Below, one piece after another: positions 1 through 64,000 of a stretch of 64,000 nt of DNA. Every line of letters begins with the position of its first letter. Position 1 is the stretch's first letter. The notes below the pieces were generated by a model, which did not search any database, was not told the origin of the DNA, and was given only the letters and a program-made list of their open reading frames with translations. Source of the DNA: Antedon mediterranea (lineage: Eukaryota; Animalia; Echinodermata); contig NC_092671.1 in the NCBI RefSeq assembly GCF_964355755.1, positions 11,408,001 to 11,472,000 on the forward strand, written 5' to 3'. The position numbers were made by a program, and so were the translations under genes.

Positions 1-47
1 GTTTAGTATTAATTAATCCGTCTCAGTGTTTTCGGGTGAAGGCTAAA

Positions 48-223
48 TCTATTGGTCACTATTGTGGGCGGAGCTTCCTAATTATTAAAGAACGTCTGAC
101 CAAGCGTAATCGTCTCGAGAAGGTTTATTACTGTTATTAATTAAGCTATTGGTCACTATTGTGGGCGGGGCTTCCTAATTACTAAAGAATGTCTGACCAA
201 TCGTAATCGTCGCGGGAAGGTTT
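48..223 (+). promoter_or_regulatory. Two ~97-bp direct repeats, each with an ATTGG (CCAAT) box and a GGGCGG (GC) box, upstream of the pPolB ATG
   Basis: ctattggtcactattgtgggcggagcttcctaatta...gtctgacca..cgtaatcgtc..gaaggttt occurs twice (about 49-126 and 146-223). Promoter role is inferred from position and motifs. Confidence 0.55.
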
Positions 224-311
224 TAATAACCGTGTGTTACTTGTTTAGTTCATCATTCATTTACTAATTCTTCAAAGTTTCGGTACCGATTTTTTTCTTC
301 AAAGTTTCACA

Positions 312-3300
312 ATGTCTCAATTCGCTTCTTCCTCAACTGATTCTAACGATAGTTTATTTATCGAGTGTCAAAGAGCTGTTGACTTATCTGACGATAATGT
401 CCCAGATGTGGGTTTACTAGAGGATTTTGTGTTTGGAGACCAGGACTTTGATTTACCGGTCAGTCAAAGTATTTCTGAAACCGGTAGTCTTTCTCTTACG
501 GATATATGTGATAACGCCATAGAGATTGTTCAAGATCTATCGGAAAGTTTAATAATTGATCACGTAGAAGTAAGTGTTTTTTGTTTATTATATTTTTAAC
601 GTAATAATTTTTTTCATTACCGTATATAACTCGTAGAGTAGCTAATGTGTAAACGAATGTGCTTCTGCGTTTACAGTACCATCGCGTTTCCTTTCTAATT
701 TTTATTTATTTATTTATTTATTTTATTTATTTTTTGTTTGTTTTCTTTAGTATGGTATTGGTGCACACACCAAATGTTTGAAAATGAGGGAATGTGTTGA
801 GGATAGTGATTCTCAGGAGTCTTCGGTTATTGAGGTAACTATCATTTTATTTTCTTTGCTATTGGTGTTGCTGTATTACATCGTTTATTTCTATTTTTTT
901 ACCGTTTTACTTTTTTATTTCAGCCTGTACCGGTACAATACGGGAAAGGAGCCAACAGGAAAAGACCAAGGATAGCCGAAGAAGAAGAAGTTGACGATAA
1001 TGACAGCGATGAATTGAACCTTGACGAGGTAGATTTGAGTCATTTTTGTAGTATTAACCGCTTAGCTGATAGGTTTAACCAGCGTTTTAACGCCACGATT
1101 AGCGATTTTACGGTTAAATTTTTTAATGTAGATCATTTAAGTTTAGAGGTGTTCCTTCCCACTCTATATAGAATTTTCGAACATGTCGTCGATAATCTTT
1201 GCATTAAAAACGTGCATGTCGACGATATGCTTCGGATAGTTATTCAAGCTGAGGGGTTGGATACACCCATCTCTATTCCTTTTGGACGGAGGGCCCATCT
1301 GACAGCTGATGTTATTTTTGCAGCCATCATGAAGGTCCTTCAGTCCAAAACGGATATTTTAATTAACAACAAATTTAAGTTTAACGTTCTCCATATGAGA
1401 ATGCCTAGGGGTGGGGGCTATAGAAGAAACGGTATCGACAAACTGCTTAATGCTAAAAGCATAATTAAGATTAAGAATGATGGTAACGAAACTATCTGCT
1501 GCGCACGCGCAATTGTCACGGGTATTTCTATGCTCGAAGACAAAATTAATAACGTTACTAGGTGGAATAATGTTAGACAGGGTAAAGGTGAGCAAAAAAC
1601 AGCCGCCCTTCATTTACTTAGAGATTCGGGGGTTAGGGAGCAAACTTGCGGCATCGAGGAATTAAAAAAGATGCAATCCAAATTACCAAATTATCAAATT
1701 ATTGTCCTTTCTAAAGACAATTTAAATTCTGTAATTTTTAGCGGCGATTATTGTAAGAAGCAGATATATCTTTACCATCATTCTAATCATTATGATCTTA
1801 TAACGACTATGACAGGCTTTTTAAAAGTTTTTTATTTTTGTGATAGATGTTTTACAGGTTATACACACAAGTATTCTCACAAGTGTCAATACACGTGCGT
1901 ACTCTGTAAGCATCACGAATGTGACCCTTCTATTAACGTATCTGTAAATAATACTGTAGAGTGTAAAGAGTGCAATAGATTTTTTAAAAACCAGCAATGT
2001 TTCACCAATCATAAAAAATCTCCTGATTCTAAAAAAGTTTCAGTATGTGACAAAATTAAAAATTGTACAACTTGTGATAGGATCATTCAAAAAGATCACA
2101 ATTGTCATAACCGTTTTTGTAGAATTTGTCGGACTTTCGTTTCATACGATCATCAATGCTACATGGAACCGGTTGTAGCCCCTAAACATGCTGAAAAACA
2201 GTTTAAGAATCAGGAGGACCAAAAAAGGGCTGTCACTAAATATTTCTTTTTTGATTTTGAATGCACGCAAGAAACTGGCGAACACAAACCAAATTTATGC
2301 GTTCTTCAAAAAACCTGTCTTAATTGTATCGATGGTGCTAATGACTCTGCCGAGTGTGACGTGTGTGGGGAGAAATCAATGACTTTTCACGGGGAGACTG
2401 CATGCGTAGATTTCTGCAATTACATTTTTAACGAATACAAATATAATCATAACATTACGTGTATCGCTCACAACCTCCAGGGCTACGATAGTTACTTCGT
2501 GCTCGAGTACCTATACAAAAACTGTATTGTACCAGATATTATTGCACGCGGTGGTAAACCTATTTCAATTAAGGTTAAAGAAACGAGTATCCGATTCATT
2601 GATTCCCTTTCATTTCTACCCATGTCTCTATCCAAATTACCCAAAACTTTTGGCATCTCCGAGCTAAAAAAAGGTTACTTTCCTCATTATTTCAATACTT
2701 TAGAAAATAAAAATTACGTAGGTCCTTATCCCGATTCTTCCACCTATTCCCCCGATAAAATGACTACTTCAGGCCGAGATTCATTCTTTAAATGGTATAA
2801 TCAGAAAATTGTAACTAATCAAATTTTCAATCTCCAAAAAGAACTCGTCGAGTATTGCATCAGCGATGTGGATATTCTCAGAAAGTGTTGCCTTACTTTT
2901 AGGCATCTTTTTTTGAAAGTAACTACATCGCCGAAAAACCCTCTACTCGGAGGCGTTGACCCCTTTTCAAATAATTTAATGACAATTGCCTCTGCGTGTA
3001 ATCACGTCTTTTCTAGAAATTTTTTAAAACCATCCACCATCGCTTTATTTCCTCCATCAGGGTATCTAACAACCGTTAACCATTCTCACTCTAGCATGGA
3101 ATGGTTGTGCTACGAGTCGCATAAAAGGGGGGTCTTTATCCATCATGCGAGAAATGGAGGGGAAAAAATGTTTGGGCCTTACTTTGTCGACGGCGCATGT
3201 TTAGAAAACAAAATTATTTTTGAATTTATGGGTTGTTTGTTCCACGGGTGCCAAGATTGTTATAGATCCGATTCCATTAACCCCTTCACTAACGAAACCA

Positions 3301-4838
3301 TGTTGGAATGCTTTGTCAAGACAAGCAAGAAAACACGGTTTCTGAAGGAGCAATTTCCAGATTTTGATTACGTCGAAATTTGGGGACACGAATGGAAACG
3401 GATCAAGCAATCGCTGGCCCCTAACATTAAATCTATCGTCTCCAAAGTTCCTTTCATTAGGAAAACTTTGAATCCAAGAGACGCGTTTTTCGGTGGGAGG
3501 ACTAATGCCAGTTGTTTGTTCTATAAGGTAAAACCGGGTGAAGAAATTAATTACATCGATTATACTTCCTTGTACCCTTATGTAAATAAATACGGTACCT
3601 ACCCCGTAGGACATCCTGAAATCGATGATCGCAAAGACATGTCCACAGATATCAACGAATATTTCGGTTTGATAAAGTGTACTATCGAAGCGCCTAAAAA
3701 TCTATTCCATCCAGTCTTACCTTATAGATCAAACGGTAAATTAATGTTTGCTCTCTGTAGAACATGCGTCGATTCTCAACAACAAACCGCTTGCAATCAT
3801 TCTGGTACAGATAGAGAATTTACAGGTTCTTGGGCAACGATCGAGGTCGCTAAAGCCGTGGAGGTTGGGTACGAGATACGTAAAGTTCACGTAGTATGGC
3901 ACTTTAAAAATAAAAGCGCGTACTCTGCAGATTCTCCCTCGTCCGGTCTATTTGCCTCTTACATTAACACATTTTTAAAATTGAAACAAGAAGCTTCGGG
4001 TTGGCCTGAATGGTGTAAAACGCCCGAAGATAAACAAAAATATATTTCGGACTATCGAACCGTAGAAGGTATCGACTTGAATCATGACGACATTGCGTAC
4101 AATCCTGGGCTTCGATCTCTGGCCAAATTAATGCTAAATAGTTTTTGGGGTAAATTTGGTCAGCGTGAAAATCTCACGAGAATTAAATATACGCAAGATC
4201 CTAACGAGGTTTACGATATTTTATCGAACCCACGGGTAGTCGTTCATGATCTAAATTTTGTTAATGATGATTTGGCTGAAATAAAATACGAAGACGAGGA
4301 ACAATTTGTTGAAGTTAACCGAAAGGTTAACGTTGTCATTGCCGCATTTACCACTGCGCTAGCGCGTTTAAAATTATACGAGCTGTTGGAGAAATTACAG
4401 GAACGTGTCCTGTATTACGATACCGACAGCGTAATCTACGTGTCAAAACCCGGGGTTTGGGACCCTCCCCTGGGCGACTACTTGGGTCAGTTAACGACCG
4501 AGGTCGACCCTAAAGACGGTAAGTACATCGAGTCCTTTGTTTCTGGGGGGGCTAAGAACTACGCCTATAAATTGGATACTGGGAAGACCGTTTGTAAAGT
4601 TAAAGGTTTTACCCTTAATTTTACAAACGCTCAGAAAATTAACTTTGACACCGTCTCCAATATGGTAAGAGGTATTGGTCCTAATACAATTAAGACAGTT
4701 GAGAAGAATCGCATAACGCGCAAGCCAAAAACACGTAAGATAGTCAACGAAACATCGACTAAAGACTATCGAATCGTGTACGATAAAAGAATTATTATCG
4801 AAAATTATCGTACAGTTCCTTACGGTTATGTTTGGTAA
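312..4838 (+). CDS. Protein-primed family B DNA polymerase (pPolB), spliced; exons 312-569, 751-834, 924-4838 (about 1418 aa)
   Basis: ORF 1014-4838 has exonuclease motifs (FFDFEC, AHNLQGYD, YCISDV) and polymerase motifs (DYTSLYP, KLMLNSFWGKFG, YYDTDS). It also has an OTU-like C/H pair (ICCARAI...HYDLIT), Cys-rich Zn fingers and a VSR-like insert (VDG..EFMGCLFHGC). GT-AG introns 570-750 and 835-923 are both phase 0 and join the ATG at 312 in frame. Confidence 0.93.
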
Positions 4839-4949
4839 ATCACTGCAATAAATTTCATCTTTTTTTCTTTTAAAATATAACTTACTTTTTTTATATATAA
4901 ATAATTAATTGTTACTTTTTATGTAATTTCATGCACTCAATTTCCTTTA

Positions 4950-5340
4950 TAAATTCGTTTCCTTTTTTGTAGCTTAAGCAAAATATATTTGTAGTTTTAA
5001 TGTAAATATTTTTATACATGTTTTTAATCAAATTTTCTTTTAATTTTGTTTATAAAGTCGGTACCGTTTCTCTGTTAGTAGATTAAGTAAATATATTTTG
5101 TAATTTTAATTTAAATATTTTTTACATTTGAATTCTTATGTCGTTACCGTTTCCTTTTTTGTAGTTTAAGCAAATTATATTTTAAGTTTTAATGTAAATA
5201 TTTTTTATACATTTTCAATTTTGTTTATAAAGTTTATAAAGTCGATACCGTTTCTATTTTTGTAGATAAAGTAAATATATTTTGTAATTTTAATTTAAAT
5301 ATTTTTTCCTTTTGAATTCTTATATCGTTACCGTTTCAAA
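4950..5340. repeat. AT-rich imperfect ~95-bp repeats between the convergent pPolB and Bcl-2-like genes
   Basis: Recurrent (c)cgtttc...tgtag..taag(c/t)aaa..tatattt...ttttaat(g/t)taaatattttt, about 4 copies. AATAAA at about 4847 follows the pPolB stop. Confidence 0.6.
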
Positions 5341-5738
5341 TTTATTTTTGTAAATAATTATTTTCTTTATCATAATTTTGTTTTACGAGAAATAAATGTA
5401 TACACCGTACTTGTTTATAATATTATATACTTGTCTGTTTCTTAACGTAGACGACGACGATGACGACGACAACAACAACAACAACAAAAGACATGCGTAG
5501 TGTTGACTGTATTTTTATTTTATCCTATCCAATATAAATATTGTAATCTCTCCTCTTCCTTGTTTAAATATTTTATTTATCCAATGTCACCAAACAGTTT
5601 GTTCCAGCAAGGCTATACAAATGCCTACTAGTCAGTCGATCAAGTACCATGCTCTGTTAATTCCTAGCTTCTTACTACACAGAACAAGTTCCTATAAATA
5701 ATAATAATAATAATAATAAATAAAAGATAATATAAAAA

Positions 5739-6143
5739 TCACTTAATTACTAAAATGAGAATGACAAGAAAAAGAAATTTACTTACCAAATCACTGTCGT
5801 TACAAAGTTCCAATAAAGAAAACTTTTCCTTCACAAATTCGCAGGATACGCGTTTAACGATTTCTAATTCTAAATCAGTATCACACTGTATTGCAACACG
5901 TGCGCACACTGAAATTCCTGTCACGAGTCTACCGACGTGTATATTTTGGTCTATCATCATTTCTTTCAACACACTATCCAACGTCTCCGTAGTAATGTCT
6001 TTACACAAGGCAATCAAACCATACTTTTTCTCCACCTCGTTACAAAGGCGAATAGTACTATAAAGGATTGGGGAGTCCCACACAACTACCCCCGTTAATT
6101 TATATTCAATGTACGATAAAGTCAGTTTTTCCAAATCTGCCAT
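5739..6143 (-). CDS. Bcl-2-family-like (viral Bcl-2) protein with C-terminal membrane anchor
   Basis: BH4-like LTLSYIEYKL, BH3-like IRLCNEVEKKY, BH1-like VLKEMMIDQNIHVGRLVT, and a hydrophobic tail FLFLVILILVIK; 134 aa. Confidence 0.7.
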   Translation of the reverse strand: MADLEKLTLSYIEYKLTGVVVWDSPILYSTIRLCNEVEKKYGLIALCKDITTETLDSVLKEMMIDQNIHVGRLVTGISVCARVAIQCDTDLELEIVKRVSCEFVKEKFSLLELCNDSDLVSKFLFLVILILVIK

Positions 6144-6376
6144 TTCTCTCTCTACTAGTATACAGACGCTAATGACGTTGGAATTGATTTTTTAGGTTTT
6201 GATATACAATCATTTGTTAACGTAATTATCCTTATTAAGCTCCTATTGGTTTATAATATCGGCCCTCTCTCTCTCTTTCATTAGTTGACAGTTTTTAAAA
6301 TAGAGTGATGTGGATAAGGAACCCCCCTCGTTATAAAATACCGATATACAAAAGCTATGACTCATTGAAACTGAAG

Positions 6377-7013
6377 ATGACGTGTGTACTGGTAACCCCC
6401 TTCACCGCCGTAATTAGCGGACCGACCTCATCGGGAAAATCATATTTCGTGAAGCAGTTATTGGAAAGTAATTATTTCGACAAGCCGTTCAATGACATCA
6501 CGTGGTGTTATGGGGAATATCAGCCCCTTTTCACCGAACTGAGCGGGTCTATTAACAACATTCAATTTATAGAGGGGATACCTATGGATTCGATAGAAAC
6601 GATGGAACCGTCAAAAAACCATTTAGTAATCATCGATGATTTAATGACCGAAGTGTAGCCGCGATAAAAGAGTAGTAAACATGTTTACAAAGGGATCGCA
6701 TCATAGAAACATTTCGGTTATATTCATTATGCAAAACTTTTTTTACGGTTCTAAAGAAATCCGCACCATTACTTTAAACGCTCACTACATAATACTATTT
6801 AAAAACCCTCGGGATAAATCACAAATAGCTAATCTATCTAAACAAATGTACCCCGGTAAAGGACGTTTTTTACAGGAGGCTTTTGAAGACGCTACCCGCG
6901 TACCGTACGGTTTTCTTTTAATCGATCTAAAAGCAAATACCCCTGAGGAAATGAGGGTTAGAAGTAACATATTTTCAAAAACCAATCACTTTGTTTACGT
7001 GCCTAGAATATAA
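6377..7013 (+). pseudogene. A32/FtsK-like DNA packaging ATPase interrupted by a +1 frameshift near 6653
   Basis: Walker A GPTSSGKS and Walker B LVIIDD lie in ORF 6305-6658; SHHRNISV...IRTITLNAHY lies in ORF 6681-7013. Deleting one G in gaa-g-tgt-agc-cgc-gat restores DDLMTECSRDKRVVNMFTKG. TATAAAA at about 6332. Confidence 0.88.
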
Positions 7014-7062
7014 AACGCAGCCTGTACCGTTCTATTTATTCATTTACCTGTTTACCAACATC

Positions 7063-7389
7063 ATGTCGAAACGTATCAAAAAGAACGCTGAAACTATTCG
7101 TTTCCTAGCCCACTGTTCACCGCGTCAAAGAAAAATTATCTTGGAAAACGCGGACGATCAACTGGTGACGGCTTTGTGCGAATGCGCAATGAATGTTTTA
7201 AAAGGTCGAGTGCAAGTATCCAACGCTCACAAGAAGAAGTTGGCTCGGTACAAGAAACACATACGCGATATTACCAATAAAAGCATTTCGCCTCTCAAGA
7301 GAAAACGTTTACTTATTCAAAAGGGCGGCTTCCTCGGTCTTATATTACAACCGATTCTACAAACATTGGGTAGTTTACTATTGAAATAA
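7063..7389 (+). CDS. Conserved small basic Polinton protein with QKGG site and C-terminal amphipathic helix
   Basis: MSKRIKKN...LCECAMNVLKG...LLIQKGG-FLGLILQPILQTLGSLLLK; TATAAAA at about 7009; occupies the usual position after the ATPase. Confidence 0.8.
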   Translation: MSKRIKKNAETIRFLAHCSPRQRKIILENADDQLVTALCECAMNVLKGRVQVSNAHKKKLARYKKHIRDITNKSISPLKRKRLLIQKGGFLGLILQPILQTLGSLLLK

Positions 7390-8159
7390 TGCAGCATACC
7401 AAGAAAATGGTATTGATACCCCAAGAACTGGCAAATACGGCTCTGTACAGTAAACGTTACGAGAAAAATCACGAGACAATCACTTCTGGTTTAGATAATT
7501 CTATGAAGGGTATACTCGAAAGGGATGACTTGCACGATTACGATAAAATTACCATGTACAATCAAGTACTTCAACGATATTTAAATAAAGAGAAACCCGT
7601 AAATAACCCTTCACCTATGAGCTTGAACGTACAACAAACGGGGAACGTTGAAATAAACGAAAATGGCGCAGAATCTAAAGAAGATTATACGGACTCTATA
7701 TCTAAAGAAATACTACAAAGTATGCCCTCATCGTTGAAATCCAAAACAAAAACATTTCTGGACCGACTAGACCGTTACCGGAAGATGGGAGTAATTGATT
7801 GGTCAAGATACGGTGAACTACTAATCGAAGGACAAATGGTAAAGGGGAGTAATTTACTAGATTTGACTAAAGATATAATACAAGAAAAGAAAGGATTTGA
7901 ACCTATAGGCTGGAGGGATTTTATAACGGTATTGGCGAAATTGAACACCCCAGAAAGTTTGATTGGAAATCCGACGAGACGTCGTACCTTACAAAGAATT
8001 AAATCGAGCGGTACACCTCCTCACGCACTACCTAAACGAAAGAATGAGGAGGATTATGACCTCGATGACGATGATGATGAGGATGAAAAACTTACCTTTC
8101 GAGCGCCTGCCAAGAGGCGTTCAACTAGACAACCTAAACCTAAATGGTTAAATTTTTAA
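7389..8159 (+). CDS. Conserved Polinton hypothetical protein
   Basis: 256-aa ORF with TAATG stop/start overlap. Motifs W...GELLIEG...GSNLLDL...P.GW..F...L...NTPESLIGN are typical of this Polinton ORF as recalled; acidic/basic tail. Confidence 0.75.
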   Translation: MQHTKKMVLIPQELANTALYSKRYEKNHETITSGLDNSMKGILERDDLHDYDKITMYNQVLQRYLNKEKPVNNPSPMSLNVQQTGNVEINENGAESKEDYTDSISKEILQSMPSSLKSKTKTFLDRLDRYRKMGVIDWSRYGELLIEGQMVKGSNLLDLTKDIIQEKKGFEPIGWRDFITVLAKLNTPESLIGNPTRRRTLQRIKSSGTPPHALPKRKNEEDYDLDDDDDEDEKLTFRAPAKRRSTRQPKPKWLNF

Positions 8160-8298
8160 AAAACATTAATCTTTATGTACTATAATGAGGAAAGGAGTTG
8201 AATAAAAAAAAGAAATAAACTCTAATTTGTTGTTGTAGTCGTTCGATAAATAAAACGTCCAAAACATATCCATTTAAAAAAAAAACAATTTTTATTTA

Positions 8299-8823
8299 CT
8301 ACGCATTCAATAACATTTTGACAAATTGTACTTTAATATATTCACTATCGTATACGGGTAAGTTAACATCGTATCGACGTTTTACAAAATCATTGACGAA
8401 CCAATCATTGGATGGTTTATCTTTACCAAACATATTTACTATCGTGGACGTATCCACTCTTCTACATTTATGAAGAATATAAAAAATACAATACTGTCCG
8501 CATACCGTAGACAAGGGCGCTTGTAACGCTTTATCGTTAAATGTCCAACTTTCTACAGAGTTATCGAGAAAATTAACAAAATGATTACTATAGTAATTTG
8601 GGGGGTTCCCAAAAGAATCGAAAAATTCACCTTTGTTTAAGTTGTTAAAAAAGAAAGCTACCCAGTGCGAACCGTTTTGATTGCTAGGCTCAACGTTTGC
8701 TATGTAAGCTCTAGGATATCCCGTATGCCCTAAAGGTAACAAGTCAGACGGGTACACCCCTCGAAAGTATCCACTAGCCAACGGATCTGATTTAATTAAC
8801 CTCAATAGTTGTATCGTGTTCAT
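8299..8823 (-). CDS. Adenain-type cysteine maturation protease
   Basis: Catalytic H (GSHWV), D (FFDSFG), Q and C (STVCGQYC). Confidence 0.93.
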   Translation of the reverse strand: MNTIQLLRLIKSDPLASGYFRGVYPSDLLPLGHTGYPRAYIANVEPSNQNGSHWVAFFFNNLNKGEFFDSFGNPPNYYSNHFVNFLDNSVESWTFNDKALQAPLSTVCGQYCIFYILHKCRRVDTSTIVNMFGKDKPSNDWFVNDFVKRRYDVNLPVYDSEYIKVQFVKMLLNA

Positions 8824-8825
8824 AA

Positions 8826-10148
8826 TTAAAAATCTATAATTACGTTACGAGACTTGTCAATTTCTATGATTGAATCAAATTCTGAATAAACTAAAATGTT
8901 GATGGTCTCGGTCAAAGCCGTAGAAAACTGAATTTCTAAACGTATATTTCCTTGCCGAATTAGATTAAAATGTCCGGCATTTGCCAAATCGGGAGTCAGG
9001 TCAAAAGCAAACAACGAATAGCCTTTAGGATAATCGTCTCTAGAAATCTGATTTCCGGTATCCTGGAACAACGTGTTAGAACCCGAAAATAGACTCTGAT
9101 ACGCCAGCATGTAGTTGCCTCCGTCTTCGAACTTTGGTTTTAACGGTTTCCACGGTACTTGATCACCGTCAATATATAGAGCCAGGAAATTGGTGTTGAA
9201 ATGTTGAAAATTGTAGGGGTTCTTCTCGTAGCTACCGTTGAATGCTTCGGTGGTCACCAGTCCTACAACCAGTCGTTTTGGTAGATTACCGTTGTACAGC
9301 GATTCCCTCGTAAACGATAGATTCCCGCGCGGTATAGTTAATGTCTTGACCTCAACGCGACGCAGCGGGTATTTGGCCGGACCGCGTTCCAGAGCTTTTG
9401 CGTGGGCTAGCGCGATAGACGGGTTCAGGCGGACCTTGCGAACAAACAAAGACGCGTCTTCCAGGCGGATCTTAAAACCGGCCGCGGCGTCTGAAGACAT
9501 GAGACTAAATGCGTTTTTACTTCGATGCAGTTTAATTTTGACATCTACACCGTTGAGCATCATTCGATCTTGGAAAAATATATCGCAATGAATAGGTCCA
9601 ATCAAGTCGACAAAACGACTACCACCAATGTATTGAGCCCGTTTTTTAAGGCCTATATTCACCGCATTTTCGGCTAGTGTAGGGTCAGCTACATCCATTT
9701 TACCTGCCGTGTCTTTATGAAACAACCCACCCGTGAGGTGTGTATTCTTGGCATCGGATCCATAAGTCAGTAATGTTTCAATTAATGCCCTATACGAATA
9801 AGTATTTGTCGAAGGGGTAATCAATCTCTCGTTCAAAGAAACGTCAACTTCGCTAAACAATGATTGCAAAAGTAAATTGGCAGGGCCTACCGGATCGGCG
9901 GGCTGGAGATCGGTTCCGTCTTGTTTAGTAATTTTTAGTTTAACATTAAGCATCGTCTGCGACAAATCCATGTATTCCTCGCTGGACCCTTGTATGTTGA
10001 ATTGCAAGGGGCCCACGTCGGTGATGCTGTTGAAAGGGTGATATTGCACCCATTGTCCTTTGGTTATACTAGTCTGTGTCGGTGGTACAGAAAACAAGTC
10101 CAATTCCGATTTTAAACACTCGCACGAGTGATTGTGTACAAAAGCCAT
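8826..10148 (-). CDS. Major capsid protein (double jelly-roll, PY/hexon-like)
   Basis: 440 aa; N-terminal C.KSELDLF.VPPTQ and C-terminal FAFDLTPD..G.IRLE..F are characteristic of the Polinton MCP. Confidence 0.92.
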   Translation of the reverse strand: MAFVHNHSCECLKSELDLFSVPPTQTSITKGQWVQYHPFNSITDVGPLQFNIQGSSEEYMDLSQTMLNVKLKITKQDGTDLQPADPVGPANLLLQSLFSEVDVSLNERLITPSTNTYSYRALIETLLTYGSDAKNTHLTGGLFHKDTAGKMDVADPTLAENAVNIGLKKRAQYIGGSRFVDLIGPIHCDIFFQDRMMLNGVDVKIKLHRSKNAFSLMSSDAAAGFKIRLEDASLFVRKVRLNPSIALAHAKALERGPAKYPLRRVEVKTLTIPRGNLSFTRESLYNGNLPKRLVVGLVTTEAFNGSYEKNPYNFQHFNTNFLALYIDGDQVPWKPLKPKFEDGGNYMLAYQSLFSGSNTLFQDTGNQISRDDYPKGYSLFAFDLTPDLANAGHFNLIRQGNIRLEIQFSTALTETINILVYSEFDSIIEIDKSRNVIIDF

Positions 10149-10151
10149 TTT

Positions 10152-10538
10152 TTAGATATCGAATATATCGGAGGATCTTCTTACTCTCTTTGCGTTCGAT
10201 CGACTGATGCCTTTACGCTTACGTTTTCTCTTTTTATTCACCCTACCGTTACCATTTTGGGAAACGATACGTTGACCCGCCTGAGTAAATCTGCGTTTTG
10301 CAGCTTGTTTAACGTTTTTACCGCTCAGAACATCTCCCACTAATTCGCCACCCGTGCGCAATGCTTGTTTTCCGAGAGCCTTTGCACCTTTCTTTAGCAG
10401 CGGTACAGCCTGTTTAAAGAGACCGGACAAGATACCTCCCAACCCGAACCCTCTTTGATTGTACGACCCTTGGAACACCGGTATGTCGATACCTCCAGCC
10501 TGTCTGACGTAGTAATCTTCGTAATCATCTGCCCCCAT
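10152..10538 (-). CDS. Basic core/DNA-condensing-like protein (pVII-like)
   Basis: YYVRQAGG, QRGFGLGG and QNGNG motifs plus an Arg/Lys-rich tail; lies between mCP and MCP. Confidence 0.78.
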   Translation of the reverse strand: MGADDYEDYYVRQAGGIDIPVFQGSYNQRGFGLGGILSGLFKQAVPLLKKGAKALGKQALRTGGELVGDVLSGKNVKQAAKRRFTQAGQRIVSQNGNGRVNKKRKRKRKGISRSNAKRVRRSSDIFDI

Positions 10539-10562
10539 CTTTATTTATTTGTTGTTGTTTTT

Positions 10563-11339
10563 TTAAACGAGGTACGACGATCTGGCCTGTCTGAAATGTA
10601 GTTTAGCGAGAACCCTTCCTCGTTGAAATGATACCTTTTCTCCCGTGTCGTTTCTTATATCTATAAGGATGGTATCGATATCTTTTTTCACTACCCTTTT
10701 GTATTGAGGACTAGCAAACGTATGTCCGACATTTTTCTTCATGTTTGATTCTCTGGTTTGTAGCGCTTTCAAAATAGGGACGCTCGCGTCTCCAACTCGT
10801 TGAGATTCGATTATATCGGTGTACAAAAACAACGTCGGCACTCTGTGATGAATGTACGCGGGTCTAGAACCGTGTGTAATAGATCCTCGGGGAATCGATG
10901 ATTCGTCCATACCGAGTAATATGGGTAATCCATTTAATAGCGTAACTGATGCTTCTTTGGCGGTTTCCACGTTAATCACTTCTTTAATTGAGCTGAACCG
11001 AAATCTCACTTTGGACTGTAACGACTTTGAAACCAAAACCTCGTTAAGAGCATCAATCACTTTACCTCCGGTTGAATAAAACCCTGGGGCTATAGCTATT
11101 TCGATCGACGAGTCTTCTTCTTCTAATTCGTTATCGCTTATATTCACCAGCAATTTATTGTTGGTATCGTCGACGTTATACCACGTGTGGGGATAATAAA
11201 TTTCGCTTAAACCAACCTCCCATTCACCGTACAAATGAATAGGCTCCGCCAGCTTGGTCGTGTATCTCGTAAGAGTATTTTCGGGAAAACAGTTCATGGA
11301 ACTGTTGCTAGGTAAGAGGACGTAAAACTGAGCCGTCAT
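10563..11339 (-). CDS. Minor capsid protein (penton/PX)
   Basis: FYVLLPSNSS..FPENT...GEWEVGLSEIYYP..W N-terminus and LYTDII...VGD...IDTILIDIRND.G...LHFR C-terminus; likely start MTAQF at 11339. Confidence 0.88.
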   Translation of the reverse strand: MTAQFYVLLPSNSSMNCFPENTLTRYTTKLAEPIHLYGEWEVGLSEIYYPHTWYNVDDTNNKLLVNISDNELEEEDSSIEIAIAPGFYSTGGKVIDALNEVLVSKSLQSKVRFRFSSIKEVINVETAKEASVTLLNGLPILLGMDESSIPRGSITHGSRPAYIHHRVPTLFLYTDIIESQRVGDASVPILKALQTRESNMKKNVGHTFASPQYKRVVKKDIDTILIDIRNDTGEKVSFQRGRVLAKLHFRQARSSYLV

Positions 11340-11344
11340 GATGT

Positions 11345-12403
11345 TTACCGGGCAATATTCTGAACCCAACTGTTGAACTTGGCCGGATAACCTAACCACT
11401 TAACGAAATATTCCGTTTTCCCTCCTCGTTTTCTTTTCTTTATTACTTCTTCCACGCGATACGTATCCTTGTCGCTTTTGGATACTTTTTGCAATTCCTT
11501 TTCGTAAAAAGTACCTTCTATGATTTCGCCGTCCCAATCCTCCAGTTTATATGTGGGAACGGTCGAACCGGTACGCTTACGTATCCTAAATATCTCCTCC
11601 GTCCAGTTTGCCAGGTAACCTTTCTCGAAAGGCATTTTGTATCTACTTATTCGCACTTTATTACCCTCTTTGAACTTGGGCCGAACTTGTTTCTTTTGCT
11701 TCATTTTATACAGATTTTCCCAAACTTCATGTTCGTTATCTTTTGTAACCTGTGAGGGCGCCATACCGATTGATCTGTGTTTAGAATTATTGTAACTCGA
11801 TACCAATTTTGGAAGTACGTCTATATATTTTCGAGTAGCTTTTGATGTAAAGTATCTCCACATCCTAGTTTTCAACGATCTATTGAATCTTTCCACGACG
11901 CTAGCTTTTGTTTCGTTATTGGTAGTGAAAAAATGTATATTCAACGATTTTAGGAGCGCTTGAACTTTACGATTAGTAAACTCTGTACCTTTATCAGTGT
12001 GAATTTTTAATGGCTTTCTTTTTCCAGATAATAGTTTTTTCATAGCAGTAAGCATAGAACCGGCAGATTTATTCTTTATAGGTAAAACCCATGCATATTT
12101 ACTAAGTACGTCTATACACGTAATAAGAAACGTGTTTTGTTTATTATACTTTTTTAAAGAAGACAAGTCAACGAGATCCAATTCCCACTGCTCGTCAATA
12201 GCTGTAACAAACACCCTGTTTCTCTGAAAACGTCTTTGAATAGGTTTATGAAGAGTGTACGTATCTTGTTTTTCTAACCAGTCTTGAACGTCAGTCTTTG
12301 AAATATTAGAGTCATTTTTCACGTTTGTATAAAGTCGATCGACACCCCCGAAACTACCAGGGTTTTTTGGGTCGTAGTACGTAGAACTTAATAGTCTGTC
12401 CAT
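11345..12403 (-). CDS. Retroviral-like (RVE) integrase with C-terminal chromodomain
   Basis: DDE triad LDLVD / HTDKGTEF / VVERFNR; chromodomain YRVEEVIKKR..EYFVKWLGYP..NSW. Confidence 0.95.
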   Translation of the reverse strand: MDRLLSSTYYDPKNPGSFGGVDRLYTNVKNDSNISKTDVQDWLEKQDTYTLHKPIQRRFQRNRVFVTAIDEQWELDLVDLSSLKKYNKQNTFLITCIDVLSKYAWVLPIKNKSAGSMLTAMKKLLSGKRKPLKIHTDKGTEFTNRKVQALLKSLNIHFFTTNNETKASVVERFNRSLKTRMWRYFTSKATRKYIDVLPKLVSSYNNSKHRSIGMAPSQVTKDNEHEVWENLYKMKQKKQVRPKFKEGNKVRISRYKMPFEKGYLANWTEEIFRIRKRTGSTVPTYKLEDWDGEIIEGTFYEKELQKVSKSDKDTYRVEEVIKKRKRGGKTEYFVKWLGYPAKFNSWVQNIAR

Positions 12404-12709
12404 AACTCTCTCACTCGTTGAAATGAAACACTCACACATAAAACATTACTTTTAAAAAAAGAACAACAACATTTTTTTTTTTTTGTAAATTATCAAACAA
12501 TATTTTTTATTAACACACCGCACGAATCAAATATAGTACAATTGTAAATATAGTTTACATACATTTGGAATACAAATACTTTTAAAAATAATTGCAAGTA
12601 AATTGTACGTGAAAGTAATTAGAATAATCGTGAAAATAAAAGAATACAAATAAATTGTAAATGACGTCGGTAAACAAATAATTTGATTTAGAGTTCATTG
12701 TTAAGAAAG

Positions 12710-13525
12710 TTATTTCAACATTGATGTAGGCCTGCGTCCTCCGTTATCGTTTTCGTCAACACCACCGTCGACGGTAACTGCTTTATCAACCTCTTCAATC
12801 ATCTTTTGTATTTCACCGTGTTGTTCGATTAACTTGTACCACTGTTTTTTTGGAAGGTTTATACCTTTTTTGCCGGGTTTAAACTCGCCTCCTTCTTCGG
12901 CCTGGTAACAACGGCGAATACATACAAACTGCTCTTCTTTCCAGTTACTAACTATCACATGTATTATAGGTGTGTCCGAAAGAGGGATTCTTACTGCCTC
13001 CACCAAGTTAATGTCTCTTTGCAAATCGTCTAGGGCTTGAAGAATTAAATCAATATTGGTAAAAAGTTTTTGCCACAACAGAACGGGTAAATTAATACCT
13101 ACAGGCCCAGGTTTGAAGGCACCATTTTCTTCCGTTTGATAAAATTCTCTGAGGCAAACATAAACAACTTCACCCCAGCGCTGGGCCACTACATGGCGTT
13201 TTTCAGACAGAAAAATCCTGTTTGTTGAGGTTATTGTAACCTTTGGTTCAGCACCGGTCATTTCGGTATAATCCTTGGCGCTCATTCCTGAGGCAGAGTG
13301 AAATGTTTTTTTACTTGTAGACGGCTTCGTTGCTTTACTCAAATCGTTAGATTGACTGTTGAAAAATTTTCTAGGATCCAATAATTTCGAGGAGTTAGAA
13401 GTCATCGTTGGTACTTTAAAACTGCTACACTCGTCAGTTTTAGAACTCCCCATAACTCTTTTCATAGTCCTACGAGCCTTCTCGCCAATTGCTAATTTTG
13501 GAGCAGGTACGTTTTTGAAACTCAT
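12710..13525 (-). CDS. Protein with two tandem PC4/Sub1-like ssDNA-binding domains
   Basis: VYVCLREFY...FKPGPVGINL...W and FVCIRRCY...FKPGKKGINL..QW match the PC4 signature (IREYY...PGKKGISL..EQW); start may be 13525 or 13606. Confidence 0.85.
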   Translation of the reverse strand: MSFKNVPAPKLAIGEKARRTMKRVMGSSKTDECSSFKVPTMTSNSSKLLDPRKFFNSQSNDLSKATKPSTSKKTFHSASGMSAKDYTEMTGAEPKVTITSTNRIFLSEKRHVVAQRWGEVVYVCLREFYQTEENGAFKPGPVGINLPVLLWQKLFTNIDLILQALDDLQRDINLVEAVRIPLSDTPIIHVIVSNWKEEQFVCIRRCYQAEEGGEFKPGKKGINLPKKQWYKLIEQHGEIQKMIEEVDKAVTVDGGVDENDNGGRRPTSMLK

Positions 13526-13781
13526 GTTGAGCGATTGTATGTAGAGTGATGAACAGAGAGAGTGAAACGAATGATGGTTGATAGTTCTGAATGATTTCGT
13601 TTGCATCAGGTCCGATATATATACAGTTGAGTACGGAAGTACCTTTTTAAAAGTAATTAGCCTAAAGCGTTGTTAATAGTTTTTCCTATCAATTGTCTCC
13701 CTACAACGCATGCGGATTAAAGCATTGTTAATTGTTTGTTTTCCGGTCAATCGTTTTTCCGTGGCACGTGCGAAACACGTT

Positions 13782-14333
13782 TTAGATATCCTCACACAAT
13801 AACTTATACAGGTTCTCTGAATTAGTCAAGGTATTTACGAGAAAGTAAACAAAATGTCTATACCGTGGTAATGAATATTCCTCGTACTTATTCATCTCGC
13901 TGTACACGGTATCGTCTGTAACATACTCTTTATCCAGAACCTCCCGATAAAAATAATCAATCTGTTCTTCTGGAGATTTCATTAAACAGAAGTCATGATC
14001 TTTTTGACCAGGCCTATCAAATTCGCAACCATAACAAGCCGCTTTACTTAACATCCAACACATGTTTAACATTTGAGAAACAAACACTTCTCTGGTTAAA
14101 TATTCCAATTTCAATAAAAATTCTCTCTCCACCTCATCTACGTACGTAAATATACAACTTGTAGCCCGGCTACCCCTCTCATCTCCTTCATCAACACCGG
14201 CGGGTACACCCTCATTGGTCCGCATGTACCGATCACCGATATCGTTACCTGTAACAACAGTCTCCTCATCATCGCTAATAATTATAACTGTATCTACACA
14301 GCTACCTAACGAAAAATCTATACTTCCAGACAT
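13782..14333 (-). CDS. Polinton accessory protein with CxxC...HxxC motif
   Basis: 183-aa ATG ORF; CYGCEFDRPGQKDHDFC; SIM-like VIIISDDEE near the N-terminus. Confidence 0.7.
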   Translation of the reverse strand: MSGSIDFSLGSCVDTVIIISDDEETVVTGNDIGDRYMRTNEGVPAGVDEGDERGSRATSCIFTYVDEVEREFLLKLEYLTREVFVSQMLNMCWMLSKAACYGCEFDRPGQKDHDFCLMKSPEEQIDYFYREVLDKEYVTDDTVYSEMNKYEEYSLPRYRHFVYFLVNTLTNSENLYKLLCEDI

Positions 14334-14493
14334 AGCGAAATACTGTAACTCTACGATAAAATAGACGAAACAACTGGAAAGGTCACAAAAAGCAGTCCCT
14401 CTTCTTACAATGTCTAAAAAGAAACGGCTCTAAAATATAAAAAACAAAACTATTGTACCAAACAAAAAGAACAATGAACAAAAGAAATTAGGA

Positions 14494-14859
14494 AATACTA
14501 AACAAAGGTGACCTATGCAATGGTCAAACCGCCTAAAAATAACAATAGCAATCCTCAAACAAAGAACTACCTTCACTAATATATTTTAACCCAGGCCAAA
14601 ACGAAAACCCCGCCAAAATAACAAACCCCCTTCTCTAACAAAGAATGACCTTTCGCTAATTAATATTACAATAACAGGAAATTAAACAATAGAAAATATA
14701 ATATATACCCTAGGGATATGACATTCCTTTCGGGTCTGGTACAAAGAGTGACCTTTCACTAATTATTATTACAATACCTGGAAATTAAACAATAGAAATA
14801 TGAAATATGCCCTGGGGGTATGACATTCCATTCGGGTCTGAAGTCCTACATATACTACT
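14494..14859. repeat. Probable right terminal inverted repeat with two internal ~100-bp direct repeats
   Basis: 14638-14738 and 14741-14840 are near-duplicates. Window bases 1-10 (gtttagtatt) are the reverse complement of 14494-14503, which suggests the inner TIR boundary. Confidence 0.6.
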
Positions 14860-14899
14860 CATATTCACCAATGTATTTAAAGACGTTATCAAACTTCAT
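14860..14899 (-). pseudogene. First 13 codons of a third SLC22-like paralog, interrupted by the Polinton
   Basis: Reads MKFDNVFKYIGEY-G, nearly identical to 23966-24005; its upstream region also matches 24006-24330. Confidence 0.9.
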
Positions 14900-14916
14900 A
14901 GTGTGATACTGGCAGT

Positions 14917-15350
14917 ATACTTATTCAACAACCAAACCTGACGCTACTGATCCATTGATAGGATTGGTTCTATTGTGTGTAAGCTACAGTTCTTACAAAT
15001 TAACATAGCACAAGACCATATATAGAATACCTTTAAATGCATCAGCGCGCAATTATTGTGTTTCTAGTAAATTGGTACTTATTCAACAACCAAACCTGAC
15101 GCTACTGATCCCTGGATAGGATTGGTTCTATTGTGTGTAGGCTACAGTTGTTACAAATTAACATAGCACAAGACCATATATAGAATACCTTTAAATGCAT
15201 CAGCGCGCAATTATTGTGTTTCTAGTTTGGTACTTATTCAACAACCAAACCTGACACTACTGATCCCTGGATAGGATTGGTTCTATTGTGTGTAGTTGTT
15301 ACAAATGTTAGTTATTAACATATTAACACAAGACTAAATGCATCACCGCG
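14917..15350. repeat. ~155-bp tandem repeat upstream of the SLC22 start codon (3 copies here, 2 at 24023-24330)
   Basis: tacttattcaacaaccaaacctgacgctactgatcc...gcgcgcaattattgtgtttctag repeated; the third copy is degenerate. Confidence 0.85.
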
Positions 15351-15406
15351 CAATCCCTCTTTCAAGTTTAACTTAACTTTAACTATTGTACTATTTTTGA
15401 AAACAA

Positions 15407-15712
15407 ATGCTCCTGCGGGTCCCATGGACTCAACACCGCACAAATGATAGCATAAGAGAGGAGCTTGGTGTATCAAATGATTGGTTGCTGCAGTATGTTA
15501 AAAAGCAGAAATTGTGCTATTTTGGTGACATTAAGCGGAAAGATGGAATGGAGAAGCCAGTGTTAGAGGCTTATGTTACAGGGAAGAGAAGAAGAGGAAG
15601 ACCAAGATGCAAATGGAAAAGAACTATAACAGATGTGTTTGACTCTATGGAGCAAGCAAGTAGGATGACAGAAGACAGGCGATGGTTTCAGAATACTGTT
15701 AGAGAAGCTTTC
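15407..15712 (+). mobile_element. 3' fragment of an RTE-clade LINE
   Basis: MLLRVPW..RTND...KLCYFG.IKR...GKRRRGRPR.KW is the typical RTE ORF C-terminus; paralogous to 27166-27499. Confidence 0.75.
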
Positions 15713-16512
15713 TTTTTTTTTTCGAGTGTGAAAATCTCCTCTTGAGGATGAAGTCTTTCTCATGATTGTTGTCCGTGCTTAAAAAATGCCTAATGCAAAA
15801 GCTTTCGATAATTTAGAGCTCACTTGTAATCAAGCTATATACATATTAAATAAAATCATAAATCATGAAAATAAACAATGCTGATACTTCTGTTTTTCGT
15901 GATCATTACATCACACATCGTGCCCAGCAGACTCTAACCCCGATATTTATTCTGTAGAATAGATATGTTCGAAATGGATGACACCATTTAGTTTGTCGTT
16001 AAAGTTAGACTGGAAGATGAACTAAATTTTGTTTTGGAAAAGACTTTGATATGTAAATTTGAAGTAGTTATTATTATTATATTTTTCTGGATAGGCGAAA
16101 ATTAAAACGAAGTTTTAAAAATTTGAAATTGTAAGTAATTCATGGTATAAGTGATAGATTCTACTTTATTTCTCCGTTTATAAAAATATTGTTTTAGATA
16201 CTATTTCTAAAATTAAAAATAAATTGTCATTAGTAACATTATTAGTTTGCTAAAACACACATACTGTATATTTATATACTAAACATAAATGTAAACCTAT
16301 AGTAGGTTATTTTTTAATTAGCTACAAGTACAACATGTTACTGCTATTTGACATATTCCCTTCTATACATAAATGTTTTGAACACATTGCTTAGTTTCAC
16401 GGCGATTTAAATATCTAGATACAACCCAAACCCAAACGAAATTAACTAAAGCTGGCATGAGAACCAATATAACGATTTAATCACTATTTCAAATTGCAAC
16501 AGTTTTTTATTC

Positions 16513-19500
16513 TTAAGTATTGGCTGCTCCTTGCATCTGAAGACTTTCAAAATCTTTATTCCCTCTTATGTTGTTTTTCCTGTAATAATAAAACAAGAAT
16601 ATAAGTTACACGGTGTCATCGGTAATCGGAAATAAGTTTAAAGGTAAAAGTAAAGTACTGTTTTTACCTTGTAATCATTTCAGCTTCTTCTATAGTCTGC
16701 GGCATTGGCACATTTAAAGTTTCCGGCAGCAGAAGTGCCACCAGTCCAGAAGTCACTGACGTAAAACTGAACGCCACCAGCGGCAGAGGTGCCCATACTT
16801 TTTCGAGGAAAAGAATCTGTGGGGCAAGCATCCCAGCCACTCGTGAAAAGAGAGAGCATATTCCTAAACCGGTGCTCCTGTAAACACATAAAATTACGTT
16901 GTAAGTGTCACATGTATTGACACAATGTGCACCAAAAGAACGGGTGCTGTGTTTTTTTCGTAAAACCAATCATTTATACAAAGGCCAGAAAACATTCAGG
17001 AATTAATATTATTGTACGAACTTAGCATATATTATTGCTTGTGAAAATAAATGTATTTAACTTGCCTAATATTCGTTGGAAAAAGTTCAACAGTATATAT
17101 ATAAACAATTCCAAATGCAGATGTAATGAAAAACTTGCCAATCATTGCTAAAGATGTTCTGAAAGCCACGAGTGTTACCGCTGAAGATGTACAAACATGA
17201 TTATTATTACTCTAAATAAATGGCTTTATAAAAGCAACACGTTGCTCAAAAATTGAAAATTCGAATCGACCTGAAAAATACATTGTTAAATTACCTTAGT
17301 AATATTTGTAGTATAATAAAAAGGTGGAATTCTGATTGTCGGTTTAGAATTAATGTTCTTTGCCTCTTGTGTTTATATATATATATATAAACACAAGAGG
17401 CAAAGAACATTAATTCTAAACCGCCCGGTGATATACTGAAATTTAATTAATTAATTTGAAACGATAAAGATGAGGAAATCTGTGAGAATGAGAAAAAGTC
17501 GCCCCAACCGCCGAGACTCGAACTCGGCCCGCCTGCTTGATATGCAGATGTCTTAACCATTAGACCACTGGCGCTTTCATGGTATTGTTCGAACTCGATT
17601 GGATAACGACTCTTTAACATTCTCGGCGTGGTACGGCGGAACAGCACTAGTCCTCAGTTGTACGCACGCGTGGTCTAATGGTTAGGACATCTGCATATCA
17701 AGCAGGCGGTCAGAGTTCGAGTCTCGGTTGGGGCGACTTTTTCTCATTCTCACAGATTTCCTCATCTTTATCGTTTCAAATTAATTAATTAAATTTCAGT
17801 ATATCACCGGGCGGTTTAGAATTAATGTTCTTTGCCTCTTGTGTTTATATATATAAAAGTATCTCTTCGGAGATCCCGCCTCGTGAATAACAAGGCCAAA
17901 AGCCATTAAGTCGCGTGCTACAATGCATAGTGATACCGGACCGATAGACAGACCGACAGACCGACAGACAGACAGACAGAGAGACCGACCGACCGACATA
18001 GTGAACTATACTGACCGAAATTACTGAAGATGTTTAAAAATGTTGAAATGTTTAAAAACATTTATTTTTTTTTAATTTACACGTGCGTAGCCTGTCACTT
18101 TCGACGTGCTCGTATAACGTAATTTCGAGTTGAAAAGTAAGTCAAGAAAACAGAAATAGGGCAAAAAGAGTGCGCAATAACATTTAACACGCAGTGCGCG
18201 CGCAAAAATATGCGCACTCATGGCAATTTTGTAAACGCTTAAAATGGCCTGAAATGTACTCTTATTTCATCGAAAATAAATTTTGAAAATGTTAAGCGCG
18301 CGTCGTACGCATGCGTTACATGCGCTACGCACGTAATTGTATTGCCATATGATGATTTATGCCCTGAAATTTATGAGTACCAAATTTTATTTAATTGTGA
18401 TTCATGGTTGTGAAGATATGATTACAAACGTGATTTCGTTAAATCGTGCGTAGACCGCGTAATTTTTTATTGCGCACCGTGAAAACATAACCACATTGAT
18501 TCCTGGCCATAAGGAATATACTGTGAAAAATTGACCTAGCTAGATTAAACTGATATCAAGATAAGGCCAGAAAGCGATAAAACGCATAGTGATACCGGAC
18601 CGACAGACAGACAGACAGACAGACCGACAGACAGACAGACAGACCGACCGACATAGTGAACTATAGAGTCGCTTCCACGTGACTAAAAATACTGAAAGAT
18701 GAGGGCGTATCAATTTGATCTCTGTTGCGCGTGCGTACAACTGAGGACTAGTGCTGTTCCGCCGTACCACGCCGAGAATGTTAAAGAGTCGTTATCCAAT
18801 CGAGTTCAAACAATACCATGAAAGCCCCAGTGGTCTAATGGTTAGGACATCTGCATATCAAGCAGGCGGTCCGAGTTCGAGTCTCGGTTGGGGCGACTTT
18901 TTCTCATTCTCACAGATTTCCTCATCTTTATCTACTACTGGTTTTACAACGCTACTCATGCCAGTGAGGGAAGGGTGATGATGTGGGTGGTTTAACTGCA
19001 ATAATAAAGATTTATACATAATATACGGCGAGTGAAAACGCAGCTCTTTATCCGTTTAAAAAAAAATGTATATTATATCCAACCTCTGCAACACAGATTG
19101 AAAAAAAAATGGATCGAATTTCTGTTATGAGGATACAGTACTTGCCTTTACGACGCCTGAGGGAATAGACACTTGTGGAACAGAGATTGGAATGTTCCAT
19201 TCCTCGCAAATCAATACATTTGTATAATCGTATATTAAATCTATCAAAATAGTATTTTTTAAAGAAAATCGGCCTGTCTTCAACATTATGATGGTGTACT
19301 CTAGCTGTTCAACCGGTTTTCAGCTATTAAAAACAATTATCGTAGGAGGAGATAGGAAAATGCGAAGCCTCCTCGCATTTTTGTGGCGGGTATTTTTCAA
19401 GATGGACATCCATTAGACAGTGTATACCACGGTCGGAAAACACCCCTATTTGGGGCAAATCGTTGAACCTAAATTCGTTTTAATCATCAATAACTAATTA

Positions 19501-22500
19501 TCTAACTTAATTTAATTAGTAAACAGGGTTACATCAGGTGGTTAAAATCAGTACCGAAAGTACGAACCAACTTTATATACCATCGAGTAAAAATTATAGA
19601 AGTAAGGCGCGATTTACCGAATTTTGCCCTTACGTAAATTTATATATATATATATATAATAGTACCGTATGCTATGATTATAATCCTAATTTAGGCTAAA
19701 TTCGGACACTATTTGGTGGTGGTACGTGACTTTCAATAGAGCATGCATCGATGTTGAACTAATCTAGACTTACGAATCCAAATATTGATGAAACAAGCAA
19801 CACCACCAGCAACGAGGGTACCTGCTAGTGAACATCGTCTGCCCAGCATCTGAATAAAGAACCAAGTGAACAGGTAGGCAAACAACTCGGTAACACCACC
19901 CAAGAAAGTTCCAATGTATACGTCGACGTTTAGACCCTCAACACCATACGTCAAACCATAGTAGGCAAGGTTAACGGCAAACCTATTTTAAACATTAGTT
20001 TAAGCAACATTTAGTTTTAGTTCGAATCTATGAAAAATATATCTCTGATATGGCTGTAATGACATGGCATTACACTTTTACCTTTTTTACTTTTTCGGTC
20101 ACAGAGTTTTAGAGCGGAAAATAGTTTTAATACACAAATAAACAAGAAATATGTCGTACCAACTATATGTTATGTAAACAGTTTTTCTTCTCATCTGTGG
20201 ATATCGAAGTATAATCAACGGACTAGTCTTGGTACTTTCACTTGAATCCTATAATAAAAATTCATGCGTTTTACGTTACATTTTGTTTTATTAACTTTCT
20301 TTTATTCAATTAAAGATGTATTGTCCCAAAAACATGAAAAATAAAATTAGACTTTGAATAGATTATTTTGTAGTTTTAATAACGTTTTCGTAGAAAACAA
20401 ACTTACAAAATTAATGTTTTCACTTATAAAATGACAAAATAAATGGTTAAATTCAACCAAAAACGTATTGGCAGCCAATTTAATAATGTTTGCTTTAAGC
20501 TACAATTTTTAGGTAAATACATTTTTTCGATTACATATTTTGGTATAAGTGGATAACTATTAGGTGTTAATGTCACCTATTATCCACTTATACCAAAAAT
20601 GGCATATTCAAAAACAAAATGTTAAGAATAATTTTTTCAGGGTGGTGTGTGGCGGTGTCAATACATCTTTAAAAACATATAAAATTACTATTACGATGAC
20701 ATTTTGCCAGCGAAAATGTTTCAACTTACACATCCAACTTCTAAATTGGCCAATATGTCATCTGGTAAATCTCCAACTTTATTTCTTTTTGCAATTTTTT
20801 GAATAACAAGCTTTGCTTCTTCAGTTCTCCCCTTGGCAAGAAGCCAGCGAGGTGACTCTGGAATAAAACTGTAAACACGATCAAACTAATTTAGAAATTA
20901 ATTACTAGATTACCTACAAGCCACCGAAACATATAACATAAAAATATTATAATACCAACTTTGATTGACCATAATTATTGTTTAAATATCTATAAAAAAA
21001 ATTGTTACCATATGCGAATTAATTCACAGAGCTAATATTCACATGATGCTCCCGAAACAAAGTCTTAAGTTTTTATGAGTGGAGTTCTTTTTTTGATTGT
21101 CATAAGAAAAAAAAGTGACACTTTACACGATTTGAACAGTATGACCCTACTGTACGATCAATATACAAGGCTACAACTAAACTTTACAATAGCTAATTAT
21201 TATTTCCTGTGTACATTCATTTAAGGAACATATGTAATATATCAATTCACAAATTACACTTTACATGCTTTCCGTTTTTAATTTATAAAAGTACACTTAT
21301 AATACATTGGTTCTTACAAGTAAAGCAACAGCAGAGGGGAAAGGGAAATGCTGAAAGTCATGAGAAGCTTGTCCCATGATCTAATGAAATAAGCAATCAG
21401 AGCTAACATCATTATGCCAAAGCACCAATAGATCGTCACAATGGTAGACATCATGGCTCTTCTTGATGGAGCAACTACTTCCGTAACTGAAAATAATAAC
21501 AGAGAAAAAACAACATTTAAATACAAATTGTCTGTATGGTATTAAATTATCGGGACAGTCTACGAAATATATTGGAAATGTTCATTGTATGCCCGTGACG
21601 AACAGTTATCTCATCAAAATATTATTATTCAGCTTAAAAAGTCAGGACATTTACCGGGTACTTATACAGGGTGTTGTTTTTATCAGACATGGTACTGTAG
21701 TAGGGACCTTAGAAAATTGCGACGACCAACCTATAGGGCCTACGCATACCGTGCCGTTTTCGTCCCTTGTACCTCCATGCCCACAATGCATTACCTATGA
21801 CGTCAATCGAAAACTTCTTAATTATATCGTCTCAATATTGAGGAGATTTTACGTGAATGTGGGTACACTGTGCAGTATTACCTATCTTCAGATCTGAATA
21901 TACCATTTGAATTGTTTTTGTTCAGGTGGTCATAGTTTTTGTAATATATATAAGTGGGTTTTTTTTCGCAACGGTTTAGATTATGAATTTTAAAGATAAA
22001 ATATTATTCCTACCGTATGTAAATACTGAAACATATAACCCAATGTCAGCTAATCCGCCCAGGAAGCGGAAACTCACATACATCACATATGATTTCGACA
22101 GACTGCATAACATCGTGAATGATAAAGCCAATGCAAAGCCTAAAAACACTCCTTTTCTTCTTCCTAGACTAACAATTGAAGTTTATAAAATATAAGTAGT
22201 GTAATGAATGAATGAATAAGAATCACACAGTAGTCCAAGATTACTTAAGATTAAACTACACTCAAACATGGATTAAGGAATAGACTCGAAAGCACATATA
22301 ATTAGGAAAATCGCGAAAACCATTTAAAAAAAAAGAACAATCAGAGAGTTGCAACATCCACCAGGAGTAACAGGTATCAAGAATCGTGAAAAACATACTT
22401 CTTGTATAGTTACGGCCTAAAATTAGTAAAAGAATAAAAAGTGGTCTAGAATGGCATGATACTATTATGAAGGTACCGAATTCTTTCATTTATCTAAAAC

Positions 22501-24005
22501 TTACAAATCACAAAGAAGTCCGAATAGAATAGAACCAACAAAGAAGCCTGCTAGGTACAACGATGACGCCAAGGACACCAAATAACTGTCTTCACACACC
22601 AGGTCAAACTACCAAAATATAATGCATATTATATAAATCTTTATTGTTGACACTAATAAGGCATTGTTGTGATGTTTTGGAACAACTCCTGAAATATAGG
22701 TAACAATGATTTTAGAATGATTGGAAAATAATATTCATCTGGTTTGAAGATACGATATTTTAACAATCTATTTTGATTCGTTTTTCGATAAACCAAAATT
22801 AGTTACTGACCTGACTAACAGTTTCACTACTCCTTTCACGAACAGTCAGGCAGGTCAGTAACTAATTTTGGTTTGTAAAAATACTATATTTTTAAAATAA
22901 TGATTTTAGAAGTTATATATCATAATATACGGTAATGTGGGCTGAAACGGACGGTAAGTATATAGGCCTACTGTTGTTGGTGGCATTCAGTATCATTTAT
23001 TCGGTCTATTTCAATTATACTTTTAAAAAAACCCTGAAATTGGGAAGACTAGGATTAACATTAAATGATCTATTATTGCTGTTATTTCAAATGGCAATCA
23101 AGTAGGCCTATTCTTTTTTTCATGGGAAATCGTTTGAACTCACTAAGCTTGCTCATATACCAGGGATGAGTTAATTTAACTCTTCTCTGATCATATTGTT
23201 TTTCACATAAGTATTCACCACGAGCTAAACTTTATTGTTCATACACAATGAAAGTTTTTAATATAAGCTACTCCAACGCAACCGTTTCTAAAATCTAAAA
23301 CTAATCTCTATTTTGATTTGTAATAATCTCACTCAATAAGTAATCCACACAATAGAGCATGCATTAGGAGAGACACCGTTACTTTAAGCAGTCTATAAAT
23401 GCCAATGGCTTATTGTTAATAACTTATCAGTGTGTATACAGTATTAATACATACGTCATATGGATTAGTATGTCACTTCGAAGTTTGTTTTTTGACCAGC
23501 ATAATGTGCAAAAAAAACCAATGTTATCTTTAATTCAACATTATATCTATTTAATGTTTTTATGGTTTTATTCATCTGTAAACCATAATCCTTCTTTCTT
23601 AAGATTTGTCCTACCTCTTGATGAACACAAAATAAACAATCTTACCTCAGACACAATAGTGGAATCATACCGTGATCGATCGTAAGCCCATCCATGTTCA
23701 CAATCAATCAGTTCAGTCGTATCATTTGCATACATTCTACATTGTGTTTCGTTAATTAATAGTGTCCCCTCATCATCAGGTGGAAGACTCATGCTATCGT
23801 TTGTATTCCAGCAGTCACCGAGATAAAGCTCGCTACAATTAGCTTCATCTGGAGGCTTGCAATGGTGATCCATATTTCCACTGATAAACACGGTTGATAT
23901 ATTAGTAAACGAATTCAAAAATATAAGACAGCATATTGACAATGTCACCAGTTTGTGATAGAGACCATATTCACCAATGTAGTTAAAGACGTTATCAAAC
24001 TTCAT
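16513..24005 (-). CDS. SLC22/organic cation transporter-like gene A, 10 exons, about 538 aa
   Basis: Exons 24005-23646, 22608-22505, 22168-22014, 21486-21318, 20868-20730, 20248-20160, 19982-19774, 17180-17066, 16877-16668, 16579-16513, with consistent phases. Motifs STIVSE-FDLVC, LGRR, PESPRWL, ELFPT.IR, LLPET. Confidence 0.93.
17340..17855. repeat. Nested inverted duplication of the tRNA-containing repeat
   Basis: Perfect palindrome 17340-17423 centred on (TA)n; 17380-17566 is inverted at 17670-17853. Confidence 0.85.
17889..18689 (-). mobile_element. Non-autonomous Helentron/DINE-1-like element (HINE)
   Basis: (GACA/GACC)n tracts at 17940-17998 and 18598-18652, a duplicated core, a terminal stem agtcgc..gtgactaaaaa and an aacaaggcc end; a related short copy lies at about 32320-32410. 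Confidence 0.55.
18824..18895 (+). ncRNA. tRNA-like cloverleaf (anticodon ATC) inside a dispersed repeat; other copies at 17500-17574(-), 17670-17735(+, truncated), 31091-31166(-)
   Basis: Acceptor GCCCCAG/TTGGGGC, D stem GTCT/GGAC, anticodon stem TCTGC/GCAGG with loop ATATCAA, T arm CCGAG-TTCGAGT-CTCGG, followed by a T5 run. Confidence 0.75.
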
Positions 24006-24642
24006 AGTGTGATACTGGCAGTATACTTATTCAACAACCAAACCTGACGCTACTGATCCCTGGATAGGATTGGTTCTATTGTGTGTAGGCTACAGTTGTT
24101 ACAAATTAACATAGCACAAGACCATATATAGAATACCTTTAAATGCATCAGCGCGCAATTATTGTGTTTCTAGTTTGGTACTTATTCAACAACCAATCCT
24201 GACGCTACTGATCCCTGGATAGGATTGGTTCTATTGTGTGTAGGCTACAGTTGTTACAAATTAACATAGCACAAGACCATATATAGAATACCTTTAAATG
24301 CATCAGCGCGCAATTATTGTGTTTCTAGTTGTTATATCTAAAATCCTGTAGTGACTCTTTCTCGGCTAAATTTAAGACTTATTCTCAAAACGGATATGAC
24401 CAATGAAGTGTAATTACAAAAATTAGACAGTGTATACCACGATCGGAAAACACCCCTACTTGGGGGGAAATCGTTGAAGCTAAATTCGTTTTAATTGTCA
24501 ATAATTAATTATCTAACTCAATTTTATTAGTAAACATGGTTACATCAGGTGGTTAAAATCAGTACTGAAAGTACGAACCAACTTTATAAACCATCAATTA
24601 AACAAGTAACGCGCAACTTTAAATTGTAAAATATTAGATCTA

Positions 24643-24797
<155 letters not shown>

Positions 24798-25204
24798 ACA
24801 AGAGGCAAAGAACATTAATTCTAAACCCCCATTTTATAAATGCAACCTTTAGTTATCGACACAGTGACATAGCATAGTCATCGCCTCCACAATTATATTA
24901 TTTTGTTTGCCAAGTATATTACTTGCTTTGGGTGTTTGTACGTCCACAATTTATTTTCAAGTTATCATCCTGAATTTATTTTCAACAGCCAATGAAAATC
25001 GATATATTGGTGACGTAATAAACCTTATTCATATTGAAATATCGAGTTATCTTTATAAAAAAAGCTTTTTTAAACTAAATACAGTATTGCCCCACGTTGT
25101 TCAATGAAAGTGTCTTATTAATAAGGGTTTTCCTTTAAATAGGGGTGTCCTGTTTACGTTCTTTCAATGTAAGTAGTTTATCATTATATATATATAGTAT
25201 ACAT

Positions 25205-26953
25205 ATATAAATTCAAAGGAAAATTACTGAAAAAATGACAATGCTGTGGGTAACAGTGGCTGGATCTCAATGGAGATACAAAAAAAAGCGAAAAGCTAAA
25301 TCAAAACGATAAAGTAAAACAGCCAGAAAAGTTAGCAGAGCTTTCGGGCAACACTAGCCCTTCATCAGTGCAAGTGAAGGAATTTGGATAACGTCATAGT
25401 ATAAGAACTGGCAAGTGCTGCCTGGGTGAACAGGAATAAAAGAAATACAACAAAAGGTGACAGGGTGGAGTCAAAATAAGAGAAGAAAAAAAAAGAAGGT
25501 AGCTTGGTAGAGATATAAACAATTCTGGAATGAAACTAAGAAATGGTGGTTTAATATTGAAACTTAAATTTTGATAGTCAATGGAATAATTTTACCGATC
25601 TGGGAGTATGTACCTAATGTTAAGTCCAAAAGGTTTGTGGTTTTGAGTTGTAATTCCAAGTGGTTTTCTTTGTCTTTGCGAGTTTTGTCGCTCTATTTGA
25701 CATCGTGGTCTATTGCAATAACTCTGAAATTTGCAATCGAGTGACCAGCTGAATTAAAATTATGTCATGAGAGTTAATTTCACTCTTAAATTTGGATCTG
25801 ACTAATATATCACGAAGGTTGGGAGGTCTACGAAGTGCAATAATGTGTGGTTCCGGAAAAACAGTCATGAGACGTTCTATGGACTGTATAATGGCCATAT
25901 GTTTCTCAATAATAGCCCGTAATGGAGGCAACCTATGGTGATAAGTTGTGACCAATGGCACTCTGATCGAATTTGGCTAACGTGGTTTGTACATCAGTGT
26001 TTGACATCGAGGAATATCTTTTGCTTTCTTTATAGCAGTTTCGATGTATTCCTTCTTGTAATTTCTATTCCGGAGATGTCCGGTTAGTTCTTCGGTACGA
26101 TTCTGAAAATCTAAATCTAAAGAACAGATACGTCTGACGTAATGCTTGACTGTACGACGGTATGTTTTTAGTACAGTGTCGGGGATGGCAACTGCTAGGG
26201 AGCAGGTACATATTTTATCCGTGGGTTTACGGAATAGGTCAGTTTTGAGTTTACCATTTTCTATGGTCACTATAGTGTCCAAAAAATCAACGCTACTAGT
26301 GGATTTGGTAGCTGAAAATTTGATAGTTGGGTGGGCTGAATTAATATTCAGAAGAAAAGATTCCAACTTATCTTCACCATGAGTCCAGATCATGAAGATG
26401 TCGTCAATGTATCTAAAGCAAACAAGTGGTTTATTAGGTTGGAGGGACAGCAATTAGGCCTCAAATTGTCCCATAAATAAATTGGCAAAAGATGGCGCCA
26501 TTTTTGTTCCCATCGCTGTGCCATGAATTTGAAGGTAATGGTCATTTCCAAAATAAAAATTGTTGTTTGTTAAAATCAACATGAGCTCGTAAATGAGCTT
26601 TAGTGGGCGTTTTTCCTGGAATTTGTTTGTAATTTAAAATACATGCGTCGACTCCCTCTTCGTGAGGGATATACAACGATGAAACATCTAATGTAACCAG
26701 GTAAATTTTGAATTTGGTTAATTTTGCGGATAAAGTCCGTGAGGTCCTGAATGTATGAAGGGAGATCAGTCACATATGGTCTAAGTAAATCATCCACATA
26801 TTCAAAAATTTTCTCTGTAGCAGTGCCATTGCCCAAAATAATGGGTCTACCAGGATTGCCTGCTTTGTGCTAAGTCAAAACGATAAAGTAAAACAGCCAG
26901 AAAAGTTAGCAGAGCTTTTGGGCAACACTAGCCCGTCATCAGTGCAACTGAAG
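25205..26953 (-). mobile_element. Decayed Penelope-like retroelement with pseudo-LTRs
   Basis: Frameshifted RT fragments [42 protein letters not shown] and PLVTTYH..RRPPNLRD.LV. Direct repeats at 25300-25380 and 26875-26953. Confidence 0.9.
25335..25371 (-). ncRNA. Minimal type I hammerhead ribozyme in the Penelope pLTR
   Basis: Minus strand GCA-CTGATGA-A-GGGC-tagtgtt-GCCC-GAAA-GCTC-TGC: conserved core, stem II and a very short palindromic stem III. Confidence 0.8.
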
Positions 26954-27165
26954 GTACTTGGTATATATAGTACAGTATATACTATATACAGGCTGAATGC
27001 CTGAAAAACGATGTTTTCTTACCGTCAATTGCCTAATTTCTTAATAAATTTGTTTAATATACATCTTTTATTCACCCTCAGCAACATCGTGTTCTACATT
27101 CTTCATAGAATACCTCTAGTAATAAGTTTAACTTTTAAATATTGTACTATTTTTTTTGAAAACCA

Positions 27166-27499
27166 ATGCTCCTGCGAGTCTCATGGACTCAACACCGCAC
27201 AAATGATAGCATAAGAGAGGAGCTTAGTGTATCAAATGCTTGGTTAAAAAGCAGAAATTGTGCTATTTTGGGCACATTAAGCGGCAAGATGGAATGGAGA
27301 ATACAGTGTTAGAGGCTTATATTACAGGGAAGAGAAGAAGAGGAAGACCAAGATGCAAATGGAAAAAGACTATAACAGATGTGTTTGACTCTATGGAGCA
27401 AGCAAGTAGGATGGCAGAAGACATGAGATGGTTTCAGAATAGTGTTGTTAGAGAAGCCACGCGCTGATCAGAGTTTGCTTTACCGACGACGACGACGAC
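27166..27499 (+). mobile_element. 3' end of an RTE-clade LINE with (GAC)n tail
   Basis: KLCYFGHIKR...GKRRRGRPR; ends ccgacgacgacgacgac. Confidence 0.75.
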
Positions 27500-27811
27500 T
27501 ATTATTTAATTAAATTGTATTATATAATAAAGCTTACAAATTGTGTTTTTGTCTTTTATTCACCCTCAACAACATCATGTTTCTACATTCTTCATAGAGT
27601 ACTTCTTTTTAATGTAACTTTTAAATGCTTATAATTCAATTGTATTACTTAATCTATATTCCATTTTGTGTTTTTGTCTTATCTAATTTTGTTTACATGC
27701 CGTTAGTGTCTGGCCAGGAACCATGCACGACACCTTGGATTTTCTTTTGAACGTTGCCTCGTTGAAATAGACAAGTACCACAGTTCAAAGCTACATAATC
27801 AAATTATTTTT

Positions 27812-30800
27812 TCAAGATTGGTCTTGTTGTATTGTGGTATCTTTCTTCACTCCATTCATCTGTCTGTGAGTTTTTCTGAAATAAACATAATCAAATAATA
27901 ATGGTATCATCAGCTAGGCATTGTAAATATTTCCTTAACATAATTATGTATTATGACATAATATTACCTATCAGTTACATTAGGCTTATTTATCAATATA
28001 ATTTGACTATGATCGGAGTTTTATTAAACTGAAGGTTTAAGTGCGAATATTTTAGTCAATTTAGAACTCCTACCGTGTAAATAACTCGGCTTCTTGTATA
28101 GTCTGTGGTAGAGGAACATTTAAAGTTTCAGGCAAAAGAAGTGACAGAACACCAGAAGATGCTGCTGTAAAGCTAAACGCCACCAACGGTAGTGCTTTCC
28201 ACACTTTTTCAAGAAAGATAACTTGAGGAGCAAGTACTGCTGCCACCCGTGACCAAAATGAACAGAATCCTAAACCTGTGGTTCTAGATGCAAAACACTA
28301 TATGTAAAATATAACATATTGATTTCTCTAAGTACGCTCACGTACACTGATGAAGGGCTAGTGAATTTATTTCTGGCTGTTTTACTTTATCGTTTTTATT
28401 TAGCTTTTGGCTTATTCTATTTTGAATATTTTGACTCCCTCAAGATCCAGCAACTGATAGCCACAACATTGTCATTTTGTAAGTCATTATTGTATAGGCT
28501 TATTTGGTAACCACTCATAACCCATAATAGAATGGTGTTCTACTACAGTATATAATAATGTTAGCAACAATTAGGCCTTTTCTCAGGCATAGCTTACCTA
28601 ATACTGGTTGGGAATAGTTCAGCTGTATATACGTAAACAACCATAAAAGCAGCTGTAATAAAGAATTTTCCAATCATAGCTATAGTCGTTCTTACAGCTA
28701 TAAGTTCCAAAGCTGTAAATAAAAAGATGAATCTTTATCAAAATGACGATGCTTTCTTATTTATGATTAGACCTATAACGGTAGAAACCCGGAACTCTTC
28801 TATTCAGGGCACCCATATTAAGGTACCATACATTATAAAGGGGCCCTTTTCCATGAAACCAACGAAGGGCAATATTACATTAACAATATACGGCCAATAT
28901 ATATCCAGTGGAAAATGTATTAAGTCAGAAGATGTCCTCTAAATAAATATAGTTTCTTTATACAGCTCTGTCTAACACTATCTAACTTTATGTGACAAAT
29001 TTCATATCACTATCATTTTTGGGCATATCACACTTGTTTTGTCAAACTTTTGATAGTGTAGACAGAGCTTAACCCATACGGCGATTATAATGACATACGG
29101 AAACGAAATTTTCTTCAAGTAAGTAACTACTATATGACTTAAATTATGTACAAATTATCAGAAACTATAATTATAATAATAAATCAGCTCACGTATCCAT
29201 ATGTTGACAAAACAAGCTAATCCACCAGAAACTAGACTCCCTGCCAGAGAATTACGTCTACCAAATCTTTGAAGAAAGTACCATCCACACAGATTTGAAA
29301 GTAACTCAGTAACTCCGCCAACGAAGGTTCCGAGGTAAACGTCAACATTTAGACCTTCAACACCGTATGTCAGGCCATAATAGCCCAGGTTAACTGCAAA
29401 CCTTTTTATAGATAAAACAAATAATAAAGGTACTTGTAATTGTAGACATTTAATTTGTTTTGTATACCTAGTATCGGTGCAACGAGAGTAGCAGGACCCT
29501 TCCTTTTGGAAATCCATTAAAAGTACACTTTTATACAGTAACATACCTTAGGAGAATTCATGTTTTAAACTGCAGCAAACGCTTATTGACCGTGAAGCCC
29601 CTATTATTCAAAATAATTAAGGACACACTCGTATCAATTTACTTGGGGCTTGAGTTTTTTGTTTGTTTTGTTTTTGCACTTTGAGTAGGCCTAGGCCTAC
29701 AGTCAATTAATATTTCTTATGTTGTTTAAATTAATTTAATTGTTAACAGCCATGAATTTATACAAGAATAATACGTACCAGCAGTATGTCATACAGGCTG
29801 TTTTCTTCCTCATCTCAGGATACCGGATAATGTCAAGAGGATTGGTTTTTATTTTTTCTGAATCCTGTAAAGTAAGAATAGGCCTATATATTTTTTAATT
29901 ATCTGAGCTACCGAATCAATCCGCAATGAAAGTTTAATTTGTTAAGACTCTTGATTGCTTCTTAGATGATTCTTATATAGATAAGTTATTATATATTTAT
30001 ATATAATAAGGAACCATATATTATTAAAGGGCCCTTTTCCGTAAAACAAACACAAGGGCAATATCGTTCTAACAACTAACTCACTTGCAATGAAGGGCTA
30101 GTGTTGCTTGAAAGCTCTGCTAAATTTTGTTCTGGCTGTTTTAGTTTATCGTTTTGATTTAGCTTTTTGCTTATTTATTCTCCATTGAGATCCAGCCACT
30201 GATACCCACAGCATTGTCATTATTCTCAGTAATTTGCCTTTGAATTTGTATATAATAACTATAAAGCAAGTAATGAACTAGTTCAAATTTTAAAGAAAAA
30301 ATTCAATGTTTATAGTTAGTTCCTCCTTCTAAAACAGTTGATAAACCAAAAACTATTAGTGCAACGACACAGTGGCGCTTACGTTGACATCTAGATTGTC
30401 CAATATTTCATCAGGAACATCTTTAGCGTTGTTTCCTTTGGCAATTTGACGGATAACGCGTTTTGCTTCTTCTACTTGACCGTTAACTAGTAACCAACGA
30501 GCTGACTCCGGAACGAAACTAAAAGAAAATGCGTCATTATAAACATTATTAATTGATTCTTTTTATATAGATTTAAAGTATTTGTTCAAGTAATTGGTTT
30601 ATTAGGTTTCATTACACAACTGTGTACTATACTTTTTGTGTATAAGCTTTGATTCCGAGATTTCCTCCTTCCATTTTTTTTATTCGTTTTTTTCTCTTTG
30701 TACTTTTCTTATTTATGTAATGTGTATGATAAATGGAAATAAATAAATAAAGAAAGAACTGCACAGTATTCTTACAGATAAAGAAGTAGAAAAGGCGATA

Positions 30801-33184
30801 GTATGATGCTGACAACAAGAAGTAGTGTGTCCCATGCTCTGATGAAAAATGCTATTACAGAGAGAATCATTATCGCAAAGCACCAATAACAACCAAAAAT
30901 GGCTGAAACCTTGGCTCGTTCAGAAGGAGCAACCAACTCATTCACTAAAAAATAAACGTAGTCCAAAATTAGTGGAGGAAAAAACAATTAATATCTTCTG
31001 TTTCAGACAGAAAATAATTGGGTATATATTATATATTATAATAAACTTGAAACGATAAATATGTGGAAATCTGTGAGAATGAGAAAAAGTCGCCCCAACC
31101 GAGACTCGAACCCGCAACCTTCTGCTTGATATGCAGATATCCTAACCATTAGACCTGCATTGGGGCTTTCATGATATTGTTCAAACTCGATTGGATAGCG
31201 ACTCTTTAACACTCTCGGCGTGGTACGGCGGAACAGCACTATTCCCTTAATTGTACGCACGCGCACCAGAGATCAAATTGATACGTTTATATTATAATAA
31301 ACGTTACAAATGTTATGCCCGGAGCTGCCCTTTAACATATACCTGAATGGGTTAGATAGTAAGAAAGTGTAAATGAGAGAGGGTTTTTACTTACAATATG
31401 TAAAGTTTACAATAGCTAAACCAATATCAGCTGCTCCTGCTATAAATCTGCAAATAGCGTAAAACCAGTATGATGTGGATAAGCCTGTCAGGACACCCAT
31501 TAAAAGTAACAGAAAAAAAGATAGAAAAGTTGTCTTCTTTCTTCCAAAGCTACATAATAAAATATAACATTAAGAGTCTAATTTTAACGTTTACTCTTAA
31601 CCATTATGGTTGGTATACATTTGGCTGGTATACAGTACGATAAACTCAGCATAAAGCTTACTTATTAAGGGGGCTTTTTACTGTGAAACAATCACGATGA
31701 GTGTTTTTTGACCTATCACAAGCGATGGATTATTCGATCTGTCGCTTGTAATTGGCCAACTCGCTTGCGTTGCGTTTAAGTTCATGCTTTGCGTCTAGAG
31801 ATCTGTGGCCGTATTCACCATTCCCACTTAGGAAACAATTACCCTTAAACCATTAAAAAATCTCCTATTAAAGTGAATACAATTTAAGAAAAATACTTAA
31901 ATATTTATTACGTTAAGTGAAATACTTAATATTTAAGGGAAATATCTCACTTAAGTGTGATTGGTGAATACGACCACTGGGAACCAATCTTATCTTTGTT
32001 GAACCCGAATGTGTCCTCTTAAATGTTCTATTTCATCACTTAAAGCATTCAATTCTATCAATTATTACTAATTCATACATCCTGTTCCAATGAAAATAGA
32101 TTTCACATCACGAGTTTTGAAAGCGCCATTTGTGAACGTCATTAATATATATATATATACAGTATATGATAGGCATAATAATATTTTAACATCAATAAAA
32201 TCCGGAACAAAGTAGTCAAGAGCTGTTTATAATGATTACATTGCTGCAACCCAATTAATACAAATTTACTGCATAAAGCACGAGTAACGACAGAGACTTG
32301 CTCCAAGTTATTGTATTTTTTACTCTCTACAGCCCACTATGTAGGTCGGTCGGTTGGTCGGTAAACACTAACTTGAGCACGCGACGGTAGCCGTGTATAT
32401 GGCCTTGTTTATGTTAGTATAACAGTATAACTCATTGATTTTTGTCCGATTCCAATTCAAGTATAAGTATGGCAGGCCACGTGTGCCAAAATGGTTATTT
32501 TTTTTTTAAATATATGAATCGCCGTCTAGAACAAAGACTATAAGAGATCATAACAATTACAATAACTCACTAATCACACATGAATCCAAATAGTAATGAT
32601 CCAAAAAAAAATCCACCAAGGTACATCGATTGCGATAATGTTACTTTGTAGCTGTCTTCACAGACCAAATCAAACTACAGTAAAAAGAAAGATGAAATAT
32701 GAAGTGTACATACAGTACATATTGAGAGAATAGAGATGACCAACTGTCACTCATGAACAGTCGGCATCCAACCACTATATTTTGTTATTATTATAAAAAT
32801 AAGCAAAATGCAGTTTCTTACCTCTGAAACAATCGTAGACTCAAATATTAATCTGTCATAGGTCCAGCCATATTTACATGTTGTCGTTTCGGTCTTATTA
32901 TCATCTGCATACATTCTGCACTTGGTTTCATTAACCAACAGTGTCCCCTTATCATCTGGTGGAAGACTCATGCTACCGTTGGTATTCCAACAATCACCGA
33001 GATAAAGCTCGCTACAATTAGCTTCATCTGGAGGCTTGCAATGGTGATCCATAGTTCCACTGATAAACACGGTTGATATATTTGAAAATGTATTGGAAAC
33101 AACAAGAGCACACATCAAGAGTGAAAGGAGTTTTTGATAGCGTCCATATTCACCAATATAAACGAAGACGTCGTCAAATTTCAT
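27812..33184 (-). CDS. SLC22/organic cation transporter-like gene B, 10 exons, about 536 aa
   Basis: Exons 33184-32822, 32674-32571, 31549-31395, 30944-30776, 30518-30383, 29864-29779, 29401-29193, 28712-28598, 28283-28074, 27875-27812. Same phases and mostly identical exon sizes as gene A; all introns GT-AG. Confidence 0.93.
28345..28480 (+). mobile_element. Solo Penelope pLTR remnant (second copy at 30080-30255)
   Basis: Reverse-complement match to 25205-25375 (ctgatgaagggctagtg...ctggctgttttactttatcgtttt...gatccagc..ctgata.ccaca.cattgtcat). Confidence 0.8.
28964..29070. mobile_element. Small MITE family (copies also at about 43807-43931, 47385-47533, 53034-53150)
   Basis: TIRs agctctgtctacactatcaaac / gtttgatagtgtagacagagct, often next to TAA/TTA. 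Confidence 0.75.
31047..31287 (-). mobile_element. tRNA-containing repeat copy with a 15-bp flanking duplication
   Basis: tatattataataaac at 31032-31046 and 31288-31302 brackets the copy. Confidence 0.75.
31805..31978. mobile_element. MITE (related copy at about 45269-45396)
   Basis: TIR gtggccgtattcacca / tggtgaatacgaccac. Confidence 0.6.
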
Positions 33185-35020
33185 CGTGAAGATTGAAAAG
33201 ATGAGTAATTAATACAATAAAAAAAGAGTTAAAACAAGAGCATATTTAGTTTCTGGTAATATGTAGTTTCTCAGAGAATCAGAGTCACGCTTAGGCCCTG
33301 TCTCTGCAGAATTTTACATTTATATAAAAGCATACGCACATAAATTATTATTATTGACTGAATAACTGTTTTTCCGTACCATCAATCGTAATAAGAATTA
33401 ATAGTATGCCAATATAATATAATAGAAGGTATGAAGTATACCGTACGTGTATTTATTTGGATAACAGTGTACTGCTTTAGAGTGACATTTTTAGTTATAG
33501 ATGTATACGAGTGGAAAATGCATTAGTAACTGTCCTCACTCGCAGCTCATGACATAAAAATATAGGTAAATAAAAATGAAATAATAAATGAACGAGTTAA
33601 ACATTTCTATAATATATAAGTAGATAGAAAAGTAGATAGAAAAAAAAAATCTTTTCGAAACCTTGATTTTTTTTAATGGTATCAATTTGATTAATATAAC
33701 CAGTTTCAATAACGCTTAATAGGAGTAATAAAATGTTGCAAACGTACATTGAGAGCAGGAAATCTGGCAAGTTAATCGTTTTTGTTCAGCGACTAAATAT
33801 TATTATGAAGGTCATATAAATTTTAACTTGAAAGAAAGGTTATGGTTTTACTTGTAGTGCTTTTGCTATCATGAGAAAACGTTTTACGACGCACGCACTT
33901 TTAAAATCTTGGCCAGTGTTGTTGAGTCTACAAGATTTTGAAATGGAACGCGTCTGTAGCAATAATATTTTTTTAAATATTATTATTTAGAAAATAAATA
34001 GTGTACGCAGCCAATAAAAAATATTAAAATCAATGACATTGGGACTTCCCTCCATTGTGACTTCGTCGTGATGATTTTTCGAATTTCGTTTTGGCATTGA
34101 ATTTGTCTATGATTCGACAATGAGCCTGGGGATATAATAACCACATAACGACCTTCCTTTTGACGCACAGGGGTACGTTTAAGCACCCATATTATGGAAT
34201 AAAGTTATTTCCTGACCAGCTTCTGCTAAGCTGTCAGAATTAATTTCTTTCAGTCTTTATACACATTAAGCAGAATCTCCAAACGCATTTGTAATCATAC
34301 AATTCAATATAGCGCGTTATCGTGTCAATCGTCGCTTATGATTGGCAGGTACCTGGAAAAATTGCTGATAACACATTTAACAGCCAATCAGAATCATTAT
34401 GTCACACTGACTTTTATAACAATAATTTCAATTGTTACTGCATCGTAGACTTCATAGCTACTCTGGACATTCTTTAAGGTAGGCCTACGTATTTTTGCAT
34501 TTATTTATTTATTTTTTTATTCATGAACTTGTCAACTATAATAATATGTCTGTATAGACAGAACAGTTAAAAAATGTAAAACATATTTCTTTAAACATTT
34601 TATATGTCGCCATGAACTTATCAACTATAATATAGAAAGAATAGCTAAAAAATGTAAAACATATTTCTTTAACATTGTATATTTTGTCATCAACATTAAT
34701 ACACCAACGTAGGCCCTACTGTTGCTAGGTCTTGTAATTTGACTTTGTTTGTAAATTGATATAGGCCTACTAAATCCCACTTTGAGAATCGTGTTCTCCG
34801 TTTTTATTTTAATGATTAAAGTTTAATTCAATTGTAACAGTAGAACACCTCCTTTCGGAACACCACTATTATGGGGACAATTTCGGGTTAAGATGAACGA
34901 ACGAGAGATAACTTCAGGCAACACCTACTATTATAATCCTCTTAAAAGTCTCTACCGCATGTGAAATACCACTGTTCTTCTATTTTTTGTTCTCTAAACA
35001 GCTGTAAGCCAATATCATTT

Positions 35021-35326
35021 CCTGATAGTTAGGGAGCTCATGAATATTCATGATAGTTAGGGAGCTCATGAATATTCCTGATAGTTAGGGAGCTCATGAA
35101 TATTCATGATAGTTAGGAAGCTCATGAATATTCATGATAGTTAGGGAGCTCATGAATATTCCTGATAGTTAGGGAGCTCATGAATATTCCTGATAGTTAG
35201 GGAGCTCATGAATATTCCTGATAGTTAGGGAGCTCATGAATATTCCTGATAGTTAGGGAGCTCATGAATATTTCTGATAGTTAGGGAGCTCATGAATATT
35301 CCTGATAGTTAGGGAGCTCATGAATC
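35021..35326. repeat. 28-bp minisatellite, about 11 copies
   Basis: Unit c(c/a)tgatagttagggagctcatgaatatt. Confidence 0.97.
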
Positions 35327-38300
35327 ATTTGAAGTAAAAATACTAGGCTTTGTGTTGGTTAAATGCTATACCCTCTCTTATATTATTGAATATTATCATA
35401 AGGTGAGGGAGAAAATACAAATGTCACTCAAGGATTAGATATTCGTAACTCATTTTGTTGTAAGAAAATGTTCCTTGACCTGGTTAATCCATTACCAGAT
35501 GAATCCTCCACGCCCGTCGGATTGTCACCGATGTCAAGCACATAAGTTACCGGTTGTGACAATTATGACTTTTATCTGTCTCATTTCACTGATGTGCATC
35601 GGTCATTGGCCCACAATGCGGTTACAATGCTAATAATGGTTTGTAATGATTTATTTTAAAGTTCTGAATTGTGTTTCCAACCTGACTAAGCAAAAGTGCA
35701 AGTTATTCTGATTTGGGATTCGAACTTAGATTTCTTGATCAGTCGTCGAGTATTACACGTTAGCCCATCGTTTGCGCTTAAGCCTATTTTCCAGTCGACG
35801 TTGCGGCGCGTTGCGTTGAATTGACCGGATTCAACGTTTCTACAGGAAAAGGGGGTAAAAATAAACGCTTAAAATCGTTAAAATCTGCAATCGTTCAAGT
35901 TGAACTCGGTTCAACTTCAACGATACGATTGAATTCTGATCAATCAAATTGGTTTACAAATTACGTCATCATAGTTTAGTAAGATTTGAGTCCAAATGCA
36001 GGCGTAGGCTTATTGTTTGTGTATACTAAATACTGTACTTTTTGAACTAGTTCTGTTACTTACTTACGAAACGACATTTTGCTATAGATTTCATACGAGA
36101 TTAATGAGTTTATAGATATTACAATTACGTATCTACTTCTAATTGAACAATGTTTGTTTGTGGAGTGTTTCGTTATTATTTTTAAAACGTGACATCAGTT
36201 CAGAAAGTGGCGCCAACTCTAAAGAAATGTCAGACGTTGTGTTTATATATGAACTCTTATGATTAGTATTAGTTAATGTACATGTATTACATCTGACCAC
36301 ACCCTATAATGATTGACTCAACGGAAATCGAGTTTCGTGGTTCAATTTAAATTTAAGTATTAAAACAATTCAGTCGTATATGTGCCGTGCCGCTGTCATT
36401 ATAAACCGTAACCATTAAGGTTTGTCTTGTGATTCATACTAGGCTATATTTTGTTTATTTTTTTTACCATGTGATGTTTTAATTCCTCACTAATAACTTC
36501 ATTAATCAATATAATCATTGCGATAACAATTACAAATTTCAATGAGTTCATTTTGTTTAGATACCGAACTTCTGATAGAAATAAATTTTGTTGTTATTAT
36601 GATTAGAACATTTTGTTGGTACAATTACGTCGTCTAATTTCCAAATGTATTTAAAAGGTACATTAGTATAGGTCTGATAGTGAGTATTGTCCTTACCGTA
36701 ATATTTACTATTTCACACTTGACCTTTCATTTCAATTTTTGTTTATTTTTTAAATGATGTTAAATTTATGCTTTAAAGGTTTGTTTGTTTGTGAAGTAGG
36801 CCTATACAACAAGTTTTATTGTTTTAGAAAGTTCAAGAAAAAAAAGTAATATTGAGGGCGCTTTTGTGTATTTTAATTTTCTCAGGTGGTTTTTTGTCAA
36901 AATTAGATGACACCACTTTATCTGTCACATTATTTAGTACCATAACCAAACAATATTTACCGTAACCAACTAAACGTTTTGCAACAGATGAGTGTACATG
37001 TTTCGTATGCTACTTTATGAATCACCTGATGAAGAGTGGAATAATCGAGGTAGATTCACAGTACAAAGTACACAGTACAAGCAGGCTAAAACAAACATAC
37101 AAAGACACACTAGCTACCACTTCATCCAGCCAAGTCATATCCAGCTAAATCGGCAGCCTACTACAGTACTACCAGACTAGCACCAGACAATTTGAGTAAA
37201 AAGGTAAGGTATTGTACATTGATTGATATTTTGCATTGTTTTCACATAGATTGGATCAAAATGTTTACAGAAATATTGTGTTTGTAAGTTTTTTTTTTTA
37301 TTATTTTATGTTTTTCTTAAATATTTTTTTGTTCAATAAAGATTTGATAGCTGCTGAATACAATGAAGGCAGTCACATTAATGGCAGTGCTGTTTTTGCA
37401 GCTTGTTTCAAAAGGTAAGGTACTATCTGTCGTATACTATTCTAATAATGAATTAAAATGAGTTAAATGGGGAGATTATTTTCATGGGTTATTCATGCCA
37501 CTGAACTGCAACCAGTAGATGTATCCTTGCCATTTGATTGGTTAATTTGATATCACATCTGTTCATTATTAGTTCTATTGCACCGTAAAAGTTCTATTTA
37601 ATGGTTATTTAGTCCTAATTCTATTTACACAGTAGCTTTTAAAAACTGTTCATTATTAGTTCTATTGCACCGTAAAAGTTCTATTTAGTCCTAATTCCAT
37701 TTACACAGTAGCTTTTAAAAGAAAACATTTTTTAAAATTTTGCGTCACTCAAGAATGTTGCCGTTTCCAATAGACCAACCTTGCTTGTAAAATATGTTCC
37801 ATCTATAACTGTTTTACTCTGCAGCAAAAAAAGTAGCGCTATTTTATTGAATCTCCATCTTGCCTTCAACATTATTGATTAAAAAGATGCCTTGGATTAA
37901 TTGAATAAAAGTTTAGAATAGTAGTTGTGATTTTAAAAGAAATGAACGTTTTGTATAATTGAATAAAAAGAATGAAAACCTAAATCGGCTCAACGAATAC
38001 AACAAAAATATAAAACATTAAAAAATCAGATTAATTAAAGCCAACACATTTTAGCTCTAATCACCTCAGTCACTGACTAGGAAGTTGACTTATTATTTTA
38101 AAAATTAAAGCAGCTAAAGGAATTACCTGCTACCTTTGTTTGATTTTGATCTACAGAGTTGTGTGATCTGTAGTTTTTAATGCAATGTCAATGTCCTGTA
38201 ATTTTTGTATCCAGTGCTGTGTATCAAAGCTTTTATAGCTTCTATACTTACCATTTTTAATTATGTAATATGACTTCCAGGATGTATATCAGCCAGTGTT

Positions 38301-41300
38301 CTAATGCTCAAACCTATTCATGAATTATTTATACAAAAATTCATGTAATTGTTTCATTAATTCATCCTCAGTTGAGAATAAATTCGTATTTAAGCCTCCT
38401 ATGGACCCACAACAGCGGGCACAACAGTCACACACCGGAGGATGATCCTACTCTTTCCAAGTTATTATGATAATAATAAGCTATGCCTATTAAGAATACA
38501 AAAAATATTTGGCACAGACAAGTCTCGAACCCATGCCTCTCACACGCTAGCTTCGATCGTTACGCCATTTCCCTCTCTACTATTTATTATATTTAAGTGT
38601 TAAATAACACTTTTTTCCGAATTTTTACCATTTTTCTTTCTGTTTTTGAAGGATATGTTTTTATTGAAGACGGCCAAGTTTAGTTTACATTTAACTGAAT
38701 CAGAATAATTCAACAACTTCCACACGTTCAAGTCTGTTAGCAAACGGACCACACCCTTCGCAGCTGCTAAACATTAAAAAGAATATTTTAAATGACCTAC
38801 ATATCTAACATCAAATAGTTTGTAGTCTGTTGATCCCTAACGTGTGCGTGGATTGAACCGTATACGAGTCACTTAGTTTGACTAATTACGACCAACAATC
38901 ACTTCCATCAGTCTGGGCCACCTGCTTACCACGCACAGTGGTGTGTAACCACCACGCCCTTTTTACGACAGTTTAGTAAATGACGGACTATTAAGTTTTT
39001 TTGTTTTGGTATTCTAGTTGTCTTAAATATTTTTTGATAAATCTGTAATTTCTGTAATTATTCTCACAGGTGTTTATCCATGATGTGCAGTTGTTTTTTC
39101 CCTCTTGGCCAATATCCAAATCTATATTGTCAATTCTTATTTTGAATATAAACTTTAAATTTGATGTATTAAACTTAGTGATTCAAAGTTTCAGTGTTTA
39201 GAGTTCAGAGTATAATAGAAAATCAACTGATCAACTTGCCAGCTTTCATTCATTAGGTTTTTTTTTTATCTAGATAGTACTCGCCCACTCCTCTCTCCTC
39301 TTTATCCCCCCACCTCCTCCTTTTTATAGTCTTGATACTACTGTAGAGTAGTTTGATATACAATTTAACTATACAAAAATATGACAATATTACAGAAATA
39401 CAGACATTTCAAAAAACACAAACAAAATATGTACAGTTGTTCAAACCCGATTCGATGATAGTCGTGACCTATCACATTTGTAGAATTACTAAGTATTTAT
39501 TTAAAAAAGAACAATTTTACTTTTGCAAAGAATTTTGGGATATTGAAATTTATCTGGAACTCTTTTAAGTTGTACTTGTAGTTTATTAAAACTTATTTTT
39601 AAGAGTTTTATATTGGTTACGCCCAAGTTATCATTATTATTATTATAATTCATAATGACATATTTGAATATCTCTTTTCACCTTATTATTATAATGTAAT
39701 TACTACAAACAGAAAACATGAGTAATTCCAGGGTTCCAGTAGCTGTAATTTAGCATTTTTTTTTTTTACGGGAATTGAAAGATAACCAGGCAAATTTCCT
39801 TTCAACAAGCCAATCAATATTGCCAAGATCTTTTAAACCAGGTTTACACGCCGTTTATAAACTTTCTATAAGTTGATATTTCCCATTCAGAATCAATCTG
39901 TACTGTATAATCATTCCCAGAGTGACTCCTCCTTTTCCTTTCAATTTGCTACTAACTGATTGTACGATGATCTCTCCTGAGAGTTCAAATCATAAAAAAG
40001 TGGCCAAGCGCGATTTATTATCACTTTTATCAATATCTACAAGTGTAGGCTTACCACCTTGTCATGTATCAAACATTCTGCGTTTTATCTAATGAATTAA
40101 GTTATATACAGTAGCTCAGGAAAAATTAATTTTAACTTAATGAAATTTAATCTAAACAAGTTTAAAATAGGAATAATGTTCTGCTATATGTGTTTTAATG
40201 GATAAAAATAAAAATATTTCAGTTGAGATATTTAAATATATATTCTGCAGTTTACGTCGACTGTGCCCCCCCCCCCCCCCAGGTCCAACCCTAGGGAGAT
40301 TGTGAGCCGTGAATAGAACGGTTTTAAAAACTTTTTTATAATATAATGTTAAAATGTTAAATGTTATATTATTCAGGTCTTCAAACTTAACTGGAAACTG
40401 AGGAATACTATAATGGCCTTTTCCAATTCAAATCTAAATACCTGTATGATTCTTATAATAACTTATGTAATATCATGTGACTTGCTCTTGATTATAGCAA
40501 CCATAAGTACATTTAGGCCTGGTTTTTCTATACTAAATATTTGCACAGGCTGTGAATTGGGGAGGTGTACCTAACCTTTGGACTACCTTTAAGTACTTTT
40601 CGGCAATCTTCTGATAAGAAATCATTAATTTTAAGTTAAAAATTAATTTCTTACGAGACTCAATGTATTTACATTGTATTGATGTGAAGTAAGGTATTTT
40701 TGAATTGAAAGTCTTTTTGTAATAGGTTCATGATTAATTGATAAATATTATATAGATATAAAATATACTTGATTTATAACATGCATGTGTGTGTTGCCAA
40801 TTGATTGGTTGGTATTATTTGGATGTATTTCACATTTTGGTTCTTTTTTAATTTATAAAACTTTGTACAACATCCTTCGGCTCCCACTTCTTGTCCAAAT
40901 TCTAAGCACCATATTTTTTAAAAGCATTATAACCTTCAGCAGGTGTATTAACAAAAAAATATGTTTTATATTCATGTAAAAGGTGTACTTGTTTAATTAT
41001 TAAATAGACCCATCCATCATGAAGTCATGAAAATATTTTATCCATTCCATGAATATAAAACAATTTCTGAATGATAGCTCTAGTTATGCATGCTTAAACT
41101 GATCCAAATTATATTTAACTTTACATCCGTAGTTTGTGCTTGTGTTAGTTAACTCCCTTATTTATACCTCAATAACCAGACATAAGTTCTGATTTTGCGT
41201 TTGAATACAGTACAAGCTAACCGCAATGAAACTGTGATGGACCACAATTTAAGAAAAGAGCCTGATTTTTTTTATATATTATTCATAGTTCTCTTGCTAT

Positions 41301-41757
41301 CCAACTACTTGACCTAAATATGACCCTGATTTGCATTATCCTTGGTCTGTCAAACACCATTCAATTTAAAGAAGAATCATATTTAAGTTATTGATGAGTG
41401 TAGTATCTTGTCATTCACACACCTGTTTATTGCTGTCACCTACAAGTAAAATTGCTCATTGTCATCACGACACAACTTGTCATCACATACAGGCTTTACA
41501 AGATTTAATCTTTTTAAAGAGAGTGTACTTAAAGTATTCAACGAGACATCATGATTGATCTTATAAGATGCACTTCTAATGGGTTCGGTTTGTGAATCGG
41601 AGCAGGGTGTGGCGCTGGTGTTCACAAACATCTTAATGAATCATTCTGAGAACAGTGACCATGTGCTCATTTTGTACATCATTCTCGCACTAAGACTCTT
41701 AAATGTGATGAATAAGCATCGGCGTCAAATAAGCACTGAAACAAATCATCACCTTGC

Positions 41758-42102
41758 TTAAAGATGTATTATCCCCCAAAAATATAAAAAAAGAAGATTA
41801 ATAAAATCAGACTTTAAATATGCCATTTGCAGTTTTAATATAAAAATTATTCACTTTTGCAAAAAAAAAATTAGGTCACTTATAAAAAAAACAAAAGAAA
41901 CTTAATTAGTTAATTTTAACCAAACCATTATCTGTCAGACAATTTAGGTATTTTTTGCTTTCAATTACATTTTTTTCGGGTAAATATTTTTTTTTTTCGA
42001 TCAAGTTTTTGGTCAAAGTGAATAATATTATGTGACTTTAAAATGGCATATTAAAAAAATAATTGAAAGCAAATATTTTTTAGAGGGACAATATAATTTT
42101 AA
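41758..42102. mobile_element. Kolobok-like MITE family (copies near 20310, 43250-43555, 49960-50288, 61050-61225)
   Basis: Ends ttaaagatgtatt(g/a)tcccc...gggacaata with shared internal sequence (gaagattaataaaatcagac, gtcaaagtgaataa, aaaatggcata). Superfamily assignment is tentative. Confidence 0.55.
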
Positions 42103-42625
42103 ATGTGATTATCTGGTGGGGGACAGTAAAAAATAACAGGCGACACATATAGCGCATGAAAAAAATACCTTCTGATGAAACGTATTATAATAGCAAAACA
42201 GCATTCCAACAGGCGACACGTCCTATGGCGCATGAAAACGATACCTTCTGTTCAAATGTATTATAATAGCTATGTTATTTCCTGTAAGACTAACTAAGGT
42301 GCGGTTCACTGGTAACATATTTAATGAATCATACGTACACTAACCTATCATCTATCATTCAGTTAATTAATGTCAGTAAGGGTGTGTCCTTTTAATGACT
42401 CTGGATCAGGAAGTGTTTCCACCAATTCAAAAAAGATTCAATGACTTTTACATGTTTCTTTTGCCATGTTTAAATGACTTTCGAAACTAGTTACTGTGAA
42501 TAATATATGTAATATACTAGTTCAAATATTAGATCTTTTACTGTAATAAGTTACTGTATATGTAATGGATTTACAGTACAAAGTACATAGAAACATAATT
42601 ACTACCCTGAATTTTTTTTTTATAG

Positions 42626-45600
42626 GTACTTTCGTGATGAGCCAAAATCCTACCACAATGCTACCATTGACTTCAATTCAAAGTAGGCCTTTAATCTTTT
42701 TTTTGGGGGGGTGAGTGGGGGGGGGGGGTGTCTGGATTTTTATCCACCCATACCCCCCTCCCCCCCCCCCAAAAAAAACCAAAATTATTACTCTTGTTTA
42801 TCACTGTTTATGTGGAAATTAAGGAGATAGGATTATACTTTAGATTGCATTAATTTATTTACCAAATTCTTGTGTCTAACATTAACCTAAAATTGTATAG
42901 GCCTACAGTATAATAGTGGGTGGGATTATACTTGAAACATATAGAGTAATTACTTTGATTTGTATTTTTCATTGTGTATTGTTACAATTCTTTGCTTTCT
43001 TATTGTTAACAGTGACAACCGATACAACTACAAGGTATAGACCGATCACACCACCTCCTCCACCGCCACCACCACCAGCACCACCGTCCTCTCTGTTTCC
43101 ACCAGTAAACAGTACAACGATGGCACCACCTACCAGTATGACACCAGTAAACCCAACCAACAGTGTTCCAACGATTACAATCACTAGTAATCCAAGCACT
43201 AGTGTTCATTCAAGGACTACAGGTAACGTTGAAATACCAACAAATTGTAAAAGATGTATTACGGTCCCCCAATAACATGAAAATTGAAGATTAATAAAAT
43301 CAGATTTTAAATTGGCCATTTTGCAGTTTTAATGAAATAATTATTTCACTTATAAAAAGACAAGAAAAAACGGTTAATTTTAACCAAAAACCATTGTCTG
43401 ACAGATAGTGTATTTGCTTTAAATTAAATTTTTTCAGGTAAATAATTTTTTTTATCCAGTTTTTAGTCAAAATGAATAACTATTATGTGACATTAAAATG
43501 GCATATTCCAAAAAAAAAATCTGAACAAAATAATTTTTTTTAGGAGGACAATAATATATTCTCTTGTATTGTATTTTTTTTAAATTTGGATCCGCCTATG
43601 CAGAGCAGTTAATGGTTCAAATGGATATTTTTGTATTTTCACAGTAATGACAAGCAGAATGGTTCCAAAAACTCCAAGTGTCATGCCAAGTATTACTCCA
43701 ACTTCTATGACTACTCCAGGTTTGCATAAAACATTTAATTTATTATTATTTATTAAAATATCAGTCAATCAATGTTAGTATAAAATGGGCAGACAATCTG
43801 TGTAAGGGTCTGTCTACACTGTCCAACTTGATGTGACAAAAACATGTGGACATGATGATGTCATATCACTACCATATTTGGGCATATCACACTTTTTTTG
43901 TCAAACTAGTTTGATAGTGTAGACAGAGCTTAAGGGTCATACGTAGGATTGAGTGTGAACCCTCAACCCCCTGGCTACTGGCTTGATAAGCATGTACTGT
44001 AATAATAAACTTATTATTTTTGTTTTCAGTTACTGATTATTGCAAGGAAGAGAACAACTGTGAACATATTTGTGTTAATATTAAAGATGGTTTCAGATGT
44101 GAATGTAACGCTGGTTATATGCTGCAGAAGGACCAAGCTAAATGTAAAGGTATGGACAACCTTAAATCAGAAATACTTTTTGTCAATCATTAACATGTTG
44201 GCTTAATAATAGAGTCATCCAACAGCAAGTAACTAATAGTGATAATTTCTGAATTAATCCTGAATGTGATAAACAGTAGTCATGCCAATAAATTCATATT
44301 TGGAGACTAATGACTGGTTCACTAATTCACTTGGATGCAACGACATAGGGGCAACAAATGTGAGTTGATCAATCACATGAAACAGTTCCGATGGCCCTTC
44401 GTGATTGGTCAAGTTACCTGCAGTACAGTACGTCCTTGTGTTCTGTCAAAGAGTCGTTGGCACTACAGTAAGTCACGATTGAAGAATGAACCACAAAATA
44501 TTACTAAAGATCTAAATCTGTATAATTAGCATTGATTCCAAACAATTCAAAAACATCTTTAGTAATATTAAAATCAATCATTTTTAACCCCCTCCCCCTC
44601 TTTTTTTTTTATAGATATAAATGAGTGCAATTCAATTTATAATGATTGCCCATCAAACTCAATGTGCGTCAACTCTAAAGGAAACTATACATGTATATGC
44701 ATTGAAGGTTTTGAGGAAAATGACAAAGGGCAATGTGATGGTATGTATGTAATACTTTAAAAATGTTTTTACAGAAAAGTAAAGTTTGAGAAACAGGTTA
44801 TAATGCTTCAACCGTCGTGTGGGGTATTACACCAGAAGACAGTTGTCACATAACAACTTAAACGTTCAGAAATGCTAATCTTTATCTTGTTTCCTCTTTA
44901 GAATCAGATGGTGTACCGCAAACCTTACTTTATATTAATGAATGTGTTTTTAAAATTTGTTTGCATCTCTCTTTTTCTAAAGATGTTGATGAGTGTTCTG
45001 CGATTCGCAATCCATGTCCAAGCAACTCTGCGTGTGAAAATACTGAAGGCTCTTACATTTGCAATTGTAATGAGGGCTATTTTGAAGAAGATGACAGCTG
45101 CACAAGTATGCTTTGTCTTGTATTTTAGGCCTACAGTAGTTGATAATGATACTATGTTAATAGTGGTTACCTAACCACCAATCCCAGGTGGGAGCCAACT
45201 TGGTTTATAACTTGGCACTGGCAGAATACAAAAGATAGACCATTGGGTTAAGTCATGACTTCATTTTTAGGCCATATTCACCTATCAAACTTAAGTAAAA
45301 TATTTTCCTTAAATATTAAGTATTTCCCTTATATTGTATTCACTTGGATAGGAGATTTCTTTGTGTTTCCATTAAATGGCATGTTGAATATGGCCACTGG
45401 GTCCTAAACATATCTACAGTATTTTATTTTAAAATCCTATAAAATCCTATATACAGTAATATATCTGAATTAATTGAATTTCTTTTTGAAGACATTGACT
45501 ACTGTGAGATGGGTAATGACTGTGAGCATATATGTGTAGATAGAATATCCACTTACTCCTGTAGCTGTTATCCAGGATATTCACTCAACTCTGATGCCAA

Positions 45601-48600
45601 GACTTGCACAGGTTTGTATAAATAGTAGTAGAAAAGCTTTGGGACACAACAAAGTTTACCCTTGGGGTGTTTCAACCTCAATAGGGGTTAATGGCTGTAC
45701 TGTCTAAGTATATTGTTCCGTGTTTGTTTTACAGGGAAAATGCCCCTTTTATGGGTGTCCCTTGAAAAGGACCGGTGTTTCCTGAATAGGGTTGTCTCCT
45801 GAATAGGGTTGTCTCCTGAATAGGAGTGTCTCCTGAATTAGAGTGTCTTCTAAACAGCAGTGTCCCAAAAGAGGGGTTCTATAGTATTCAATTTGTCTTT
45901 ATTTCAATGTTTATTCTCATCTTCAGAGGATGGAGTTGAATGCTCATTAACCTGCGTCAATGGTTTTTGTGTGACTGGATTTTTTGGTGACAGGTGCGAG
46001 TGCTCACCTGGATATGTAAATGAAAATGACACTTGTGTGGGTGAGTAAAGCAGGCTGTAACCATGTAATGTGCATTAAAAGGCAGACTACACCAAAATGT
46101 AGATGATATAAAGGGGTGCATATATAGAAACAAAATTCACAAAAACACTGTTGATTACACTTAATTGGTTACCCTTACATTTACAGTAATTCAGTAGCCT
46201 GAAAATTCTTTTACAATGATGTAAAATGACCTAGACTTTAAATTTAAATAAAATTATACACACTTAACTGGAAACAGGAAATTTGGATTAGGCTATCTAC
46301 AGAGCCACAAGAGCCAGAAGTACAACGCCTACACTGATCAGCACACCGGGAGACCTCCTACTTTTTTTTCATGAGCAATAATATTATGTTCACAGGACCA
46401 TCATCCCATCCAAAGGACAACGCAATGAAAGTAAAGCATCGTTTTTACCTCAACCAAGGAAATTAGCCTAAATCACACACAGCATTAAGACACACACAAA
46501 TATATATATATATTTCCCCGGAGAAATCTTATGTAGGAGAACTTTACAGTAGGCACTCTCGGAGTGGCTTCCTAGTATAAGGATATAATCAATATGGCAC
46601 ATACAAGCTTGAATTCATAATATTCATATGCTTGTCCAATTTTATGCTATGTCACTCTTGAGTTCTCTGAATTTTCCTTCTCTATGTCAATACAATAAAG
46701 GCAACATTTTGTGTAAAAATAATATTTTTTTCTTCTGCAGACATTAATGAATGCAAAATTCCTACCTCAATTCCTGACTTAATTCTTCGAAAATGTGATG
46801 GTCTCTGCACAAATTTTGACGGTACTTATGAGTGTAGATGCTTGAATGGACAGATACAAGCGCCTGATGGACGAACATGCATCGGTAATATTTGATTTAC
46901 AATGTGAAACCTACTGTACAATACATGTTTTAGTGATTAATCCAATTTTGTCATACCGTATGTTTTATATGTGTTATATAGACAAATGCGTGTTGTGGAA
47001 TTCCTAAACGTGTTCAGAGATAGGCTGTTTTCTAAACAATGCCGTTTTGAATCATTTGTAGATCGCACCTAATATAGAAATTAAAGGATTTACTTGCTTA
47101 TTATATTCAATGTTGTTTTTTCAGATATTGATGAATGTGCTCATGATACATTGAACGATTGCGCACCACCATCAGAGGGCGGCAATTGTACCGATTTAAT
47201 AGCCCCACTAAGGTACAAATGCTCTTGTTTATCTGGATACCAAGGAAACGGCAGATCATGTGAAGGTAAGTGGAGTGGAGCTGTAGCTTGGTGGTTGACG
47301 CGCTTGCCTTCCAACCCTAAGGTCCACAGTTCAATCCTGACCTAGTGCCAGACGTGCCACTCCCTAAACTTCAAATGAGACTTAAGCTCTGTCTACACTA
47401 TCAAACTTTATGTGACAACAAAATGTGAAATGCTCATATACGGACATGATGTCATATCACCACCATATTTGGGATTATCATTACCATATTTGAGCACATC
47501 ACACTTGTAAAACTAGTGTAGACAGACAGAGCTTGTTGATAAGCAAGATAAATTATAAAATAGTCCATATATCCATCCTGTAATTGGTGAGTTACTTTAG
47601 TAAAAATATTTTTTTTATTTTTTATATTGGAGACTCCAATTAGGTTTATTTATTACTTTACAGGTTACTTTTTAAAATGTTAGTTTATAAGTCTTCTGTT
47701 CAGCTGTATACCATTTATGCATGTTCCTTTAAATTATTTGAATTTATACCACTCAAAACTAACCATATCACAAAATAGTAATGGATACTTGTTCAGTTGA
47801 ACCGTGTGAGGGTGAAAATATGATTTGTGAGAATTATCCTGGAAGTCGAAGATGTTATTGTGAACCAGGTTACTATAAAACTGAAAGAGGAGATTGTCAA
47901 AGAGGTAGGAATGGGTCAAGCATCTTGAGAAGGGAAATTATCTATATGAGGGTATTAGGAAAGCTCCATTGCACATATGCATCATCAAATATTTTCCTTT
48001 AATACAAGCTCATACTCTTCCCCTACCCCCCAATCCATCATTTTGGAAAAACCACCAAATCAATTTAATGTTTATACTGTGAAATATGTTACCATTACAA
48101 TTTGGTTTATGCTTAATGCAAACCTTACACAATACAGTGGAACCCTCTATTAATGGGAAATCTTTAGGACCATCAAAGTATCCCCTTTTAGAAGTGCCTT
48201 GATCGTAGTTTTTAAAAGGGATTTTTCCCTTTATTTGTTTCACAAGAGAGATTCTTCAATTGAGGTGTCCCAAATGAAGTATTCTACTACTAATAATCAT
48301 TGAAGTAACATATTGTTATTTATTTTGAATTTAATTTTTCTTTTGTAGTTGAGCAGACCTATTCTACATTTGTAACTTTGGATGGCCCACAGGACGTGTT
48401 TACAGATGAGTTAAAAGATAAAACTAGTGATGCTTACATACAGATGGCCACAGATATTGAATTGAGTGTATGTGACATTTATTCGGCCCTGATAAACAGG
48501 ACTTCTCCCTCTGCTCGTTAAAATGCATTATGTGAATTTCTCATTTAATAAGAATTTAAATATATATAATGTATTGTTCCCTCTATGCCATTTTAATGTC

Positions 48601-51600
48601 GCGTAATAGTTGGGGTTTTGGATAGTAGGGAAAATTATAACCCAGGATGGTCTTGTCGAAGATGTTATGGATTTTTTAAATCAACACCAAATTGTTTTAT
48701 TTTATAGCTGGAAGCTGAGTTTCAAGAGAAGTATGGAGATGCATTCTTAATGTGCACAGTTGAGTCTTTTGCGTAAGTTACATTTTTTATTCTTGATAAT
48801 ATTGGAATATTGAATCATAACACCCATAGAGTTTTCATCAATCAATACTTTTGATTTTTAGTTTTCTATGATAATGTGTATGATTTTTGGTTAAAATTAT
48901 GATTTTTTTCTAACAGGTCTGGGAGCATTGTAGCGAATGTTGCAACATTTTTTAATGCAGAATACAAAGGAGACTTAGCTGAAATAAACACGTTTATTAA
49001 AGATGACGCTATTTATTGTGACAAGGGCATCTGTAATATTGGAGATATCACTAACGTTAATTCCGCAAAAACAGGCATTGAAGGTATTTTGTAAAATCAG
49101 TTTTGTATTGTTTCATTGCTAATGAAGATGAGGGAACACTAATTATCATCATCAAATAAAAAGACTAAAAAAAAACCTACTCATTCATGTTTAGCCAACA
49201 CATTCTGTTATGTGTATACATGGACCATTCAAGTAAATCAGACAGACATAAATCTCTATCCTTATCAAACTATATAACTTAGTTCCAAAGATGCTCATTA
49301 TACTTTTTTACATTGTTGCTTTTCATTGTTAAGTTCCATGTTGAATGTCTGTTGAATTTTAAATGGTTTTAATAATGTTTTTTGTATAGTTCTGCTATTA
49401 AGATAAGATAACTTTATTTCTTCCACAAAGTGGAAATAATGGTCCTAAAGTTATCAATATCAAGTCATAAAGTCAAATCATCTACAAAATTTAAGTATCT
49501 ACCTATTGCAGTTGTACTGGATGATATTAGGGGGAACAAAGGAGATAGATTGCGAATCTATTTGAGTCTCATCCTACCGCTTGGATTGGATGAAGAGGGT
49601 GGGAGACATCCATAACAATGATGTGACTATGATTTTTCTTAAGTTGCTCGATGTAAATGAAGCAATATCAAATGTGAATATTGTTTTCCACACTAGATTT
49701 AGATGAGTGTGCAATTAGCAAAGCCTCAGATATTGAACTGTGTTTGCCACACTCTATGTGTATCAATGAAGTCGGTTCATACACATGTGCCTGTATGGAA
49801 GGATTTCAATCTGTACTCAAGTCAAACAAACAAGTATTTTGTGAAGGTTAGTAACATGAATGGACGAAAATGGGAAATATTAGGCCTATGGTAATGTCTA
49901 AGAGACAAAATGTGTCTTTTTAAAAGTAACCATAACTATTTGTTGATAATACATTAAAGAAAAACAAGAAATATGAAGATCACGAAAAACATGAAAAATG
50001 AAGATTAATTTTAAAAACTACTTCTACTTCTGTAGAAAAAACAATAAAAAAATAATGTTTTGACTTATAAAAAGTCAAATTCCACCAAAACCCATTGACT
50101 TCCAGTCAATGTGACTATTTTTTGCTTTAAATTACAGTTTGTTTAGGTAAATATTTTTTTTAGGTAAATTTGTTTTATTTTCAATCCACTGAATTTTTAG
50201 TGAATAACTATTATTTGACCTTAAAATGGCATATATAAAACAAATTTTAAAAATTATTTTTTCAGGGGGACAATACTTAAAGACTTTAAGAAATAAAATG
50301 GTTATCAACTATTTTACATTAAGGTTTTTTATTATTTGTATAGATTTAAATGAATGTGAACAGAATTCAGGCATATGCTCATCAAAGATCAACAGCTACT
50401 GTGTGAACACATACGGAGGTTATGAATGCCAGTGTGAACCAGCTTTTAAGGACATTCATGGTGTATGTGCTTGTAAGTATATTCATAAAATATTGGTGCT
50501 TTGGTTAATAGATTAAATAATGCCCCGCTTTGAATAAACACCCCCCCCCCCCCCTATAGAACATCATTTTGAATAAAGTACGCTCCCCTCAAATAAACAC
50601 CCCCCCCCCCTATAGAACATCATTTTGAATAAAGTACGCTCCCCTCAAATAAACACCCCCCCCCCCTATAGAACATCATTTTGAATAAACGCTCCCCTCA
50701 AATAAACACCCCCCTCCCTATAGAACATCATTTTGAATAAACGCTCCCCTCAAATAAACACCCCCCCCCCCCCTATAGAACATCATTTTGAATAAACGCT
50801 CCCCTCAAATAAACACCCCCCCTCCCCTATAGAACATCATTTTGAATAAACGCTCCCCTCAAATAAACACCTCCCCCCTCCCCCCTATAGAACATCATTT
50901 TGAATAAACGCTCCCCTCAAATAAACACCCCACCCTCCCCTATAGAACATCATTTTGAATAAACGCTCCCCTCAAATAAACACCCCCCCCCCTATAGAAC
51001 ATCATTTTGAATAAACGCTCCCCTCAAATAAACACCCCCCCCCCCCTATAGAACATCATTTTGAATAAACGCTCCCCTCAAATAAACACCCCCCCCCTAT
51101 AGAACATCATTTTGAATAAACGCTCCCCTCAAATAAACACCCCCACCCCCCCCCCCCCCTATAGAACATAATTTTGAATAAACGCTCCCTTCAAATAAAC
51201 ACCCCCCCCCTATAGAACATCATTTTGAATAAACGCTCCCCTCAAATAACACCCCCCCCCCCTATAGAACATCATTTTGAATAAACGCTCCCCTCAAATA
51301 AACACACCCCCCCTCCCCCTATAGAACATCATTTTGAATAAACGCTCCCCTCAAATAAACATCCCCCCCCCTCCCCTATAGAACATCATTTTGAATAAAC
51401 GCTCCCCTCAAATAAACACCCCCCCCCCCCCCCCCTATAGAACATCATTTTGAATAAAGTACGCTCCCCTCAACCAAATAAACACCCCGGGTCTTTATTT
51501 ATTTGAATAAATTGGTACATAATAAATAGTACATTGATAGATTGAACATCAACCCTCTTTCTGTTACAGCTGTTTGTGATATTATGGAGTGTGAAAATGA

Positions 51601-52833
51601 AGCAACTTGTGTTATCACAGGTGAAGGCAAAGAACCAGAAGCAGTATGCATGTGAGTAGGTGCTCACCTCAATTCCTATATGAAGTATTAATTTGCTTCA
51701 GTGACCTGGGCTGCTGGTTGAATGCCCTTCGCCTCCCCTGCTTCAGTCCAGGGCTGTTGATTTATTGCCCTCTCTCAAGCTTGCATCCATTAAAAATGTG
51801 CACAAAAGTTAATGTTAAGGAGAACTTTATTGAACCTATATGTCTCTGACCCTACCATAAATAATACTATAAAAATATACTATCAATAAAACTGGAATCA
51901 TCAAAAAATTAACATTAATAGGGTTAATACAGTACATTAAACTTTCATTCATATTTAACTAATTTACATACAGGTGCCGATCTGGTTATCAAGGAGAACG
52001 TTGTGAGGAAAAATCAGGTGAATATTTTATTTGTGTGTATTATTACTGTACCATACACCCTTACACAAATTTTGTAAAATACAAGATAAATTGTTACTTA
52101 TTCTTTCATTATTCAATATTTATGATGGAGACTACAATAATAACATTTGTTATCCTTTTGTTTAGATTTATATAAAACAGCAGTAGGTGTCGGTGTCTCC
52201 TTTGTTTTGCTCAGTTTCCTGCTGTTATTAGTCATCATTGTTATGGCATGTAAAAAGCAATCGGGGTAAGTCCCATAATCAGCAGTAATCTAAGTCACTT
52301 CTATTTTATAAACCAAAAACTGTAGAAATAAAATATACACATTCATTCATAATTCAATTTTAACTATTAAAATTGATGTAATTAGTTTTTCTTAAATAAC
52401 AATATTCAAATTGATAGTTTGGTCATTGAATTATACCAAGGCAATCTAACAACAGGACACTGACTTTGCCGTGCCCGAATGCCACAAATACCAACAGTAC
52501 TGTACTATGTACATATTCTCTACGGTCACCAGTGTCTGTTTAAGGGGCATGTAACTGATCGTGTCGCTGCCACAGATAAACCTTTCGATCTCCAAAGCTC
52601 AGCATCCTGTTGTTAAATTGCCTTAGAAATAATTTTAAAAATGAAGTAGTATTGAAAGATGGTGTATATCTAATACATATATTTTTTATCATTTTAGTAA
52701 AACATACCCTGATGAGGACCAGTATATAGATGAAGGATGGGATGAGGGCAAAGGTCATGAAGAAAAACAAAAGGCAAATGGAGGTCACACAAATGTGGTC
52801 ATGATTGCAGGAGATGTGGACAATGAACCAAGG
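42626..52833 (+). CDS. Type I membrane protein: Pro/Thr-rich mucin-like region, 8 EGF/cbEGF, SEA domain, 3 EGF, TM, cytoplasmic tail (5' and 3' ends unresolved)
   Basis: PT-rich exons 42626-42682, 43013-43222 and about 43645-43719. EGF exons near 44030, 44615, 44983, 45492, 45928, 46741, 47125, 47779, 49697, 50344 and 51570+51974. SEA exons 48349-49083 carry the F.SGSIVA cleavage motif. TM exon 52166-52265; tail exon 52698-52833 ends at a splice donor. Confidence 0.88.
50530..51472. repeat. ~55-bp intronic minisatellite, about 17 copies, with variable poly-C
   Basis: Unit aaataaaca(c)9-20tatagaacatcattttgaataaacgctcccctc. Confidence 0.97.
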
Positions 52834-53335
52834 GTGAGAAATTACATTTCATTAGTCCTTTTGTTACACTTTTTCAGCACTGATTGGTCACAGCATTGGA
52901 ATTTACTAATTTGTAGTGGAACTGTTGGTGTTAATGTGCTTCATGCCTTCCAGTTCCAATGGCCAGTGTTCAATCCTGACCTAGTGTTCGGTGTTAACTC
53001 ACAACTGCTTACTCCATTCTCTAAGCCTCAAATGAGCTACACTATCAAACTAGTGATGTACCCAGATATGGTAGTGATATGACATCACCATGTCCATTAT
53101 AATGGGCACATCACATGTAACATAATGTTTGATAGTGTAAACGGAGCTTAAGTTCAACTAATGAATAAGCACGATAATCAGTTTATCCATCCTTGGCGAG
53201 TGTTTTGCTGTATAGTGTTGGATGTGTATAATTTGTTTTTATGTCAACTACCTAACTACATGTGCCTATCTTGTTTGCATTATATTATACAAAATGCTAA
53301 ATTTCAGATAATAACATAAACGAGGGTTTCTTTTC

Positions 53336-53804
53336 TGCGAGTTGCGAGTTGCGAGTTGGAAAATGCGAGTTGCGGGTCGGAAAATGCGAGTTGCGAGTCG
53401 GAAAATGCGAGTTGCGGGTCGGAAAATGCGAGTTGCGGGTCGGAAAACGCGAGTTGCGGGTCGGAAAATGCGAGTTGCGGGTCGGAAAACGCGAGTTGCG
53501 GGTCGGAAAATGCGAGTTGCGGGTCGGAAAACGCGAGTTGCGGGTCGGAAAATGCGAGTTGCGGGTCGGAAAATGCGAGTTGCGGGTCGGAAAATGCGAG
53601 TTGCGGGTCGGAAAATGCGAGTTGCGGGTCGGAAAATGCGAGTTGCGGGTCGGAAAATGCGAGTTGCGAGTCGGAAAATGCGAGTTGCGGGTCGGAAAAT
53701 GCGAGTTGCGGGTCGGAAAATGCGAGTTGCGGGTCGGAAAATGCGAGTTGCGGGTCGGAAAATGCGAGTTGCGGGTCGGAAAATGCGAGTTGCGAGTCGG
53801 AAAT
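53336..53804. repeat. 7-bp (tgcgagt)x3 followed by a 21-bp tandem array, about 21 copies
   Basis: Unit aatgcgagttgcgggtcggaa. Confidence 0.97.
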
Positions 53805-55987
53805 TGTAAAAATAATAATTTTTCAAGGAGGTCGTACCATCCAAAAAAATAAATACATGAACCAAACAATCAGTAAATAAATTACAATTTAAATTTTGTT
53901 TAGTTTTTTTCATATTATGACCTGCTTAACAATTATAGACTAGTGATTCCTTTTTTAACATGGATGTTTAAAAATGGTTGAAATGAACTTATTTTGTATT
54001 TCAACACAAAACAATTATGTTATTGATACTTTATATTTTGAAATAATATAATTGTAAATATAGTAGATTAAAGTTATTATTTAATTTGTTTGCAATTACT
54101 GATGATGATACAATTACTAATAATGATACAATAAATTATGTACATGTATTTTTGCCTTGTTAAATGAGAAAATAATAATAAATTGGTAAGAAAAACTCAC
54201 ATTAAAAAGTACAGTTAGTATTGTTATTATTAGTATTGCAGGGAGGTGTTTACAGTATTTAGGTAAGCTGATTAATTATGATGGTTGGAGTCATTAGTAC
54301 TACCTTGTGTACAGCAGATACCATAAATAGGGCAAGGAAACACATACCATACCTACAGATAATGGTCAAATTTTCAAAGCTATATTATTTTCTTAGAAAT
54401 CATAGTCAATTCTTTATGTTTATAATATTTTTTTGTTAAACATTTTCAGACAAACTGTCCATAGATACATATAAATACATATGAATACAAAAAAAAGAGA
54501 AGAAATACACAGTTTATTATGTGTAACACCCATCAGCAAATCATGGAGAAGACCAATTAATGTATCTATTGAAATATAGTGCATCTCTCCAATTAAAATA
54601 CATTCTGGAATCTAACCATATATTCATAATCTAACATTTTTTTTGCTTTTCATAATTTTGGAAAGAAGACTGTAAATTGTCAACCTAAAAAATTCATAAG
54701 AAGATGGAATATTGTTTTCTACAAATAATTTTCTCTGACTTAGAATAGATATCGGAGTTGACAACAACAACATGCGGAATAAACACAAATTCATGCTTTA
54801 GTATGTACACGTACAGTACAGTAGGCATCTGTCAAATGTACTATGTGTATTTAAAGTAACTTTAGCAGGGTACAGATGTAAATACTGAAATCACTGGTTT
54901 GTTTTTAGAGAAAATATAACTTATAACTAAGATAATTCAAATTTACTTGAATTGAATTGTTGAATTTAGGTGACAATAATCATTGATCTGCGCCCACAAT
55001 TACATAGGAGAAGGAATTATTATTACTTATATACAGTATTGTTTGATGAAATGTGTGATACAGTAGGTGAAATGAAGTTGTATTTTAGTTGTTGTTCAAC
55101 GCGATGATCAAATATACAACACACTAAGAATGTAAAATTAAACTGTACATTTTGTATTGCAAGTGAAAAGATGCAGTAGAGTCGATCGCATATAAAAAAA
55201 CACTTGATCCTCAAATAAATGAATACACAGAATACATTAGAAAGTACTGGAATCAACACAGTGTTGCTTGCTTATGAATTGGTTAAACTGACTGATTAAA
55301 TGAGGAGATTGCACCCTTATTTATATCTTATTGATATATGGGGGTGCCAATTATGACTTCATCGCATAACTTAGAGATGAGAATAGTTAGTTTTTAGATG
55401 AAACTTAAATGACATCATCATCTTTAAGAAGAAATTATAGATGACATCATACCAACTTTAAGTCACAATCCCTTTTGGTATAGTACACAACAAGTGTCCA
55501 TGACAGGTAAATTTATGGGCCCTTTGGGAGTACCTAGTACAAAAGTCTGCATAGTGTAGTGCTGACTTATACAAGTAATAATATGTTAACAATTATATGA
55601 AAATGATTGTGTAAATAATAAAGTTAAAAGTAAATGCATTAAAAATCATGTGGTGGGCTAAACTGTCAGGCTTCTTATATTTATTAGTAGGTAGCAGACA
55701 CAAATCTACAATGTGGACCTTTATCAAAGCAGTCATTAATTGTTTTAGTAAAAGATACCTGCCCCAGGGTGGGAGTTAATTGCTTCATGGAGACCATGAT
55801 GGAGAATTCATTATCTTTTAAACCTACCACCAACCCCACCTCAGCTCCTCCTCCCAACCAAGATCCACATGCCATACATCCCTGAGATGGTTCAAATGTA
55901 GTAAATTTTAAATCAGATTATTTGATACAACATTACCTCTAAATGCCAGTATTTCCTTATACATGAACATTCAAACAAACAAAAATA

Positions 55988-56307
55988 AGCGAGTTAAAAA
56001 AAAATCTGCGAGTTAAAAAAAAATCTGCGAGTTAAAAAAAAATCTGCGAGTTAAAAAAAAATCTGCGAGTTAAAAAAAAATCTGCGAGTTAAAAAAAAAT
56101 CTGCGAGTTAAAAAAAAATCTGCGAGTTAAAAAAAATCTGCGAGTTAAAAAAAAATCTGCGAGTTAAAAAAAAATATGCGAGTTAAAAAAAAATATGCGA
56201 GTTAAAAAAAAATCTGCGAGTTAAAAAAAAATGTGCGAGTTAAAAAAAATGTGCGAGTTAAAAAAAAATCTGCGAGTTAAAAAAAAATCTGCGAGTTAAA
56301 AAAAAAT
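55988..56307. repeat. 19-bp tandem array, about 17 copies
   Basis: Unit tctgcgagttaaaaaaaaa; shares the TGCGAGTT core with the 21-bp array. Confidence 0.97.
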
Positions 56308-57404
56308 GCTTGATTTAAAAACATAAATGTTATATATTTATCAGTTATAATTGGATAACCCTTCTCTTTTAACATTTTAGTGAGCCACTTGAGTGTTCAT
56401 TTCGATTTTAATCTTTTGGATTTTGAACTCTTTACTTTGTTTTGTTTTTGTCTGATGAAATAAATGAAAAAATATACATATTTGAAAATTCTCACTCTGT
56501 TTATATATATGTGTATGTGTGTGTGTGTGGGGGGGGGGGTATTAAGGTGGCACATAAGGAGATACTGGCATGTTTGCATTAGTAGTTATTATTTGTTTTT
56601 TGTACTAAAAACAAGTTAAATTAAATCAATGGCAATCACATAGATAAAAGAAGATAAAAGTTACAACGCAATCAAGTTTAAACTATGTTATGTCCGACAG
56701 CTTCAGGCCCGTAGCCAGGGTGGATTTTTTATGGTTCGGGTGAAAGTATTTATTCTCTCGTTACTATCATCATTATATCATTACCATTAAAATTATAATT
56801 TTACATTGTTTCATTATCCACATAAGTGTACATTGATTCATTGTATTGATTGAAAACATATTTTCACAAATCATATTAAAGAAGAAACTTGATGTAAAAA
56901 AATATTGAGTAATACAGTAGCCTGGATTTATTTATATATGTTGTGAAGCTTTTAACGCTGTGTAGGCTACCCATCCTAGTAAAAAGTAAAAAAAAATCAC
57001 TTGTGCCGCTTCCTTTATATAGTAAGGGCAACAAGGGCCTTGTATATAATTACTAGCCCAGATACTAGCCAGGGCGGGAGTACGTTGTTGCATTGATGAA
57101 AGTTTAGAGAATTGACTGTCAATAGAAATAATGATATATATTTCAATCTTTTGTGGTGGTTTCCCATCTATTTTTATAAAATGTAAATATTAATCAATGC
57201 AGAAAGAAGTAAAAATAGAATGTAACATTCTCGGCTGTATATTAAATAATACAGATGTTTATAACATCTGTATTAACTGTGTAATGTGTCATATTGGATA
57301 CGGTAATGATTGAAATTGTTTGGCTCGCCTTCATAGGGTCAACTATATTGTGTTTTGAGAATATACCCTTCCCAGCATGTCAAGCGAGCTGCCTAAATCT
57401 TCTT

Positions 57405-57650
57405 TAGGTTTCTATTTTCGTATATTTGAGTCTCCCTTTTCCTATATTTTCCTACTTTTTGTATATTTGGGTCTCCCTTTTCGTATATTTAGGTCTCCCT
57501 TTTCGTATATTTGGGGTCTCCCTTTTCGTATATTTGGGGTCTCCCTTTTCGTATAGTGGGGTCTCCCTTTTCGTATAGCGGGGTCTCCCTTTTCGTATTG
57601 GGTCTCGGGTCTCGGGTCTCTGGTCTCGGGTCTCTAGTTTCGAAACACCC
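57405..57650. repeat. 22-23-bp tandem array plus 7-bp (gggtctc)n, ending tttcgaaacaccc; transposon-terminus-like
   Basis: Unit ggggtctcccttttcgtatatt, decaying leftwards. Confidence 0.85.
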
Positions 57651-57994
57651 GTCAAAACCTACCGTATTTAAAAAATACCTGGCCAACCTAAAATCAAAAG
57701 TGTATGGTTTTTGTTCATTAATGAAAACTAATTGATCACAGAAGCTTGTACTAGTAGGCCTACTAATAACATGGGTGGCATAGCTTATCAGAATAGTGTC
57801 TACATATCGTCTATTGCCTTATCTAATCATTAAAACCTCAGACTCAACCATAAATTAAATCTGATCCATCCTCATTGTCTTTATTTTGTATTACTTTTAG
57901 AGCTAAATGATTGGACAATTAGTTCAATTTTGGGGGGTTAAGTAAAAAAGTTGACACAGAAAGTATTTAGTTCATGAGATGATCACAAGTCATA

Positions 57995-59019
57995 ATGGCT
58001 TTCAAAATTCCTACATTATCTGTATCTAAGAAGAAAGTGTATGATATTTCAGGGATTCAAAAATTTGATTGGAGCGAAATCTCATTTCCAAATGAGATTG
58101 GGCGCGGGGCATTTGGTATTGTACATCGAGCTACATACAAAAACAAACTAGTTGTGGTAAAAAAAATTATTACCGAGGATGAAGAATACAAAAAAATGAT
58201 GGCCAAGGAATGCAAACTAATGAGTGCTCTTCAACACAGGAACATAGCAGATTTTAAAGGAGTGTGTGAACAACCTTACTCTATTATGGTGGAGTACTTA
58301 TGCTTTAGCTTTAATCCATTTGGATTTGCAAAACAAGTTAATGATCTCTCTCAGTGGTTAACTGCTATTGACCAATTAGAGGATGCATCAGATATGAATG
58401 ATTTCTCGTCAATAATTGTTACGGACATTGCCAATGGACTAGACTATCTGCATCATCTTAACATTATACACAGAGATCTAAAACCACAAAATGTGCTAAT
58501 CTCCAACAGGCATTATTCTGAAATTAACTGTGAAACTTCAGAATTTTACAGGGAATTTCAAAAGTGTCCCATTCATTGTAAATTGACTGACTTTGGGGAA
58601 AGTAGATCTGACTTCGTTCAGACTAAATCACTTGTAAACAATGCAACAGAAAATGTCCATCGTGGATCTATGCCATATATGGCTCCTGAAATCCTAACAC
58701 ATGAATCACAGTTTAAAGCAAGTATAAATGATCTGAAGAAAATCGATATCTGGGCATTGGGAATGACGATTTATAATATCTGCAATCCTGGGGTAAAATA
58801 TCCATATGAGCTTGACACACAGGAAAAAAGTCAATTTCGGTTTCAGAAGTTTTTGATAAATCAATTAAAGAATGGCAAGCGCCCATCACATTCTACAAAA
58901 TACAGTGATGTTCAAAAAACAAAATGGAAGAAGATAATGAATATATATTTTCGGTGCACCATAGTAAATCCACTAGCCCGTCCAAAAGCTTCATGGATAG
59001 TCCGTGAATTAAAAAAATG
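57995..59019 (+). CDS. Protein kinase domain (exon 1 of the fusion gene)
   Basis: GRGAFG, VVVKK, HRDLKPQN, DFG, YMAPE and DIWALG are all intact; GTAAGT donor at 59020 overlaps the ORF stop. Confidence 0.92.
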
Positions 59020-59486
59020 GTAAGTACAGTTTATTTTGTGACTATAAAATCAATAATTCTTTGTAATTTAATATAGTGCATTTATTGTCTTTGTAATTTT
59101 ATATTATTAAAGCTCAGGCAGGCATGATTTTTATTTATTATTGTCGGAATACATGTACATAAAGAAAAAAATTATGGTCAAATAATTAAGAATTTGCCAG
59201 ACAAACTTTTTCAGTAGTTATGTAGGTATGCTTTAATCTGATTTACTCAACTCTAGAAAGTTATAAAAGTGCAAACAAATTATATATGAGGATATATAGT
59301 GGATAAGTTTTGATATAGCACAAATATAAAAATCTGAAGTTAAATATAAACACCAAAAATAACAAATTCAAGTTAATAGTCATCTGATACATTTTTTTAC
59401 CAAACCGCTTTGTAAGTTAAGAATAAAATGAAAAGTGAATTTTATGTTCAGTGTTGAAACCTATCTAAATTGTCATTCTATTACAG

Positions 59487-60996
59487 TGGTGGTGCTAGTA
59501 CTAGTAGTAACATTGATGACTGCATTGACATTTCTGAAGATGAAGCCAAGTCTAGTAAAAGTGTACCTCATGAAAACAAGAGTCTTAATGAACATGACAT
59601 TGACTGCAGGTAAGAACAGATAATTCTGGGTTATTACATCACAAATTGCGTAGTACAAGACCACAACAATTTATATTATAGAACGTTACAAGCTATAAAT
59701 TATCTGCTGCTAACTTTAAGATAAAACAATTGATATTACTCAATTTAAAGTAAACTTTGCCTAAAATTTTAAATCCATTCTTTATTTTATTAATTAGTGA
59801 CATTGATGACTGCATTGAAATTTCTGAGGCTGAAGCCAAGTCTAGTAAAAGTGTACCTCATAATGAACATGACATTGACTGCAGGTAAGAACACTAAACA
59901 AAAATTAATCCATTATAACATTAAACAGTAATTCTATTATAATGTATTCTCTATCCCTAGACAATTACCTAATTTACAATAACTGAGCCGAACAGAAAAT
60001 AACTGTTAATGATCTGTATAGAGAGCAATTTTTGTTTTTCATTTCATTGGTCGCTTGCATTATTCTATTCTTAATGATAATAATAATAATAAAGTTATCG
60101 GAAAACGGAAAACTTGATTACTTAACAAGTTCGTTTCAGTATACAAGACTATTTACAAAAAAAACAAACAATTAAAAAAAAGTAAAAGAAGTAAAAAGAA
60201 TGTGACTAAACCAATTCTTTATTTTATTAGTAACATTAATGACTGCATTGACATTTCTGAGGATGAAGCCAAGTCTAGTAAAAGTGTACCTCATGAAAAC
60301 AAGAGTCTTAATGAACATGACATTGACTGCAGGTAAGAACAGATAACTCTGTGTTATTACATCACAAGAACAAACCCTTAAAGACCACTTTATATTAAAT
60401 TGACTACATCATGATTTAGTAAAAAAAATTTCCAGTATATTATAGGGAACTTTAAGATTTCTCATATGTCTGTATTCAGTTTACATCTGCCTTATATTCC
60501 TACTTTTTTTCAATGCTAGTAAACTCTATATAGGATTAGTGTTATCTGAAAGATCTTTAATTTAACATGATGTATTGCAAATAGTAACAAAAGAGGTATG
60601 GCAAGGGAGAAGGTGAATGCTGCCATTAAGGATAAAACAATTGATATTCAATTAAAGGTATTTTTCGAAAACTTAGCCTTAAATGTTTATTCTGTTCTTT
60701 ATTTTATTAGTAACATTGATGACTGCATTGACATTTCTGAGGATGAAGCCAAGTCTAGTAAAAGTGTACCTCATGAAAACAAGAGTCTTAATGAACATGA
60801 CATTGACTGCAGGTAAGAACATTATTATGAAATATGATCTTTATTTGATGATTTCAATAAAATTCTTTGCTAATGTAACAATCTCTAAATAAATATGTTA
60901 AACTGACACCCAATTATATAATTTAATTTATTTTATTCTTTCAGTACTGCTCAACAGGCTTTTCAGTACAGAAGACCTACTAGTGAATTGACCATG
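59487..60996 (+). CDS. Four duplicated acidic exons plus a linker exon of the fusion gene
   Basis: 59487-59609, 59798-59884, 60231-60332 and 60711-60812 are all phase 2-2 with AG/GTAAG sites and encode (N/D)IDDCIDISEDEAKSSKSVPHENKSLNEHDIDC; linker exon 60945-60996. Confidence 0.8.
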
Positions 60997-61328
60997 GTAT
61001 GCTAATAATTTGTTTCTAGTTTTATACATACAGTAATTAACAAAATTTGTAAAGCTGTATTGTCCCCAGAAAACATGAAATATGAAGATAAAATAGACTT
61101 TGTAGTTTTAATTAATAAAGTTAATCACTTCCATAGGGAAAAAAAGCCAATCTGACCATTGTTTTGCCTTAAATAACAGTTGTTCAGATAAAAAATAATG
61201 TTTGGTCAAAGTGAATAACTATAACTATATTCAACAAAACAACTTAATTTAACGTTTTTTTGTAAACTTTGCCTGAAATGTTTATTCTGTTATTTATTTT
61301 ATTAGTTTCTAATTTTGTTATGATACAG

Positions 61329-61956
61329 AGAAATCAGGATTTTGTTATAATGGGAGATTTTCATCAGGCTTCCGAGGAACAATTCTTCCATGATGCTGCA
61401 GGTTCTCAGTGCTGCTCCATAAGTATAATGGCGATAGTATTCAGTAAAATGAAAGCATCAGTTAATTGGACTAAAGATATCATTCATGATATAATGATGC
61501 AAGGTGACGCTGTCCATGTGTCAGCTTTAAGAAGGTTGGGATGGCCAGATAAACGAAGAGAAAAAACACTTGATGTTGATGAGCTACCAGAAATTTGGAG
61601 CTATACAGTAGATGGAAAACATATGAAAGCCAGTGTTGGTACGCTTGAAGGTGGCAAGTTTGGCTATAGTTTACACAATTTGCTAACCGAGTCACTTGTC
61701 ATCAATTCATGCTCTTATCTGCTAAGAATTGCAGATAAATGCACTGCCATCATAAAAGATTCCAGTGAAGGATGGAGTCTATTTGACAGTCACGCCTGTA
61801 ACTACAAAGGGCAACGAGACCCTGATGGTGCAGCAAGTATGACAAGGTTTGGGACAGCAACAAGGTTAATTGAACATTTAGCAACATCATATCCTGATGA
61901 TGGACGACAAATTGATATTTTTCCAGTTTATGTGCAGATATTAGGTGAAGATGAAG
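61329..61956 (+). CDS. Herpesvirus large-tegument-type (peptidase C76) deubiquitinase-like domain exon
   Basis: GDFHQ...AGSQCC...WTKDIIHDIMMQGD...LFDSH: catalytic Cys and D-x-H. The exact acceptor is uncertain; donor at 61957. Confidence 0.78.
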
Positions 61957-62429
61957 GTAAGCAATCTGAGTTTCTAAAATCATTATATAGACTGAGTAAT
62001 AAAATTAAAATAATGATAGTAATTTATAATTATTAAAACGCTTAATTGCACACTGTTAAATTTGCAAGTTAAAAAGGAATTAAATCTTCCAACCCTCTAT
62101 TATTAGCATCTATTTTAAAACAATTTTATAATTTGGATTTAATTTAAGTTATTACATATTTTGAGGTGAAATTTCCATTTAAATAATAATCATGATAACA
62201 AACTTTCTTGTGTTAGTATCGCATTAGTTGCAAACATTTCAGTTTTGATGACATCATCAAGTCCAAACACGGATCACTTAACTATACACTATTATATAAC
62301 ACATAAATAAATTCATGTAAATTTACAGTATTGGACAATTGTGGGTCACATGATTTTAATAATTTCCATACAAAATAATGTACCATAATTGATTAATGTG
62401 ACATTAACAATCAATTTTATTTATTTTAG

Positions 62430-64000
62430 ATAATGAATCTGATTTGAACGATACAGATGACAGTTCTGACTTCTCGATGAGATATAAAAATAAGAAATAT
62501 GACAAAGAGCACTGGAAAGAATGTATGCCAAAACAAGTCAACACACTGCCCTTTGATATCAATGGCTTAGAAGTTTATCATCTTTCCTGCAGTAAACAAA
62601 GTGAAATGATGAAAGTTTCAAAGGACGGAAGGCCATGGAACCGTTACTGCAAGACTTCACGAAAACACTTTAAGGGGGTACGACGTATTGCACACTGTAA
62701 AGGATCGCCAATATGTAACAACCCGGAGTGCACATATCTGAAAATGTATGGGTGTCAAAACAGAAGCCAATTCGGTAAAGAGACGGGCATATTAGTGTGC
62801 TACACATGTGGGAAGGCAGCAGATCATGTAAAATGTTATGCCACGAAGGTATGGGAATACAGTAACGACATGGTGGTTGTTATGCATACTGGCTTCCACA
62901 CATGTGTAGCAAAAAAACCAAATGTTTCTGTGGCCGTCATTGAAAAGGATATAAAACAGCATCCTGGTCTCAAGCCAAGTGCCATCGTTTCGGCCAAAAT
63001 AAACGCAATCATGACCTCCAACAGCTTCAAGTGGAAAGATGTGGATGAGTTAGCTGAAAGATATAGTGAAATGAAAAGAGTCCACAATGCAAAGGAAAGG
63101 TTGAAGCAGGTGATGTTGCCACTTGGTGACAATTTTGAAGCTCTCGCGGATTTTAAACAGAAATGCGAGGAAAAGGATAAGTACCTAATATATCAGATAA
63201 ATAACAGGACCTTTAACAACAAACATAGTTATGTTTTCAAGTCCAGCAAACAAATGGCAGAACTGGCTCTATCAATGGACAGAGACCAAGATGGCATATT
63301 GTCAGGTGAATATGCCTATGTTGACGGCAAACATAACCACTGTAGAGGTTATGTTACGATCACATTATGGGTTTACCATCCAGTAATGAGACGAGTTGTT
63401 CGCCTTGCAGTGTGTGACACAGAGAAAGAGGACACCACTAACCTTGAAACATTTTGGAATGTTTTCAACGAGATGCTCTCTAACGCTGCTGGACGAACAG
63501 TAATTTTCAATCCCTGTGGTTTTGTTGCAGATGAAAATCATGCCAACTGGAAAAGTATCAAGAATGTGTTCGGCGATGATGGAGTTCGTAGAACTGTATC
63601 CTGCGAATTTCATTACAAGCAAAGTGTACAACGCCATTCAAAAAAAATTCCGCAAGATGATGCTGCACAATTCATTGAGATTGCAAATTCTATGCTCACT
63701 GCATATTCCCTTACTGAACTTAATGAAGCATGCAAAGAAATGACCAAGTTCACTGAGAAGCATCAAGTTCTTCAGAACTGGTATTCCTGGTGGTATGCTC
63801 GAAGAAGTCATATTTTTCGGGCTTACAAACCAAGTGATGCACCAGTTTCAAACTTGGCTGAGGTAGGGCATGCTAAAATGAGTGTGTCAAAGCAAAAAAT
63901 GTCCCTTTTAGAAGCAGCTAGGCAAGACGTAATCGATGCCATTAGACAACAAGCTGAGATTAACGGCTTCAAAGAAGGTCAACATAAGGGGGGCAGAGGA
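62430..64000 (+). CDS. MULE/Mutator-like DDE transposase with GCM-like Zn DNA-binding domain; open to the window end
   Basis: About 523 stop-free codons read by hand. DGRPW..CKGSPIC.NPEC..CYTC..C..HTGFHTC, then YVDGKH, FVADENHA, SCEFH (CxxH), WYSWW and SNLAE. Confidence 0.8.

Follow-up and report, generated by a model that had tools for sequence, protein, structure and literature searches.

Among Mutator-like DNA transposons (MULEs), Ulp1-carrying MULEs and Rehavkus are known as protease carriers. The OTU-fused MULEs of Medicago (Babu 2006, PMC1702500) likewise join a cysteine protease of a ubiquitin-like-modifier family to a MULE transposase. The gene described here differs from such protease-carrying MULEs in having a VTD protease instead of OTU, Ulp1 or USP, in the N-terminal position of this protease, and in an extra kinase. 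Muta1 of Aedes aegypti (PMC5225508) and the MULEs of Dupeyron 2019 (PMC6446971) have the DDE triad, CxxH motif, conserved W and N-terminal zinc domain that are also found here, the CxxH motif and conserved W having been described as MULE features (PMC5225508). Foldback-type MULEs such as Muta1 have long TIRs of short tandem repeats, seen here on a relative (L001), and to this layout the present family adds a polyprotein of 1,200-1,650 aa with kinase and VTD, and a GCM-fold domain. GCM1 factors, which are low-copy animal regulators, and the WRKY-GCM1-fold MULE transposases (Babu 2006, PMC1702500) share with it the GCM fold with extra zinc-binding Cys, and the end repeats of this family resemble the GCM octamer; unlike in GCM1 factors, the GCM fold here lies inside a transposase, at 12-13% identity. 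The Helitron VTD DrT1-VTD2 (PDB 8ADD) and the herpesvirus tegument VTDs (Erven 2022, PMC9741609) share the Q-C, D-x-H catalytic layout. 8ADD is the best PDB match of the protease exon and, by fold, of the middle domain of its relatives, but Helitron VTDs reside in Helitrons, whereas the host element here is a DDE transposon. Helitron VTDs cleave K48 and K63 chains, some also cleave NEDD8, and cnidarian VTDs have been reported as fusions to unnamed transposon-associated domains (Erven 2022, PMC9741609). The catalytic part of the transposase finds its best structural match in ISCth4 of the IS256/Mutator family (PDB 6XG8/6XGX), which differs in being prokaryotic, in its low identity (9-12%) and in having no cargo.

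Dupeyron 2019 (PMC6446971) does not use the word "kinase" in its main text, and the main text and three supplements of Erven 2022 (PMC9741609) contain none of the words "kinase", "MULE" and "Mutator". Neither a kinase-VTD-MULE fusion nor any transposase fused to its own protein kinase was found in the literature searched (Repbase was outside its scope). An earlier note on this DNA had known of no described transposase fused to both a kinase and a C76 deubiquitinase.

The DNA analysed (the window) is a stretch of 64,000 nt from Antedon mediterranea (GCF_964355755.1, NC_092671.1, 11,408,001-11,472,000, forward strand). In 57995-64000 of the window, a reading of splice sites gives eight exons with a GT donor and an AG acceptor at every intron, and the domain order in the joined frame is kinase, four acidic repeats, VTD protease, GCM-fold zinc domain and Mutator/IS256-fold transposase. 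We read this, with a probability of roughly 0.75, as a gene belonging to a Mutator-like DNA transposon of the foldback type. In this model, splicing would join the eight exons into a single polyprotein. Its GCM-fold domain likely docks on the TGCGAGT repeats of the element ends, while its kinase and its predicted deubiquitinase probably shield the transposase against ubiquitin-driven turnover or silencing by the host; retention of intron 1 would yield a kinase-only protein. The element can be classed as a new variant of MULE with predicted enzyme activities, and the window copy is probably a lone, intact insertion. Its features, in window coordinates, are as follows.

53320..53810, plus strand: candidate left end, a terminal TAAACGAG motif and then a 21-bp tandem array of 22 copies (TRF 53343-53803)
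55977..56307, plus strand: second TGCGAGT array, 17.5 copies of a 19-bp unit; either another candidate for the left end or a subterminal array further in
57995..59019, plus strand: exon 1, Ser/Thr-type protein kinase, aa 1-341 (Pfam Pkinase E 4.6e-35)
59487..59609, plus strand: exon 2, acidic repeat 1, Cys-containing, phase 2-2
59798..59884, plus strand: exon 3, acidic repeat 2, with a 15-nt in-frame deletion
60231..60332, plus strand: exon 4, acidic repeat 3
60711..60812, plus strand: exon 5, acidic repeat 4
60945..60996, plus strand: exon 6, linker, 52 nt, phase 2-0
61329..61956, plus strand: exon 7, Helitron/herpes-type VTD (C76-like) cysteine protease (C525, D650-x-H652)
62430..64000, plus strand: exon 8, acidic linker and transposase, open end
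62516..62905, plus strand: GCM-fold zinc DNA-binding domain, aa ~736-865 (AF2 model, pLDDT 94.7)
63323..63862, plus strand: Mutator/IS256-type DDE core (fold match ISCth4, invariant D/D/E)

The joined exons amount to 3,690 nt, or 1,230 stop-free codons, with exon 8 open at the window end and 160-230 more residues expected past it; the intron phases are, in order, 2,2,2,2,2,0,1. The earlier note had described eight GT-AG exons in one frame, these same phases and at least 1,230 codons, all of which the join reproduces, and its claim of intact catalytic motifs holds on residue inspection of kinase, VTD and transposase. The stop behind the kinase, which it placed at 59023, is indeed met on read-through, with the small correction that the TAA occupies 59021-59023. 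Exons have a GC content of 0.35-0.42 versus 0.20-0.28 in introns. Donors of the form G|GTA[AT]G number nine in 59015-62429 versus 1.1 expected (maximum of six in 1,000 shuffles), and seven of the nine are those used in the eight-exon model, although four of these seven are copies of a single duplicated exon. The first donor, at the end of the kinase domain, is a perfect G|GTAAGT. Repeat exons 2-5 measure 123, 87, 102 and 102 nt, each a multiple of 3, the 87-nt exon differing by its 15-nt deletion. From these features we infer that all eight exons would be spliced together.

The kinase carries GRGAFG36, K56, E72, HRDLKPQN159, DFG199 and APE230, that is, the Gly loop, VAIK Lys, alphaC Glu, HRD, DFG and APE of Ser/Thr kinases, and its Pfam match agrees with the domain call made earlier. 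Its family comprises 190 representatives at E<=1e-30; of 148 family hits, 134 carry HRD[LIV]K. No close host orthologue was found, the family profile scoring ULK1, IRAK4 and RIPK1 alike, and a PDB sequence search with the window kinase alone returned nothing at 1e-15.

Exon 7 bears Q524-C525 and D650-S-H652, catalytic residues that align with those of 8ADD, at E 0.004 for the single sequence and 7.5e-4 with a profile; its match to Pfam Herpes_teg_N (E 0.0019) stays below the cut-off. The C76-like protease proposed earlier is upheld, and exon 7 can be taken as a predicted deubiquitinase. Its VTD assignment is one of sequence matches, while structure modelling covered the transposase and the middle domain of the relatives. 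This middle domain, with an N-A-C/D-T-H motif, is in its AF2 model closest to 8ADD (Z 13.8, rmsd 3.4, 170 aligned), ahead of M48 (Z 11.9) and 8ADB (Z 11.7); it too has the VTD fold. Profile comparison of the window VTD with the relatives' VTD gave no match (probability 3%), and no remnant of the relatives' type was found in 55000-64000.

The transposase motifs are D1005, D1074, C1098xxH1101, W1161 and E1184. In aligned relatives with letters at these sites, the D/D/E residues are invariant (63/63, 58/58, 48/48), C1098/H1101 are present in 57/58 and W1161 in 49/50. ISCth4 ranks top for the modelled core in both Foldseek (E 7.5e-5) and VIA (Z 12.6, rmsd 5.0, 256 aligned). The transposase thus combines an RNase H-fold DDE core with a helical insertion of the IS256/Mutator type, the CxxH motif and insertion-domain W, and a WRKY-GCM1-fold zinc domain ahead of the core, all as in MULEs. 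The modelled zinc domain resembles 1ODH (Foldseek E 3.6e-4; VIA Z 7.7, rmsd 4.1, 128 aligned), with WRKY domains also among its fold matches, and 7 Cys and 2 His are conserved in 88-100% of the relatives covering those sites. Pfam MULE (PF10551) was not matched by the window transposase and reached E<=0.1 in 9/63 aligned relatives (best 2.6e-4, below cut-off); two Mytilus relatives are named MULE in UniRef. The MULE-type transposase of the earlier note is sustained by the Mutator/IS256 fold and the invariant D/D/E. Run against PDB sequences, the transposase profile returned a single match, at chance level, and none of 49 pattern stretches in viral contigs or 18 in prokaryotic genomes was confirmed. 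Two features, the CxxH motif and a TTAA next to the L002 end, brought Sola3 into consideration; the hallmarks of Sola3 are a TTAA duplication, GAG termini and its own transposase motifs, and the fold favours Mutator/IS256. A Helitron or Helentron was rejected, as the mobility enzyme is a DDE transposase and not a RepHel; the VTD alone resembles Helitron cargo.

Relatives with a single protein in which Pkinase lies N-terminal to the transposase make up 8 of 15 long relatives (931-2655 aa), and in five of these eight the middle domain is intact, with its N/S-x-C ... D-[TS]-H residues. A middle VTD-type domain is present in 46 of the 53 kinase relatives with a tail of at least 100 aa. In L001, the kinase is spliced in frame to a VTD-transposase of 1,393 aa in total, with the intron at a different site. 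The nearest relative, Anneissia XP_033124349, is a truncated crinoid model that begins inside the VTD; it is 61% identical to exon 7 and, being colinear across the exon 7-8 join, 61% identical over 271 columns there, with 5 gaps. Single kinase-protease-transposase proteins exist among the relatives, but the exact order of kinase, Helitron-type VTD and transposase is absent among the relatives found. The kinase-VTD cassette also occurs on a second MULE-like transposase lineage, in the jellyfish Sanderia, where two gene models are 97.8% identical, and near-identical intact relatives lie on separate contigs (P0002/19/20, 99%). Such copies, together with the foldback ends of L001, bear out the suggested DNA-transposon origin. 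Against viral contigs, the kinase-VTD alignment found generic kinases only (22-30% identity, 79 loci), and 0 span the VTD. Many proteins that databases list as kinases of nemerteans, jellyfish and sea cucumbers, under the names ULK1-like, CDK2 homolog and STY46, are probably cargo of this transposon family.

In distant relatives the protease slot is occupied by an OTU. Most kinase-clade members have the N-A-C/D-T-H VTD there, and the sub-lineage of the window has the Helitron-type VTD. Transposases were compared in a quick tree of 55 rows, each with 300 or more aligned residues, out of 68 candidates. Judged from these sequences, the fusion is a family trait and its protease slot is exchangeable; its occupation by three protease types suggests that this activity was selected more than once. 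It is possible, if rather unlikely, that the same element uses its cargo otherwise, the VTD cutting the polyprotein or removing NEDD8 or another Ubl, and the kinase regulating the transposase itself (e.g., cell-cycle timing) and not acting against the host. Polyprotein processing has been proposed for OTU-fused MULEs (Babu 2006, PMC1702500), and NEDD8 cleavage by some Helitron VTDs (PMC9741609) is consistent with this idea, as is the absence of the protease from P0003 and P0005 and of its catalytic motif from P0006, which indicates that the protease is dispensable in places. The three unrelated slot proteases, however, all come from deubiquitinase families, a pattern that agrees better with selection for deubiquitination than with selection for self-cleavage. 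A kinase paired with a deubiquitinase is reminiscent of the counter-defence kits of viruses and suggests that hosts control transposases at the protein level.

The 11-kb relative L001 carries inverted 12-bp tandem arrays of TGCGAGT repeats flanking its gene as foldback ends, an observation on one element at three loci (L001/L002), with the L001 contigs ending within the arrays; a further relative, L006, has no such array in 4 kb downstream. Both window arrays lie upstream of the gene, oriented as in L001/L002, and they share 7 of 8 bases with the GCM binding site. The one at 53320..53810 shares core, orientation and a similar terminal motif with that foldback end, from which we infer that it belongs to this element. 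It is rich in ATGCGAGT and TTGCGGGT and holds 18+18 octamers, each 7/8 identical to the GCM binding site ATGCGGGT (PMC2172107). The TGCGAGT core at 55977..56307 has a shuffled-unit chance of 7.5e-5, with 7 background matches in 63 kb. No TIR-like inverted repeat was found within 52000-64000; the right end and the target site duplication, which measures 8-11 bp in MULEs, lie beyond the window, and the right end would be an inverted TGCGAGT array finishing in CTCGTTTA-like sequence. More tentatively, and with odds somewhat short of even, there may be a widespread, undescribed Mutator group of marine animals, with a mobile kinase and VTD counter-defence cassette shuffled between transposase lineages. 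The GCM-fold domain of this group would recognise GCM-like octamers in the foldback ends, and it would be a living model of the ancestor from which the GCM (glial cells missing) transcription factors and their site arose. Since a GCM-fold domain and GCM-like end repeats occur together, the transposon origin proposed for GCM factors can be tested directly.

Run X1, the sole RNA-bearing run, contains spliced host mRNA, but the junctions proposed earlier (59019/59487, 60996/61329, 61956/62430) were not seen in this one study. Its contigs over the gene, among which no intron joint is listed, are unspliced both at donor 1 (58853-59141) and at acceptor 6 (61273-61600), and they also run through introns 4-7; at 59512-60013 cover is absent and uninformative. 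This would agree with an improbable arrangement of two products or elements, in which an unspliced 342-residue kinase is made mostly or alone. The VTD-transposase would then be either a unit of its own or an uncommon splice form of the germline, for which P-element-like splicing control is a parallel. The first contig ends 30 nt past ATTAAA 59106 (contigs cannot show an end), an in-frame stop lies within the donor here and in L001, and in a quick tree the window kinase clusters with kinases whose downstream context is unknown and not with those fused to its transposase lineage. An AU test, however, leaves its monophyly with the latter unrejected (p 0.1), read-through of introns 4-7 makes the X1 signal look like unspliced RNA or DNA throughout, and M506 is the sole ATG of exon 7 ahead of the catalytic Cys region. 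The perfect first donor, compatible phases through five small exons and the family-wide rule of kinase-first fusion argue against it as well.

Contig depth (X5) is 39-49 over the gene versus 29-42 over the control, that is, single-copy, so that no recent amplification is evident. Such depth might suggest that a gene of such transposon origin has been domesticated and fixed in the host, with a host role for kinase, deubiquitinase or DNA-binding domain, which we consider very doubtful. Seven introns versus none in many relatives would fit, as would listed variants sparser in exons (11 in 3.69 kb) than in introns (17 in 2.32 kb; p 0.015; 12 further variants outside the count). Against this, 9 of the 11 listed exon variants change an amino acid, as under neutrality (expected synonymous share 0.196), among them R1170W at a residue conserved in 31/50 relatives; the DDE triad is intact, end-like arrays remain upstream, and the nearest relative is the truncated Anneissia model. 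Weighing against the transposon reading itself are the unspliced X1 contigs, single-copy depth, placement of the kinase in the tree, lack of an exact-order relative and of a Pfam MULE match, and R1170W. A chance joining of unrelated ORFs is ruled out by the single-protein fusions in relatives, the in-frame splice of L001 and the exon 7-8 colinearity with Anneissia.

The eight exons that the earlier note had claimed between 57995 and 64000 on the forward strand are present: all seven introns follow the GT-AG rule with compatible phases, and the joined exons give 1,230 codons with no stop, in a frame that is still open at 64000. Beyond this point, the seven relatives checked extend by a further 163-228 residues. 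The introns are AT-rich (GC 0.20-0.28 vs. 0.35-0.42 in exons), and nine strong donors are found in 59015-62429, where 1.1 are expected; seven of them belong to the gene model, four of these being copies of one duplicated exon. All four acidic exons have lengths divisible by three, and their mutual similarity falls off beyond the exons and splice sites, except for a short intron start common to two of them. Retention of intron 1 would result in a kinase-only product.

Five sequencing runs cover the stretch, none of them recorded as RNA. One run, X1, nevertheless carries RNA, because one of its contigs in a control region is a spliced host mRNA. Its seven listed pieces over the gene have a depth of 5-8, vs. 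2-3 for unspliced control pieces, and its contigs pass through donor 1 and acceptor 6 unspliced. No intron joint for the gene is found among the X1 entries listed, and since these are contigs, from which rare forms are dropped, the result weakens the splicing of the gene without refuting it. In the DNA-like runs, gene depth equals control depth, which hints at a single copy, depth not being copy number. The variants listed are less dense in exons than in introns (p = 0.015), and nine of the 11 exon variants alter the protein.

The protein kinase encoded by exon 1 is complete (Pfam, E = 4.6e-35). Exon 7, a predicted deubiquitinase, has a weak Herpes_teg_N match (Pfam, E = 0.0019) and matches PDB 8ADD, the viral-tegument-like cysteine protease domain (VTD) of a zebrafish Helitron, with alignment of the Q-C and D-x-H residues. 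Exon 8 has no Pfam match; its AF2 model, built from 63 sequences (pLDDT 94.7), best matches the IS256/Mutator transposase ISCth4, followed by Hermes, RAG and the P element, and the N-terminal part of the model (62516..62905, aa ~736-865) matches the GCM domain 1ODH. The transposase residues D1005, D1074, E1184, the CxxH motif and W1161 are near-invariant among aligned relatives. We put the probability of the proposed structure of this transposon gene at 0.75.

The fusion is characteristic of the family. Among 15 relatives of 931-2655 aa, eight have a kinase in the same protein as the transposase, and three more distant ones have OTU/C65 matches. Among the top 150 kinase relatives, 94 stop within 100 residues after the kinase with nothing more detected; 46 of the 53 longer-tailed ones go on to a domain that bears the motifs N-A-C and D-T-H (47/57 and 52/57 of its segments, respectively), the model of which (pLDDT 85.9) has VTD structures as top matches. 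A second MULE-like transposase bears kinase and VTD in six long kinase relatives, one from the jellyfish Sanderia. This lineage has D, D, CxxH and E in four complete members, weak MULE or SWIM matches in three, and a common C-terminal domain (probability 95%). Where the host of a family part is named, it is Anneissia, Holothuria, Lineus, Mytilus, Actinostola, Paramuricea or Sanderia. Intact relative ORFs, 98-99% identical, occur on separate contigs, the three contigs of one relative (P0002) perhaps coming from different assemblies. Three members of this transposon-linked kinase family (P0060, P0061, P0063) bear NCBI names such as ULK1-like, CDK2 homolog and STY46. Another match to the kinase family, P0181, has a C-terminal CARD domain and is RIPK2-like; it is possibly a bridge from cargo kinase to host immune kinases, or merely a host kinase.

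The window copy has a mosaic make-up: its Helitron-type VTD did not match the family's usual VTD in profile comparison. Anneissia XP_033124349 joins the same VTD to the same transposase, the alignment running straight across the exon 7-8 join, and in a quick tree the two transposases pair (support 100) within a kinase-bearing clade of 33 rows (support 98). This placement points to a protease swap. In a quick tree, the window kinase clusters with kinases other than those of its own transposase lineage, a grouping with the latter not being rejected by the AU test (p = 0.1). The relative P0113 shows the reverse mix; cassette shuffling thus occurs inside single ORFs. Another relative, P0005, has acidic tandem repeats at the equivalent position.

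A metagenome scan for relatives yielded nine loci. Three of these (L001-L003) are one 11-kb element, in which the kinase exon is followed by a 1,863-nt phase-1 intron and then VTD and transposase (1,393 aa in frame), with inverted arrays of a 12-bp unit (core CTGCGAGT) on both flanks. The remaining six loci, all short or broken, have no such inverted arrays; in one of them an ORF (L009:320-937), presumably with helicase-like motifs as in Academ-type elements, adjoins a decayed transposase copy. Two arrays upstream of the kinase, oriented as the left end of L001, account for 58 of the 62 plus-strand TGCG[AG]GT matches in the window:

53320..53810 (+), outer TGCGAGT array
55977..56307 (+), inner TGCGAGT array

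We infer an element that begins near 53320 and spans ~13 kb, or one that begins near 55977 and spans ~10 kb. The outer array starts with TAAACGAG, as does the reverse-complemented end of L002, a match spotted post hoc. Its octamers ATGCGAGT and TTGCGGGT, 18 each, are one base off the GCM binding site ATGCGGGT, as given in the GCM review PMC2172107. Two elements, probably nested insertions, separate the arrays from the start of the kinase: a 22-bp tandem repeat element of very high depth (57400-57657; hairpin at 57392-57408) and one that is moderately repeated (56667-57394). At 63919, contigs break in three runs with a depth increase, hinting that the 3' part of the transposase is common to other copies or derivatives.

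Most likely, the GCM-fold domain would bind the end arrays and the DDE core would cut and paste, by analogy with Muta1 (PMC5225508). The VTD would most likely strip K48/K63 ubiquitin in the manner of Helitron VTDs and thereby protect the transposase or its partners against degradation, and the kinase likely targets the transposase or a host defence protein. A counter-defence purpose for this cargo is a tentative reading, with slightly less than an even chance.

VTDs have been described in Helitrons, and the protease part of the fusion is partly anticipated, since Erven 2022 (PMC9741609) also notes VTDs of cnidarians that are fused to transposon-associated domains. The word "kinase" has no matches in Babu 2006 (PMC1702500), the main text of Dupeyron 2019 (PMC6446971) and Arkhipova 2019 (PMC6431247). 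A kinase-fused MULE was not found in the literature searched; Repbase, subscription journals and the Dupeyron supplements may contain some. The gene is real, and the kinase-VTD-carrying MULE group behind it is probably undescribed.

Other features share the window:

834-14429, Polinton/Maverick-like element with PolB (Pfam, E = 5.5e-45), adenain-type protease, rve integrase with chromodomain, and PC4-domain protein
23568-33208 (minus), exons of at least two SLC22/MFS-like transporter genes, with a weak Sugar_tr match
44027-52900, host gene that has calcium-binding EGF exons and is spliced in run X1

Further ORFs of the first element resemble genes for ATPase and capsid proteins, with the ATPase-like part divided between two ORFs, and the SLC22 label is tentative. 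Retroelement-like remnants lie near 15401 and 25977, and the EGF-exon gene terminates just short of the outer array.
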